NCBI RefSeq assembly: GCF_016433145.1
Contig: NC_058132.1
Span: 30,782,437 to 30,846,436, forward strand
DNA length: 64,000 bases
Origin: Gracilinanus agilis
Taxonomy: Eukaryota
Direction of reading: 5' to 3'
Positions within the stretch are counted from its first letter, which is position 1; each line of letters opens with the position of its first letter. A model generated the notes under the pieces. That model ran no database searches and was not told the origin of the DNA. It was given only the letters and a program-made list of their open reading frames with translations. A program made the translations under genes and the position numbers. Below, one piece after another: positions 1 through 64,000 of this stretch.

Positions 1-236
1 CCCAGAACTCGGCCGTCACTTGCTCCCCGTTCCCTAAGAGAAGGCCCCGCCCCCTATGAGGCCCCGCCCCCTGTAGGCCATTTCACCCCCTCCCCCCGCC
101 CTCCTTCCGCCGTCCAATCGCGCGCGGTGGCCTTGGAGTCTGGGCCGGGCCGGGGCGCGCGCCACGGGAGGGCGGGGTCCGCTAGGCTGGGGGCGGGCAC
201 GCGCGGCCGGCCCGGCCCGCCCCCTCCCACGCGGCC
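1..236. promoter_or_regulatory. CpG-island promoter of PUSL1 (probably bidirectional with ACAP3, which lies outside the window)
   Basis: Very GC/CpG-rich. Tandem 14-mer AGGCCCCGCCCCCT (Sp1 GC box) at 42-55 and 59-72, further GC boxes, CCAAT near 114. ACAP3 head-to-head arrangement is recalled from human synteny only. Confidence 0.75.
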
Positions 237-295
237 ATGGACTCACCCCGCGCGCGCTACCTCGTGTTCTTCCAGTACGTGGGGACCGCCTTTAG
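237..295 (+). CDS. PUSL1: PUSL1 exon 1 (MDSPRARYLVFFQYVGTAF)
   Basis: GCCATGG Kozak; AG|GTAGGT donor. Confidence 0.9.
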
Positions 296-3200
296 GTAGG
301 TAGGGGCGGAGATGGGGCCCCGAGAAGGGCGGGATACGGGGATCTAGCCCCGCCCCCTTCCGGGGGGGGGGCGCCCACTCGTGTCCCTAGATTGCCCCAG
401 CGCCCACGTGGGACGTCGGGGGCTGCAGCAGGAAGGACTGGAGCGAGCCCGAGGAAGAAATTTGGAAGGCAGCCCCGGCGGGGGACTAGGGGCACCCCGA
501 GCCCTAGGGGAGACCTCAGACGATCCCCTTCCCTCCCTGGGCCTGTTTCCTGTCCCAGGATCTAGTCAGTGATTTCTAAGCACCTTCCGGTCCTGGAACC
601 AAGTTCCACGACTGAGTGGTTCAAGTCAAGCTGCAATTATTAAGCACCTACTCTGTGCCATGCACTGGGGGCAGCCCTGACGGGTGGAGGAGGGCCCTGA
701 GTCTGGGGCCTTACACTCCCCCTCCCCCCGGCTTCCTCTCCCGGAGCAGAGGAAGGATGTGGCCACGGACTGTACCCAGGTCTGGCCGGGGCAGGGGGGC
801 AGGGTAGGCTGGAAGGTTGGCACCGGAGCTAAGTTTAGGATGGCCATTTCAAGAAATCACCCAGACTCGGGACGTTTTCCGGAAATTAGGTTTCTAAACA
901 TTTCTGCCTGAAACAGCTTTGCTTACATTCAGTGCCTGTGTGTTTGGGAAGGGGAGGGAAGAGAGCTCCAGGGATCCCTGTTAGGACTGACCAAGGCGCT
1001 TTCACCCAGTGGAGGCTGAGCATTCAGGTGGCTCAGTGGAGAGAGAGCCAGGCCTGGAGATGAGAGGTCCTGGGTTCAAATTTTACCTCAGACCCTTCCT
1101 AGCTGTGTGACCCTGGGCAAGTCACTTAACCCCCATTGCCTCACTCTCACCTCTCTTCTGCCTTGGAACCTTTGGACTTATTGATTCAAAGGTTTAGAAA
1201 CAAAATGAAAATGTTAACTAGGACTTGGCAAGGCAGTGGGGATTGAGAGATTAAAAAAAAAAAAAAAAGACTTCATCTGTGCCTACTGAGAGCTTAAATT
1301 TTACCTGGAGAGGGCAGGAGTGAGGAGATCATCCATCATGGCTGGATGGGGACCTCAGTGGCCATGTAGTCTAATCCTTCATTTTCTACATTAAGAAATT
1401 AAGACTTCTGAGGTGGGGACTAACCCTAAGTCAGGTCTGGGTTGTTAATAAACCTCAAGGGCAAAATTCGAACTCTGGTCTTTAGATGACTCCTAGGGCT
1501 GTCCTCTTGACTTTGGTAAGATCCACATAGAAGCACCCCAAAACCATTTCTTGAGAGCAACTGAAACTAACAACTCGATGGGGCTTGGAAGAATTCCCAC
1601 TTAGGCTGTGTTTTCAACTATTTAATTCAACAAGCGTTTGTGGCCCAGTCAGTCAGGAAACATTTAGAACAAGAGCCTACTATATGCTAATTGCTGGAGA
1701 TTTTTATAAAAAGAAGCAAAAAAGACAGTCCCTACCCTCAAGGAACTCACAATCTTTTTTTTTTTTAACTATATTTATATTTATTTCACTAAATATTTCC
1801 TAATAAAATGTAAAAAACATTCATTGTTTAAAATGCCAAGTTCCAAATTCTCTCCTTCCTCTGGCCCTCCCGACCCCTGAGAAGATAAGCAATTTGGCAA
1901 TTGATTCTATATAATGATGATATAAGTCACGAAAAGCAAATGTCCATGTTGGCCGTGTTGGAAAAAAAAACACGAAAAAGAAAGAAAGTGAAAAATCTGC
2001 TGCAGTCTGAGTTTCATCAGTCGTCTCTCAAGAAATGGAGATATCTCTTCATCATTGTTCATCACAGGAAAGAACCCACAATCTTTTTTTCCAAACCCTC
2101 ACCTTCTGACTAGGCAGAAGAGTGACAAGGGCAAGGCAATGGGAATTAAGTGACTTGCCCAAGGTCACATAGCTAGGAAGTGCCGTGGGGCAGATTTGAA
2201 CCCAGGACCTCCCAGCTCTCAGATTAGTGCTCTATCCACTGAACAAGCTTATTATTATTCATTAAACCTTTATTTTCTGGCTCAGTATCACTTATAAGAC
2301 AGAAGAGTGGTAAGTGCTAGCCAAGTGGAGTTAAGTGACTTGTCCATAGTCATAGAGGTAGGAAGTGTCTCGGACCAGATTTGAACCCAGGACCTCCTGT
2401 GTCCAAGCCTTACTCTCCCTCTACTGAGCCATCTAGCTGCCCCTAGGAACTAACAGTCTCTACCAGGCAGCCCTCTCCTCAAGAAGCTACAGGGGGGAGA
2501 AGTGATATGTATTCAGAATGTTGTTATCCAAGCTATTCAGTCAGGTCTGACTTCACAGCCCCATTTGGAGTTTTCTTGGCAAAGACACTAGAGGGGTTGG
2601 CCATTTCTTTCTCCATCTCATTTTACAGATGAGGAAACTGAGGCCAACAGGTAGTAATATAAAATCGGCAAAGTAATTGGGAGGTGGAAGGACCCCGTAG
2701 AGGAGGCAGTTGGTGCTTGAGCTGAGCTGGGAAGGAAAATAGGGATTCCAAGAGGTTTCAAAGAGGGAGAGCATTCCCAACATGGAGGAAGTCTGTCTGA
2801 ACTGAGATGAAAGGTAGATAGTGCAGACCAGTCTGGCTGGATTGTCCGATGCATGATGTAAATCCTCTGCAGAGATAATGCTGCAACCACTGAGAAGGGC
2901 TTTAAAAGTCAAACAGAGAAGTTATCTTTTGTCCTAAAGGCAAGGGGGAGTCACTGGAGTTTCTTGAGCAGAAGAACAGGCTAAACCTGTGCTTTAGAAA
3001 TACCTACTTGACAGCTGTGGATGGGAGACTGGAGAGAAGTGAGGCAAAGAAACCAATTCTGAGGCTATTGCCATAGGACAGGTAAGAGATAATGAGGGAG
3101 GCAGCTGGGTGGCTCATGAGAGTCAGGCCCAGAGATGGGAGGTCCTGGTTTCAAATTTGGCCTCAGACACTTCCTAGCTGAGTGACCCTGGGCAAGTCAC

Positions 3201-6200
3201 TTAACTCCCATTGTCTAGCCCTTACTGCTCTTCTGCCTTGGAAGCAACACACAGTATTGATTCTACGAGGGAAAGTGAGGGTTTAAAAAAAAAAAAAAAA
3301 AAAAAGCTCCTGAGGGCCTGGCCAGACCTGGATGGTTGTGGTATATGTGAAAAGGAAGTATGTGGAAGATGATGAGTAATTGGAAACCACTGGTTCTAGC
3401 CACTAGTTGGATGTGGGGGATGATGGAGAGTAAAGATCTGAGAGTGATGCTGGGGTCTCCTTGTATAATTAGTGCTGAGCTCGGTGCCTGGCACACAGGA
3501 TCTGCTTACTGTGTGGATTGGATTGGATTGGAAATGGTGGTGGTGCCCTGAACCCAGATAGGGAAGTTAGGGGTAGTGGGAGGTTTGGGGGAAATGAGTT
3601 CTGTTTTAGACATTTTGTTGTTATTCAGTCCTATCTGACTCTTTGTGACCCCTTTTGGGGTTTTCTTGGCAAAGATACTAGAGTGGTTTGCCAATTCCTT
3701 CTCCAGCACATTTGACAGATGAGGAAACTGAGGCAGACAGCATGACGTGACATGCCCAGGGTCACACAGCCAAGAAATGTCTGAGGCTGGATTTGAACTC
3801 TGGAAGGTGAGTCTTCCTGACACCAGGCCTGATGCTCTATCCTCTGAGCCACCAAAGGCCAAAGGAACACCCTGTTGGAGATGTCAGGCAGGTGTTGGAG
3901 AGGTAGGACCCGCCCTTAGGAGAGAAGTTGGGCTAGATATGTCAACCTGGGAGTCATCTGCATAGAGATGATAATTAAACCTAATAATTAAACCCATGGG
4001 AGCTGATGACATAAGAGAGTCAGAGAGAGAGACAGAGAGAAGGGGGGGGGGAAGGAAGGGAAGTGGAGAGGGGAGAAGAGGAGGAGGGGGGAGAGGGGAG
4101 GGAAGAGAAGGATAAGAGAGAGGGGAGGGGAGGGCCCAGGGCAGAGCCCTGAGGGAAACTCCACATGCCTAGAAGGCTAGACGGGAAGGATGATTCTGCA
4201 AAGGAGAATGAGAAGTCACCCAGCCTCTATGGGGAGGTAGAGGTGGGGGATGGTGACCAGTGGTTGCATCCCCAAAACCCTGGGTGGAGAGAGTCTCCAG
4301 AAGTAGGGCGATTGTGACCAGTAATTAACCACTGAGGTCAAAAAGCCCTAAGAACAGGCTGCTTGGTTCTGTCATAAAGAAAAATCCTTGGTGGGGACAG
4401 CTGGGTAGCTCAGTGGTTAGAGGGCCAGGCCTTAAAGTAGGGAGATCCAGGGTTCAAATCTGTCCTCAGACACTTTCTAGCTGTGTGACCCTGGGTGAGT
4501 CACTTAACCCCCATTGCCTAGCCCTTACCACTCTTCTGCCTTGGAACTGATACACAGTATTGATTCTAAGATGGGAGGTGAGGGGTTAAAACAAAATCCT
4601 TGGTGGCCTGGGAACAGGCCATTTCAGTAATGGAAGGGACAGAAGCTAGATTTCAAAGGGCTGAGAAGTGAGGAGAAGGCCAGAAAATCGAGGTGAAAAT
4701 GTGCCTGGAGCTTTATTTTCCTGTGGAAGGGGAGATTTAGGGCAGTAGCTTGAGGGAACATCATATCAAGGTTGTTTTTTTTTCAGGCTCAGACACAGTC
4801 TAGTTGTGTTTATGGCGATGGGGAGGCAATTGTGATATAAAGAAGTTGAAAATTAGGTCTTTGGAAGGGGCTGGCTGCAGGAGGAGCCAGGAGGCATTAG
4901 AACTCAGGGCACAAGCAGAGGGCAAAGGGAAGAATCCCTGAGTCCTCGGAGCCTGGGACAAAGGAATGGAGGGAGGTGATACAGAGGTGATTTGAAGCAC
5001 AGAACAGGAGAAGAGGGAATCTGCAGGGGCCAGCCTCAGTTCTTTCCATGAAGCATTATCCAGGGACCACTACTGCAAAGGACGGGATAGTTGGCTTGAA
5101 AAGAGAAGTTTAGCAGAGAGGCTAGATGGGAGTGCCAGTGTGATCTGGGGACTCCTGGAGGTTTCTGAGACCTTTTCAGGGATTCTTTAAGGTAAAAACT
5201 ATTTTTTTTTTGTATTTTACTCTTACCTTCTGTCTTAATATCAGTTCTGCCTTGGAACCAATCCTTAGTATTGATTCTAAGAAGGAAGGTAAGAGTTTTT
5301 TATTTTTTAAAAAAGGCACTTTTGACACACCTCTTTCTTTCTCTGGTGTGCTGCCCTGGTGTTCAGGCTGGAGGAGCCAAAGAAACGCCGCAGGGCTCCG
5401 AGGCCAAAGATGGGCTCCTGCAGGAGCTCAGAACCTTCCATATCAAAATAATTTCAAGTGAAAAAAGAATGAATGACAATGACTTAGAGAGAATCGCCTC
5501 TCATGAGAACAGGTGGCCCCCATGCTAACTGTAGCAATCCATTTCAGCAAGCCCACACCTGGTCAGATGCTAGAGCTACCAAGACAGAAATGAAGGCTGT
5601 TCCTGCCCTTTAGGACCTGATAGGACCACAGGGCAGAGTTGTCAGCTTCCCTGAGCCTCAGTTTCTTCATCCCTAATCTGAGAGGGTTAAATTGGATGGA
5701 TGGCCAATGAAGTTCTTCCCATCTCTGTCATTCTGGGCTATAAGGGCCCTGCCTCCCAGACTGAAATCTCCAGTCTAGGAATCTAAGGGAAGCAGCAGCT
5801 TAGATCTCTCCCTGCAGACATGGGTCTGGGTTAGAGAGCCAGACGAGGGATCATTTGTGGAGCAAATAATGAGCTCTCTCTTTCCTTCTGNNNNNNNNNN
5901 NNNNNNNNNNNNNNNNNNNNNNNNNNNNNNNNNNNNNNNNNNNNNNNNNNNNNNNNNNNNNNNNNNNNNNNNNNNNNNNNNNNNNNNNNNNNNNNNNNNN
6001 NNNNNNNNNNNNNNNNNNNNNNNNNNNNNNNNNNNNNNNNNNNNNNNNNNNNNNNNNNNNNNNNNNCATGGCTATCAAACGGCCGGGGCAGAGGGTCGGA
6101 GTCCAGAATTTTCTAGAGGTAAGTGGCTTGTCTTCGGCCCAGGATTCAGCTCTCTCTGAGGGTTTGAGGAGAAGGGAGAGAGTGCTAGCACCAGGGAGGG

Positions 6201-9200
6201 CTCAGGAGAGGCTTCTCCATAGGAGGAAGCTGGAGGCTCTACCAGGTGGCTGACAGAGGAGAGCATTCCCGATATGGACAACAGTCTGTCAGAGGGTATG
6301 GAGGCTGGAGACGGAACAGCTACTAGTCAGCCTCCCACCCCGACCCCCAGACTAAAGTCTCTGTTTATATGGAGGATGGGACTGGAGCAGGGGGATGGAC
6401 AGAATGACCTCGTGCTATCTGGAAACAGTTACTGAACGGAGTGGGGCTGGGGGGAGACAAGGTGGCTGGGGCTTTTGCTGATCCCTGTGGACACAGATTG
6501 TCCGAAAGCCTCCAAACCTAGGGCAGATGGATGAATGGACCCCGCTACGGTGCAAGCTTCCTCTAGTTCTGGGGACCGTCCAGCCCACAGGTGCGCTGGG
6601 TCACAGGGCTCAGAGCTGGCAGGGACTTTAGAGACCGACTGTGGGGCCCAGAGGCCTCGTTTAACAGAGGAGGAAACTAAGGCCCATGCTGAGAAGTGCC
6701 AGAACTAAGTGGTTAGGAGCAGGGCCAAGATTCCCACCTGGGGCTTCTGAGTATTCCAGCTTTGGGTTCTGTCTGTGCTGCCTCACTGGGCCCCATCCAG
6801 TGGAGGGCACAGGGAAAGGAGTCCGTGCGGCCCCTGCCTCACCCGCATCCCATCCATCCCAGAGGGCTGCAGAGCGGCTGAACTCCATCACACCGGTCAA
6901 GTTCAGCATCTCCAGCCGAACGGACGCCGGCGTCCATGCCCTCGAGAACTCTGCCCATTGCGATGTTCAGCGCCTGACGGGCCGGCCCCCCTTCTCACCC
7001 GATGTCCTCACGACAGCCCTCAATAGCCACCTCGATCACCCTGACATCAGGTATGGAGAAGCCCCCAGATCCTTCCGGCACAGCCCCTCTCCTCTGTAGT
7101 GAATGGCCAGACCACCCTCCGTCAGGCCCCAGACATTCCTCGAGCACAATCCTGTCCCAGGTTCCATTGCCCTCCCCCCACCTTGGTCCCCCGTGACGGA
7201 ACACTCTGGGGGGGGGCCAGGCATCCTTGGTGTCAGCCCCAAGAGTTGGGGCACCCTGTACATCTCAGCCTCTCACGGCCCTGCCTTAGAAAGGACTCCT
7301 CCTGGAAGCGAGGATCAGCACCAAGGGGAGCGGACAGCGGAGAGGAGCCGGAGCTGGCCCACCTTAGGGAGTGCCTGCAGTGGGAGGCAGGAGGTAGACC
7401 GGCTGGCCTCCGGGTGGGTCACAGTTCCGGTCTGTCTGCGCTGCTCTAAGGCTTATGGTTATTTCTGGCTCTGGGAGGGACAGGAAGTAGCCTCTTCCCA
7501 GCCCAGGATTTGACCTTGGCCTGGGGCACTGGGGACCAGAACCAGGAGATCCTGGGCCCCAGCTGACTCCACCGGTGTCCAGGCTCTGTTCTGAGCCCTG
7601 CCGCCTCTTTCTATATATACTCTCTGGTCATGACCTCATCAGCTTCTAAATGTTCATCTCTAAGCGGATTCCCAGACCTGCCGGGCGAGGCTTAGCCAGG
7701 CTTTCTCCTGAGCTATAATCCTCTCCTCCGGATATCCTGTGGGCATCTCAAACTCACCGAAATGTCCTTTTCCCGAAACATTTCCCCATTATGGCGAAGG
7801 CACCGTCATCCTTCCCAGTCAGCCAGGTGACGCTCCCAGTGTCGGTGCCATTATTGACTTCCTCATTCAGTCTGTGGTTACGTCTTGTCACCTTTGCTCC
7901 ATCAGATCTCTCCCTCTGACACGGCCTGACCCTCCGCCTCAGCATCTCGTGCCAATGGTGGGCTTCTCTGCCTTCAGTCTCTCCCCACTCCACTCCAACC
8001 TTCGAGCAGTCATTACATACGCTCACATTTATTTTGATTATTATTATTTTTTAAACCATTACCTTCTTAGAATCAATACTGGGTGTTGGTGTCAAGGCAG
8101 AAGAGTGGTAAGGACTAGACAATAGGAGTTAAGTGACTTGCCCAGGGTCACATAGCTAGGGACTATCTGAGGCCAGATTTGACCTCAGGACCTCCTGTCT
8201 CTAGGCCTGGCTCTCAATCCACTGAAGCCCGACCTTTTTACACAAAAATATTTTATTTTTTAGCCAATTACGTGTAAAAATAATTTTTAACATTTTAAAA
8301 AAAGTTTGGGGTTCCAGATTCTCTCTGTCCCTCCCACCCTCCCTCTCTCCCACCCTTCTCCCCTCCCTGAAACATTTATTAAGTTCCAGCTGCCAACAGA
8401 TCTAACTGCGTTGCCCCCCTCCTCATAAAACTCCAGGGGCTCCCTGTCATCTCCAGAGTCTGAAAGAAACTGCTGGTTAAGGCCTCTCCCACCTGGCTCC
8501 CGCCACTTTCCAAAGCGACTGGATCTGTGATATCATTCATATAGGGAACTTGTGGGTGAGGACATTCCCTCCGCCAATGCAGGCTGGCACTTCCTCTGCA
8601 ATTCATAGTGTTAGAGGTGGGGATTGGCCCTGGGACTGGTCTAAGGAACTTCCAGTGAAGACACTCTCTACTGCTCGCCTGGCTGGTCACCACCTTCTCT
8701 GTGGCTTACAGCATGAGGTTCGAGCACCCGGGCCAGCACGTGGCCCACAATGGAGCCCAAACCATGCTTACTTAACAACATAAATGAGACAAAGATAATA
8801 ACACATTTTAAAACTAAGACTATACGTAGTCTCTGGACCCCTTGCATACCGATTTGTGGCCCCCATTTCTATTGGAGTTTGACACCATTGTTCTAGAAGT
8901 ACTAAGAATATGTGTCAAAGGTGAAATTTGAACCCAGGTCCTCCTGACTTCCAGGTCTGACACTCTCTCCATGTTTTTTGTTTTTTTTTTTAAAAATCCT
9001 TACCTTCCATCTTGGAGTCAGTACTGTGTATTGGCTCCAAGGCAGAAGAATGGTAAGGGCTAGGCAATGGGGGTCAAGTGACTTGCCCAGGGTCACACAG
9101 CTGGGAAGTGTCTGAGGCCAGATTTGAACCTAGGACCTCCTGTCTCTAGGTCTGGCTCTCCATCCCCTGAGCTACCCAGCTGCCCCCCTCCATTGTTTTT

Positions 9201-12200
9201 TACTGCCTTTGCCACACTCCCTCAGGGCTTTCCATCCCCTTTTCCCACAACTCCCAGTCTGCTGTGCCCTTTGAATCACTGGGCTCCTTCCTGACTCAGC
9301 CTCTAGGGAGCATCCTTAATTACCTTGCATTCATTTTGTGTTTTTATCCTGCATACTCTCCTACACGTCCTTGCTTCCCCATTAGAATGTAGGCCCCTCC
9401 AGAGGGCAGGGATCCTTCCATTCTTTGCCTTTGTTTTCCCACTGTCTGGCACATACAAGGCTCTTAATCAGTTCTTAGCAATTGGTGGATTGATGGGTCT
9501 AGCCGGTCTCCTTAATTTGGTTCTGGGAAATAGAGGGCCCCAGCTCCTACCCTGTTGGACCCAGGCATTCCCACTCCCCAAGCACTGTGTCAGTCACCAG
9601 GGTGATTCTGGAAACCCACAGACCTCTGCCCTGGCTGGCCTAGCTTGGGGAGGTAGGCATGGGCAGGGGACCACCGTGCTCTCCTGTCTTCGGTGACTTC
9701 CTTCATCTAATCTTAAAACAGTGGAAGTTCTTCCTGGCGTCTAATCCCCATATCCCCAATCCCAATCTCCCTTCTAGGGTGATCCGGGCTTTTCGGGCTC
9801 CTGATGACTTCCACGCTCGCTTTGAAGCCACGTCCCGGACCTACCTGTACCGACTGGTAACTGGCTGCTCTGTGGACATGCTGCCTGTGTTTGACCGGAA
9901 CCTGTGCTGGCCACTGAGGGCTGAGTAAGTGCCACAACTCCTTCCCCTCAGTACAGATTCAGGGGAAGGGCCTGGCAGAGGATGAGGCCCCTAGGCCTAG
10001 GACAGAACACTTCCCATTCCCTGTGTCATCAAGAAGGCCAGATTCTGGGCTGGGCTGGAGGAAGGGGGGGGTGCTATTTGGGGAGGGGGGAAGGGACCTT
10101 GAGCAAGGAGGATGCCCTCATGGCTTCCCATCCTGCTCTGCCCCTAGCCACCTGGATGTGGCAGCCATGCAGGAGGCTGCCCAGCATCTCCAGGGCACCC
10201 ACGACTTCCGGGCCTTTAGGTCAGCAAGTGATAATGACTGGCAAAACTCCGTGAAGACACTGATCCGGGCCTCTGTGGGCCCTGCGCGGGCCAGCCCCTT
10301 CACCCATCCCCAGGAGAAGAGGTAAGAACACAGCCCGGGCCAGGTCGCCCTCTCACGCTAGATGTGGGTGTCTCCATTTGGTCTCTCTCAACATCATCAG
10401 GTCCCAAGGGCCAGGGAGGGCTTTAAGACCAGATGGGTTCCCTGTCCTGTGGGACCTGGGAGTCTGAGAGTGTCCCCCTCCCTTCAGGGCAGGATGGGAA
10501 GGAAGGCTGGAGCCACCTGGTCCAGCTAAGGGCAGCATATGGGGCAAAGGACTGGCATCTTTCCATGACCTGCATCCCTCACCCCTTTGCTCTAGGCAGG
10601 GGTGATGGTATTGCTCTCGGCCCCAGTCCTGTCTCATGTCTTTTGTCCTGGGGCCAGCCAGTGTGCCCAGTGGAGCGGGCAGAACTGGGAGTGGGCACTG
10701 CCCTGGAGGGTAGCCTCAGGGGAGGCCATGGCCCACCGAGCGGCTGCTTTCCCCGTCCTTCGTCCTGCCAGGCTCCCCCTGGCCTCGGGACCTGCTTTGG
10801 GGAAGGGTATTGACAGCAACTCCAGCCCTCTCTCACCATCGGGACCATCTCTGGGGCTGTGCCTGGGAGCCACAGAGGCGCAGAAGCTCTGTGAGTGCTT
10901 GGCTTTCAGCCTGGGCCCTCGCCCTCTCCAGCTTTTTCTCTCCATGCCCGTCCCCTCTGGGTATCAGTGCCCGAGCTGAGCTGGGCCTGTTGCGGGGGGA
11001 GCTGCTACGGCCCCCTTTCCCAGCTGTGCCCCCTCCCGCCCCCGGGTGCCCAGCTCCAGCAAATTCCATTTCATGCTCTGTGGTGCGGGGGTGGAAGCCA
11101 GGCTAAATTTAGCTCTGTTGCTGATGAGCAGAAAGCTGGGCCCGGGAGGCCTCCCCCAGAGACCCTGGAGACCCTCAGCCCTGGGCATCCCAGGGAGGCC
11201 GGCTCCTGGCCGAAGCCCGAGGCTGGTGGGCAGGCAGGAGACTCTGGGCCCAGGGGAAACTACTCCCTTGTTCCCTGGCCGCTCCCCCTCCCCTCCTGCC
11301 CCCTTTCTCAATTGGCAGCTTGTCTATTCACAGAAGGGATTTGGGGTGGGGGGGCCCTGGGGCTGGGGTTGCCTAGCAACCATGAAAGCCTCTCTGAGGC
11401 CTGTCCTCCAGCTGAATGGCAAAAGGGAGCCCCTCATTGGGGATGCATCTCCATCACCTGTCTCCCCCCAACCCCCCTCCCAACTGGCGGCCAAGCCAGA
11501 GCCTTTGGGAAAGAATGGCCGCCTTTCTCTTGGCCGGCCTCCTCCCCTCTGGGCTGCCCAGTCCCCCCCTAGGGAGGGAGGACAGAGTGGGGGCCCCACA
11601 GGCGGTGGAGGAGAGCCTTCCAGCCCAGGCCTGAGGAAGGGGCTTCTGGGCTCTCCCCTTGGCCTCTCCTGAAGGCCCCCTCCAGCTGGCCCTGGGACCC
11701 TGCCCCAGCCTGGCCTGGAGCCCTCAAGCCTCTGTGGGCTGACGGGTGGGTGTTGCTCCCCAGCTTCCCCCTCTGACTCAGAGGAACTTCAGGGCCGCGA
11801 GGCCAACCTCCTCACCTCCTGGGGGAAACTGAGGCCCCAAGAAGGTCCCCAAAGACAGGCAGGGCGGCTCCACTAGAGCAAAGAGCTAAGCGACCGGCTG
11901 CCTTCCTCCCCGAGTGCTGCACCCACGTGGCCAGCTCTGCCTGACCCCCTCCCCACTAGAGATGAAGCTCCCATTAACATAGGGGTGCCTCGGGGCAGGC
12001 CTCAGTTTCCTTCTCCAGACACGGAGGAAGGGAGGGGTTAACTGTGGAGCTTGGCCGCAGGGGAGGGGGCTGTCTCTGGCCTTCCACGGCAGGTGCAGGC
12101 TGGGCAGCCGTAGAAAGAGCCTTTCTCCTGGGCCCCAGGAGGAGGGGAGGCCGGCCGGTGCCAGATGTGGCGCCAGAGAAGAGGCGCTCTGTCCTCTGCC

Positions 12201-13828
12201 CTTGCCAGCCATTGAGGGGCAGGTGCCCCGGGGGCGCCGGGCTCCGGGCCCTCGTCCATCTTCCTTTGGGAGTCTTCTCCCCAAAGAAGGGGAGGAACAC
12301 TCATGGCAGGTGGCAGGACTGTGCCTGGCACGACCGACCCGCTGCCCAACCTGGAGGGGCCCCCGAGGCCTTGTATTAAGCACCTCCTGTGTACCGGGCA
12401 TCGGGTCAGCTCCCTCGCCACCATCCAGGCTTTCCTAATGGCCGCCATGGGGTATTCCGTGGCCTGGCCCGAGCCCCTTCCCCATCTCCCTCGGGATTGG
12501 AGATCTTAAAGCCGCCAGGTGGGGCAGTGCGCAGAGCCCCTGGCACTCCCTCAGCTGTGACCCTGGGCACGGCCCCTCCTTCCAGGAGTGCTTGTGGGCC
12601 CCTGGGCCAGGCACGTTTATGGAGCGGCCACTTCCAGTTACTGCACGCAGATCATGATCCCCTTTTACAGAGGAGGAAACCCAGATGAATAAGCCGGGGG
12701 TCACACAGAAATAAGTGCCTGAGGCTGGACTTGAACCCTGGCCCCAGGCTGGCTGCCTCAGCCGGCGAGATCATTCCCAGCTTTGAATCTCTGTGCCTGG
12801 GATCTTTCTCAAGGCCTCGCCCCCCCCCCCCCATTTCAAAGATGAAGAAACTGAGAAACTGAGGCCCCGGAAGGGAGGCCACGTCTAGGATTGGAACCAG
12901 GGTTTGGGCCCGCCCTGGCAGCGCTCTCTCCATCTGGCCGGAAAGGCGGGCCTTGAAGAAAGGCCGGAGCAGGGCGGGGCGGGGGATGCCGCCCCCCTCC
13001 CCCCCTCGCATCAGCCCTTTGTATTTGCAGGAAGCTGCAGTTTTGGGACCTGGAGTTTGAGAGCAAGTCCTTCCTGTACAAACAGGTACAGCGCGCGGCG
13101 GCGGCCCATTTTCCAGGCTGGAAGGTGGAGGCTGGGGGGAGAGGCAAGGATTACCGAACCACCCCCACCCCCGGCCGCTTTGGCTGGGGAACCCCGGAGA
13201 GCCTCGCGGGGGCTCGCGGCGCCCCCTGGTGGTGATGAGCGAGCAGGCTGCGCCGGGGGTCGTGCGGCTCCCTCCGTGCTTCCTCCATGGGGGGGCTCCG
13301 CTGCGCTGAGGCGGAGGGGGGCCGCGTCGCCCCCGGGCGGGAGGGGGCTGGGCGGTTGACCGCTTGGGGGCTGCGGCAGGTGCGGAGGATGACGGCGTGC
13401 CTGGTGGCCGTGGGCCTGGGGGCCTCGACGCCGCGGCAGGTGAAGGAGAAGCTGGAGAGTGGGGACCCCGGGAGAGGCCCCGGCCTCCTGGTGGCCCCCG
13501 CGCAGGGCCTGTTCCTCAAGACCGTGCAGTACGCCGGCCTCGGTGAGCGCCCCCTCCCCGGGCTCTGGGACCCCAAACCCGCGGGGGGACGGGGCGGAGC
13601 CGACAAAAGGCGCTTTCAGTGCGGCGGGGCGGGGGAAGGGGGCAGGATGTGAACAGGCGCCGAAGGGCGGCCAGGTGCCGGGGGCCACAGGGAGCCCATT
13701 TTCTCCCCTCACATCCGGGGCTCCGCCTTCCCTCCCCAGACTGGGCCCCCGGTGAGGCTTGCTACAATCGCCCGTCTGTCTCCGGAGGCCGGAGCCCAGG
13801 ACACGTGCCAGAAGGGCCTGAGCTCTGA
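237..13828 (+). CDS. PUSL1: tRNA pseudouridine synthase-like 1 (TruA family), spliced CDS
   Basis: join(237-295, 6061-6118, 6863-7050, 9778-9924, 10148-10321, 13031-13085, 13380-13542, 13740-13828?). Phases chain in frame (933 nt, 310 aa). TruA motifs RYLVFFQYVGT, SRTDAGVHA (catalytic Asp), FHARF, HDFRAF, SFLYKQVRRM, APAQGLFL. Last exon uncertain. Confidence 0.92.
3096..3305 (+). mobile_element. tRNA-derived marsupial SINE (SINE1_Mdo-like) with long A tail
   Basis: GGCAGCTGGGTGGCTCA head, GGTTCAAAT B box, GTGACCCTGGGCAAGTCACTT core, A tail. Confidence 0.85.
3612..3845 (-). mobile_element. MAR1-type SINE (similar copies at ~2520-2645 and ~62355-62580)
   Basis: TTTTCTTGGCAAAGATACTAGAGTGGTTTGCCA..TTTGACAGATGAGGAAACTGAGG signature. 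Confidence 0.7.
4395..4592 (+). mobile_element. SINE1-like element with 14-bp TSD
   Basis: AAAATCCTTGGTGG at 4381-4394 and 4593-4606. Confidence 0.9.
5891..6066. other. Assembly gap (176 N)
   Basis: Run of N. Confidence 1.
6061..6118 (+). CDS. PUSL1: PUSL1 exon 2 (..MAIKRPGQRVGVQNFLE); first ~6 nt in N gap
   Basis: VGVQNFLE motif, GAG|GTAAGT donor; start inferred from phase and expected 58-nt length. Confidence 0.8.
6863..7050 (+). CDS. PUSL1: PUSL1 exon 3 (RAAERLN..SRTDAGVHA..HPDIR)
   Basis: CCCAG| acceptor, CAG|GTATGG donor, catalytic motif. Confidence 0.95.
8045..9187 (-). mobile_element. Two antisense SINE1-like copies (~8045-8225, ~8985-9187) around L2/MIR remnants
   Basis: Reverse-complement SINE consensus. 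Confidence 0.75.
9778..9924 (+). CDS. PUSL1: PUSL1 exon 4 (VIRAFRAPDDFHARF..CWPLRA)
   Basis: CTTCTAG| acceptor, GA|GTAAGT donor. Confidence 0.95.
10148..10321 (+). CDS. PUSL1: PUSL1 exon 5 (HLDVAAMQEAA..HDFRAF..QEK)
   Basis: CCCTAG| acceptor, AG|GTAAGA donor. Confidence 0.93.
13031..13085 (+). CDS. PUSL1: PUSL1 exon 6 (KLQFWDLEFESKSFLYKQ)
   Basis: TTTGCAG| acceptor, CAG|GTACAG donor. Confidence 0.93.
13380..13542 (+). CDS. PUSL1: PUSL1 exon 7 (VRRMTACLVAVG..APAQGLFLKTVQY)
   Basis: GGCAG| acceptor, G|GTGAGC donor, TruA C-terminal motifs. Confidence 0.92.
13740..13828 (+). CDS. PUSL1: Candidate PUSL1 terminal exon (DWAPGEACYNRPSVSGGRSPGHVPEGPEL*)
   Basis: Nearest strong acceptor CCTTCCCTCCCCAG|; alternative acceptors at 13914 and 14093; tail not recognisably conserved. 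Confidence 0.4.
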
Positions 13829-14105
13829 CTGGGTCCAAGAAGGGAAACCGAGCGGATCGGAGCCCCCCCAGCCCCCGGGTACGCCCACACGCCCTCAGCC
13901 CCCTCCCTGACAGGCACCCCGGGGCCCCAGGCTGTTAGGATGCTTCCTGGGGGGCGGGGGCACGTCACTGCTCGAGGTTGAAGCTTCCTGTGGTTCAGGG
14001 GTGCTGGCAGAGCCCATGGGGGAGGGGGCGCAGGCTCCAGGCCCAGGGTCCCCCTCACGTAAGGCAGTCCAAACCCAGGTTGTCTTCAACAGGTCCCGCC
14101 TGCCC

Positions 14106-15125
14106 ATGGCCCTGAATGACACGGGAAGCGCCTTGTCGGCCGAGCTCCAGGGCCACCGTCTGTTGGCTGTGGCTTATGGCGTGGTCTTTGCAGTGGGCCT
14201 GGCTGAGAACGTGGCGGCCGGGAGCCTCCTCCTGGCCAGGCTGCGCCGCTCCAGCCCCTCTGCTGTGCTCCTGCTGAGCATGACCGCAGGCGGTGCCACC
14301 TTCGCGGGCGCCCTGCCCCTGAGGGTCCACTACCATCTGTGTGGGGGCGACTGGCGCTTTGGGGAGCTGGCGTGCCGGCTGAGCGGCGGCCTCTACTGGG
14401 CCTTCACCTTCCTCAGCGCCGCCTCTCTCTTCTGCCTCTGCCTGGACTGCCACCTGGCCCTGGCACACCCCTTCAGCCGCCTGCGCCTGCGCCGGGGCCA
14501 CTGGGCTGCGGGGAGCCTGCTGCTGTGGGGGCTGGCCGTGAGCGTGGCCACCCCCCTGGCCCCGCCAGCCCCCCTGAGTCGGACTGGCCCCAACAACCGC
14601 ACCTGGTGCTTGGAGACTCCTGCGGAGGAGGCGGGGTCCAGGCCTCACGGCGCCTATGCCCAGGTGGTGGGCCTCCTGGCGCCATGTGCCCTCGTCCTGG
14701 GGGGCTGCCCGCTGCTGGCCTGGCGCATGGCCTCTGGCCGCAGGACGCGACGCTGCCGGAGGGCCCTCAGGACCCTCTGCTTCAGCATGCTGGTGTGCGC
14801 ACTCTGCTTCCTGCCCTTCGCCCTCACCCGCCTGCTGCCCCGCTTCAGCCGCCTCGGCTACCTGCGCCCGGCGGTGCTGCTGCTGGTCAGCCTGGGCTCC
14901 TGCCTCAGCCCCCTCCTCGGCCTTCCCTGGCTGTGTCGGGCTGGCCGCAGGTTCTGGGCTCGCCTCTGCCCCTTCAGACCCAAGATATACACCATCTACG
15001 ACGGCAGGCTGGGCAGGAGCGGCCAGCTGGGGAACGCTGGAGAGAGCCAGGCTGGAGGAGCAGGCCTGTGTCCCCAGGAGGCCCCCCCGGACCCTCTATC
15101 ACCTACAGGAGCTCAGGACACATGA
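14106..15125 (+). CDS. Intronless class A (rhodopsin-like) GPCR, P2Y/LPAR6-like orphan, 339 aa (369 aa if ATG 14016 is used)
   Basis: Seven hydrophobic segments. N-glycosylation sequon NDT at the N-terminus, TM1 GLAEN, TM2 LP (P2.58), ECL1 WRFGELAC, post-TM3 HP, TM4 W, ECL2 Cys (TWCLE), TM6 CFLPF, TM7 SCLSP. Acceptor TTGTCTTCAACAG| at 14092 just upstream; AATAAA at 15262. Confidence 0.85.
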   Translation: MALNDTGSALSAELQGHRLLAVAYGVVFAVGLAENVAAGSLLLARLRRSSPSAVLLLSMTAGGATFAGALPLRVHYHLCGGDWRFGELACRLSGGLYWAFTFLSAASLFCLCLDCHLALAHPFSRLRLRRGHWAAGSLLLWGLAVSVATPLAPPAPLSRTGPNNRTWCLETPAEEAGSRPHGAYAQVVGLLAPCALVLGGCPLLAWRMASGRRTRRCRRALRTLCFSMLVCALCFLPFALTRLLPRFSRLGYLRPAVLLLVSLGSCLSPLLGLPWLCRAGRRFWARLCPFRPKIYTIYDGRLGRSGQLGNAGESQAGGAGLCPQEAPPDPLSPTGAQDT

Positions 15126-15261
15126 AAGCGCCCCTCCTGAGGGCCGCTGACCACGGGGGCCATCCCTGGGGCCCTCATCAGCTGCACCAGCCCCCCAGGC
15201 CCTGCCCCTCCTGTCTGGGGCTCAAACCTGGCTTGAAGGCCCTGAGGAGCTACAGCAGACC

Positions 15262-15267
15262 AATAAA
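15262..15267 (+). terminator. Poly(A) signal AATAAA for the GPCR (and likely PUSL1)
   Basis: Canonical hexamer 137 nt after the GPCR stop; T-rich sequence downstream. Confidence 0.7.
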
Positions 15268-15312
15268 AGGTCCAGAAGGAGGACACCAAGGCTGCTGGGT
15301 GGCTTTTGGTTT

Positions 15313-15318
15313 TTTAAT
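15313..15318 (-). terminator. Poly(A) signal ATTAAA for INTS11
   Basis: TTTAAT on + strand, ~325 nt past the INTS11 stop. Confidence 0.6.
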
Positions 15319-15641
15319 TTTCGTCCTTAAAAGGCAGGCTCCGGTGGCTGAGCCTCATTCTAGGCACTTGAAGGAGAGGGGAGTTGGAGCCGGCACCCCA
15401 AACCCCAGGCCCTGACTGCCCTCCTGGAGCTTCTCGACTGGTTGAGGAGACAGAGTCAGCTTCAGATTCCCACCAGGCAGAAGGGAGGTCGGGGCGGCAA
15501 GCCTGGGATGCCAGTGCGGATACAGGGAATCCGCCGGGCGGCGGCAGAGCCTCAGAGCGGGGGCGGCGTTGCTGCTCCTTCCCCACAAAGCGCATCTAAA
15601 GGGTCTTAGGAGACGGCCCAGAGCAGCTCCCAGGTGGGCCC

Positions 15642-15707
15642 TCAGCTGGGGGCCTGCGGGAGCCCCTTCTTCAGCAGCGACGTGAGGTAGCTGCCCAGCT
15701 CTTCATC
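15642..15707 (-). CDS. INTS11: INTS11 coding exon 17 ([21 protein letters not shown])
   Basis: Acceptor, in-frame TGA at 15642-15644. Confidence 0.95.
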   Translation of the reverse strand, partial: DEELGSYLTSLLKKGLPQAPS

Positions 15708-18700
15708 CTGCGACCGAGACAGAGGAGGAGGCTCATCCTCTGACCAGACCTGTGGCCTACGGCTTCCAGGAGGGTCCACAAGGGCTGGACAGAAGACTGT
15801 GGCCATTTCAACCCTGAGCCAACCAGAAATGGGGGAGGAGGCGGGTGCCCCATGGGAGCAAACGCCTAGGCAGGGGGGCCTCTCACCTGGTAGGTCCAGG
15901 AGACCAGGAGCACTTTGGTGCCTGGGTCCTCCGAGTGGGCAGTGGCCTGGATCAGGATGGACTCCACCATGACTGAGCCATCAGGCAGGTGCTGGACCGA
16001 ATGAGCTTTCAGAATGCTAAGAAGAGGACAGATGGACATGGCTGCCAGACCTGCCCCCCAGTGACCCCTGCGCCCTGGCCTGAGGGGAGAGAGCTCTGTG
16101 GGCTCTGTGCATCAGGGGCTTCCCTAAAGCCACAGTCCAGGAGAGCCCTGAGCGCTGGCTGAGCCGCCCAAAGGCAGCTGCAGTTTCCCAGGTGTTGGGG
16201 GAGGGCACCCCTTCCTCCTCACCTCTTCAGGTGACTGTAGACACGCAGCACCGTCTCCTGCTCCTTGCGTGTGTCATGGATGTGCACTCGGCAGGTGAAG
16301 CGAAGCTGGTGTTCAGCCAGGCCCAGCTCCTTGAGGGCCTGCTCGGAGGACACCAGCCGGAAATTCTGGCAGAGTAGAGGAAAGGAGTGTCACGGCCAGC
16401 CCCTGGCCCATGTGTGTAAAGGTTAGTCACTGTCGCAGTTGTGGGAAAGGCCCAAGTGACCCACGGTAAGCTGGGCACCATCCGTCACCCCCAAAGCCAG
16501 ACCAGGAGCGGCTCAAGTGAGCCCCACTGACCCAAGGAACTCCAGGACTCACACCCAGCCTCAGTTTCCCCCCATGTCCATGCTGCCGGGCACCTCAAGA
16601 GAAGGCCCAGGCCAGTGATGAGCAGAAGGGAGGAGAGTCAGAAGGCCTCCCCGGAGCCTGGGCCACTCACATTGTCCTTCATGATGAGAGTGCCATGCAT
16701 GAGCTTGGGCTTCTTTGCATCAGGGAGCAGGCCTGGTGGGGAGAGGAGGAAGAGACCTGTCATGCAGACTCCCTGGCGCCCCTCATCTCCATCCCCCTTC
16801 TCGGCCTCCCTCCCACACCTTGTGCCTGTCCACATAAGACACCATACCCAGGGCCATCTCTCTCTTCAGCAGCCCCAGCGAGATGCCCACAGGGATGTTG
16901 GGGTGGGTGAGTAGGGTGACCGTCTCTCCATTGGCCGGCATGTAGCAGTTCACATCTGCCAAAGGCATGACATCACAGGATTAAAACCAAACGGGGGCAA
17001 CCACAGGTGACCCAGATTCTTAGAGTTGCTCAGGTGGGCCCAGGCTTCCTCAGCTCTTCCACCCTGCCAACGCTGATTAGACAAATGCCAATGCAGGCAA
17101 AGCCCTGGGCCAGGTGCTGGAAATACACAGACAAAACCAAAACCAGCTTCCACTCTCGAGGAGGCCCCGGGCCTGCCACCACCACTGTCTGCAGCGAGCC
17201 TTCCCAGACCCCAGGCAGCATCTGTGCCAACTTCCCACAGACCATTTACTTCTAAAAGCCCATCCCCCAGCAGAGCCCCCTGCTCTGAGGTTTGCTCATG
17301 CAAGTCTTGGCCATCCCCGTCCTGGGGAAGCTTCACCCCAACCACTGCTCCCTGTCCATGATCTAACAGGCTCCACCAGGAGGCCTGGTAGGGCCAGTCT
17401 GAGGGGTCCCAAGAGGATTTCCACCCTTATCTCCACCCAACGCCAGGCCCACATACGGAATTCCTGTTCAATCTTCTGCTTTAGGAACTCCATCTTCTTG
17501 GCTTCCCCGTGGACAAGCAGCACGTTGTCTGGCTCAGCCTGGCGGACCAGCTGCATGATGCCCTTGGCATCGGCATGGGCACTGAAGGACATGTACTCCA
17601 CTTGCATCTTCACCTCTAGCTGAGGACAGATGGAAGAGAGTCACACACACAGAGAAGGCGGCAAGTGGGCAGGCAGAAAGGCAGATAGACAGGCAGAGAA
17701 ACAGACAGAAAGATATGCGAAGACAGACAAGACAGAGAAGCAGAGACAGACAAAAGGGCAGGCAGGCAGAGAAGTAGACAGGAAGGAAGACAAGAAGACA
17801 GAAGCAGAAAGACAGGCAGACTTATCACTGATCAATGTGGCTCTATCAGCACTGAATATTCAGGTGCACCACAGGTCTTTGGCCCATAAATAGCTCTCAG
17901 GACATCACAGAAGCACCTTCCATAGTTACAATCAGAGTAAAACTAAATTTCATCTGCCTTCTTACAGAGCCAAGAATATTTTAACTCTCTAAACTTCATT
18001 TGAAATCTTTCTTAAAAACCCTTACTTTCAGTAGCTGGGTGGCTCAGTGGATTCAGAGCCAGGCCTAGGAAAGGGAGGTCCTGGTTCAAATGTGGCCTCA
18101 GATACTTCCTAGCTGGGTGACCCTGGGCAAGTCACTTCACCCCATCGTCCAGCCCTTACCAACCTTCTGCCTTGGAACCAAAACAGTATTGATTCTAAGA
18201 GAGAGGGTCAACCAGCTAGGAAGTGTCTGAGGCCAATTTGAAGCCAGGACCTCCCATCTCTAGGCCTGGCCCTTTATCCACGGAGCCACCCAGCTGCCTC
18301 TGTCTTTTCCTTTGGATGGAGTTAAAAGCTGCCTCCTTGGAGGCAAACCCTGTGGAATTGCCCTTTAAGCTCAGTAGTCTTCTTGCCTTGGGGCCACGGC
18401 TTTTGTTGAATGCAAACATTTAACTTGGAGAGGAGAGGATAAGTCTATCATCGGTCCAGCACTCTGTGCCACACATCGCCTTTGTCCCTCTCACATCTTG
18501 TCTATCTCTTCTCTTCACAATGACAGCCTATTAAATGCCAATGTTTGCTGCAAGGATGCATTCATGAAGTCTTGTTGTATTTATGTAAACAGAGGACAGT
18601 GTTGGGATGAGGTCATGAGATCCACAAGTCTTCAATCCTGTGATCAGTGCTGTTGCTGTTTCTGACTCCATCCCTCCCAAAGACTTCCTGTCATACCTGT

Positions 18701-21700
18701 TAAGTGTCTACAATGGCGTTAAAGTCACCCAGAATCACAACTTGTCCTCTTTCAGCACATTAGTGAGGGTCTCCAAATTTTCATAAAATTTGCCCTCATC
18801 AGTCTGTCATGGTGGGGGCATACACACTGAGGGCGATGGCATAGCACTTTTCCTTCAAGTGACAATCACACTGTCCCGAGCCTGTTGTTCACTCCTTTGG
18901 GAGGCATGCAAGCTGGCTGCCTAAATTAGATTGGATTGCAAAACTTATGCCAGTTTTACAGCGCTCATTATGGGGCCATTCCAGAAAAGTGTGCCTCCAG
19001 ATCTGACTTGGGTCATCTGGCCTTCATTTGCCAGCCTTGTTTCCCCCAGGGCTGCTATTTGGGAGTGAGACCTGCTGAGTTCTCTCTCAATAAAGAGCTA
19101 TTCATCTCTCATGTCTACTGGATTTCATCTTCTCCTTAAGTGCGCACATCCCATGTGTCAATGAGGAGTGAAATCCTCTTCACATAAAGTTTTGTATATT
19201 TGTTATGTTTTGACCACAAGGTAGGATCCCCGCCCGCTGTGGTAAGCAGGTTAGGTGAAGCAGACAATATTTAAGGCATCTTTTCTAGCTCCTTTCCCTT
19301 GCCAAGACATGAGCAATGCTGCCCAAAGCACCCAGTGGGGCTGCTGAATCCTGGCTGCTCTAGCCCAGTGAGATGACTCTATGCCCAGGGCCAGGCTGCA
19401 TGCCGCATGTGCCTACAGTTCTGGTATGTCTGCATCTACTGCTTCATCACTTACCCATCACCACAGGACGTGGAGGTAGGCAAAAAGAGTAACTAAATAA
19501 AATAATACAACAATAAAATGAAATCGTAAAATGGCATGATGTCTTCTGACTCATGTAAATTGGATGTAAGTGAGGCAGGAGTGAGAAATCGTTAGCCTCG
19601 TTCTCTCTTCCAGTTAACAGTTAAATAGCAAAGGAAAAATGAAGCCTGGCGATGGCCCGGGATGCAGGGGAGGACCTTGGCATCGTCGATGGCTGACCGA
19701 GCTCTAAGTACTCCAAGCGCCTGCTTCTGCCGCCCTCAGGCACAGCAGAACGAATTGCTCCCGTCCGCCTATTCCACTGGAAAAGTCTTCACGTGCTTGG
19801 GGCAGTCACTTCCCCTAAGTGACCGAAGGGTCTGAGGCCTGTTGGGTACCCTCAACCTGGTCTGGCCTTCGGGCCAGGGTGTGGCCGCTGCACAGGCTAG
19901 TCTCTTGGAGCCACAGGCGGACACCGAGGCGGATAAGCAGCCCTCCCGCCACGGCTTAGTCCTTCCCAGATCTGCATGTCAGCCTTGTGCAGGGGCCGTG
20001 CTAATCTCGTCTATCATTCCAAGACAAACAGACAGGCACCATTCATCACCAATGACAGCTGCCACTTGCTGCCAACCCCCATCTCCACCCTCACACCCCC
20101 ATAGTTAAATTGAGTGAGTAAAGCAGTGATGGGCAAACTTTTTAAAGAGGGGCCAAAGGAAAGGGCTCCTCTGTCAGTCTGTTTCTAAGGCAACTCTTTC
20201 CAAGTTTCATTGTACTGTATCCTACTCATTGTATTCGTCAGATTAGGAAGAATGTGGTGGGGTGGGAGAGAACATTTCAGGGGCCACATCTGGCCTGGGG
20301 GCCGTAGTCACTGGTACAGGAGCTAAGAGCACAGGACTTGGGAAACGGGAAGACTCAGGGTATCGGCTCAAGTCTTGCCTCATCCCTTCATCTGTAAAAT
20401 GGAGACAGACAGCACCTATCATGGGACGACTGAGTTCACGCAAGACAGAGCAAACCTGAAGTGTTGGCTACGTTAACACCAGCCGTCCCCCTCCTCTGCC
20501 TTAGTAATAGGCTCCAGGCTTCAAGAGAACAACCTTCCCCCAACACACACCCCCTCCTGCCCCAAGCCCCTCGCCCAGCTCCAGGAAGGGCTCCGAGGGG
20601 GCAGGATTGTGGCCACAAGGCCACCTTCAGCCTTGCTGGAGGACAGCCCGGTGACCTCTGGGGCTCTTGTGGAGCCCCCTAGAAATGGAAGGGCCACCCC
20701 AGGAAGCTCCAGGCTCTAGCTCTAGGTTTGCTTCTAGGGAGAGGATTCCCAGCGCAGCCCCTGGGGACCCATGGAGGGGGGAGATGGGTGCCTGTAGGCC
20801 CCGCAGCCGCCGCTACTCGTAAATACACAATGAGCCTCCTGCCGACCACAGGAAGCACTCGGGATGACGTATGGACTGTCTGCAAAGATCAATCAAAGGC
20901 AGCCCCGAGCTACAGGACAGGAAGTGGATGGGGCAGAGGAAAAGCCTGGAGCCACTGGGCCCACTGAGGAAGCAGTCTTCTCTCAGCGGGTACAAACAAG
21001 GGAATTGGGATGTGCCCCTTCAGTCATCAATTATGCCACCCAATTGGGAATGGCCCTGGGTCTGGTCCTGCCAGGCCAGCAGGGCCCATCTGGGCTGCCC
21101 CTGCTCCTGCCTTCAGGCACTCGGACCCTGGCCCTCCTACATTTGCAGGTTTTTGACCAGCCCCAACCAAAGACGTGGGCTCAGACCCCAAACCTGCTAC
21201 CATTCCTTCCGCCAGATGGGAATGATCCTGGAATCCTGGCTCTGACCCTTCCTTGGCTACCAAAGTCAAGTGCTTTGCCCGCCCAAGTCACACGTGTGCA
21301 ACAGTGGGATGATTTCAGACCAAGTCCTGTAGCCGTAGCTGGTCCACTGGGGTAGGGAAGGCCAAGGAGGCCAAGTGACTTGATCCCAGGACACCCAGGT
21401 GGGATGCGAACTCAACCCACTGACTGGAGGCAGGCCTCCTCCCGGGGTCCCCTCCAGCAGGGAAACTGCCAGGCAGAATGCTTTGAAAACTGAGGATAAG
21501 CTGGATGGGGCCTAAGAGGGCACTGGGTCTGGCCCCCATTTTACAGCTATCAGTAGTTGAGGGAGAATTTGAACCTAAGTGTCTGATTCCAAATCACCAA
21601 CATCTGCTATTTGCACTCTAGCCCATGAGGGAGCCTGAGCAGCAGGCGCTGAGGCCCTGTGGCAGCTCGACGTCAGGACAGGTGGAAGGTTGAGCCATCA

Positions 21701-24700
21701 GGAGGGTGCCAGGGCCTACACTGAGGACACTCAGGTTCCTCCTAAGACAGCCCTCCCACCCCACCCCACCGAGCCCCAAAGGGACTTACAATCTGCCTCC
21801 CTTCCATCTCCAGCTTCCGCTGTCCACTCAGGATCTTGTGGCCCACAGTTCCCTGTACACAGTAGCCTGGCATGATGACCTGGGGGCCAGAAACTGGGCG
21901 GTGAGACACACAAGCAAGGTTCCATCCAGGCCAAACAGTACACTTTCATGTTAAGACTACACACAGCATTGCTGGGCAGGCTCTGAGATGTCCCAAGGCC
22001 AAGTAACAAGGACTTTGGGATCATCTGCCATTTGGAGCCCCCCCACCCCGTGAAGGGCAAGCAGGAACAGTGGCTAAGGAGCCCTGAGCACCAGGCTCCC
22101 AGCAGAACCTGTCAGAGCTCTGCAGGGCTCCTGGCACAATGAACAGAGCTCTAAGGGAGGCAAGTAGTGAGATCTCCCCCTCTCCTCCCTGGAAGAGAGC
22201 TCAGCTTGGGGGCCAAGGGAGCACCATATGGCTCTAGGCTTAGGCTCTAAGCCAGGACAAAACTGAGGAGAAAGGAGCAATCTTCAGGCCAACCCCGCTG
22301 TCCCCCAGACAAAGAGGAACAGCTGGCCCCAAGGCCTCTCCTCCACATCCTGCATGGAAGAGGAGCCACTGACAGCTCAAAGTGCCCCAGACAGCTGTGC
22401 CTGCCCCGCCCTTTAATTCTCCCTTCAGTGACCAGGATGACCAAGGGAGTACAGCCGCTGTCCCGTGACCCAGGAGCTAGCCTGGGTCACCACCAAATGA
22501 CAATGGCACCCTTACCATGTTCTTCTCATTCCCAGCCCATTTCCGGAAGATCTGCAGGGACTGTCCTGCATGCAGCATCCCTGGGGTGGCAAAGACAACC
22601 TTGGTGGAGAGAGGAGGAGAAGTGGTGATCAGAGGAACCCCAAAGACTGACCACGGGAAGCCGCAGGCAGAGAGACAGAGGGCCGAAGCCCAGTGCGTTT
22701 TCCAGTTTGTCCCAACAATTCTGATCTTCCTGGGCTGGCCAGGCCTCGGTCATACTGCCAAGCAGCCAGAGCCCCTCACCTCCTTCCCCTTTAAACTCGG
22801 GGGCCAGATACTTAAACATCCTCCCCAGATCCCGGCAGCTCCCCTCCCGTGAGAGAGCAAACATCAGACCCGACTATATAAAATCCAGAAAGGGGCCTTC
22901 GCCTCATGCCCAGAGAAGGAAATGAGGTTTGGACATGTGCCCAGAGATGGATTTTCCCACCGCCGTTCTCTTTCTAGGCCAGTTTCTGATTGCGCTTCCT
23001 CTGGGAGTACTAGAGGCCGAGGCTCTCAACCTACTCCTGCCTCCCCCTGCTGCAGGCACTCCTGTGAATGCATCCCAGTGTGGGCAGCGGTCTGGGCAGA
23101 AGCCCCAGCTGACCCCTGCCCTGCCCTACCATGGGTCCAGGGTTATCCGCAAAAGCTCGGTCAAAAGCCTTGATATGTTTGAACTCAAACATGTTTCTCT
23201 GCACAAATGTTTTCCGGATCTTCTGATTGGTCCAGGTGATGAAGAGCTTATAGTAGTGATTGGCCTTCTCGGTCAAGCCCGTGGAGAAGTAGATGGGGGC
23301 CTTCAGGTTCATTCGCTCCCTTGGGGAAGAGAAAGGGGAGGCAGTCAGTGCCAGCCAGTGGCTGTTGAGCCTGGCCTCCACACAAGGCCACCCAAGAAGC
23401 TTTCATCTCCTGGAGGCCCGGGCCTACCTTGGGGATGGGGGGAGGTCATCCAGGCACTAAACGGGGCCCGAGACAGCCAGCTCACAAACTTAAGTCTTGT
23501 CTGGTCTGAACTATTCAATGAATTTCGAATGAAATGGTGAGCTCTTGTGCTCCCAGCTTCTCCCGTCCACCATAAGCAGAGCCCCGAAGTGAAATCGGAT
23601 TCTATTCTGCCCAAGGTCATGTCACATTCTTAAAGCCTGGCATTGTGTCAGGCTTGCACTCGCTGCCAGGGAACTCTTAGAAATCACTGCCGTAGGGGCA
23701 GTTAGGTGGTTCAATGGACATAAAGGACCAGGCCTAGAGACGGGAGGTCCTAGGTTCAAATCTGACCTCAGACACTTCCCAGCTGTGTGACCTTGGGCAA
23801 GTCACTTGACTCCCACTGCATGGCCCTTAATGCTCTTCTGCCTTGGAACTGATACTTAGTATTGATTCTAAGACAGAAAATAAGGATTTTTTTAATAGAA
23901 AGAAATCATTGCCAGGCAGAGATTTTGGCTGTGAGGGCACCAGTCTTCAAGGAATTTCTTTTTTACATATACAAAAACATGCAAAGAAAGGATAGAAACA
24001 CTCCAAGGAGACACCGTTTTCTAGACACAGATAGAGCACCCCTCTCCCCACCACAAAATCCCCAAGCTATGCTTCTTAGGATAAGCCAGAGTCAGTGGTT
24101 TTCTTACCAAAATGTTTCCAACAGAATGCAGAGCTCCTGAGCCCGGCCCAGAGCAAACACTGGGATGAGAACCTGCAGAGGGAAGGCCCAGGGCCCAGAA
24201 GCATCAATCTGGAGTAGTTTCATTCATTCCCTTTCCCGTGACGGTCCATTCCTCTCCATCCCACCCCACCCGTGCTTCAAGGAAAAGTTCCATCCCAAAA
24301 AAGGAGAGTAATGAGTCTGTGGACATCCCCAAGTCTGTCTGCTTGTGTGGACGCTGCCTAGGAAGCCAAGCTCCACTAAGGCAAGAACTCTCCCGGAGCA
24401 GCTGCCTTGCTGACTAGGTTTCACACATGCATAGTTCTGAAGAACCAGTTTCATTTCCTGGAACACCAACTTGTCTCAGAGGATGCCCTCAGTTTGCTTT
24501 CTAATTCAGTGACAGGATAAGAATGTGCTGCAGGGGAAAGGAGGCTGGACTGGGAGTCCTGGCTTTTGAACTCATGGTCTATGCAATCCCTTCTGGTTCC
24601 AAGTCCTTTGGTGCTGCTTAAAAGGACATCAGAGGATAGCTAGGTGGCTCAGTACTTAAGAGCACCAGGCCTAGAGTTAGGAGTTCCTGGGTTCAAACCT

Positions 24701-27700
24701 GGCCTGACACTACCCAGCTGTGTGACCCTGGGCAAGTCACTTAACTTAACCCCCACTGCCAACCCTGGCCGCTCTTCTGTCTTAGAACTGACACCAAGAC
24801 AGAAGGTAAGGGTTTACGGTAGGGGTCCTGGCTCTCCATTGCACTGCCCTGTCCTAGCCTTCTGATTGTATTATCAATCAAGCAACAAGAAAGTAGTAAG
24901 TCCTTCCCGTGTTCTAGGTACTAAGCTATATGCTGGCCATATATAGAACAAGTAAAGATGGTCGCTGCCATTACAGAGGTCTCATTCTACTGGAAAAGAC
25001 AACAAGGTAAATGAGAACATATGAGATGGGGCCTCTGAGCTAAGGCCTAAAACAAGCCAGGAATTCTAAGAGCTGACGTTTGTGAAGGATGGGCACCCAC
25101 ATCTGAGGAACAGCTAGTGCAAAGGCTTGGAAAGGGGTCATGGAGAGGGAGAGGCCCCAAGTGGGTAGGCATCACTGGGTTCACGTAGAGGAGCAAAATG
25201 TCAGGCTGGACTGGCAGAAGGAGGTCAGGTTATGAAAATCCTTAAATGCCACACAACAGGCTATATATTAGATCCTGAAGGTACAAGGGAGCCAATGGAG
25301 TTTACTGAGCAGAAGAATGACGAGGTGAAAGCTATGCTTTAGCAAAGTCACCTTGGCAAATGATAGAGATAGAGAAACTTGAAGCAAAGAAAAACTATTT
25401 CCTGAAAAGACAAAATGAGCAGAGGCCAAAGCTGGTCCCGGGATCTTTGGCCAGAAATCAGGACACCAGAGAGGTCAGTTCTTCCAGGCAGATCCCTAAC
25501 CCATGGGGCAGAGCCACACACCCCACCCTGGAGCTCTGGGGGAATGCCAGAAGAGGCTATCCAGACAGGATGCAGTAGAATGGGCAGGAGGGCCTGGAGA
25601 CTGAAGGCTGGCCCCAGAGGGCCTCAGCAAACCTAGGAGGCCATGAAGCACCAAACATAGGCTCTGCCTCCCTCAGGCTCCCTGGTGTGCCCCAATGCCC
25701 AGGGAATCAGTGAAGAGGATTTCCGTGGCCCTCAGGCCTCCCCAGCTATCCAGAGACTCACCGCCCTGGGCCTTGCTCTACCCCGCCTGTGGGTATCTTC
25801 AGCTTCCCTTTACAGGTCGTCTTTCCCCAACTAGAACGTAAGCTGCTTGAGAGGAGGGCCTATCTGCTGCCATTCCCAGCCTGAGCCCAGTCCCTGGTAT
25901 GCAGGAAGAGCTTCACAAGTGCTCACTGCCCGACTTCTTTTTTTTTTTTTTAAACCCTTGTACTTCAGTGTATTGTCTCATAGGTGGAAGATTGGTAAGG
26001 GTGGGCAATGGGGGTCAAGTGACTTGGCCAGGGTCACACAGCTGGGAAGTGGCTGAGACCGGGTTTGAACCTAGGACCTCCTGTCTCTAGGCCTGATCAC
26101 TGCCCAACTTCTGCTTTTATTTTGTTCCATCTCTAGCAGCCGTGTTGTTTGGTTACCTTCCCGCCCCGCTCCACCGTCTCATGCACTTTCTTCAGGAAGT
26201 CCCTCTCTCGGCAGCGCTTGGAGTCTCGGATGGTCGTCGCATAAGTGGACTCAGTGATGAGCAGGTTGGGTCGGCACTTATCAATCCAGGCAGCCCTGAG
26301 ACACAAGGCAGGCCACCATGAAGCTCAGCGCCATCCCCCTGAGCCCATCCTCATAGCACTCCTCACCTATATTTGGGTTTGCCATCCCCCTTCTCAACAG
26401 TCACCCAGGAGGGCCCAACTTCTAGCTCCCACTCCCAGGCGAGGAAGGTCCGTCTACCTGATGGCTCTGGGTGGCCCTGAGCATGGCAAACAGTTGCTAC
26501 CTTCTAATAAGGAAGGCTATGTAAGTTTCTGGCTCTCCTGTCCTACTTTCTGATGAAGTGTAGTGAAGGGCATTAGACCCAGAGCCAGGAAGTCTTGGGT
26601 TCAGCCCAGATACTTATTATTTGTGTGACCCTGGATAAGTCACTTCACCTCTGACTGCCTCAGTTTCCTCCTCTGTGGAATGAGGTGGTTGGATTCAGCA
26701 GTCTCTAAGGTCCCTTTAAGCTCTAGTTCTAGAATCCTAAGAACTTCTAAGTGCCTGTGAATCTTTTCAAACAGTCTTTTCTCCATGAAGACATGGAGCT
26801 ACTTGAAGTTCAAAATTAAATCCCCCAGAGATAAAGCCGGTAAAAGAGCTTCCATCCCCCGACCTGGTCATCTGTGCAGCAAAGCTTCCACCTGGCACCC
26901 AGGGGGGCAGCACTCCTAATACACATAAACCAGGCAGCTAATTGCCTGCAAAAGGACACTTTGACCCAGCTGTCAGAGGGCTTGTGGGGAGGAGGGTATT
27001 GATCCCAACTGGTGCAGAATTACAATGAAAAAGAAGCTCTCCAACACTCCTTCAGGGCAGGCTGTTCTAAGCAGACATCTATGCTGGGAACATAAAGAGC
27101 CACCCACATCCTCACAGGTTAACAGGCATCCTTGATGTGAATCCCCCATGTGGAAAAAAACCCCAGAACAACAAACTCTTCATTGGAGCAGAAGCTCGGC
27201 ATCCCACTTACCCTAAGTGCCGGTCCGGAGTCATGTTGTAATCACCCTAGCAGAAGAGAACCAGAGGGAGCTGGGGTTCAGCCTTCCATTTACAGAGCAT
27301 CTCGGCCCACTCTCTCTCCCACCCCAAACCACCTCCCTCTCAAACACAGGTAGGTCAAACGCCTTACTGTGTAAACCGCAGATTCAGAGCCAACTTTGAT
27401 CTGGAACATGGCAGCACCCAGCACATGGCCCGCATAGTAGGCCTTGATTTCCAGCTCATCATCCACCTACAGAGGAAAGAGACCAGCTTTCATTCCTGCA
27501 GGCTGTGACAGAAGGGAATGGGCAGAGGGAGGCAGGGTGGGCAGCACAGGTAGCTGGCAGAGATACAGTAAGGCACAAACCCAATCTTTGCTCACTGTCA
27601 CAACTGGGAATTCAGGCTTCCCTTTGCCAAAAAAGCAACCTGCGACCAGAAATGCCTTTATCCTATAAAGGGAGGAACTCTCATTAGAACTGCAGCCCAG

Positions 27701-30700
27701 TTTTAAAAGGAAAATTAAGGGGACAGCTGGGTGGCTCAGTGGACTGAGAGCCAGGCCCAGAGATGGGAGGTCCTGGGTTCAAACCTGGCCTCAGATTCTT
27801 CCCAGCCGTGCGACCCTGGGCAAGTCACTAAACCCCCATTGCCTAACACTTACCGTTCTTCTGCCTTGGAACCAATACATAGTACTGATTCTAAAACAGA
27901 AGGTAATGGTTTTAAAAAATAAAATAAAAGGAAAATTAAAGCTAGCCCATCCCCACCCCCTGAGGTAGCTGATAGTCTTTTCCCTCAATATCCTCAAACC
28001 AAAGATCAAGACTGGGCTCCAGGGGAGTAAGAGCCAGGTCTGAAGATAGGAGGATCTGGGTTCAAATGTGCCCTCAGACATTTCCTAGCTGTATGACCCT
28101 GGGTAAGGCTCTTAACCACCACTGCCTAGCCCTTATGGCTCTTAGGCCTTGGAAAATTCAAGGTTTTGATCCTAAGATGGAAGGGAAGAGTTTAGAAAGA
28201 AAAAAACTAAGCCCTTGAGATACCAGCCAGCACCCCATAGGCCCTTCCTGCCAGGTCTCCCTCCATCCTTCCCACCCCACCCCCTCTCTCCTCCTGGGCA
28301 AATAGGGTAACTAGGCCCTCAGTGTGCTCCCTGTACTTGAGAAGCTCTTTCCTGGACTGAAAGCTCTTTGAGAAGGACGCTGCTGCCTCACTTACTCTGT
28401 ACAGCCCATGGCGGAAAAAGGCCTCGCCATTTATAAAAGAAAACAGTGAAAAGGGAGTTATTCACCAGACCAAAGCTAGGTACCTAGAACTGGGGAGAAG
28501 ACTCAGGGAGGCCATGGGGCCTGCCTTCAAGTACTCGAGGTCAGCTGGGGACTTGCTTCTCTGGGCCCCACAGGGCAGAACCAAAAATGAGGGATAGAAG
28601 AGGCAAAGACAAAGATTTAAGCTGGATGTTAGCAAAAACTTCCTAACAATGAGAGCAATGGGTTGCCCCAAGGGAGATGGGGCCTCTCCTAAACTGGAGG
28701 CCTGGAAGCAGGGAGTGTGAGTCACAAACAGGGCTTGTTTGGGTTTTTGTTCTGGGGGAGGGAGGATGACCTGGATGAGATGGTCACTGAGGTCCTTTCC
28801 AACTTGGACATTCTGGGCCAATGAAACCCTGTGAAACAGTAAGTCCTCAAAGAACTTAAAAATAATGATTTAACTTCCACTAGCCACTGTTCTGTCCTCT
28901 TAATGAAGCAAACTTTGCCAGGAAATGCTGGTTTTCCCAGGTGCTTTTCTAGCCCTCAGAAACCTGCAATAATAGAGGGGAGAGAACCTAAAGCAGGGGT
29001 CAGCAGCCTTTTTGGCCGTGAGAGCCATAAACGCCACATTTTTTAAAATGTAATTTCGTGAGAGCCGTACAGTGCTCACAGTGCGGCTCCTGTAACAGCG
29101 CCTGAAAAAAAATGGGCTTTATGGCTCCTGCAGAAAGAGCCATATCTGGCCCTCAAAAGAGCCAGAAATGGCTCAAGAGCCATACGTTGCCGACCCCTGA
29201 TCTAAAGGTTGTCTGTGTCTTGGCTTTGAAAGACCTCCTCCATGGTACCTGCAGCAGACTGGGCTAAGGCTAGACGCTAATTAGTTTGCATCCTGGAGCA
29301 CAATGAGCTTCCTAGAGGGGATCCAAGAGGGAGAATCAAGAGTTCAACTCATGTGAGGGCCCTAGGAAAGCCACCAGGAATTGTTCCCTGACCTGGACTG
29401 TTTGATGGAGGTGGACGGCCACCACCTTCTTCATGCAGTCCTTGATCATCTGTGAAGTGAAGAAGTTGGTTTCTCCCTTCTTATCCACAGTAATCTTCCT
29501 GTAGTCCTCCAGCAGAATGGGGCAGATAGCCTTGGTAGGGTGAGTCATGTAGATGGGTCCATCGTAGCCCACCATCTCACTGAAGTAAGGCAAGGCCCCA
29601 CAGTGGTCCAAGTGGAAGTGGCTAGGTCATAAAGAACAGTGAATAAGATGAGTTAAAGACAAAGCAATAAAGACACCCAGAGAGAAGATGGCAGAACCAG
29701 GAGAACAAGAAACATGCCTACCACAAAAGTATGCAAATGAAGACCACCTATGATGGCAACAAAACTTGGGTTGAGACAATGGCCAACATGGGGACCATCT
29801 TGTTAAAATATCCAAGCCTTCTGCTCTTCTAATGAGTGATAAATTACATTCACTGCTGTACACATAAACACTCTTTTCTGCTGTTTGGTTTAACAGTCTT
29901 TGGGGAATATATACTGTGGTTGGTTTGAGGGTTTCTGTTTATCTGCTGCATTATAACATAATTTATCAATAAAGAAAACTTTCTGAAAAAAAAAATGTAG
30001 CTGGAGTGAGAGTCACCAGGTGGTCAGCTGTGTGGCCTCGGGGTCTAGACTCACTCGATTCAACACTGGTCAGCTCTCTCCTCCAAATAATCCTCATCCT
30101 CAGCACCCGTTTGTTCAGCATCTACTTAAGCTTTGACAGCTCAGTGTGTGCTCCATGAGTGGGAACCCAGAGACATCAGGTTTTGTTAGGGTTCCTAAAG
30201 CATTCTCCTCCATGTTGATCCAGGGTGTGTTCCACTCCCCCACAACACTGTAAGCTAAGGACTGTAAGGGTGCCTTCTGCTTTTTGGGCTCCTCCAATGA
30301 GGAGGAGCCCATGTTGAGAGAAGAGCATGTCACAGACAGCATTGCCATTGGGTAAGGACTTCATTTGATTCTTAAATCCTCCACTGAGCTAACAATAACT
30401 CACATTTTAATATCAATGGAAGAGTCATAAATTTAGAGGTAGAAGGGACCTTAGAGATCACCTGCCCTAACCCTCTCATTTTATTTATTCACTTTAAACC
30501 CTTATCTTCTATCTTGGTATCAATTCTAAGACAGAAAAGTATGGCAAGGGCTAGGCAATGGGGGTTAAGTAACATGCCCAAGGTGATACAGCTAAGAAGT
30601 ATCTGAGATCTGCCCACCCCCTTTTTTTTTAATCCTAAAATTTTATTTATTTTTAAATATTTTTCCATGGTTACATGATTCATGTTCTTTCCCTTTCCTC

Positions 30701-33700
30701 TTCCTTCCCTATTCCCGGAGCTGACAAGCAATCCCACTGGATTATGCAAGTATTATCACTTGAGTATCTGAGATTTGAACCCAGGTCCTCTCAACTCCAG
30801 GCCACTGTGCTACCTAGCTGCCCCTAAGCCCTTATTTTACACAAGGAATCTGAGGCAACGAGAGGTCAGTCAACTTGCCAAGGTCCACAGTAAGGCTGGG
30901 ATCTGAGATTCACATTCAACCCTCTCTCCACACATCTAATTGTTTCTACGGTGTACAATATTAGACACAGCATGGCATGGTGCCAAAAGAATGAACAGAA
31001 TGGGGAGAACCTGAATTTGAGTTCTACCTCTAACAGAATGTGTTGGTAAAATTGGAGGGAAGGGACAGGTCCAGAGTAGCTGCCCCACGAGGCCCCTTCT
31101 GACTCCAAACCTATATCCGGGCTCCTGGGACCAGAGACCAGACCAGTTACCCACTGCTGTGAAGCAGAGACCCCAAGGCCGAGCCTCAGCCTGTGCTTCC
31201 CTACCGGGCTGGCCCTTCAAGGCTGTCCACCTGTGCCCAGTTACAGCGTGGAGGGTGCGCCTCCAGGGAGTGTCAGAGCCCAGGCTCCTGCCCCAGGACA
31301 ATGAGGCGGCTACCGAGCCTGGTGGCAGTCTAGGACGGTCAAGAGGGAGGGCCCGAGAGACTACCCTTCCGGGCCAGGGCCTTCCACTCCAGTCTATTCT
31401 CTCAGCTGTAATCACTCCATCGAGGCTCCTACCTGATAATGACGCAGTCCAGGAAGTCCGTCAGCCTTCCATTCTGGGTAATGTAAGAAAAATCTGGAAA
31501 GCGTCTCTGAGGAGAAGCAAGGCAGAAAGAGGCTCAGTTATTCAGCATGGGGGGAGGCACTCCGGGCCAGGGTGCTCTGAGGGAGAGTAGAACCAGGTCA
31601 GGCTTAAATGCTAGCATCAGACATAAGAGCTGGGCCACTGGCTCAGCCCCCATGGAGCCGACTCAGGCCAGAATGGGCTCTCTTAGTTTGCCTCATTTAT
31701 TTTTCAAAGCTGTGGAGAGCTCAAAGTGAAGGATGGAAATGCTGCCAACTTTGGGGCCATGGGTTGACCTTGCAAACCAGTCATTATGCCTGAAGGTTTG
31801 TGGCTATTTAAAATAAATAAATAAAGAGACAGAAGCAAAGCCCCAGAATGCTCCTTATTTAATGTAGCTGCACTGCTTCTACCCTACAGGAAAGGTCATA
31901 AGAGCAGGGTGTTGGGCAATACAAGCCCAGCCTCATCCAGAACTAGTCATGGGATTAAGCCAAGGGCTGGGGAGCCCATGTCGGAAGCCAGGGCAGAGCC
32001 AGAGCTGCCCAGCAGAAGACAGAACCCAGACCTTCTGCCAATGCTCCTAGTTTCTAGCTTTGAGAACAAATGCTTATTCACTCTCTAAGCAGCTTACTAA
32101 CACATAAGAAGCCCAGCAAGAGGGCCTCCCAGCCATCCCACTTCCAAGCCTGGCCTGCCTTGAAGGTCCTGCTTTCCTGAGCTGGACTATGCTGGAAAGA
32201 ACAGTCGCCGGACTAGAAGGCAGCTCCCCACCCAGCCCTGTTTCCAGCCCAGGCCACTGTGATTTTCATTCCTAGAAGCATTAGGCACTTGGCCCAAATG
32301 GAAGGAAATCAGGTGGCTGAGGCTGGGGGCCTCAGTCCTAACAGCTCATGGAAAGGAGGAAAGTTCACAACAGCTCCCCAAGACCATGGAGATACCTCCC
32401 ATGAATGGGTGAAATGGGAAGAGGCAGCTCTCTTTACCCTGGGGTTTGGGAATTTCTCTGAGCACACCTCAAAAGATGAGCCTTCCAAATCCCAACTCCC
32501 CCAACCCTCTGGAGCCTCTGGAGAACTTACATCATCATTGTAGCCCATGTGCATCCCACAATCCAACATGACATTCTTGCCTGCGATGGAGACAAGGATA
32601 CAGCTGCGGCCCACGTCCTGACCAGCCCCTGCAACCAGAGCAAAGCAATCATCCAGATCTGTCTCCTACACACCATTACTCTTATAAGGGATGCCCCTCT
32701 CCCTCTCTGTCTGTATCTTCCTTCCTCCTGCCTCTCTCTCCACCCCCACCACCCATGTCTCTCCCACTGCAGGTCTTTCTACCCCTTACAAAATTCCTCT
32801 CTTCCAGGAAGCCTTCCCTTATTCACTCCACCTACCAAGCAGCTCAGCCCGTTGCTCTGTGTTCCTCTGGGCACAGGGCTCTTAGCATACTTTTAAAATT
32901 CAATTGCATTATAGTTTTGCTGAATTGGTTTTTTCCTCCCTCTCTTTCTCTTTTTATTCTTTGCTTAAAGAGATGGGTCTCAAGGTAGACTCTGAGGAGG
33001 AAGAATATATCGGGCAATAAAAATACCAATAAATTTTTAAACATCCAATTGCACTTGTTTTTTCAGAGATTCAAGGGGTGTGTGCATACATGCATGTGTG
33101 TGTGTGCATGCATGCATGTTAGGGAGAATCATGATCACAAGAAACCCAAGGGCAGTGAAAAGATGTGTGGTGGGTGTCTGGAGGCTGCCTGTAGCAGTGA
33201 CTGGCAGAGAAGAAACAGCATCAAAGACAGCATCAAGGAACCACATGGATAAGAATCTCACAGGAAGGGAGGGCAGGCATGGAGGAGCTGTGATCCCAGT
33301 GACAGAGGGAACTGCCACACCTATTGAGTCACCAAGTCATCAGAAACCCACCCAGCACCTCATGGGGATCTGGGCCTTCCGAAGGATGGAAGCCATGCTT
33401 GGTGTCTTTGGGGCATTCCAGTACAAACTCCCCAAATCAGTGGAGTTTTAAGAACTGGAATTCATGAACCTAAGATGCCAGGTGAGGCCTGGCTGCCCCC
33501 CAGAACAGCATTACACAGGCTCAGCCTGGACTACAGATTCTCCCAACATCCCTGTGGCTCTCGTTGGGGAAGTTAAACCCCAGGATCATAAGAAACTAAG
33601 CCGAGCACTGCGGCTCTGTGATCTCATCCACATGGAGCGTGCCACAACCTGTGCACATCATCCTACGCCTGTGCCTGTCCTGGAAAGCCTCTCTAATGTG

Positions 33701-36700
33701 CTTTTCTCCAGACCTCCTGCTCCAGGGTAGGGGCTCGTGGATCATGTGGGCTGCTCCTACTACATGACTGTCCTGCCAATTTCTCTAGTCCTATTCTTTC
33801 TGCTACACCCACCCTGAGTCTTCCTGTGACCCTTAGGGTGCCCACAGCTTTCATTCTCCAAAGAACATGGTATTCCAAAGCCCTGTAGCCATACAGTCAT
33901 CGATCTCCTTCCTCTGTGATCTGCACTCTTATTCCACCTCAGCATACACAAGGAGTCCCATCACCCCATCCCTAGACATCCCTTTCCAAACTCCACCCCT
34001 GGATGGCTCTCCCCATGGACCTCTTCCCCTCTGCTCACATGTGGCTGCACACCTCTGGAGAACATCCCACAAACATCCTTTCACTGTTCCCTGGTCAATT
34101 CCCTACAGAGGTGATAAAAGAGCATTTCCCAAGTACTGGTTCCAAATCTTCCCTCCCCCTATGCAGAAGACCATGCCTCATACTCCATCAAAAAAAGTAA
34201 AATTGTTCTAAGTGTCTTCCTCCCCGAGTCATTTCTGCTCTTCCAGTCATTGTGACACCATCTGCCCCACATCACCCTCTTCTTTGCTCCAGTCTCAGAA
34301 AACAAAGCACTCTTTCTCCTTGCCAAAGCCAATCCCTTTGCTTGGGCCCTGAATTTCCTCTCTCCCGGAACCCAATTTTCCTCCAAGAAATTGCCTTTTC
34401 AAAGATTTCATCTCTCCCTAATTTTATTTCTTTTTTAAAAATGTTTTTGTTTCTCATGTCATCATAGTGTCTCATGTATCCCTCTCCTTTCCTTCCCTTT
34501 GAGTCATTCCATATAAAAAATAATCTTTTTTAGAGGGAACCCCCCACCCCACCCCAAACTGGTCAATACATTGAAAAAGTCCCAAAACATGGGGAATGAA
34601 CAACAATTGTAGATCTCCCATCTCCATGAAGGGGCAAGTTGGGGGAGACTTCTAATGGCTCTTCATTCAAATCCCTCTTGATCATTATGATTTTGTACAT
34701 TTGCTTTTGGCTTTTTGGTGTGCCACTATTCTTTCCATCTACATTACTACTGTTACTATATATATTGTTTTCTTGGCGCTGCCTCAGTTCACAGCCTTTT
34801 CCATGATTCTCTATACTCACATACCACCTTTCTTAGAGCACAGTAATATTCCATTACATTTATATACTGCAAATTGTTTAGCCATTACCCAACTGAACAA
34901 CTTTTTTGTTTTCAATTCTTCACTATCACAAAAAATATTACTATACCTATTTTGGAATACATGGGGGCTTTTTTCACATTAAAGGCTTCCCTGGGGTTTA
35001 AGATCAGTAAGGGAGTCTCTGTTCAAAGGATATGGTCACTTTATTTGCATAGTTCCAAATGGTTTTTCAAAATTATTCTATAACTTCAGAGCTCTACCAA
35101 CAATGTACTGGTGACTACTGTCATTTTTGCCATTTTGCAGGGAGTGAGGTAAAATTGCGGGGTTGTTTTGAACCACATTTCTTATTGTTATTGATTTAGA
35201 ACATTTTTTTCATGTGGCTGTGAATATTTTACAATTCTCCTTAGTTGTTCAAATCCTTTGATCATTTCTCTAAGGAATGGCTCTCAAGTCTATATATATT
35301 CATTGTTTATATATCCTGGATACCAGACCTATATCACAGAAATCTGACAAAGATTCTTTTCCCATCTGACCATTTCCCTTCTCATCTCAGATGCATTCAT
35401 GTGACCTGTGCAGAAACTTTTCAGGTTCAAGTAATCAAAGTTATCTATTTTACTTTTGGTAATTAGCTCTATCTTGTTTAAGAATATGTATATTTGGGGG
35501 CAGCTGGGTAGCTCAGTGGATTGAGAGCCAGGCCTAGAGACGGGAGGTCCTAGGTTCAAATCTGACCTCAGACACTTCCCAGCTGTGTGACCCTGGGCAA
35601 GTCACTTGACCCCCATTGCCTACCCTTACCTCTCTTCTGCCTTGGAGCCAATACATAGTATTGACTCCAAGACGGAAGGTATGGGTTTAAAAAAAAAAAA
35701 AAAAGAATATGTATATTTTTTTTAAAAAGAACATATCTATTACCCATAGCTCTGATCTGTTTCTCTTCTATTTTTTAATAGCATGATCTTTAACATAAAG
35801 GTCATATATCCATTTAGAATTGTGACATGTAGTCTAAAGTGTTGGTCAAAGCCTAATTTCTACCAGATTGCTTTCCAGTTTTCCCAGCAATTTTTATCAA
35901 ATAGGCAGTTTTTTCCTAGGTAACTTATGTTTCCCACTTTATCAAATACTGGGTAATTAAGCTCTATTTTTTCTGAATCGCCCTGGTCTAGCCTGTCCCA
36001 TTAATCTCTCTCTGTATTCTTTAACCAATACCAGATGGTTTTTTTTAATAACTGCTGCCTTATAGTATAGTTTGAGGTCTAGAAGTGCTATTCCCTTCAT
36101 TCTTCCTTCATCAATTCCCTTCATAGTCTGTATCTTTTGTTTCTCCAAATGAATTATTATTTTATCATGCTTATATGTAAAGTATCCCCTTGGTAAACTG
36201 ACTGATATAGCATTGAATTTTAATTAATGTTGGCAGTACTGTCATTTTTATCACATCAGTACGGCCTAGCCATGAGCACTGAATATTACTCCAATTACTT
36301 AGGTTGTTCTTTATTTCTTTAAGGAGCTCTTTGTAATTGAATCTATGCAGATCTTTTGTGTATTCTCGTATAGATATTTTATGCACTTTTATAGTTATTT
36401 GGAATGGAGTTTCCATTTCTATTATTGCTTCTTATATTGTTATTATATAGAAATAATGTTGATTTTTGAGGATTCATTTTGTAGCCTGCCAACTCTGCTG
36501 AAACTATTGTCTCAGCATCTATGCTGATTCTCAGGTTTTTCTAAATAAACCATATCAGCAAACAGGCACAGTTTTATCTCCCCTTTAGCTATCATTCTTT
36601 TAATTCCAATCTCTCATCTTATTGCTATTGTTAGCATTTTTAGAACTATATCAAATAAAAAGTGGGATGAGTAGGCATCCCTGCTTCACTTTTGTATTTC

Positions 36701-39700
36701 TTGGAAAATGTTCTAGTATATCCCCATTGCATATGATGTTTGCATTTGGTTTCAGAAAGATGTTTTTTTTTTATATTTTTTAATGGTCTCTACTAAATCA
36801 CTATGTTTTATAGAATTTCAGACGTAGAAGAGTGTTGTACTTTGTCAAAGGATTTTTATGCATTTATTGAGATGATCATGTGGTTTGTGATGTCTTGGTT
36901 TTTAATGAGATTATGTTGATTATTTTCCTAATGTTAAACCATCTTTGCAACCTCAGTAAAAATCCTACTTGATCATAATGAATGATTTATTAGATAAAAT
37001 TGCTATAGTCTGTTCGATAAGATTTTGTTTAAAGTATCCGGATCAATATTCATTAATTATATTGGCCTATAGTTTTCTTTCTGTACTTTATCTTTCCCTG
37101 GTTTAGCTATTAGGGCTATGTGTCTCATTAAGAGATAGATGGGGTTCTTTCTCAATTTAATTGGAGAAAATTCTCTTGTGAATTCATCAGGGGCAAGAAT
37201 TGGGGGGGGGGGTTCTTTTGGGGGAGAGGGTAGTTCCTTTATGGCTAGATCTATTTGACTGGATTATTTAAGGACTGTATCTGGTCTTCTGATAGTTTGG
37301 ACACTTTATAGTTCTGAAGGTATTCCTGTATTTCTTTTGAATTTTCAGTTTTGTTAGCATATAATTTTTCATAATAGGTTCTGATTATTCTTTTTATTTC
37401 TTCTGGGTTTGCTGTGATTTTACCTTCTTCATTTGTTATTTTATTGATTTGACTTTGTTCTCTTCTTTTTAATCAGATTAATTTTGGATTTTTTCAATTT
37501 TATTAGTCTTTTCTTTTTCTTTCTTTCTTTCTTTTTTAACCCTTAACTTCTGTATATTGGCTCACAGGTGGAAGAGTGGTAAGGGTGGGCAAAGGGGGTC
37601 AAGTGACTTGCCCAGGGTCACAGAGCTGGGAAGTGTCTGAGGCCAGATTTGAACCTAGGACCTCCAGTCTCTGGGCCTGACTCTCACTCCACTGAGCTAC
37701 CCAGCTGCCCCCTTTTCTATTTTTTTTAATGCCTATCTAGTTCATTATTCTCTTTCTATTTTGCTAACGTATGATTGTAAGGATGATTTCCCCCAAGGAT
37801 TATTTTAGCTGGATCCCAGTTATTTTGGTATGTTGTTTCTTCATTATTGTTTTCTTTTACATTTGTTATTAACTGTTTCTATGACTTGTTCTTTGAACCT
37901 CCCATTATTTAAGATTTCAATGTCAAGTCTTTATTTGGGTCTGGATCTTTTGTTTGTACTATTCTTATTGCATAATAGTCTATAAAGGACATACTGACTA
38001 CTTCTGCTTTTTTATATTTGTTTACAATACCTAGCACATGGTAAATTTTTGTTAAAAGTTCCATGTGGTTCAGAGAAGTACATATATTCTTTTGCTGTCC
38101 CATTTAGAAAACACCATAAGTTTTTTAACTCTCCAGAAATTTGTTCAGCTCCATATTTTCCCTTTTATCTATCCTTCTGTTGACTTATCCAAAACTGATA
38201 GAAAGATATTTTTTCTGTCCCTCTCATATTATTTGTTTTTATGTCTTCTTGAAGCTCAGATAATATTTCTCTTATGAATAAGGATGCTAAGGCATATGGA
38301 GTATACAGATTTATTACTGATAATCATTTGTCCTCTATGGTTCCTCTCAGCATAATAGGTTTCTCATTTGTCCCTTTTTTGAATGTTTGCTTTTGATTAG
38401 TCTAATAGCATGATAGCAGCTCCTGATTTTCTGGATTGACTTGACACATAGTATAAATTTTCTCCATCCCTTCAGCTGTACTTTGGGTATGTCTTGGTAT
38501 TTTAAGGTTTCATTTTCTTATCCAACCTATTATTCTTTTTCATTTCACTGAATTGTTTCATCCATTCACATTTAAAGTTATAAGGTTTATATCTTCTTCT
38601 ATCTATTTAAAATTGGGAGAGGGGGTTTGAGTTATGATTTTCCTTCTTTTCTGCTATAAGCACAGTACAGTGATCCCTCACCTATCGCAGGAATTACATT
38701 CCAGAGACCCCCGCAATAGGTGAAAATATGCGAAGTAGCAATGCCATATTTATTTTGTTACTATATAAGGCTTTATAAACCTTTCCCACTCTCCTATAAA
38801 CTTTTTCCACACTCCTATTAACCTTTCCTATATTCTTATAAAATATAAAATGACTGAGCCAATCAGCACCCAGGATACAGAAGACAGTACTATGGTTGGT
38901 CCCGCGATATAGCAAAACTCCACAATACAGAATTAGATATATATTTTTTAAAAACCTGCAATACAGTGAAGCTGTGATAAGTGAACAGTGATGTAGCAAA
39001 GGACAACTGTATTATGTTCCTCCAATTATTTTACTTTCATCTTTTTTTAAGGTGGCCCTATTCTCATGGACTCTTTCTTTTCCCTCTATCCCCTTTTCTC
39101 ATTTTAAACTTTTCCCTTTGAGACTTGGTTTATTTGTTCCTCTCTTCTGCTTTTATCTAGTTCTGTTTCTTCTTTTTTCCTCCCAAACTCATGCCCCTTC
39201 CTTTATTTTTCTTTAGCTAGTTGAGTTTATTAGATTTTTCTAAATTAAATTCTTTTTGTTCCCCTTTTTAAAAAGGCTTTCTCTCACTTTCTTTATTATT
39301 CATCTTCTTTCTCTTTTCTCTAGCTGCTTGTTCTCTGGTTCATGACCCTTGCTTTCTCAAGACCCTCTTTTCTCTGTATTCTTTATACAATAAAGCTTCC
39401 AAGGCATCCAATCTAGGCTCTCCCCCTAGATGCTTTCAACTACTGCCTAGTAAAGCTTCCTCTCAGATTCCCCATTTCCATTGTGTTTTAACTCTCAGAA
39501 CAATGCCAATTAGTGCAGTTGTCAGAGAGAAAAATAATCCTCTCCCACCCTGAACAGATTTATATCCTCTTGTTGACCTTTCCCCCTCCACTTTATTTGC
39601 CTAGAAATCTCTCCCCATTTCCATGTTCTTCCATTCCTCCAGGTACCAGTTGCCCCTGGGTATTCCAACTCCCCTTACTTCCAGATCAAGTAGACTTTTC

Positions 39701-42700
39701 AGACACCAAATTTCCCCCAGGCCTCATCAAGTATAAAGTCTTCCTCTCCCTTCACCCATAGAAGCATTCATCAATGGAATACCTTCCCACTTCCAAAAGC
39801 TTCCTTCCTTCCCTGAACTTATCAATCTTTCCCCTCTCCTCCTCACCCATTTCCCTGCAGTCTCTTCTTTGAGGCCAGAGAGGTTGCCTTCCCTCATTTC
39901 AAGCTCTTGAGTTGACCCCAGTACATCATTCACTCCTCTCTATCCCCCATCTTTCTTCTCCCCCTTTCATGTTTCCTCCAGTGTTGTAATGTAGTCCCCA
40001 AAAAGAAGTATTCGCTTGTAGGCAGGGTGTCCCCAAATTCTATCTACAAAGTTGCCTGCCCTTCTCTTTGCTGTTACCCTACCAGATTTCTACCTGCATC
40101 TCTTTCTGATGTTGCGCTGCACTTCTGTCTGCACTTATTTAGTCCTTCTGCATTTATGTTGTTCAGAATGTCTGAAGTACAAATAATCTCTTCAGTTCTG
40201 ACTTTCTTTATAAAAATGTTTCAAACTCTTCCTTATTACTGACCCTCCATGTTTTTGTTCTGTGTGTTAGGCTCAGATTTACAGGACAGGTCACTCTGGG
40301 CTGTATCTTGAGTTCTGTTACTCTTTGAATACATTATTCCATTCCCTCTCTCTTTCTCTAGTGGGTAGAGAATAGTATTATTGTATTATTCTAATATTTT
40401 TTCCTTTGTATTTGACAGTCTTTCTCTGAATAGTTTGCAGATCTTGTACTGAACTGTATTATTAAATTTAACAACTATGAGTTTAAAGCCTTTTTTTTCT
40501 GGAGGCAATCAGTGAATTCTCTCTTTTCTTTAAAAACAAAAACAAAACAAAAAACCCTTGCTTTCCTTTTTAGAATGTGTTGGTTCTAAAGCAGAAGAAT
40601 GGTAAGGGCTAGAAGAAGAAAGGTAAGAAAGGCTAGGCAATGAAGGTTAAGTGACTTGCCCAAAGCCACACAGCTAGGAAGTATCTGAAGCCAGATTTGA
40701 ACTCAGGATCTCCCATCTCTAGGCCTGGCTCTCAATCCATCAAGCCACCTAGCTGCAACTGCCCCAGCTGAATTCTTTCAATTGGAATTGGAATTTAATT
40801 TTCTATATTCAGAAGTTCTGGGTTGTTCTCTTCTAGTATTTCCTTCATTATGATGTGAAGGATTTTCAGGTTTTCTGGGACACCTATGATTCTTAGGTAG
40901 TTTCTACATACCTCATCTTTTGAGATCTGTATATTTTGCTTGCATCCTAAGCATATTTTCTTTTAATGTTTTTGTTTTTTGCCTTTCTCCCCTCCTTCAC
41001 TTCTATGTATTTGCATTCCCAATTTACTGTTCTCCCTTGGTGAAGCTTGCCATTAGAGACTCAAGATTTTCCTATTCTGCTTCTTATTTCTGCTGTGTAA
41101 GACACAGATTCCACTCTCATTATTCTTATCTCTCTTTTAATCCAATCATGTTCTCCTCAACTTCCACAGGACCTTCTGTCTCATCAAGTATTGAATCATT
41201 TTCCTTTATTTACAGTACTTATTCAGAGATGCCATATTTTCTTCTGTTATTTCTGTCTGTCCTACTGTTTATCTGTTTTCATTCAAGGTCTTTGAGAATT
41301 CCTAAAATCTTTAGTACGTTCAGTCTTCTCTCCTCTTATTTTCCTCATCACTCACTTTTTATTCCTTTCCCTCTGATTCTGGTTTCCTTGGATACTAGAT
41401 CTCAAAGCAAAGCAGCATCTTTCCACACCGAGCAATTCATGCACCAACTTAGTCTCTGCCCCAATTAACTTTTTTTTTATTTTAAATCCTTAACTTCTGT
41501 GTATTGACTTATAGGTAAGAGTGGCAATGGGGGGTCAAGTGACTTGCCCAGGGTCACACAGCTGAGAAGTGTCTGAGGCTGGATTTGAACCTAGGACCTT
41601 CTGTCTCTAGGCCTGGCTCTCAATCCTCTGAGCTACCCAGCTGCCCCCCCCCCAATTAACTTTTGGGTGGTCAGAAGCAGACCCAGTTGGATGCTCTTTC
41701 CCTCACGTTTGGAGTCTTGACGAGCCACCTACGTGTGGTATCCTGTCTTGGTAACCTGACCCACTCCTCTTGTTTCTCAGATCTATGGCCCAGCAAAGGC
41801 AATTCAGAGCTCTGCAGCACTGGTGCTTCCTGATTGCACTCCTTTGGTTCCTGAAGGGCTGGTCTCATCAGTCTCCATCGATCCAACTATCATCTCTATG
41901 CAAATAACACCCAGATCTACAGATCTAGCCCTTACCCTGCTCATAAGATAGCAAGAACTGAGAAACAGAGTTGGAAGGGACCTCAGAAGCTCTGAGTACA
42001 CATCCCTCCTTTTACAGATGAGGAGACCAAGGCCTGCCCAGATAAGTGAAATGAATGACCCCCATAATCTGAGAAGTAAGCTTCAGAGGTGGGATCCTTG
42101 GTCTCAAGTCAGGGCTCTTCCCACTCCCTCCCCAATAAGCTCTAGTTCTCTCTCTCCAAATTCCTTCTGAATTTCTCCACCTCCCTGTCTCACCAGCATC
42201 TCTGATTCCGCAAGTCTAAAACTGGATTCGTTACCTATTCTCCAAAACCACTCCTCGAAACTTCCCTATTTCTACCACCACTCTGACAGTCGTCCTATTT
42301 GCGACCTCGGAGAGTCAGCCTCTACTCATCTGGTTTGCTCTCTCCCTTCAGGTGCCAAGCCTTGCTGATTCTACTTCCTCAAAATCTTTCCTTCTCATGA
42401 CTCCTATCATCATCACCCTAAGCCAGGCCTGCATCACTTCCTACCTGTGGTCTACCACAGGAGCCTCCTAATTGGTCCCCCTGCTTCCAGGCTCTGTCCT
42501 CATCTATCTATTCCTCAGTCAGTCAACAAGTAACATCTCTGACATACGGGTATTCTTAAAGGACAAATCTTTAGTATCTAGAATACAACACCTTCATATT
42601 CCTGAGTTTGGCACTTACAATCCCTCACTATCTGACTGTACCCTTTCCTCCCAAGCTGATGGCACATTACTGCCCCAAACCAACTCTACACTCCAGTCAT

Positions 42701-45700
42701 ATTGCCCGACTTGACGTTTCCCATACACAACAACCTATCTCCCACTTCCATGCCTTTGCACATGACCAGACATATCTGGTCTCCTTTCCCTCTGACCCTC
42801 CTACCCCACCCCTTGTCAGTGCCTCCTTCCAAATGACCACATATTCATTTTGTATCTGCCCCACTCCTTCTTTTCTGTGAACATACATCGTCCCATGAGA
42901 ATGTAAGTTTCTAGAGGTCAGTGACTAGCTCATTTCTTTATCTATCACCCCAATGCCTGGCATTTTTAATAAATACTCATAGATCATAGATTAGATACTA
43001 GTAGATACTCATAATACAGCCTCTCCTGATGACTATTAATATTAAAAAGATGAGCCTTTGTTTCAGGAAGACGTCTAGAGGCCATTAAAAGCACAATGCC
43101 ATTTCCCAAAGGCTATCCAGCCCAGTCTCCTCCTCCTGCTCAAAAACAACAGCCCATCCAAAGTGGCTGTTCTATTTGTGTTCAAGGCAATAACCACCCA
43201 GATTCCAGGTTACACACGAGGGACTCTCCTCCTATCTGGAGAGGTGTTCAAGGTGCCAAGTTTTCAGGTAAAGTCAATGGGGGTTTTTGTTTTGCTTGAA
43301 GAAATATATTTGCTCCAAAGATTTTGTGGTTTTGGTGTTGTTGTTGGTTTTTTGGGGGGGGAGGGGGGGAGGATTTTTCCCAAGATTTTTGATGGGGCAG
43401 GTAGGATAAGGAGTTAGTTCCCCCCCCCAAAAAAAGGAGGGGGAGGGTTTCTCAAGTGTCTTTAAAAGTACAGAAAAGAACAAAATGTCAGAAGGAAACA
43501 CCAATAAGCAGGGCAAGGTTCAAAAGTCACATGCTGAATTTATATATTTAAAAGGAAAGCAAGGTGCAGATAAGAGACTTAAGAGTTCCCCACAGTCTCT
43601 TTTTCTGTTCTACAATGCCCATTTATTGGGTGTTGGCAGGGTTCTCAATGAAAAATCCTTGTCTTGTTCAAGATCTTTGGACTGGCAGGCCAGTTCTGCA
43701 GGTTCTCTAGCCAACTGTCTCCGAGTCAGAAGCCAGATTGTAGATACTGAATTCATCTGTTTTTTTCCTGTTTGAATGGCTATGCTGAATCTCTTTTTGG
43801 AGGCTCTGCAACATTCTGTGCTTGAATATAATCAAGACCACATCACCCACAAACCAGCGAATCCAGGGGAATCTCACCATCTAGAGCTAAGGTTCTTCAG
43901 TTTTTCTTGGTCACAGACTTCCTCTGACAACCCAGTGAAGCTGAGAGACTCCTTTGCAGAATAATGTTTGTAAAGCTCTGAAGGAAGTACTAAATTTTGG
44001 TCTAGATGTGAGTGAAAATAAAGATGTATTCTTCCCACACACATTTAAAAGTCCCCTGCAATTTGCCCATGGACCACAGACTGAGAAACCTCCATCTAGT
44101 CAGAGGCAGGCTAGGCATTACGCTAAGGGCTGAGGATACAAAGAGACAAAAACTAGCTCCTGTCCTAAAGAAGCAAATGTCCAAATGAGGAAGACAATAT
44201 ACAAATAAGCAAGTACACAAAGTCATAGAGAGTAGATGAAAGGGGCAACATCTGAAAGGAGCAAGGAGCAGGCTTCAGCCACTGGGAGGAATCAGTGGGA
44301 AAGATTTAATGAGCTGACATCTTGAAGAGAAGCAAAGAGCCGCAGATGAGGGAGCAAAGCCTTCTAAGGTGGGGCAAACTGCAAAGAGGCCTGGGTAACT
44401 AGACCTTAGGATGTAGGGAGGGGAAGAAGGTACAACAAGACTGAAAAGAGAGGAAAAGGTCACGGTGTAAGAGGCTCCAAATGACAAATAGAAGGCATTA
44501 GAGCTGATTCTGAAGGGTAAAAGAACTCCTAGAGTACACTGAGCAGAAGGGTAGGGAGGAAGGTGACAGAGTCAGACCTATGCTAGGCAATGAGGGTTAA
44601 TCACACAGTTAGGAAGTAACTGAGGTCAGATTTGAACCCAGGATGCCCCATCTCTAGAACTGGCTCTCAATCCACTAAGCTCTCCCCTTCTCCCTCTCTC
44701 CACCTTCCTCCCTTCCCTTATCTTCTATCTTAGAATCAATACTGTATATTGGTACCAAGGCAGAAGATTGGTAAGAACTTGGCAATGCAGGTTTAAGTGA
44801 CTTGCCCAGGATCATATAGCTAGGAATTGTCAGTCAGATTTCAATGCAGAATTTCCCATCTCTGGGACTGGCTTTCTAGTCAATAAGCCATCTAGCTGCC
44901 TCCACACCTATACTTTAAATAAAGCACCTTGGCAACAGAGTAGAGACCAGAGAGGTTACTGTAGCAGTTCAGGAAAAGTCCAGGCAAAAGAAGATGAGGA
45001 CCCAATAAGGCCACAGCTATATATATAGAGAGAGAGAAATACAAACAAGAAATGGTATTTAAATAGAAATAGCAAAGTTTGGCAACAAACTGGTTGTGTG
45101 GAATTAGTGAGAGTGAGGACTTGAGCATCGCACCAAAGTTGTGAGCTGGGGTGACTGGGAGAATGGGGAGGCCATCAATAGTAATAAGGAAATTCAAAAG
45201 AGCGGAGAGTTTAGATAGGCTGAGTTTGAGATGTCCAAAAGGTAGGTTGGGGATGTAAGACTAGAGGTCTTAAAGGGGTCCATAGTCTTCACAGGACTGA
45301 CTAGCAAAGGGGTCCATGATATCCCAAAAGATGAAGAACTAATGGAGCCTGAATGCAGATCAAAGCAGACCACTCTTTGCTTTATTTTCTTCGGGATTTT
45401 TTAAATTGTGTCTTCTTCCACTATAGGAAATATGTTCTGTATGACAGCATATGTATAACCAATGACAAACTGTTTACTGTCTCAGGGAGAAGGAAGGAGA
45501 GGAGGGAGAAAAAAATGTCAAAAACTGTATTTCCATGTAAGTGAGAAAAATGAAACATTACACACACACCCCAAAAAAGGAGGGGGATACTCTCTTCCCC
45601 ATTCTGTGCCACTGATGCTGTTGCATAAATTGCTTATCACCTTGTGGGAAGGAGGAGGGAGGGAAATATGTATCAAAGCACTGATTGACCAAAGGATTAA

Positions 45701-47213
45701 CTGTCCTTTGAAGCTTCTTGTTGTTTTTGGAAACCCATAAGAGCAGCTCCTTCCTTTGCCAGTCCAAGGGCAGCCTTCTGCCATCCTTAGGCTCAGATCC
45801 AACTTCCATCTGTCTTCTGGTCTCCCTGACAGTGAGCAGGTAAGGGATGGCCTGGCTCCTTTCATCTCACTCACTGTCATAGGACAAGGGTCTTGTGTTT
45901 CAACTCCCCCCAGTGAATTATCACAGTCTAACACTGACTCAATTTGCTTCCTTTTCCACTGCTGTCACCAACACAACAGAGGCCAAAGAGGACTCCACGA
46001 GGCAAAGGGGTTACTGGGTATTTTTCCCCAAGACTGTCAGCTCCACAAGGGTCTCCTCTAGACTTCGGGGGAGCTAGTTCAGGTCTCTGCATAATGAAAG
46101 TGCTCAACAGATACTTGAAGAAGGAATGAAGACTGAGTAACTACTGATCAATGAAAGTTGAGAAAAAGGCCTGAGAATAGGCATAGCATCTTTCTATTCA
46201 AAGGCTTAAAGACTCCATGTTAGTGATGTGTGGAGGAGCCTTTAAGAGGCCAAATACCTTTAAGTACCAACTTTTAAAATGCTTCAAAATCCCAAAGAAT
46301 CAGTGCAGCAAAGCTTCTGTTTACAGGATTGTGTCTCAACAAGCAACACTGTAGGAGGCCTCTGCTCTACACCAAAAATACCCCTGAACTCTTACATTGG
46401 ATGATCTGATCCATCCCCGGAAACTTGGTGGTGAGCACCCTCTGGTGGTTATGCTATGGGACCTGAACCATGCCTACTCCCAGAAGACTATGATGTTCTG
46501 TTGCTAAGTACCTAGGCTTTCCTCTCATCTCATCCCAGAAGAAAGAATAGTAAGGTCCTATTTAACAGCGAGTGAATCATCCATTACTCTCCACAAGCCC
46601 TCCGCTCCAAACCAGAGGAGATATCATTACTTTCCTTTTCCTCTGTTCAAGAACATAGCTCCCCATTCTACTGCCCTGACATGACCTCCCGACCTTCTTA
46701 ATAATCCAGCCAATCCTCTGATACCCAACTCTATCTCCTCCAGGAAGATTCCCCTGTCTCTTCCAGTTCTTAAGCATTTCTCTCTCCTCTGAATAATCTG
46801 TCTTAAAATATTTAACCCCCCAAAGGAATTCTCTCTTGCCACCCTATAAACTTTTGGGCTAATTCTCCATGATACCAAGTGTATCTCTTCTGAGGGAAGG
46901 TGAATTCACTTTACCTTGAGCCAAAAGAAAATATAATTCAGAAAGAGTCTTCGTGTATATGCCCCCTGCCCACCAAAGGAAAACATCAGTGGGACTCTGG
47001 ATGGCTTTACTACATACCATCTCCACCACTGGGGATGGAAAGATGCTCAATATAAACTGGGTACAAAAGGAAGAGCTAAACTCTGAATATTCCAGATTCT
47101 AAACTCATTACTATAAATGTTTTGTTGATGTGAATTTAATTTGGAAAACTTTTTTAAAAATCAAGCTTAATTTCTTTTAACTTACCCAAGGGAGTGACTT
47201 TAATCTCTGGCAT
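15642..47213 (-). CDS. INTS11: Integrator complex subunit 11 (CPSF3L), metallo-beta-lactamase/beta-CASP endonuclease, 600 aa
   Basis: 17 GT-AG coding exons totalling 1803 nt in frame. [25 protein letters not shown] metal motif, [26 protein letters not shown]-terminus KKGLPQAPS*. Confidence 0.98.
15887..16016 (-). CDS. INTS11: INTS11 coding exon 16 ([20 protein letters not shown])
   Basis: GT-AG, motif match. Confidence 0.95.
16223..16365 (-). CDS. INTS11: INTS11 coding exon 15 ([19 protein letters not shown])
   Basis: GT-AG, motif match. Confidence 0.95.
16671..16732 (-). CDS. INTS11: INTS11 coding exon 14 ([20 protein letters not shown])
   Basis: GT-AG, motif match. Confidence 0.95.
16848..16955 (-). 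CDS. INTS11: INTS11 coding exon 13 ([17 protein letters not shown])
   Basis: GT-AG, motif match. Confidence 0.95.
17457..17619 (-). CDS. INTS11: INTS11 coding exon 12 ([21 protein letters not shown])
   Basis: GT-AG, motif match. Confidence 0.97.
17622..17820. repeat. Purine-rich low-complexity (AGAC/GGCA-like) tract
   Basis: Degenerate tetranucleotide repeats, no CT dinucleotide on the + strand. Confidence 0.85.
17822..19480 (-). mobile_element. Decayed RTE-clade LINE (5' region and endonuclease), interrupted by SINEs at ~18000-18300
   Basis: Minus-strand remnants [63 protein letters not shown] typical of RTE ORF. Confidence 0.8.
18033..18295. repeat. Inverted SINE pair (~85-bp arms)
   Basis: 18033-18116 is the near reverse complement of 18212-18295. 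Confidence 0.85.
20124..20313. mobile_element. hAT/Charlie-type MITE with damaged right TIR
   Basis: Left end CAGTGATGGGCAAACT; right end GGGCCGTAGT..CACTG lacking ~8 nt; TSD not recognisable. Confidence 0.55.
21790..21879 (-). CDS. INTS11: INTS11 coding exon 11 ([19 protein letters not shown])
   Basis: GT-AG, motif match. Confidence 0.97.
22516..22599 (-). CDS. INTS11: INTS11 coding exon 10 ([20 protein letters not shown])
   Basis: GT-AG, motif match. Confidence 0.97.
23130..23319 (-). CDS. INTS11: INTS11 coding exon 9 ([16 protein letters not shown])
   Basis: GT-AG, motif match. Confidence 0.97.
24108..24172 (-). CDS. INTS11: INTS11 coding exon 8 ([21 protein letters not shown])
   Basis: GT-AG, motif match. 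Confidence 0.97.
26157..26295 (-). CDS. INTS11: INTS11 coding exon 7 ([23 protein letters not shown])
   Basis: GT-AG, motif match. Confidence 0.97.
27212..27246 (-). CDS. INTS11: INTS11 coding exon 6 ([11 protein letters not shown])
   Basis: GT-AG, motif match. Confidence 0.95.
27368..27466 (-). CDS. INTS11: INTS11 coding exon 5 ([22 protein letters not shown])
   Basis: GT-AG, motif match. Confidence 0.97.
27719..27925 (+). mobile_element. SINE1-like element with 14-bp TSD
   Basis: AAAAGGAAAATTAA at 27705-27718 and 27926-27939. Confidence 0.9.
28994..29199. mobile_element. Non-autonomous hAT (Charlie-type) MITE, 206 bp
   Basis: TIRs CAGGGGTCAGCAGC / revcomp CAGGGGTCGGCAAC (12/14); 8-bp TSD ACCTAAAG / ATCTAAAG (7/8). 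Confidence 0.85.
29393..29621 (-). CDS. INTS11: INTS11 coding exon 4 ([17 protein letters not shown])
   Basis: GT-AG, HxHxDH motif. Confidence 0.98.
31433..31506 (-). CDS. INTS11: INTS11 coding exon 3 ([24 protein letters not shown])
   Basis: GT-AG, motif match. Confidence 0.97.
32531..32628 (-). CDS. INTS11: INTS11 coding exon 2 ([14 protein letters not shown])
   Basis: GT-AG, motif match. Confidence 0.97.
35496..35702 (+). mobile_element. Young SINE1-like element in L1, perfect 16-bp TSD
   Basis: AAGAATATGTATATTT at 35480-35495 and 35703-35718; near-consensus body. Confidence 0.92.
38670..39009. mobile_element. Tc1/mariner Tigger-type MITE inside the L1
   Basis: TA flanks at 38668-38669 and 39010-39011; imperfect TIRs CAGTGATCCCTCAC.. 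/ revcomp CAGTTGTCCTTTGC.. Confidence 0.7.
41680..42800. mobile_element. L2/MIR remnants (also ~2750-3090, ~3870-4390, ~24900-25400, ~44250-45230); approximate
   Basis: L2-type phrases such as CAACTATCATCTCTATGCA and TTCAGTAATGGAAGGGACAGAAGCTAGA. Confidence 0.55.
47186..47213 (-). CDS. INTS11: INTS11 coding exon 1 ([10 protein letters not shown]); full exon about 47186-47335
   Basis: ATGCCAGAGATTAAAGTCACTCCCTTGG|GTAAG. Confidence 0.92.
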
Positions 47214-48741
47214 GTTAAGAGTGGGAAAGTTTTCAGCACTTCATCAGGCTAGGTCCAGGACACCACAGAGCAGAATCAACAAAGCACAGACTTTTGGAGA
47301 TTACACAGGTACCATTTGTCTGGATATCTTAATTTCTAAAAAGGAAAAGGATCAAATCAGAAGACTGTTACTTTTTACAATGACTATGAAGTAATTTAAA
47401 TCCTACAGGAGGGATAAGTCTTACTTTACCCTACTAACACAACAGTATACTAGAGGTCTCTAGAGAGTAAAGCATGCTAGGAAAACATGGTGATGATGCC
47501 AACAGTATTGTTTTAATGTTTTAATTTAGTCAGGAGGTCTGAGTTCTAGATCCTAAATCGTTCAAATCCTTTTTCTTCATCTGTAAAATAAGGATAATAA
47601 AAAGTGTACTGCCTATCTGTCTCTGAAAATTTACAGTTGGAAAGGACCTTGGAAATCATCTAGTTCACACTCCTTCATTTTAGAGAAAGGGAAATAAGAG
47701 TCATAGGAGTTAAATAGTCTACAGCCACACAGATAAACAAATAAAAGAGCATAAGTCTCTGAGTCTAGCATGGGCTGAACCAGATGAATTCTAAGGACCT
47801 TCTCAACTCTAATTCCAAATCCATTGTTCTTCCCATATTGCCTCTTTACATGATTGCTTTAAGGGAAAATTTTGTAAGCTATTCAGTGCTACAAGAAATA
47901 AGAACTACCACTACTAGTAGTCCGGAGCATTTTCCTGCCTCCAAAAACAATTTTTTGAATTTACACACCACTGGTTGACCCCTTTGAATTACCTTCTCCT
48001 TCTAGGGTATGTGGTTTAGGATTATCTGCTGCAGAAGCTACTTACTTCCTATATGAGCACTGATAAATCATACAAGAAGCAATATAGCATGATAAAAAGG
48101 GCACAGGATTTGAAGTCAAGGGACCCTGGCTCAAATTTTGACTCTGCTACTTACTATTTTAGTGACTCTAGGCAAGTCATTCTCTGAGCCAGCAAACCAA
48201 TCTTTAGTCCCTGCTCTGACCACTGACTCAGTGACCTTCAGCAAGTTACACAATCTCACAATGCCTCAGTTTCTTCATTTGTAAAGTGGAGGAGGGCCAA
48301 AAAGAAACCTTAAAATCCTATCCAGTCCTAAATTCTATGACCCCAGGATGGCGTCTCCCTGAGCTCACCTGCATCTTCACACTGTGACCCAACCAAAGGC
48401 AGGTTTTGTTGGAAAATCACAAGAACCCCTAGATACATGGGCAAGTGACCACCCAAGCCTTGTGAGCAGTTGCTCGCCTACGGTGACGTCACTCGCCTGC
48501 ATACCAGCGGGTAAGTCCCTGTGGATCTCATGGCCGCTCGCCTTAGGCAAGCTGACTCTTCTGCCCTCCTCGTCCTGAGCTAGGGTCCGCTAGGGGAGGC
48601 GAGTAAGGCATTGAAGGAGAATCCCCGGGAAATCGATCGACCCTCTTCTCCCCACCCACCACTCCCGGGAAAGGACCCCAATGTTTCCCTCTTCCCACCT
48701 CAGCCCTCCATAGATCAAGCCGCACAGGCTTCCGTACTCAC

Positions 48742-48860
48742 AGCCAGTCCTAGAGCTTTGCGCCTGCGCGCAGAGCGGGGCCAGCGGCAACGTCCCCAGG
48801 CTATTACGCAGAAGCAACTCTAGCCTATGAGATAGATTCTCTGCGCCTAGAGCCCGCCTC
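48742..48860 (-). other. INTS11: Putative non-coding first exon of INTS11 (5' end approximate)
   Basis: Minus-strand donor GCT|GTGAGT at 48741 in the CpG island; no ATG in the segment. Confidence 0.55.
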
Positions 48861-48934
48861 CGTAGAGCGGACGCTCTCTCCCGGCTCTCCATTAGACGCT
48901 GACCCAGCCAATCAAGTGGGGGCGGGGCCAAGGC

Positions 48935-49006
48935 CTTAGAGGCGGATCTTGGTAGTGATTGGAGGGGATTGATGACCGAAGAACCTGCATTCTGAGGAAA
49001 CGTCAG
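48935..49006 (+). other. CPTP: Putative non-coding first exon of CPTP (5' end approximate)
   Basis: CAG|GTGAGA donor at 49006/49007; alternative TAG|GTAAGG at 49021/49022. Confidence 0.55.
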
Positions 49007-50160
49007 GTGAGAAAGGTGTAGGTAAGGGGAGGTGGTAGCCCCGCGGGGTCTCCTCTAGGGTGCCGGGGGTCGGGGAACTATAGGCGGGTATCAGGGTTGC
49101 CGGGGGGGAGACCCTAGCCCCTGACTGGACCGAGAGCCCTGGGGGTGGGGAGGGCGGAGGGGTCAAAGGTCATGGGTCCCCACCCCGGGGCCCCCTACGC
49201 TGCGGGTACGGGGACCCGGCGGCATCTGGGGCTCCAATTCCTGCCTGATTAGCTGGAGGACCTCGACTTCAGTTTCCCCATCTGTGAAATAAAGGAGATC
49301 AGACGAGATGGACTCCTTAATCGCTCTGGGTCCCTTGTCTTTGAACTGGAGGGACTTCACCTGGGTCACAGGATATTAACCTGGATCCATCAGCTTTTAA
49401 TATTTAATATTCTGAAAGCTCTATTTATAGAAATAAATTGTATATAAATTATATTACATAATTGTATGTTTTTATATATAAATTATGTATAGTATAAACA
49501 TGTGTATAATTATACAATTATATTAATACATTTATATAAATACATTTTATATATGTGTGTGTGATTCTTCTGTAATGTATGTATTTTGTGCACTTAAAAA
49601 CAGCATAAAGGGGTCCATGATACCCCAAAAGATGAAGAATTCCCCAGAATCTCCAAGCATTCTCTCAGACCTGACATTCTGTTATTGTGTTGTTTTTTTC
49701 AAGGATGTGACTTTAGTGCCTAGAAGCAGTATCAGAAGAACCAGGAACAGGATCCGGGGCTCCTCTCCCCTTTGACCTTCCCTATCTCCCTGGTACGTGT
49801 GGATGGCGCTGCTGTATCATTAGAGTTGGGTCTGCTCTGGGCTGAGTCAGACTCTGCTGCTCTGACATTGATTTTTGCTTGTGGTTAGTGTTCAATAGAC
49901 ACACTCTAAATTAAGTAGGATGTGAGCCGAGGACTAGCGTCAGGCTTGCAATCAAACCCTGGACCACTGTTGTTCGAGGGCCACAAAGCCTTTGGTTTGA
50001 GCTAGGCAGAGTGCCCATGCCTTTTTGCATAGCCAGGCTGTTTGGGAAGTGTTGACACCCTGTGTTTCTTTGTTTGCTCTTAGTCATAACCTCCCCAACC
50101 CCTTTCTTCATCACTGGCCTTGAAGATTTAACAAGTGGTTTATGGCAGAAAGTAATCATA

Positions 50161-50347
50161 GGGGGCAGCTGGGTAGCTCAGTGGATTGAGAGTCAGGCCT
50201 AGAGATGGGAGGTCCTAGGTTCAAATCCAGCCTCAGACACTTCCCAGCTGTGTGACCCTGGGCAGGTCACTTGACCCTCATTGCCCACCCTTCCCACTCT
50301 TCCACCTGTGAGCCAATATACAGAAGTTAAGGGTTTAAAAAGAAAAA
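50161..50347 (+). mobile_element. SINE1-like element with ~13-bp TSD
   Basis: AAAGTAATCATAG on both flanks. Confidence 0.85.
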
Positions 50348-51070
50348 AAAGTAATCATAGGAAAGTCAGAGTGATATCTGGTGAAGGTCATCAGCCTTAC
50401 CTTTCAGAAGCTGAGCCAAAACCATCCATCCTCAGCCTGCAACCTCAGCTGTTCAATCTGTTCAAAACTATTTCCTTTCTTCATTTCTCAGTATTACATA
50501 ACAAACTATGGGGTCAAAGAACATTAAAGAGTCCAACAGCCTTTTCCTGCTTACTATTGGCTTCCTTCTCCATCATGAGAAAGCATGAGGCTATTTAAGC
50601 AATAAATTTATGTCATTGACTGATAAACCATCAGAGCTGGGAGAGATTCTAGACTAGAATGTCAGAGTTGGAAGGGACCTTAGAGGTCATTGGTCCAATC
50701 CTCTCATTTTCCATATAGTAGAGCTGAGAACCAGAATGAACAACTGAGCACAGGTTAGATCTCCTAACTTCTAGAATCATCTTTTCCAATATGCCACACT
50801 CATTCATCTTCAAGTCTCTAGGATCTTCTACTCTCCCATCCCCATTTGTAAATCCATTCCCATCCCTCTTTTTTGATTTTAAATTTTTAATCATTTAGGC
50901 AGTCATCAAGGTCATATTGAACACCAGTTCTTTGTTCTGGACTGTGCTGGGTACACAGGGGAACACAAAAATATAGGTCTTTCTGTTTTTTCAACCCTTA
51001 TTTCCAACTTAGAATTGATACTAAGTATTGGTTCCAAGGCACAATAGTAGTAAGGACTAGGCAGCTGGGC

Positions 51071-51313
51071 TTAAGTGACTTGCCCAGGGACACAGAGCTT
51101 GGAAGTGTCTGAGGCCCGATTTGAACCGAGGTTCTCCTGACTCCAGGCCTGACTCTTTATCCACTGAGCCACCTATATGCCTTTGGTTCTTTCTTTAAAG
51201 AGCTTATAATCTTAGGCAGCTAGGTGGCATAGTGGCTAGAGAGTCAGATGGACCAGGGTTCAAATCTGGCCTCAGATACTTCCTAGCTGTGTGACCCTGG
51301 GCAAGTCACTTAA
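51071..51313. repeat. Head-to-head inverted SINE pair in CPTP intron 1
   Basis: Antisense SINE ending ~51174 and sense SINE starting ~51215; ~100-bp complementary arms. Confidence 0.75.
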
Positions 51314-52122
51314 CCCCATTTGCCTATTTTTTTTTTTTTGCCAGTTTCTTCATCTTCATTTTTTGTGTGTGATTTGAAAATCTTTATTTAATTAATTAAT
51401 TTAGAGTATTTTTCCATGGTTACATGATTTATGCTCTTTCCCTCCCCTCCTCCTACTCACCCCCCCCCCCAGTCAACAAGCAATTCCACTGGGTTTTATA
51501 TGTGTCATTGATCAAAACCTATTTCCATATTATTAATATTAGGGTGATCCCCATTTGCCTATTTTCAAAAAAATAAAAGAGTCCATAGTCTGGGGATGTG
51601 GAAGCCACACACAGCCAACCATATTGACCATTGCAGAAAGAAGGAGTAGCTCTTAAATCTGTGCCAGGCTTATAGCAGTAGAATAATTGGTCATATCCTT
51701 CCTCTCCTTCCTACTTTCCTGTACTAAGTGGAGCATCACAGACAAACTCTCTGTGTTGTTCCCCGCCCTCTCTTTAGTGGCTCATCTCAATAATTCCTGT
51801 TCATTCTTCTACTCTGTCTGGGAAGTTGGACTTGGGTCCAGCGCAGGCGGCCGAAGAACCACAGACACAGGAGGTTCCAGGGCAAGGCCTGCCCTCCAGG
51901 TCAGCCTCTCCCATCTCAGCCTTGCTGATAGCTTTGTAGGGAGTGGATTTACCAGGGTTTCTTGGAGCTCTGAGCTTGGTGTGGGGAAGGCACTCTTTCT
52001 GAAGTAACTTGGGAGAAAGACAACTTGTTACATCAGGAGCTCCACTCTGGTTAGTCCTCCGAAGCAGTCAGGATTAACCTGATCAGCCAGGTGTTTCCGT
52101 GTGTTTCAGGTTGTGGCGGATC

Positions 52123-52244
52123 ATGGCTGACGTAAACACAGATTTTAACCTCAAGGCTGTTCTGATTAACTTCAAGCAATGCCTCGGCGAGAAGGAGGAG
52201 GTCCTCATGGACCCTTATCTGACTGGTTGGAAAGGGCTTATCAA
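52123..52244 (+). CDS. CPTP: CPTP coding exon 1 (MADVNTDFNLK..GWKGLI)
   Basis: ATCATGG start, AA|GTGAGT donor. Confidence 0.95.
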
Positions 52245-53834
52245 GTGAGTGTACTTCCCAAGGACTTTGGCCAGAGTGCCAGGGAGAGCTCGTGCCGTGG
52301 TGAGGGGAGGGGTGCTTAGAGCTCCAGGCCTGGCATCAGGAAGACCAGTGTTCAAATCCAGCCTCAAGACACTTAACTGTGTCTGTGTGATCCTGGACAA
52401 CTCACTTGATCTATTTGCCTCAGTTTCTGCAAAGTGGGCTAATAATAGCACCTGCCTCTTGGGTTGTTGTGAGGATCAGTTGGCACAGAGTAAGCATTAT
52501 GTAAATGTGAGCTATTATTATTATTATTCTCCCTTTTGTGTGAGGAGGGGCTAGTGAAATGTGGGAGGCCAGGCTAGGGTGAGTGTCAGACTGCTTAGAT
52601 GGGAAGAGGAAAGTGTCCCTGATCATCACACACCTTTGGAGGAAGGACTCCTGGGTGAAGAGTTGATTAGCACATGGAAGGAATGGACTTGTGGCTGAAC
52701 AGGAGACCACCCATACAGGGAGCAGAGCTTCTTGGGGAGCAGTTTTATGTTCCTTACAAGCATTTGGCAAACATCAGTGACCCCATCTCAGTGCTGAATT
52801 CTCCTGTCAGCCCACAAGATCCAACATGTAGACACTCATGCCAAGGTACCACTGAGGATCCCTCTGGTATCCTGGGGAGATAGTTGGGACCAAGGGGCTC
52901 AGAAGTTAATACAGGATCCCCCCATACCCTCCAGTGATGTCCTCTTTGGCCACCAGAGCCATGCCTGAGCCTAATGCAGTCACTGGGAAAGGGAAGCAGC
53001 CACAAGGGTGTTGTGCTATTTTCATTTTACTGTACAACCTAGATGACCTGGGTCCCCATGCATTTCCTATTGTTAGTGTTGGTGACTCTCCTCCTGAGAA
53101 CCAGAATACCTGGTTTTGCTGCTACCCATTCCCTCCCTGTTTCCTTTAGCTGATTCATATGTTTAAAGAAAGCAGCCTGGCCCAGGGAAATCCCCTTTGG
53201 CCTCTCCACTCCCACCAGCCTGGGATGTGGCATCATTCCTCAGTGAGGGAGCTGGATGCCCTAGCAGGGTCCTCCAGCCCTGTGATGCTTTGTTTGGTCC
53301 TTAAAATATAGGTTCTTGAACAACCTTGGTGCTGTTTTCGCCTTCATCTCCAAGGACGTGCTGACCAAAGTCCAGATCATGGAGAAATTCCGCAACAGTG
53401 ATCAGAAAGAAAATTACTTAAGCCTGCAGTCCATGGTGAAATATGAGATAAGCAACAACCTGGTGGACTTCCAGAAGCGTGCCGACCATCCCGACTCTGG
53501 CTGCCGAACCATCCTTCGTCTGCACCGGGCCCTGCACTGGCTGCAGTTGTTCCTGGATGGGCTGAGGACCAGCCAGGAGGACTCCAAGACCTCAGCCCTG
53601 TGCACAGACTCCTACAACATTGCTCTGGCCACCTACCACCCCTGGCTCATCCGCAAAGCTGTCACCGTGGCTTTCTGCACCCTGCCTGCCCGCAATGCCT
53701 TTCTAGAGACCATGAACGTGGGCACCCCCGAGGAAGCTGTGGAGATGCTCAGTGATGCCATGCCCTTCATTGGCCAGGTCTACCAGCTCTCCCAAAAACT
53801 CTTTGAGGAGAATGCCCTGCTGGACCTTCCATAG
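52123..53834 (+). CDS. CPTP: Ceramide-1-phosphate transfer protein (GLTPD1), 214 aa
   Basis: join(52123-52244, 53312-53834) = 645 nt. GLTP fold; D56, K60, R97, R106, R110, R113, W117 and H150 sit at the numbering I recall for human CPTP. Exon acceptor TTTCAG| at 52109. Confidence 0.96.
53312..53834 (+). CDS. CPTP: CPTP coding exon 2 (FLNNLGAVF..LLDLP*)
   Basis: ATATAG| acceptor, TAG stop. Confidence 0.96.
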
Positions 53835-56171
53835 CTGAGGGGAGGCCAGGCCCTAGGGTGACTCTCCCACCTCAGACACCAGGTTAAGAGGCTACAACCC
53901 ACACCACTCACTGATGCTTCAGTTGGAGTTCGCCTGGTTTCTCTTTCCCCATCTTCCACCAATCTCGGACTTGAATGGGAATAGGCATTTGGAAAATTGG
54001 GTGGCTCTCCTCAAAGAAGAATCAAAGAATCATTGACGAAACTTGGATTGGAGATCAGTGGAAACCAGAGGGCCAGGTTTGTGTCTTGAGGGTGGCTGGT
54101 TTCAGCTCTTCTTGACCTGCCTACTGTTTGAAGCATCAGAAATAACCTTAAGTAAAATCATGTGGCCTCTGGGGAAGTCAGACAACTCTACCCACAGCTC
54201 AGACGGCTTACTCCCCTAATCAAAAGCCGAAAGAAGAAAACTTATTTTATCTTTTATTTTGAATCACATTGCAGTGGTTAGGCTGCAAACGGAAGTATGT
54301 GCAATTAAATATCTTATCTGTTCTGATGTTAACTCCTGCCTGCCTCCCATCCCGGCCAAAAAGAGCATTTTACTGTTTAACGAGGGAGTTGGGGATCAGA
54401 GAAGAAGCCATCTTAGAGTTAAGTTCATGGAGCTCTCGTTTTTCATTTCTGACTATTTGATCAGCCTCATCTCTGAAACGGTTCTTTAGTGAAATGTAAA
54501 ACCTCTGGGTCCAATCCAGTTATCTCAGGGGCAAAAGAATTTCTTTCCTTTTCCAGTCTCTCATAAGCTTTATATGTAAAGCAAGCATTTACGTGTATCC
54601 AAAGGTTACCACCTCCTGCTCGTGGGTCTCTAGCAAGGGAAGCAACAACCTTTATAGGATTTCCCCAGGTGCTCTCAGCTGGATTTTTTTTTTTAAGTGT
54701 CTCAGGTGTCTTACCAAAGACAGTATTGTCATCCATACCACTGATGGTGTTTTCCCTCCTCGAATGCCAGGGCTCAGGCCCAGCCACTGAGTGATGATGA
54801 ACCAACTGCCAGGCAACGGTCCCATCAGGGAGGCCTTAGCCATGCACATAATATTGGAGAGTTAAGCACATCCCTGCCTGGCATGCGATTTGGGGGCATT
54901 TCCTGATCTCCTGACAGAAATGCCATGAATTCTACATTTTGGCAATGGAGCAGAATTTCTGGCCGGACCTCATTGCAGGCTATTACTTAAAACCCTGGAG
55001 GCTGCTGAGCGACCATTCATAGCCCATCATCAACAATATTAATGGCCAACTCACCCCCCACCCCCATCCCCAGGGAGAGGCTAGAAGCACAAGCTGTCTC
55101 CTAGGCCCTTCTCTTTAGAAAAAGCCCTTCAGGAAAATACCTGTTCCTGAATGGTTATCCCCAAGATCACGTCCCTCCGGGGACTCACATTTCCCAGATA
55201 AAGGTTATCACCAAGCCTGCAACTCTCCTGGGACGGAACCTCCCCATCCACCCCAAAGGAGGCTCCCTCTGAAAGATGCGAGAAGTAGAGGACCTTTTTA
55301 TAGCAGCTGAAATGCTGCTTGCAGGGGCATGTGCTGCCCCAAGCAAATCCCCTCACCTGCACCCCCCAAGAGACCGGAGGGCCACGTTTTCCATCTTAGC
55401 TTTCAAATTGTGGCTTCTGTTAGAGTCGCTTGCTGAGACGCCCAAAGGCTGTTGCTTGACCCCATGTTTTGAACCTGAGAACCTCATCCTTCATGTGGCA
55501 CAGCTTCCCATCTTTGTCCCTGCTGGGCTTCCCTGAGTGCTCTTCTTTCCGGTGCTGTGCTCTTGACCTACAAGCTTTTCTGCCACCATCACCAGGGGGA
55601 TGGGCTTCTATCCTCGGTACCTGCACTGTGGAGGGGTGGCAGCAGCCCTGAGTGGAGAGGAGAGGGAGCCCTGGCATCATCAGCTGTTTCCTGAGAGCTG
55701 GCAACTTGGGAGAAGGAGTGCTATTCTGCACTGTGCCCCAGTGGTTTCCCAAGAAACGGAAACATCGGGTTCTTTTATGGGGGCTAGAGCAGGAGGAGGA
55801 GTAACAAGAGGGGCTTCCCATGGCTCTGTTGCCCATATGGTATCCGCTGGATGCCATTGACCAGATGATCCAAACACCGGTCCGAGCTTGGAATCCATTA
55901 GCTGTGCCACAGCTGAGGAGCCAGGGCCGGGAAGCGGGGTACCTGGGGTTGTCTTGTGTGTCCCTCCCTGGATTTTCTGCTGCTCTCCATCCGCCCCTGA
56001 TTGCACATTCCCCAGGAGTTCTGCTTCCTGCTAATCTGCCCTTGATGCATTGTTCCCTTGGAGATCATTCACCTGTCAGTGTGACCCTTGTGTAATAACC
56101 TGTGTCCAGCAGCACTGTGCAACTTCATCCTTTGGGGGAATTATAATACCTTTGATTATTTTTGCATTTAA

Positions 56172-56177
56172 AATAAA
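56172..56177 (+). terminator. Likely CPTP distal poly(A) signal AATAAA (proximal ATTAAA at 54304-54309)
   Basis: Canonical hexamer ~2.3 kb after the stop. Confidence 0.5.
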
Positions 56178-57556
56178 TCATACTTGGTGGACAGAAGTGT
56201 ATTGAGTCATTGGAAGGCTGATCCCTTCAAGTGAACGAATACTCGATACCCCAAAAGACCGTCCACTAGAGGCGACGGAGAACAGTCCACAGAGCACGTT
56301 CTTCCCCCCAGCCCAGGGCGGATGATTCTGTCATGGACAGAATCTTAAACTCTAAATTATTTCCCAGTTATGTTATGTGATCCATGTAATTGTCTTCCGT
56401 GTTCTTCAAAGCAATATAGGTCTGCACTGATTTGAGACCATGAGCTTTTGGGGGGCAAAAGTTACCATTGTAGTTATTGTAAGCATTTCATGAATAAATC
56501 TAAGAGTATTCTGGCTGGCAAATTACACAGGGCATTTGGAGAGAAGTTTGTGGAACAAAAACCACTGGGCTCAGCAAGCACCAAGTTCCAATCCTCCCTC
56601 ACATATTTATTAATTGCAGGGCCCTGGGCAAATTATTTAACCTCAGCCACAGTTTACTCATTTATAAAATGGGGATAATAATAGTACCTGCCACATTTGA
56701 TTGGTGGGAGGATCAAATGAGATGTTAATTGTGACGTGGTTTGTAACCCTTAAAACCCTGATTGAATGCTATCTATTATTCCACTCCAGTGCATGTGGCA
56801 GGTAGTCATCCAGCCCCTGAAAGACCTCTATGGATAGGGAATCCTCCCGCTTCTGAGGCAGCTTGTTCCACACTGGGACAGCTCTCCTCGTAAAGAAGTT
56901 TATCCTGAATATTGAGCTTATGTTGATTCCAGCTCCTGCCTGCTGCAGTTTCTAGCTCTGCCATCTCGGGCAGCCCCTATCTCCAGCTCTACCGGTGGCC
57001 TCCTTTTATTTGAGCCTTCCATGAAATGGACTTGAAGCCCTTCAGTGTCCCAGCTGCCCTCCTCCAGACCCCTCAGCCTATTGATGTCCTCCTAAATTCT
57101 GGAGCCCACAATCAAGCCCTAAACTGCAGAGATGTGGATGATCCCACCTCCCTGAATCATTCCCTCATGTTTCGAGGACAGTATCAATCTATTTCCCCAA
57201 GTGTTCTTAGTCACTAAACTTTTACTGAATCTAGATTTCACATATTACTATGGGGGGGGGGGTCTGGGAAGGGGGAGATCCCAAAGCCCTGAGAGCTTCC
57301 TTCCAGTTAAGCCGATCATCCTAATGTCCTCCAGTCCAACCACTGAGACTGTTTCTGATCAAACTGAATAAAGTACTTTGAGGAGGTAGCTGGGTAGGTA
57401 GCATAGTAGATAGGGCTCCAGGTCTGGAGTAGGGAGGATCTGGGTTCAAATTTGATCTCAGAAACTTAACTAGCTGTATGACCCCCTGGGCAAGTCAGTT
57501 AACTCCTTTACCACTCTTCTGACTTGGAACTAATACTCAGAATTGATTCTAAGATA

Positions 57557-57620
57557 GGAAGGAAGGAAGGAAGGAAGGAAGGAAGGAAGGAAGGAAGGAA
57601 GGAAGGAAGGAAGGAAGGAA
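57557..57620 (+). repeat. (GGAA)16 microsatellite at the tail of a SINE (~57380-57556)
   Basis: Perfect tetranucleotide repeat. Confidence 0.97.
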
Positions 57621-58609
57621 GGAGAAAAAGAAACAAAGAAAAAGAAGAAAACTTTGGGACCAACTTGGCTGAGGCCATGATCCAGAGGCCAACATTCCAT
57701 TCTGTCTCCTCACTAGCAGGATGTGGGATACTCAGAGCCACCCAGGGCCCCACCCAGTGCCACAAACTAGGCAGCAAGGAAATATGTTTGGAACACACCA
57801 TTGGGGCAGTAAGAATCTAGTCTATTCTCCAAAGAAAAGGGAAGAAAAGTCATCTCTGGGCCATGGGCAACTTCTAACCTCTGTTTCTTAGCTCTCAGAT
57901 ACTACTTGCCATCCATCTCTCCTGCCCTGCTATTCCCCATTAGGCTTATAATGTCATGCTCCCTATGGGCACCAACCCTACTCAAGCTGAACCAGGAGGA
58001 ATGCTTTCTCAGGAACATTGCTTGTCCCCACTGATCATCACCACTGTTTGTCCATCCTAAAACCTGGGTCTTTGGCTGATGCTTACCCTCTTGGTAGGTT
58101 CTTGGCCAGCAGTGTCCTTGGTCACTGTGACCTTACTTCCCACAAGTATACTTCCCATAGCTCATGAAAGAGCAGACCCCACTGAGGACTGAGAGCAGGA
58201 GGAAAGATGAATGGAACGGGTACCCAGAGGCTTGGAAATAAACCAAACATTTGCCAGCCACCAGTAAATTACTCTTATAGGAAGCATTATTCATTTCATC
58301 AGATTCTCTCCTGTTCTTGTGGGCTGAAGAGTCAGGACCATCCTATATCCACAGCCAGAGGGACCACAGCCCCCTCCTCATCCAGATGAAAAAACCGAGG
58401 CCCACAGAGGGGAAGAGACTTGCCCAGGATCACAAAGTAAGTGAATCTGGAGTCGGAACTTTTGATATTTAAAAGTGAGGCCAGAACCAGATGAAAATGT
58501 CACTGGATCTCACTTAACTGCCTTTGCCTAGCCCTCACTGCTCTACCACCTTGGAGGTAATACACAGTATTGATTTGATGACAGAAGGAAAGGTTTTAAA
58601 AAATATATC

Positions 58610-59250
58610 ATTCTGTCTGCCCTTTGATCCAGCCATACCACTGCTATACCCCAAATAGATAATAAGGAAAAAGACTTATACAGAAATATTTATAGCCGCG
58701 CTCTTTGTGGTGGCAAAAAATTGGAAAATGAGGGGATGCCCTTCAACTGGGGAATGACTGAATAAACTGTGGTATCTGTTGGTGATGGAATATTATTGTG
58801 CTGAAAGGAATAATGAACTGGAGGAATTTCTATGTGAACTGGAACGACCTCCAGGAACTGATGCAGAGTGAAAGGAGCAGAGCCAGAAGAACATTGTACA
58901 CAGAGACTGATACACTGTGGTAAAATCGAATGTAATGGACTTCTGTACTAGCAGCAATGCAATGACCCAGGACAATTCTGAGGGACTTATGAGAAAGAAC
59001 ACTAACCACATTCAGAGGAAGAACTGTGGGAGCAGAAACACAGAAGAAAAACAACTGCTTGATCACATGGGTTGATGGGGATATGATTAAACGATCACCC
59101 TAGTGCAAATATTAATAGGTCTTGATCAATGGCACATGTAAAGCCCCATGGAATTGCGTGTTGGCTACAGGAGTGGAGTGGGAGGAGGGGAGGGAAAGAA
59201 TGTGAATCCTGTAACCATGGGAAAGTGTTCTAAATTAATTAATTAAATGA
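58610..59250 (+). mobile_element. 5'-truncated marsupial L1 3' end (short antisense L1 tails also at ~8230-8370, ~30630-30760, ~51370-51545, ~61995-62125)
   Basis: CCCTTTGATCCAGCCATACCACTGCT..GTGGTGGCAAAAAATTGGAAAATGAGGGGATG..GTAACCATGGGAAAGTGTTCTAAATTAATT. Confidence 0.85.
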
Positions 59251-61020
59251 ATTTTAAGAAATTTATTATACTAAAATTGAATAAATATATGATAGGTATA
59301 TAAAAATGTCATTGAGAAATGTTTAACAAAATAACTAAAAACAGGATACAGCATAAATACGGTTCATTTGTGATTTTCTAAAGCCATTTCAATTTGAGGT
59401 TGACACCCTGAACCTAAAGGATTTGCTCTTTAAAGAGAACTCATTAAAGGCCAAAAAGCTTTAAAGGGCCTCACGTGGAACTCCCAAGGGGAGAGTTTCA
59501 GCCACCAAGACAGGTCTTTCCTGAAATATAAACTTTGTCTTTACCTATCCCAGGCCAAAGGCTTCAGATCAATATTCCATTGCTTTGCAAGCACTTACTA
59601 GCCCAGGATTACAAGCCTGGTGCTTGCTTGGCACACAGTCTGGTACATTAATCAGTCAATTATTAAGTGTTTATTAAGCACCTACTGCCTGCCAGGCACC
59701 ATCCTAAGAACTGAGGCAAAGGCATTCCCTGCCTTCAAGGAGCTTACAATCTAGTTGTGGAGACAACATGCAAGCAAATAGATACACAGCAAGTTCTAAA
59801 CAGAATAAAGAGGAAGTAACAGAGGGAAGGCACTGGAATTAAAGGGGGTTGGCAAAGGGGACAGTGAGGTGGTACAATGGATAGAGAGCTGGGCTTAGAG
59901 TCAGAAAGACCTGGGTTCAAATCTGGCTTCAGACACTCCCTAGCTGTGTGACCCTGGGCAGGTCACATAATCCCAATTGCCTAGCCCTTACCACTTCTCC
60001 CTTGATTCTAAGACAAAAGATAAGGATTTTTAATTGTTTTTAACTTTTTTAAACCCTAGTATCTTTTATATATATCCTTCTATATTAATTTTATTTGTTA
60101 CAGGGCTAGGCAATGGAGGTTAAGTGACTTGCCCAGGGTCACACAGCTAGGAAGTGTCTGAGGCCAGATTTGAACCTAGGGATAAGGGTTTTTTAAAAGG
60201 CATGGAGGTGTTAGGAGAGTGGGAAGATGATTCCAGAAGAGTAGGGGGAGGCACGAAGCAGAGTTGATTCATCAATCAACAAGTGTTTTTCAAGCAGCTA
60301 CTGTACCCAGCTCTGCTAGGAGCTAAGTAAACGTGTTGGAAGAATAAAACCAACTGTTTCATTCATCCATTCATGAGGCCTGATGCCTCAGGTTGCTCAC
60401 CTTTTCTTGTTTGTCGATTTAAGACAACCTACAGACCCCCATCCCTCCCAGGCTGGTTCGGGACCTGCGATCCTTTTTAACAAGACTCTTCATTCCATAG
60501 AGAGCCCTAATCCCATTGGGAGAGGGAAGATGGTGCCCAGAGAGCTGAGCCTGGCTCCTTTCTGGACCCCAAAGGCCGTGGGTCAAGGGGAGGGTGAGAA
60601 ACTGGCCGGAAGGGATCCGGACAGCCCTGCCTGTTGGCCAGCTAGGAAATGAGAAGACATTTCATTTACAGCAAGTAGAAATTGTTTTATGAGAATCCCT
60701 GTAGAACTGTGAAGGTAGGATTATGAAAGAGCCTCTCCTCGGTTACCTGAACCCCATGAGTTGTCCAGAAAAGCTCAGGGGTGTGGGCTAAACTGGTGGC
60801 CTGTGAACTGCCAGATGCATCCACCAGGGCGGCTCTGCCAATAGGCTGAACAGCACCAGCCACAGTCCTCAAGAGGTGAGTCTAGTCCTGATGGTTTCTG
60901 GGTGAGGTACCCGGAGATGTGGCAGGAACAACTCCTTCACCTGATGCCCCTAGAGGGGGAAACCGAGTCCAGAGGCCCTCAGAATCCCAGAATGTGAGAG
61001 CTCTCAAAAGCCATGCTGCA

Positions 61021-61217
61021 GGGGGCAGCTGGGTAGCTCAGTGTATTGAGAGCCAGGCCTAGAGATGGGAGGTCCTGGTTTCAAATCTGACCTCAGACAC
61101 TGCCCAGCAGTGTGACCCTGGGCAAGTCACTTGACCCCCATCGCCCACCCTTACCACTCTTCCACCTAGGAGCCAATACGCAGAAGTTAAGGGTTTAAAA
61201 TTAAAAAAAAAAAAAAA
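61021..61217 (+). mobile_element. Young SINE1-like element with 14-bp TSD
   Basis: AAAAGCCATGCTGC at 61006-61019 and 61218-61231; long A tail. Confidence 0.9.
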
Positions 61218-63393
61218 AAAAGCCATGCTGCCCGGCACTTCCGTTGGAGAGAAGAAACTAGGGAGCAAAGAATGGGAATGACTGGGTCAGGGTCATGCAG
61301 GGAGATAAGCCTGGGATGGAGGCCTGCTTTCGCCACTTCCATTTCTCCTTCAGTGACACCCAGTGTTGGAAGAGACCTCAGTGGTCTTCTTGTCATAGGA
61401 TCCCAGATGGAGAGCTGGAAGGGGCCTTGGTGGCCATCAAATATCTTTACAGATGAACAAACCAACGGCCCAAAGATTTTCAGTGATTCGTCCAAGATTA
61501 CAAGCAGCAGTTGGGATCTGAACCCAGGTCCTCCACCTACAAACCCAGAACTCTTTGCCACTGTGCAACACGCCTCAGAAAGAATCCCCTCAGCAATCCA
61601 TCAGACATGGCCATCCAGCCCCAGGGAGAGGGAGCCTGCTTCCTCCCAGATCACTCCTTAACTCAAGGGGCTGTTGAGAGGAGAGTGTGACGGCCTCATC
61701 TCCCTCCTCCAAGAGCCACCATCTGGAGCCAACCCGGCTTCCCGGTCAGTTGGTATAAGGGCACCAAATTTGCCTGCTGCCGATTCTCTGCCATTTGCAT
61801 GGCCTGCCTCCCAACCCCACCCCACCCTGGGGTGTTTGGGGAGGGGGAATGTCAATCTGCTACACCACAGACCTCTTAGTGGGGGGAAGACTGGGGCACC
61901 CGCTGAGGCCCCATGACTTCCTTGACAGAAAGAGGGTTCTGAGCAACTCCAGGCCTCAGTTTCCCCATCTGTAAAATGTTAAAGGTTGGACTAGATTAGG
62001 GGTTCTTTTTATAAAATTTTAATAACAAATTTCCAAAGTCATATAATCCAAATTGTGTCCCTCCCTTCTTCCCTTCCCACTGTCCCGGATTTGGCAAGCC
62101 ATTCAGGCTGGGTTACACATGTATTTAGATGAGCAGTTCTTACCCTAAGGGCTGTGAACTTTTTAAAAAATTTTAATGACTATTTCATTATAACCGGTTT
62201 CCTTTTAATCCTATGGATTTCATTTTATGCATTTTAAAACATGATTCTTCTAATAAGAGGTCCTTACGGGGTCCAGCCTGTCTAAAGAATCCAGGAGACA
62301 ACAACGGTTAAGAAGTCCTGATTTACTGAATGATCTCTAAAGTCTAGAGATAGCTAGGTGGTGCAATGGATAGAATGTCAGGCTTAGAGTTGAGAAGACC
62401 TGAGTTCAAATCCAGCCTAGCTGTGTGACCCTGAGTAAGCCATTTCACCATGTGTGCCTCCGTTTCTTCATCTGTCAAATAAGCTGGAGAAGGAAATGGC
62501 AAACCACTCCAGTGTCTTTGCTGAGAAAAACCCCAAATGGGGTCACGGAGAGTCGATCAAGACTGAAAAACAATTCCAAGTTCTGGTGAGTCTGGGCTCT
62601 CCTAACCTCCTTGATCCATCAACTCATCCAAGCTAGCCCATCTGGACTAAGTTTTGTCCGAATGCATATACAACCCCCCACAAGGGGGTCTGTCTAGCAA
62701 CCAAGGGGGCCTTTCTCAAGTTCTCCTGAAAAGTGGGTACCAAGAGAATAGATGAACTACCCATTTCTTCCAAGTATATATTTCTCCAACATCTTCCTTT
62801 ATGATGCTTCTGTGTCAACCCCAATCCATGCCCCTCTTCATCACCCTTTGGGAAATCCTTAATTTCACTTCAACAAACAATTACTAAGCATATTACTATG
62901 TACCAGGCCTGTTTCAGGTCCTGGGGAGCCAAAGATAGAAATGAAACTGTCTCTGCCTTCTCCAAGTTTATATTCTACTGATGAGATTTAATTAACCATT
63001 TACTCCCCATATGATGTTGGGCAAAACATTGAACCAAGCCCCACCCCCCAGCTTCAAAAGAGCACCTGATCTGGAGTCAGAGGATCTGAATTCAAATTCT
63101 GCCTTTGACGCTGATTATCAGAAATAGGAGAATTTCTCTGCCCTTGTCCCTCCCTTTCCTTCTTCATTGGTGCCCCCAACCCCAGCATTCTGAGTCAGAA
63201 GTCTGACCTCCAGAGTCCAGGGGAGGAGAAATACATGAGCCTTGAGAATTTTTGAGATCCAGTGGAAGACAAGATTGGAATTTAAGGGAACTGGGATAGA
63301 ATCCTGAAACTACCATTCACTAGGCCTGTGACATTGGACAAGGGAGGCTTCTCTCTTCTCTATGTCTCAAGAGATAACCTGGGCCCTTCCAGC

Positions 63394-64000
63394 TGTAAGA
63401 ATTAAATTTTAATGGTTTGACTAAAAGATATGAAAATTATATATATAAATAATATGGTGGTTGCCAGTCTAAAGTATTATTGCTCAAAGTCTAAATGACT
63501 TTTAATAGCTTTTATTTACAAAAGAGGTAGAAAGAGTGAAAGTAGAGAAATACAAAAGATAGAGAAGATATTTTAGCCTGTCTTAACTAAATATTGCACC
63601 TTGCTCGATTCAGCCAGGACTTTTTGACCCTCAACCAGAATTAAACTCTCTCCAGAATTCGGGAAAGGAAAGTGAGCTATTCACTCACCCAAGTTCCCTC
63701 CAAAAGGCAAGTCAAGAGGATGACTCAAGCTGAAGGTGACTCCTGAGGCCAACTTTTTTCCTTAAGTCAACTCTCTTCTTGAAGCCAACTTCCTTCCTGG
63801 AGTCAACTTCCCTTGCCCCAGAAATTCAGGCCCTTTTATAGTGGCTTCTTGTCCCTTCCACTTTTCACAAGAGCCAATCACAGCTTTCAAGGTGCCCAGC
63901 ACTGCGGCAGGGGGCAGTATTTGTGGGAACCACTTCTCACCTTCTGGAGAGGTGTGAATTCTCATTTCCTGGCTGATTGAGTTGAAAAGCTGGAGAGCTC
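63394..64000 (-). mobile_element. ERV-type LTR, truncated by the window end
   Basis: Read on the minus strand: TATAAAA 63834-63840, AATAAA 63511-63516, terminal ..CA at 63394; short internal CAACTTCC-like repeats. Confidence 0.6.

What the first reader, a model, noticed from the sequence alone, without database searches (positions are those of the whole stretch)
14106..15125. Intact orphan GPCR gene between PUSL1 and INTS11, where human has none
Seen: an uninterrupted 339-codon single-exon ORF with 7 TM segments, the C3.25/ECL2 cysteine pair, P2.58, WRFG and CFLP. These place it among P2Y/LPAR6-like receptors. Knowledge (from memory): human PUSL1 and INTS11 abut at their 3' ends with no gene between, while an 'LPAR6-like' locus is annotated near these genes in some birds/reptiles. 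Inference: an ancestral amniote receptor retained in marsupials and lost in eutherians, with unknown ligand.
Basis: partly seen in the sequence, partly recalled or inferred. Interest (0 to 1): 0.8.

Follow-up and report, generated by a model that had tools for sequence, protein, structure and literature searches.

The report
Marsupial orphan receptor lacking activation switches
Between PUSL1 and INTS11 this opossum carries a real, transcribed and conserved gene for a cell-surface receptor that placental mammals appear to lack; it is an ancient vertebrate gene, but the marsupial version has replaced nearly every residue such receptors use to switch on G proteins.

Summary
Window 14106-15125 (+) is an uninterrupted 339-codon, single-exon class A receptor ORF (Pfam 7tm_1, E=1.3e-21; AlphaFold2 model with 7 helices, pLDDT 83).

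It lies 278 nt after the PUSL1 stop codon and tail-to-tail with INTS11. Five other marsupials and a passerine bird have the same PUSL1-receptor-INTS11 order. A herring-family fish has receptor-INTS11-CPTP. The gene therefore predates amniotes. No placental or monotreme protein turned up in three large protein searches.

It is not LPAR6 or a P2Y receptor. No solved receptor exceeds about 28% identity. In the tree it falls in an unnamed delta-branch family with two old paralogues.

Selection is purifying: ML omega is 0.23, and omega=1 is rejected at p=5e-25. Indels are in frame, and 4 of 4 CDS differences from a DNA run are synonymous. RNA contigs cover 14319-15290 and end at a canonical AATAAA. 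The first ~215 nt of the CDS and the promoter are not covered.

The main qualification is that all marsupial copies lack D2.50, R3.50, H6.52, N7.45, D/N7.49 and Y7.53. Passerines lost R3.50 independently. The most likely reading is an atypical receptor that does not signal in the canonical way. The ligand is unknown.

The parts
14106..15125 (+). Receptor CDS, single exon, 339 codons plus TGA
   Evidence: ORF. Pfam 7tm_1 E=1.3e-21. Start aligned with the other marsupial proteins. ML omega 0.23. AlphaFold2 7TM model, pLDDT 83.
14016..14105 (+). Possible 30-codon N-terminal extension from an upstream in-frame ATG; not conserved
   Evidence: The 369-aa form P0001 starts here. The extension has no counterpart in koala, possum or dunnart.
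14292..14294 (+). Codon at position 2.50, Gly instead of the conserved Asp
   Evidence: All marsupials have G/S/T/A here. Birds, fish, turtles, newts and sharks have D.
14445..14453 (+). D-C-H in place of the D/E-R-Y motif (R3.50 replaced)
   Evidence: Other marsupials have D-S-Y. Turnix, fish, turtles, newts and sharks keep D/E-R-Y.
14907..14921 (+). S-P-L-L-G in place of N/D-P-x-x-Y (7.49 and 7.53 replaced)
15126..15290 (+). 3' UTR as far as the ends of the RNA contigs
   Evidence: RNA contigs end at 15284 (X2), 15208 (X3) and 15290 (X4).
15262..15267 (+). AATAAA poly(A) signal, the only one on + between 13700 and 15450
   Evidence: The same AATAAA(+)/ATTAAA(-) pairing is found in koala and dunnart.
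14319..15290 (.). Stretch covered by unspliced RNA contigs in three runs
   Evidence: X2 14319-15284 (depth 17), X3 14344-15208, X4 14325-15290 (depth up to 22). Contigs carry no strand.
13740..13828 (+). Last coding exon of PUSL1, stop codon at 13826-13828
   Evidence: Gene call. Splice joint 13541/13739 with GT..AG in RNA run X2. Sequence.
13200..13800 (.). CpG-rich stretch (GC 0.70-0.79, CpG o/e 0.64-0.86); candidate promoter, unproven
15313..15318 (-). ATTAAA poly(A) signal of the convergent INTS11 gene
15371..15706 (-). Last exon of INTS11, CDS end at 15642
   Evidence: Spliced RNA contig, depth 124. Gene call.

Best explanation
This is a genuine protein-coding gene under selection. It is the marsupial orthologue of an old vertebrate orphan receptor of the delta ('purine-receptor') branch of class A GPCRs. 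That gene has sat tail-to-tail with INTS11 since before bony fishes and tetrapods split, and placental mammals appear to have lost it.

Shown: the protein keeps what a seven-helix receptor needs to fold and reach the cell surface. It has N1.50, P2.58, the ECL1 Trp, the C3.25-ECL2 disulfide, W4.50, P5.50, CFxP in TM6, P7.50 and two N-glycosylation sequons. It also keeps a conserved arginine at the top of TM7 (7.35) and a conserved cytoplasmic tail motif, RPK-(I/V)(F/Y)TI(Y/C)D.

Also shown: on the branch leading to marsupials it replaced D2.50, R3.50, H6.52, N7.45, D/N7.49 and Y7.53.

Inferred: it still binds something at the cell surface, perhaps an anionic small molecule or lipid as its relatives do. 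It probably does not activate G proteins in the canonical way. It would then act as an atypical receptor: a ligand sink, an arrestin-only signaller, or a partner that modulates another protein.

The transcript ends at the AATAAA at 15262. Where it starts is open: either its own promoter in the CpG-rich stretch, or PUSL1 read-through.
For: Gene reality and selection:
- Pfam 7tm_1 hit and a 7TM AlphaFold2 model with pTM 0.78.
- Structural matches to GPR17, P2Y2 and GPR65 with target-normalised TM-scores of 0.79-0.83.
- ORF open in 7 marsupial entries.
- ML omega 0.23, and omega=1 rejected with 2dlnL=106.6, p=5e-25. Bootstrapped NG86 omega is 0.47-0.63, with every 95% interval below 1.
- Internal indels are multiples of 3, apart from one 1-nt gap in koala that I put down to alignment at the ragged 3' end.
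- All 4 CDS differences between the reference and DNA run X1 are synonymous.

Age and orthology:
- PUSL1(+)-receptor(+)-INTS11(-) in possum, wombat, koala, dunnart and the passerine Falcunculus.
- Receptor(+)-INTS11(-)-GLTP/CPTP in Alosa.
- Tree: clupeids + (birds + marsupials), support 98/95 and 100/96.

Transcription: RNA contigs in three runs end about 20 nt after the AATAAA.

Motif losses.

No placental or monotreme hit.
Against: - No functional data exist. Loss of R3.50 and Y7.53 predicts weak G-protein coupling only from general GPCR knowledge.
- Omega of 0.23-0.6 is higher than I would expect for a typical receptor (from memory), so constraint is relaxed.
- RNA contigs do not cover 14106-14318, and no RNA run holds the 13890-14320 stretch. 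A transcript carrying the start codon is therefore not shown.
- Contigs are unstranded, so INTS11 antisense read-through is not formally excluded.
- There is no poly(A) signal between the PUSL1 stop and the ORF in this species, so some coverage could be PUSL1 3'UTR.
- Several marsupials that I recall as having annotated genomes (Monodelphis, Sarcophilus, Antechinus, Dromiciops) gave no named hit. Their state is unknown.
Confidence: 0.6

Rival explanations
1. It is still a conventional G-protein-coupled receptor. Other residues compensate for the missing D2.50, R3.50 and Y7.53, and it signals through a G protein in response to an unknown, probably anionic, ligand.
For: Purifying selection acts on the 7TM core (YN00 omega 0.18-0.35). 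ICL3 is highly basic and conserved, and so are helix 8 and the tail motif. CFxP and P7.50 are kept. Passerines lost R3.50 but keep D2.50 and NPxxY, which suggests this family tolerates loss of R3.50.
Against: Six separate microswitch or pocket positions are replaced together in all marsupials. From general GPCR knowledge, R3.50 and Y7.53 contact the G protein or stabilise the active state in essentially all class A structures.
Confidence: 0.2
2. It is a decaying relic. The ORF sits in the PUSL1 3'UTR or in read-through RNA, is not translated, and stays open only because GC-rich sequence has few stop codons.
For: GC is about 70% and GC3 is 0.85. An off-frame 358-aa ORF shows that long chance ORFs arise here. 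There is no PAS between the PUSL1 stop and the ORF. The 5' end is not covered by RNA. Canonical motifs are lost. The marsupial stem branch is long, at 1.29 substitutions per site.
Against: Omega=1 is rejected at p=5e-25. Indels are in frame. 4 of 4 polymorphisms are synonymous. The frame is open in lineages that I date, from memory, to about 80 My apart, while the other frames are not. Koala has its own PUSL1 AATAAA 37 nt after the stop. In X2 the depth over the ORF (17) exceeds that of the PUSL1 last exon (3.5).
Confidence: 0.1
3. The ORF is an alternative 3' coding exon of PUSL1, giving a PUSL1-receptor fusion protein, as in the sugar-glider model P0176.
For: P0176 (629 aa, Petaurus) joins the penultimate PUSL1 exon in frame to a point 13 codons before the receptor start, and carries both Pfam domains.
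Against: In the window the ORF is closed by a stop just before 14001, and the two AG sites I inspected upstream of the ATG (14067-14068 and 14091-14092, sequence) are out of frame with the PUSL1 donor. No such joint appears in the RNA contigs. Five other species have separate gene models. A soluble enzyme fused to the extracellular N-terminus of a receptor is topologically implausible.
Confidence: 0.03
4. It is a recent retrocopy of LPAR6 or of a P2Y gene.
For: It has a single exon. Database names given to orthologues include LPAR6, P2RY2-like and GPR17-like.
Against: The best solved relative is GPR17 at E=6e-21, with 24-28% identity in structural alignments. LPAR6 is no closer than GPR4, P2Y1 or GPR17, even for the slowly evolving Alosa and turtle members. 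The position next to INTS11 is shared with a bird and a teleost.
Confidence: 0.01

Closest known systems
GPR17 (uracil nucleotide/cysteinyl-leukotriene receptor), PDB 7y89
   Same: It is the best sequence match among solved structures (E=6.4e-21) and the best structural match (TM-score 0.83 normalised to the target). It shares the delta-branch hallmarks: P2.58, WxFG in ECL1, the ECL2 hairpin with its disulfide, and CFxP.
   Different: Identity is only 24%. In the tree GPR17 forms its own clade, away from this family. GPR17 has the canonical microswitch residues that this protein lacks; the fish GPR17 shows D2.50, DRY and DPxxY.
LPAR6 and P2Y1/2/4 receptors (the names annotators gave to orthologues)
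   Same: Same branch of class A, single-exon genes, with basic residues at the top of TM6/TM7 that suit anionic ligands.
   Different: LPAR6 scores lower than GPR17, GPR4 and P2Y1 for every family member tested. The P2Y nucleotide-binding residues R3.29 and R7.39 (from memory of the P2Y literature) are G94 and L258 here. H6.52 is A or S in marsupials.
Atypical seven-helix receptors with a degenerate DRY motif (ACKR family, C5aR2) - from general knowledge
   Same: A class A fold retained under selection while the DRY arginine or its neighbours are altered. Such receptors act through arrestin or by scavenging ligand rather than through G proteins.
   Different: They are not related within the tree beyond being class A. 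ACKR3 is a weaker hit than the purine-receptor group. This protein also lacks D2.50 and NPxxY, which is a more extreme loss. No scavenging or arrestin data exist for it.
Bird orthologues annotated 'LPAR6 protein, partial', 'P2Y purinoceptor 2-like' or 'GPR17-like' (e.g. P0008, P0350, P0375)
   Same: True positional orthologues. They are sister to the marsupial genes (100/96), share the tail motif RxK-VFTICD, and are 33-37% identical to the window's protein.
   Different: Birds keep D2.50 and N-P-x-x-Y. Turnix keeps DRY. Passerines lost R3.50 on their own (DLY, DHY, DCY, DLW, AQW, DVW).
Turtle, newt, catshark, sturgeon and bichir 'LPAR6-like'/'CysLTR2-like' genes (P0156, P0012, P0009, P0024, P0116)
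   Same: They form the sister subclade within the same unnamed family (97/98). No mammalian member was found for them either.
   Different: They are a paralogue, not the orthologue. Forcing turtles together with birds and marsupials is rejected (AU p=8e-6). All their canonical motifs are intact. No PUSL1 or INTS11 lies within 10 kb in the turtles, the catshark or the reedfish.

Membership tests
Class A (rhodopsin-like) GPCR fold | Pfam 7tm_1 match above the gathering score | tested here: met
   77.7 bits against a cut-off of 30.5, E=1.3e-21
Class A (rhodopsin-like) GPCR fold | Seven transmembrane helices with structural similarity to solved receptors | tested here: met
   AlphaFold2 model with pLDDT 83 and pTM 0.78, 7 helices plus an ECL2 hairpin. 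Foldseek gives probability 1.00 to PAR1, P2Y2, GPR17, GPR4 and others.
Class A (rhodopsin-like) GPCR fold | Fold anchors N1.50, W4.50, P5.50, P6.50, P7.50 and the C3.25-ECL2 disulfide | tested here: met
   N35, W141, P193, P237, P269, C90 and C168
Canonically signalling class A GPCR | D2.50 (sodium site / activation network) | tested here: not met
   G63 in the window, and S/T/A in the other marsupials
Canonically signalling class A GPCR | Arginine 3.50 of the D/E-R-Y motif | tested here: not met
   D-C-H here and D-S-Y in the other marsupials
Canonically signalling class A GPCR | N/D-P-x-x-Y in TM7 (7.49, 7.53) | tested here: not met
   S-P-L-L-G here, and S-P-(V/I/L)-(I/L/V)-(C/G) in the other marsupials
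P2Y nucleotide receptors | Cationic nucleotide-binding residues R3.29, K/R6.55 and R7.39, with H6.52 (residue list from memory of the P2Y literature) | tested here: not met
   G94, R242 (H in the other marsupials), L258 and A239
P2Y nucleotide receptors | Falls inside a P2Y clade in a tree | tested here: not met
   A P2Y3-like lamprey sequence is outside the family clade. Human P2Y sequences could not be added, and were compared only through PDB scores.
LPAR6 | Closest known receptor by sequence is LPAR6 | tested here: not met
   Human LPAR6 scores about 52 bits and zebrafish LPA6a about 61 bits, against 78 for GPR17. The same ranking holds for Alosa, and for the turtle protein.
LPAR6 | Activation by lysophosphatidic acid | not testable with these tools
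   Needs a cell-based assay
Atypical (non-G-protein) seven-helix receptors | Degenerate DRY region with the fold kept under selection | tested here: met
   Motifs. Omega 0.23 with p=5e-25 against omega=1.
Atypical (non-G-protein) seven-helix receptors | No G-protein activation; arrestin recruitment or ligand scavenging | not testable with these tools
   Needs experiments
Pseudogene / retrocopy | Neutral evolution (omega about 1), frame-breaking indels, a recent parent gene | tested here: not met
   No close parent gene.

The most novel reading that the evidence does not exclude
A seven-helix receptor shed the whole class A activation network (D2.50, R3.50, N7.45, D/N7.49, Y7.53) on the marsupial stem. 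It has nevertheless been kept by purifying selection across a marsupial radiation that I date, from memory, to about 80 My. Passerine birds independently lost R3.50 in the same gene, and placentals discarded the gene. On this reading, the ancestral receptor of an unnamed two-paralogue vertebrate family has a second job that does not need G proteins, such as ligand clearance, arrestin scaffolding or chaperoning a partner. That job would be what marsupials and passerines retain.
Probability: 0.4. Interest if true: 0.6.

Novelty: new member of a known kind. Interest (0 to 1): 0.45.

Why it matters
This defines a vertebrate receptor lineage with no human member. Databases currently scatter it under at least eight borrowed names: GPR183-like, GPR68-like, PAR2-like, PAR4-like, LPAR6, LPAR4, P2RY2-like and GPR17-like.

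It supplies a dated and positionally anchored example of gene loss in placentals at a very compact locus.

It also offers a natural experiment. The same gene exists with full signalling motifs (fish, Turnix), with only R3.50 lost (passerines), and with all switches lost (marsupials). Comparing the three in one assay would show what a class A scaffold can still do without its activation network.

It does not bear on a long-standing open question, and no ligand is known.

Tried and rejected
1. One search was wasted. A profile search that included P0007 was taken over by teleost PAR2-like proteins. P0007 is a tandem fusion of two PAR2-like receptors and is not an orthologue.

2. Synteny of the paralogous subclade could not be resolved. 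Turtle (two species), catshark and reedfish loci showed no neighbour within 10 kb. tblastn with PUSL1/INTS11 exon translations found nothing on the one turtle locus in the search database, L004.

3. Four literature searches found no paper on this gene. The zebrafish lpar6a/lpar6b paper (PMC8564058) gives no map position. Whether any teleost 'lpar6' name refers to the INTS11-linked gene stays unchecked. By sequence, the Alosa protein is no closer to zebrafish LPA6a than to GPR4 or P2Y1.

4. RNA support for the 5' end failed. No RNA run holds 13890-14320, and read laying allows only one call.

5. The off-frame ORF at 14339-15415 (358 aa) and the minus-strand ORF at 14055-14648 were considered. 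I rejected the off-frame ORF as a GC-driven by-product, because it is broken in koala (9 stops) and dunnart (3 stops). The minus-strand ORF was not tested separately and I dismissed it on the same reasoning.

6. A PUSL1-receptor fusion, as in Petaurus, was considered. The two AG sites I inspected upstream of the ATG in the window are out of frame, and no joint is seen.

7. The ESM Atlas search returned only generic purine-receptor-like clusters.

8. The window's species groups with the dunnart in the tree (93/95). This contradicts marsupial phylogeny as I know it. I read it as shared GC-driven composition (GC3 0.85 and 0.91), not as history.

Full report
**Observation.**
One search shows an ORF open from 14001 to 15125 on the + strand. 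An upstream in-frame ATG at 14016 gives the 369-aa form stored in the protein collection (P0001).

The protein matches Pfam 7tm_1 (E=1.3e-21, 77.7 bits).

The region is about 70% GC, so long chance ORFs do occur. An off-frame 358-aa ORF overlaps this one. However, only the receptor frame has a domain hit and stays open in koala and dunnart. The other forward frames carry 3-10 stops in those species.

The window belongs to assembly GCA_016433145.1. From memory, this is the agile gracile opossum, Gracilinanus agilis. A PseudoU_synth_1 gene (PUSL1) ends at window 13828. A convergent gene with an IntS11_C domain (INTS11) has its CDS end at 15642.

**Orthologues and age.**
A single-sequence search found proteins about 60% identical in Trichosurus, Vombatus, Phascolarctos and Sminthopsis. 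Each carries a different borrowed name: GPR183-like, PAR4-like, GPR68-like and PAR2-like. Later searches added Petaurus.

All four of the first set show PUSL1(+)-receptor(+)-INTS11(-).

An exhaustive HMMER search of 1.84 billion cluster representatives gave a clear step after the marsupials. The next hits (125-170 bits) are a bird, catsharks, turtles, clupeid fishes and newts. Carpet sharks fell in the same score range, but the tree placed them with GPR17.

The passerine Falcunculus has the same PUSL1-receptor-INTS11 order. The clupeid Alosa has receptor(+)-INTS11(-)-GLTP/CPTP(+). The gene was therefore already next to INTS11 in the common ancestor of ray-finned fishes and tetrapods.

A profile of marsupials plus the bird returned 72 proteins at E<=1e-25. 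Eight are marsupial entries and about 64 are birds (passerines and Turnix). None is placental or monotreme.

I could not search placental DNA. That human PUSL1 and INTS11 overlap at their 3' ends is from my memory.

**Family placement.**
Among solved structures the best sequence matches of the window's protein are GPR17 (6e-21), P2Y2, GPR183, OXGR1 and GPR68/GPR4.

For the slowly evolving Alosa and turtle proteins the top hits are again spread over several receptors: GPR4, P2Y1, GPR17, LPAR6 and P2Y4, at 150-210 bits. No single receptor stands out as the parent family.

An IQ-TREE analysis (LG+C20 PMSF, 40 rows) recovers a family clade (97/98) with two subclades.
- Subclade A holds catshark, turtles, sturgeon, reedfish and newts (99/99).
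- Subclade B holds clupeids + (birds + marsupials) (98/95 and 100/96).

GPR17, GPR4/GPR184, CysLTR1-like, PAR, P2Y3-like and apelin receptors all fall outside the family. Its nearest neighbours are unnamed lungfish, coelacanth, hagfish and lamprey 'LPAR5/6-like' genes.

Forcing turtles to join birds and marsupials is rejected (AU p=8e-6; I named this group only after seeing the tree). The turtle 'LPAR6-like' gene is therefore a paralogue.

The window's gene is thus not LPAR6 and not a P2Y receptor. It belongs to subclade B of an unnamed delta-branch family.

**Selection.**
For the window's species, koala and dunnart (303 shared codons), a GY94+F3X4 model gives omega=0.234 and kappa=4.6. Fixing omega=1, with kappa scanned, costs 53.3 log-likelihood units (2dlnL=106.6, p=5e-25).

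Pairwise estimates:

| Method | Omega |
|---|---|
| NG86 | 0.47-0.63 (bootstrap intervals all below 1) |
| YN00 and ML | 0.21-0.38 |

Internal gaps in a plain nucleotide alignment are multiples of three, apart from one 1-nt gap in koala. I put that gap down to alignment at the ragged 3' end.

The DNA run X1 differs from the reference at four CDS positions: 14192, 14228, 14232 and 14261. All four changes are synonymous.

Constraint is therefore real but looser than I would expect for a typical receptor (from memory). The marsupial stem is very long (1.29 substitutions per site). The didelphid and dunnart tips are also long, and these have GC3 of 0.85-0.91.

**What has been lost.**
Alignment of 30 sequences shows which activation residues each group keeps.

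| Group | D2.50 | D/E-R-Y | H6.52 | N7.45 | D/N-P-x-x-Y |
|---|---|---|---|---|---|
| Subclade A and the full-length fishes of subclade B (the Gadus fragment lacks TM7) | kept | kept | kept | kept | kept |
| Turnix | kept | kept (DRY) | kept | kept | kept |
| Passerines | kept | R3.50 replaced (DLY, DHY, DCY, DLW, AQW, DVW) | mostly kept (Y or Q in some) | mostly S | mostly kept (NPxxY) |
| Marsupials | G/S/T/A | D-S-Y (D-C-H in the window) | S/A/T | G/S | S-P-x-x-(C/G) |

The marsupial and passerine losses of R3.50 are independent events.

The following are kept in marsupials:
- the fold anchors and the extracellular disulfide;
- the NDT and N-R-T glycosylation sequons;
- an arginine at 7.35;
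- a strongly basic ICL3;
- a tail motif, RPK-(I/V)(F/Y)TI(Y/C)D, shared with birds.

The AlphaFold2 model is a confident seven-helix bundle with an ECL2 hairpin (pLDDT 83, pTM 0.78). It resembles GPR17, P2Y2 and GPR65 (target-normalised TM-scores 0.79-0.83, 20-28% identity).

**Expression and gene structure.**
Run X1 is DNA, with uniform depth of about 22. Run X2 is RNA: it contains spliced INTS11 contigs (depth 124) and the last PUSL1 intron joint (13541/13739, depth 3.5).

Unspliced contigs cover these stretches:

| Run | Coverage | Depth |
|---|---|---|
| X2 | 14319-15284 | 17 |
| X3 | 14344-15208 | - |
| X4 | 14325-15290 | up to 22 |

They stop about 20 nt after the only + strand AATAAA (15262-15267). 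That signal faces the INTS11 ATTAAA at 15313-15318. The same pairing is conserved in koala and dunnart.

No RNA run holds 13890-14320. The start codon and TM1 are therefore not covered. This could reflect 3' bias and high GC, or it could reflect a real 5' end near 14320.

There is no poly(A) signal between the PUSL1 stop and the ORF in this species or in dunnart. Koala has one 37 nt after the PUSL1 stop.

A CpG-rich stretch at 13200-13800 is a candidate promoter.

A Petaurus gene model fuses PUSL1 to the receptor (P0176). This hints at read-through splicing in at least one species. In the window, the two AG sites I inspected upstream of the ATG are out of frame, and no such joint is seen.

**Conclusion.**
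The gene is older than amniotes. It is a separate unnamed family, not LPAR6 or P2Y. Only its ORF is intact, not its signalling motifs.

My best account, at about 60%, is a selectively maintained atypical receptor. The rivals are a still-conventional GPCR (about 20%) and an untranslated relic (about 10%).

Two earlier first-stage notes of this scan made the same points about the lost microswitches and the missing PUSL1 poly(A) signal. I checked both independently.

The gene models already exist in public databases, so this is a new member of a known kind and of moderate interest.

Noticed in passing
P0375 against P0008, P0350, P0353, P0356, P0360, P0396, P0399 (bird orthologues): Passerine birds lost R3.50 of the DRY motif independently of marsupials (DLY, DHY, DCY, DLW, AQW, DVW). 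The non-passerine Turnix keeps DRY, and the ORF is open in about 60 passerine species.
   Followed up: partly
P0156, P0159, P0161, P0012, P0009, P0024, P0116; loci L004, L006: A second, paralogous orphan receptor lineage occurs in turtles, newts, catsharks, sturgeon and bichir/reedfish. It has fully canonical motifs, and no mammalian member was found for it either. Its genomic neighbours were not resolved within 10 kb.
   Followed up: partly
P0176 (Petaurus breviceps): A RefSeq model fuses the penultimate PUSL1 exon in frame to the receptor (629 aa, both Pfam domains). This suggests PUSL1-to-receptor read-through splicing in sugar glider, or an annotation artefact.
   Followed up: partly
window 15262-15318; L001 11498-11544; L002 11156-11196: A conserved tail-to-tail pair of poly(A) signals: AATAAA on + lies about 35-50 nt before ATTAAA on the minus strand (INTS11). 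The two convergent transcripts should therefore abut or overlap by a few bases in all three marsupials.
   Followed up: partly
window 14339-15415 (+) and 14055-14648 (-): Long off-frame and antisense ORFs (358 and 197 aa) overlap the receptor CDS. I read the forward one as a by-product of about 70% GC, since it is broken in koala and dunnart. The antisense one was not tested separately.
   Followed up: partly
window 13269-14261 and 16791: The DNA run X1 differs from the reference at nine positions in the 5.8-kb stretch. Four lie in the receptor CDS and all four are synonymous.
   Followed up: yes
tree: The window's didelphid groups with the dunnart (93/95), against what I know of marsupial phylogeny. 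Both have the highest GC3 (0.85 and 0.91) and the longest tips, which suggests GC-biased substitution is shaping the protein.
   Followed up: partly
window 13200-13800: A CpG-island-like stretch (GC up to 0.79, CpG o/e up to 0.86) lies over the penultimate PUSL1 exon and last intron, just upstream of the receptor.
   Followed up: no

What the first reader, a model, noticed from the sequence alone, without database searches (positions are those of the whole stretch)
14292..14921. The GPCR has lost essentially every canonical activation microswitch yet keeps its fold
Seen: D2.50 to G (GGT, aa 63); DRY to DCH (GAC TGC CAC at 14445-14453, R3.50 to C explicable by one CpG transition); no Tyr near 5.58; N/DPxxY to SPLLG (14907-14921); a very short ECL3. 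Structural anchors N1.50, P2.58, C3.25, W4.50, ECL2 Cys, P6.50 and P7.50 are retained. Knowledge: R3.50, D2.50 and NPxxY are needed for G-protein coupling and sodium allostery, and atypical receptors such as ACKR1 lack them. Inference: either a non-signalling scavenger/decoy or dimer partner, or a gene caught mid-decay. High GC content delays stop codons, so an intact ORF alone is weak evidence of selection.
Basis: partly seen in the sequence, partly recalled or inferred. Interest (0 to 1): 0.7.

Follow-up and report, generated by a model that had tools for sequence, protein, structure and literature searches.

The report
Switch-less orphan GPCR kept in marsupials
An intact marsupial gene encodes a P2Y/LPAR6-like receptor that lost nearly all residues normally used to activate G proteins, yet selection has preserved it since before living marsupials diverged.

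Summary
The intronless ORF 14106-15125 (+) is a class A receptor with D2.50>G, DRY>DCH, Y5.58>C, N7.45>G and NPxxY>SPLLG. All the structural anchors are kept.

It is not a decaying gene. Five other marsupial proteins (~60-79% identical) share the loss of D2.50, R3.50, N7.45, N7.49 and Y7.53, so the losses predate the marsupial crown. Codon ML gives omega 0.35, and omega=1 is rejected (p~3e-15). On the window's own branch omega is 0.37 (omega=1 rejected, p~1e-4). Body indels are in frame. RNA-derived contigs cover 14319-15290 and end just after the only AATAAA.

The gene lies between PUSL1 and INTS11 in four marsupials and three birds, and next to INTS11 in a herring. It is therefore an old, unnamed vertebrate orphan, and no eutherian protein appeared among its close relatives. 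Non-passerine birds and fish keep every canonical motif (omega 0.20). Every oscine sampled lost R3.50 (omega 0.52).

Constraint in marsupials is relaxed but real, and equal on the outer and inner halves. The best reading is a selectively kept atypical receptor. Whether it truly fails to signal through G proteins is untested.

The scan has two other first-stage notes on this same stretch and none on other DNA.

The parts
14106..15125 (+). Intronless coding sequence of the orphan class A receptor (339 codons plus TGA)
   Evidence: ORF list. Pfam 7tm_1 E 1.3e-21. Marsupial orthologues align from this ATG. Codon ML omega 0.35.
14016..14105 (+). Possible 30-codon N-terminal extension from an upstream in-frame ATG, used by the stored model P0001. 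Not conserved.
   Evidence: P0001 begins here. Nucleotide similarity to koala and dunnart starts only at 14101-14108.
14115..14123 (+). N-terminal N-glycosylation sequon NDT, kept in all marsupial orthologues that cover the N-terminus (P0002 is a fragment that starts later)
   Evidence: Alignment A1.
14292..14294 (+). Position 2.50: GGT (Gly) where relatives have Asp (sodium-site Asp lost)
   Evidence: The other marsupials have S, T, T, A, A, all small residues.
14445..14453 (+). DRY motif replaced by DCH (GAC TGC CAC)
   Evidence: Australian marsupials have DSY. Non-passerine birds and fish have DRY.
14595..14609 (+). ECL2 sequon N-R-T and the conserved ECL2 Cys (C168), partner of C3.25 (C90)
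   Evidence: Invariant columns in A1 and A3. Predicted as a beta hairpin.
14706..14708 (+). Position 5.58: TGC (Cys) where Australian marsupials, non-passerine birds and fish have Tyr. A change specific to the window's lineage.
14796..14812 (+). TM6 core: C6.44 (Phe in the paralogue group) through C6.47-F6.48-L-P6.50
   Evidence: C6.44 is shared by birds and marsupials.
14835..14861 (+). Short ECL3 (about 9 residues), with a 12-nt deletion relative to the other marsupials
   Evidence: Alignments. DNA gap of 12 nt. Helix ends in the model.
14895..14921 (+). TM7 inner half: N7.45>G (14895-14897) and N/DPxxY>SPLLG (14907-14921). P7.50 is kept.
14985..15005 (+). C-tail motif IYTIYDG, matching [VI][FY]TI[CY]D in birds. 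It is absent from the fish orthologue and the paralogues.
   Evidence: Alignment A3. Tail omega 0.15 over 16 alignable codons.
15262..15267 (+). AATAAA, the only canonical poly(A) signal on the + strand between 13500 and 15500
   Evidence: RNA-derived contigs end at 15284 and 15290.
14319..15290 (.). Stretch covered by 100%-identical contigs from three small runs of one study. At least one run is RNA-derived. The strand is not shown by contigs.
   Evidence: table 8. The GT..AG joint 13541|13739 in run X2 shows it is RNA.
13739..13828 (+). Last coding exon of the upstream neighbour PUSL1 (stop at 13826-13828). The intron 13542-13738 is confirmed by a spliced contig.
   Evidence: PseudoU_synth_1 is the neighbour in the orthologous loci.
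15313..17044 (-). 3' end and last exons of the downstream neighbour INTS11, convergent with the receptor
   Evidence: blastn blocks at 89-92% identity to dunnart, koala and bird. IntS11_C is the neighbour in the orthologous loci. ATTAAA on the - strand at 15313-15318.

Best explanation
This is a real, selectively maintained gene for an atypical class A receptor. It is the marsupial orthologue of an old, unnamed vertebrate orphan of the P2Y/LPAR6/CysLT/GPR17 cluster. That orphan sits beside INTS11 in a herring, and between PUSL1 and INTS11 in three birds and four marsupials.

The ancestral form was a canonical G-protein-coupled receptor. Fish and non-passerine birds still carry D2.50, DRY, Y5.58, N7.45 and N/DPxxY.

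On the long stem leading to living marsupials it lost the sodium-site Asp, the DRY Arg, N7.45, N7.49 and Y7.53. It has since been kept as an intact, transcribed ORF under moderate purifying selection. The window's own lineage then also lost Y5.58 and Y3.51 and shortened ECL3.

Inferred mechanism (not shown): the protein still folds as a 7TM bundle and still binds something at its conserved outer face (ECL1, the top of TM3, and the ECL2 hairpin with its disulfide). It no longer drives Galpha through the usual switch network. It would act through a non-canonical route, such as arrestin- or traffic-based ligand uptake, modulation of a partner receptor, or a fixed constitutive state. The inner face and a bird-shared C-tail motif remain under constraint, so it probably still has a cytoplasmic partner and is not a passive decoy.

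How sure I am: functional, selected gene with ancient switch loss, about 0.85. No canonical G-protein activation, about 0.55.
For: Identity and fold:
- Pfam 7tm_1.
- Best solved relatives are GPR17, P2Y2, GPR183, OXGR1 and GPR4/68.
- The AlphaFold model has pLDDT 84 and pTM 0.79, with 7 TM helices plus helix 8.
- Foldseek hits are PAR1, APJ, P2Y1/2/4 and GPR17 at TM 0.65-0.82.

Orthology:
- PUSL1-receptor-INTS11 order in Trichosurus, Vombatus, koala, Sminthopsis, Falcunculus and Chauna.
- INTS11 lies downstream of the receptor in Alca, Urocolius and Menura, fetched with 3-kb flanks.
- Receptor-INTS11-GLTP order in Alosa.
- In the tree, marsupials+birds get 98/95 support, with clupeid fish as sister at 99/96.

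Ancient shared loss: all six marsupial sequences lack D2.50, R3.50, N7.45, N7.49 and Y7.53.

Selection:
- Omega is 0.35 (MG94) or 0.23 (GY94), with LRT against omega=1 of 62-107.
- The window branch has omega 0.37, and omega=1 is rejected at p=1e-4.
- The outer half has omega 0.36 and the inner half 0.37, both below 1.
- Body indels are 3, 12, 3, 42 and 18 nt.
- A neutral copy would stay stop-free in only about 3-5% of cases per lineage.
- The immediate flanks do not align to koala or dunnart, while the CDS does.

Expression: identical contigs over 14319-15290 come from three samples, one of them shown to be spliced RNA. They end 17-23 nt after AATAAA.

Comparative contrast: canonical birds have omega 0.20, marsupials 0.35 and R3.50-less oscines 0.52, all below 1.
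Against: - No functional assay exists. Loss of the microswitches predicts loss of canonical coupling but does not prove it.
- Omega is higher than in the canonical bird orthologues (p=0.0026), and dN between marsupials is high (0.2-0.26), so constraint is weak for a receptor.
- The omega estimate depends on the method. NG86 gives 0.47-0.63, and noncoding divergence suggests ML dS may be inflated.
- The window branch is long and includes the stem, so a recent loss of constraint in this species alone cannot be excluded.
- The window also has extra changes: Y5.58C, Y3.51H, and deletions in ECL3 and the tail.
- The RNA evidence comes from contigs only. It shows no strand and no 5' end, there is no cover over 13958-14318, and all runs belong to one study. 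Antisense read-through from INTS11, or a PUSL1 3'UTR, could produce the same cover.
- The AlphaFold fold is driven partly by canonical homologues in the alignment.
Confidence: 0.6

Rival explanations
1. The receptor still couples to G proteins, or is constitutively active, through a rewired interface. Loss of the sodium-site Asp and of the DRY ionic lock would free the bundle from negative allosteric control, and other residues would replace R3.50 and Y7.53 in contacting Galpha.
For: - The inner half of the protein is as constrained as the outer half (omega 0.37 against 0.36).
- The cytoplasmic end of TM6 (R-R-A-L-R-T-L) and P-L-L-A-W at the end of TM5 are invariant in marsupials and similar in birds.
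- The residues replacing D2.50 are always small (G, S, T, A), which suggests a packing requirement and not free drift.
Against: Established GPCR knowledge says R3.50, Y7.53, N7.49 and, in the window, Y5.58 are the residues that stabilise the active state and contact Galpha. All of them are gone together, with no obvious replacement nearby. Nothing here tests coupling.
Confidence: 0.2
2. In this particular species the gene is a young pseudogene or is drifting towards one. The signal of selection comes from the older part of its long branch and from the other marsupials.
For: - Changes specific to the window: Y5.58>C, Y3.51>H, a 12-nt ECL3 deletion, and 42- and 18-nt tail deletions.
- The window's terminal branch is 0.21, against 0.11 for its sister P0002.
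- High GC lets ORFs survive. A 358-aa chance ORF lies in another frame, and 5% of simulated neutral copies stay stop-free.
Against: - Omega=1 on the window branch is rejected (LRT 14.9).
- All deletions are in frame.
- The ORF, the start-codon context and the poly(A) signal are intact.
- The stretch is transcribed in three samples.
Confidence: 0.08
3. The stretch matters mainly as RNA, either as the 3'UTR of PUSL1 or as a convergent-transcription buffer against INTS11. On this reading the receptor ORF is not translated in this species.
For: - There is no AATAAA or ATTAAA on the + strand between the PUSL1 stop (13828) and 15262.
- A spliced PUSL1 contig runs past the stop to 13880.
- No contig shows a 5' end for the receptor.
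Against: - Selection acts at the codon level in the receptor frame.
- Indels are in frame.
- Conservation stops at the ORF borders.
- The same ORF is kept at the same locus from fish to birds.
Confidence: 0.07

Closest known systems
Atypical 'silent' 7TM receptors: ACKR1/DARC, ACKR2, C5aR2 (C5L2, DLC in place of DRY), CCRL2 (from my own knowledge of these receptors)
   Same: A class A fold with the DRY Arg missing or altered, conserved by selection, and expected not to activate G proteins in the usual way. This is what the marsupial receptor most plausibly works like.
   Different: - Those receptors belong to the chemokine/complement (gamma) branch and are not homologous in any close sense. 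Solved ACKR3 chains did match the fish orthologue P0011, but far down the list at E about 6e-32.
- As far as I recall, they mostly keep D2.50 and NPxxY. Here D2.50, N7.45, N7.49 and Y7.53 are gone as well.
- Ligand, scavenging and arrestin use are unknown here.
P2Y / LPAR6 / CysLT / GPR17 / GPR4-68 cluster of class A (delta branch)
   Same: - Best sequence and fold matches.
- Intronless CDS.
- CFxP in TM6 with F6.48.
- C3.25-ECL2 disulfide and an ECL2 hairpin.
- Basic residues at 6.55 and 7.35.
   Different: - The window is only about 20-29% identical to any solved member.
- No single member stands out. The automated names of the orthologues disagree: GPR183-like, PAR4-like, GPR68-like, PAR2-like, LPAR6, P2Y2-like, GPR17-like.
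- The canonical activation residues of the cluster are missing in marsupials.
The same orthologue in non-passerine birds and clupeid fish (annotated 'LPAR6-like' or 'LPAR6')
   Same: - Same locus beside INTS11.
- Same clade.
- Birds share C6.44 and the C-tail motif with marsupials.
   Different: - They keep every canonical switch.
- They evolve under tighter constraint (omega 0.20).
- Their ECL3 is longer.
The same orthologue in oscine passerines
   Same: An independent loss of R3.50 (to L, V, A or Q), Y5.58 and N7.45, with intact ORFs in about 60 species and a relaxed but significant constraint (omega 0.52).
   Different: Oscines keep D2.50, and nearly all keep N7.49 and Y7.53. Marsupials lost those too.

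Membership tests
Class A (rhodopsin-like) 7TM receptor | Match to the 7tm_1 profile above the curated cut-off | tested here: met
   77.7 bits against a cut-off of 30.5, residues 38-270.
Class A (rhodopsin-like) 7TM receptor | Seven TM helices plus helix 8, with anchors N1.50, W4.50, the C3.25-ECL2 disulfide, P5.50, P6.50 and P7.50 | tested here: met
   AlphaFold model with pLDDT 84 and pTM 0.79. Anchors listed.
Class A (rhodopsin-like) 7TM receptor | Canonical activation switches: D2.50, D/E-R-Y, Y5.58, N/DPxxY | tested here: not met
   G, DCH, C and SPLLG respectively. These are typical of the class rather than defining, so membership of the fold class stands.
P2Y/LPAR6/CysLT/GPR17 (purinergic-like) cluster | Closest in sequence and fold to members of this cluster rather than to other class A branches | tested here: met
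   Top hits are GPR17, P2Y2, LPAR6, CysLT2, GPR4 and P2Y1.
LPAR6 proper (the name many database entries give the bird and fish orthologues) | Orthology to LPAR6 (one clear best match, same locus) | tested here: not met
   - The window ranks solved LPAR6 only at E about 4e-13, behind some 30 other receptors.
- For Chauna, LPAR6 (7e-53) barely leads CysLT2 (7e-49). For Alosa, GPR4 and P2Y1 lead.
- The locus is PUSL1-INTS11. From memory, this is not where LPAR6 lies.
LPAR6 proper | Activation by lysophosphatidic acid | not testable with these tools
Atypical/decoy 7TM receptors (a functional class) | DRY Arg missing or replaced | tested here: met
   C in the window and P0002, S in the four Australian species.
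Atypical/decoy 7TM receptors (a functional class) | Binds ligand without activating G proteins; scavenges or signals via arrestin | not testable with these tools
   Needs expression and BRET or uptake assays.
Atypical/decoy 7TM receptors (a functional class) | Maintained by purifying selection despite switch loss | tested here: met
   Omega 0.35, with omega=1 rejected.
Unitary pseudogene | Stops or frameshifts, omega near 1, no conservation beyond the flanks | tested here: not met
   Intact ORFs in six species. In-frame indels. Omega 0.35. The flanks are unalignable while the CDS aligns.

The most novel reading that the evidence does not exclude
One ancient vertebrate orphan receptor has been turned repeatedly and independently from a canonical GPCR into a switch-less atypical receptor. 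The change is complete in marsupials, partial in every oscine songbird sampled, and patchy in suboscines, and eutherians apparently discarded the gene altogether. That makes it a natural graded series for how a GPCR leaves G-protein signalling while keeping a selected function, such as ligand scavenging, arrestin-only signalling or partner modulation.
Probability: 0.35. Interest if true: 0.75.

Novelty: new variant of a known kind. Interest (0 to 1): 0.62.

Why it matters
Receptors that lack the DRY Arg are known. A receptor that has lost D2.50, R3.50, N7.45, N7.49 and Y7.53 together, and has then been conserved since before living marsupials diverged, is unusual.

The orthologue series makes the question testable. 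Fish and non-passerine birds are canonical, oscines lack R3.50, and marsupials lack every switch. Matched receptors can therefore be expressed side by side to ask which switches are needed for which output, and what function remains when all are gone.

The work also identifies an unnamed vertebrate receptor gene beside INTS11. No eutherian protein appeared among its close relatives, and its automated names (LPAR6, P2Y2-like, GPR183-like, PAR-like) are misleading.

Tried and rejected
- **DNA for more marsupials.** The marsupial codon analysis therefore rests on three species. P0002, the window's closest relative, exists only as a protein fragment of unknown species.
- **Turtle, catshark and newt 'LPAR6-like' proteins as orthologues.** I considered this and rejected it. 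They form the sister group to the fish+bird+marsupial clade. They also lack the tail motif and C6.44. The turtle and catshark loci show no neighbouring gene within 10 kb.
- **dN/dS methods.** Pairwise NG86, YN00 and ML estimates disagree, from 0.19 to 0.63. I therefore fitted my own MG94 and GY94 star-tree models and report the range. Bird-marsupial dS is saturated (above 3), so omega on the marsupial stem was not estimated.
- **RNA evidence.** No run is on record as RNA. The contigs laid down cannot give strand, 5' end or expression level.
- **Literature.** Three searches found nothing on this receptor. The library is partial, so this is weak evidence of novelty.
- **Not attempted.** I made no comparison with eutherian or human DNA. 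The absence of a eutherian orthologue rests on the profile search, where no eutherian appears among the hits below 1e-30, and on my memory of the human locus.
Full report
**1. What is at the coordinates.**

The finding lies inside a single uninterrupted ORF on the + strand (14001-15125). The conserved start is the ATG at 14106, which gives 339 codons. An upstream in-frame ATG at 14016, used by the stored model P0001, adds 30 non-conserved residues.

The protein matches Pfam 7tm_1 at 77.7 bits against a cut-off of 30.5. Its best solved relatives are GPR17, P2Y2, GPR183, OXGR1, GPR68/GPR4, CysLT2 and the PARs, but only at E 1e-21 to 1e-15. It is therefore a divergent member of the P2Y-like (delta) cluster.

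- GGT at 14292-14294, position 2.50.
- GAC TGC CAC at 14445-14453, DCH for DRY.
- AGC CCC CTC CTC GGC at 14907-14921, SPLLG for N/DPxxY.

The alignment to GPR17 and the 116-sequence table fix the numbering. They add three changes: Y5.58>C (14706-14708), N7.45>G (14895-14897) and F6.44>C (14796-14798).

The anchors N1.50, P2.58, C3.25, W4.50, the ECL2 Cys, P5.50, CFxP/P6.50 and P7.50 are all present. ECL3 is 4 residues shorter than in other marsupials and 12 shorter than in birds.

**2. Relatives and locus.**

The word search found only five other proteins, all marsupial: Trichosurus, Vombatus, Phascolarctos, Sminthopsis, and a fragment of unknown species. They are 60-79% identical to the window and carry four different automated names.

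In the four named marsupials the gene lies between a PseudoU_synth_1 gene (PUSL1, + strand) and an IntS11 gene (- strand).

A profile search of 1.84 billion representatives found only ten proteins below 1e-30. These are two marsupial, one bird, one turtle, two shark and one newt representative, plus three teleosts. None is eutherian.

The synteny holds outside marsupials:
- The bird proteins sit in the same PUSL1-receptor-INTS11 interval in Falcunculus and Chauna.
- With 3-kb flanks, INTS11 lies just downstream of the receptor in Alca, Urocolius and Menura.
- In the herring Alosa the gene lies tail to tail with INTS11, followed by a GLTP-domain gene.

A maximum-likelihood tree groups marsupials with birds at 98/95 support. 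Clupeid fish are the next sister at 99/96. The turtle, catshark and newt 'LPAR6-like' proteins fall in a separate sister group, so they are paralogues.

The receptor is thus an old vertebrate orphan with no settled name. Three literature searches found nothing on it.

From my own knowledge, PUSL1 and INTS11 are direct neighbours in human with no gene between them. I did not test this here.

**3. History of the switch residues.**

The table shows the following:
- All non-passerine birds but two (about 28 species), Acanthisitta, the two clupeids and the paralogues carry the full canonical set: N1.50, D2.50, D/ERY, Y5.58, N7.45 and N/DPxxY. The exceptions are Aegotheles (R3.50>H, N7.45>S) and Dryobates (Y5.58>F, N7.45>S).
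- All six marsupial sequences lack D2.50 (G, S, T, T, A, A), R3.50 (C, C, S, S, S, S), N7.45 (G or S), N7.49 (S) and Y7.53 (G or C).

Under parsimony these losses predate the split of the sampled marsupials.

Y5.58 and Y3.51 are kept in the four Australian species and changed only in the window (C, H) and its sister P0002 (F, H).

The marsupial stem is very long, 1.34 substitutions per site against 0.30 for the bird stem.

The codons show R3.50 as TGC in the window and AGC in koala and dunnart. Both are one step from the avian CGC/CGT and one step from each other.

The same orthologue has eroded in parallel in Passeriformes:
- Every oscine has L, V, A or Q at 3.50, F or L at 5.58 and S at 7.45. 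Nearly all also have W at 3.51.
- Suboscines are patchy. R3.50 becomes C, H or G; N7.49 becomes T, S or D; Y7.53 becomes C or S. Neopelma also has D2.50>G.

On a tree of 105 orthologues the minimum number of state changes is 6 for R3.50, 8 for Y7.53, 5 each for Y5.58, N7.45 and N/D7.49, and 2 for D2.50.

**4. Is it selected or decaying?**

The same stretch holds a 358-aa ORF in another frame and a 275-aa ORF on the other strand. Only 2.3% of point substitutions in this CDS create a stop. In a composition-preserving simulation, 5% of copies stay stop-free after 0.2 substitutions per site, and 2.6% after 0.3.

The cross-species evidence is nonetheless clear. I used three marsupial coding sequences: the window, koala (L001) and dunnart (L002).

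| Test | Result |
|---|---|
| MG94-F3x4 star-tree model | omega 0.35; LRT against omega=1 = 62, p~3e-15 |
| GY94-F3x4 star-tree model | omega 0.23; LRT = 107 |
| Branch-specific omegas (window / koala / dunnart) | 0.37 / 0.29 / 0.38; no heterogeneity |
| Omega=1 on the window branch | rejected, LRT 14.9, p=1e-4 |

Simple NG86 ratios are higher, at 0.47-0.63. Introns of the neighbouring genes align at 70-74% identity, which suggests that ML dS may be somewhat inflated. The true omega probably lies between 0.25 and 0.6.

Two further observations support constraint:
- Indels inside the body of the CDS are 3, 12, 3, 42 and 18 nt.
- The CDS aligns to koala and dunnart across 14101-15012, while the flanks 13833-14100 and 15013-15311 do not.

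Constraint is the same on the extracellular half (0.36) and the intracellular half (0.37). Both are significantly below 1.

| Group | Species | Omega |
|---|---|---|
| Canonical non-passerine birds | Chauna, Alca, Urocolius | 0.20 |
| Marsupials | window, koala, dunnart | 0.35 |
| Oscines | Falcunculus, Menura | 0.52 |

Marsupials differ from the non-passerine birds at p=0.0026. The oscine value is still below 1 (p=3e-4).

Loss of the switches therefore goes with partial relaxation, not with loss of constraint.

**5. Expression.**

No run is on record as RNA. However, three small runs from one study (80-100 million letters of contigs each) carry 100%-identical contigs over 14319-15284, 14344-15208 and 14325-15290.

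One of these runs also has a contig that joins 13541 to 13739 across a GT..AG interval of 197 nt. That interval is the last PUSL1 intron, so the material is RNA.

The contigs end 17-23 nt after the only canonical + strand poly(A) signal in 13500-15500, the AATAAA at 15262. Depth falls towards the 5' side, and nothing covers 13958-14318.

Contigs show no strand. An ATTAAA for INTS11 lies on the other strand at 15313-15318. There is no + strand signal between the PUSL1 stop (13826-13828) and the receptor.

An independent receptor mRNA, a long PUSL1 3'UTR and INTS11 read-through therefore cannot be told apart from these data. Transcription of the stretch is shown. The transcript's structure is not.

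**6. Fold.**

AlphaFold2 was run with a 90-row alignment. It gives pLDDT 84 and pTM 0.79, with seven helices, an ECL2 hairpin and helix 8. Foldseek returns PAR1, APJ, P2Y1/2/4, GPR4/65, P2RY8, OXGR1 and GPR17 at TM 0.65-0.82.

This fits 'keeps its fold'. It is weak evidence, because the alignment is dominated by canonical homologues.

**7. Reading.**

Shown:
- The gene is an orthologue of an old vertebrate orphan receptor.
- The switch losses are shared by all sampled marsupials and are ancient.
- The ORF is under moderate purifying selection, including on the window's branch.
- The stretch is transcribed.

Inferred from established GPCR knowledge: D2.50 forms the sodium site, R3.50 and Y7.53/Y5.58 stabilise the active state and contact Galpha, and N7.49 belongs to the water network. 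On that basis canonical G-protein activation is unlikely.

Three features argue for a remaining cytoplasmic partner rather than a passive decoy:
- The inner face is under equal constraint to the outer face.
- The TM5 and TM6 cytoplasmic ends are invariant.
- A C-tail motif, [VI][FY]TI[CY]D, is shared with birds.

The residues that replace D2.50 and N7.45 are always small (G, A, S, T). This hints at a packing constraint, perhaps a bundle fixed in one state. That idea is speculation.

The closest functional analogues are the atypical receptors ACKR1, ACKR2, C5aR2 and CCRL2. These are not close homologues.

**8. Verdict.**

The 'mid-decay' reading is rejected on present data. The 'atypical receptor' reading is supported as far as sequence can support it.

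Novelty: a new variant of a known kind. It is an unnamed orphan lineage with an unusually complete, ancient and conserved loss of activation switches, and with a parallel partial loss in songbirds.

The scan holds two other first-stage notes on this same stretch (s1-173139 and s1-173192). I know of none on other DNA.

Noticed in passing
L003:10001-11062, L009:3001-4044 and proteins P0176-P0236: In every oscine passerine sampled, the orthologous receptor has lost R3.50 (to L, V, A or Q), Y5.58 and N7.45, and in nearly all Y3.51 has become W. Suboscines show a patchwork of further losses, and Neopelma has D2.50>G, N7.49>T and Y7.53>C. This is parallel erosion of the same switches at the same locus as in marsupials.
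   Followed up: partly
window 14339-15415 (+) and 13011-13838 (-): Chance ORFs of 358 aa (another frame, overlapping the receptor) and 275 aa (opposite strand over the PUSL1 end). They show how easily long ORFs arise in this 67-71% GC stretch.
   Followed up: yes
window 13542-13738: A 197-nt GT..AG intron of PUSL1 is confirmed by a spliced contig in run X2. The PUSL1 stop is at 13826-13828, and the contig runs on to 13880.
   Followed up: partly
window 13829-15267: There is no AATAAA or ATTAAA on the + strand between the PUSL1 stop and the AATAAA at 15262, downstream of the receptor. PUSL1 and the receptor may therefore share a 3' end. This is unresolved.
   Followed up: partly
window 15262-15318: Convergent poly(A) signals lie about 50 nt apart: AATAAA (+) at 15262 and ATTAAA (-) at 15313-15318 for INTS11. 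The two transcripts' 3' ends must abut or overlap.
   Followed up: no
window, e.g. 9078-9184, 41539-41645, 51075-51183, 59867-59966, 35499-35605: A dispersed repeat of about 100 nt, present in more than 25 copies on both strands of the window, also matches koala (L001:6831-6942, 19903-20007) and dunnart (L002:3118-3158, 6818-6941). It is probably a marsupial-wide SINE.
   Followed up: no
proteins P0156, P0009, P0012 (L004): Turtles, catsharks and newts carry a canonical paralogue (F6.44, DRY or ERY, DPxxY, a second N-terminus-ECL3 Cys pair) that forms the sister group to the INTS11-adjacent receptor. Its locus has no neighbouring gene within 10 kb.
   Followed up: partly
window 16661-31730: INTS11 exons are 88-92% identical to dunnart and 79-89% identical to a songbird. 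The receptor is 76% identical and the last exons of PUSL1 75-81%. This gives a useful local scale of constraint.
   Followed up: no
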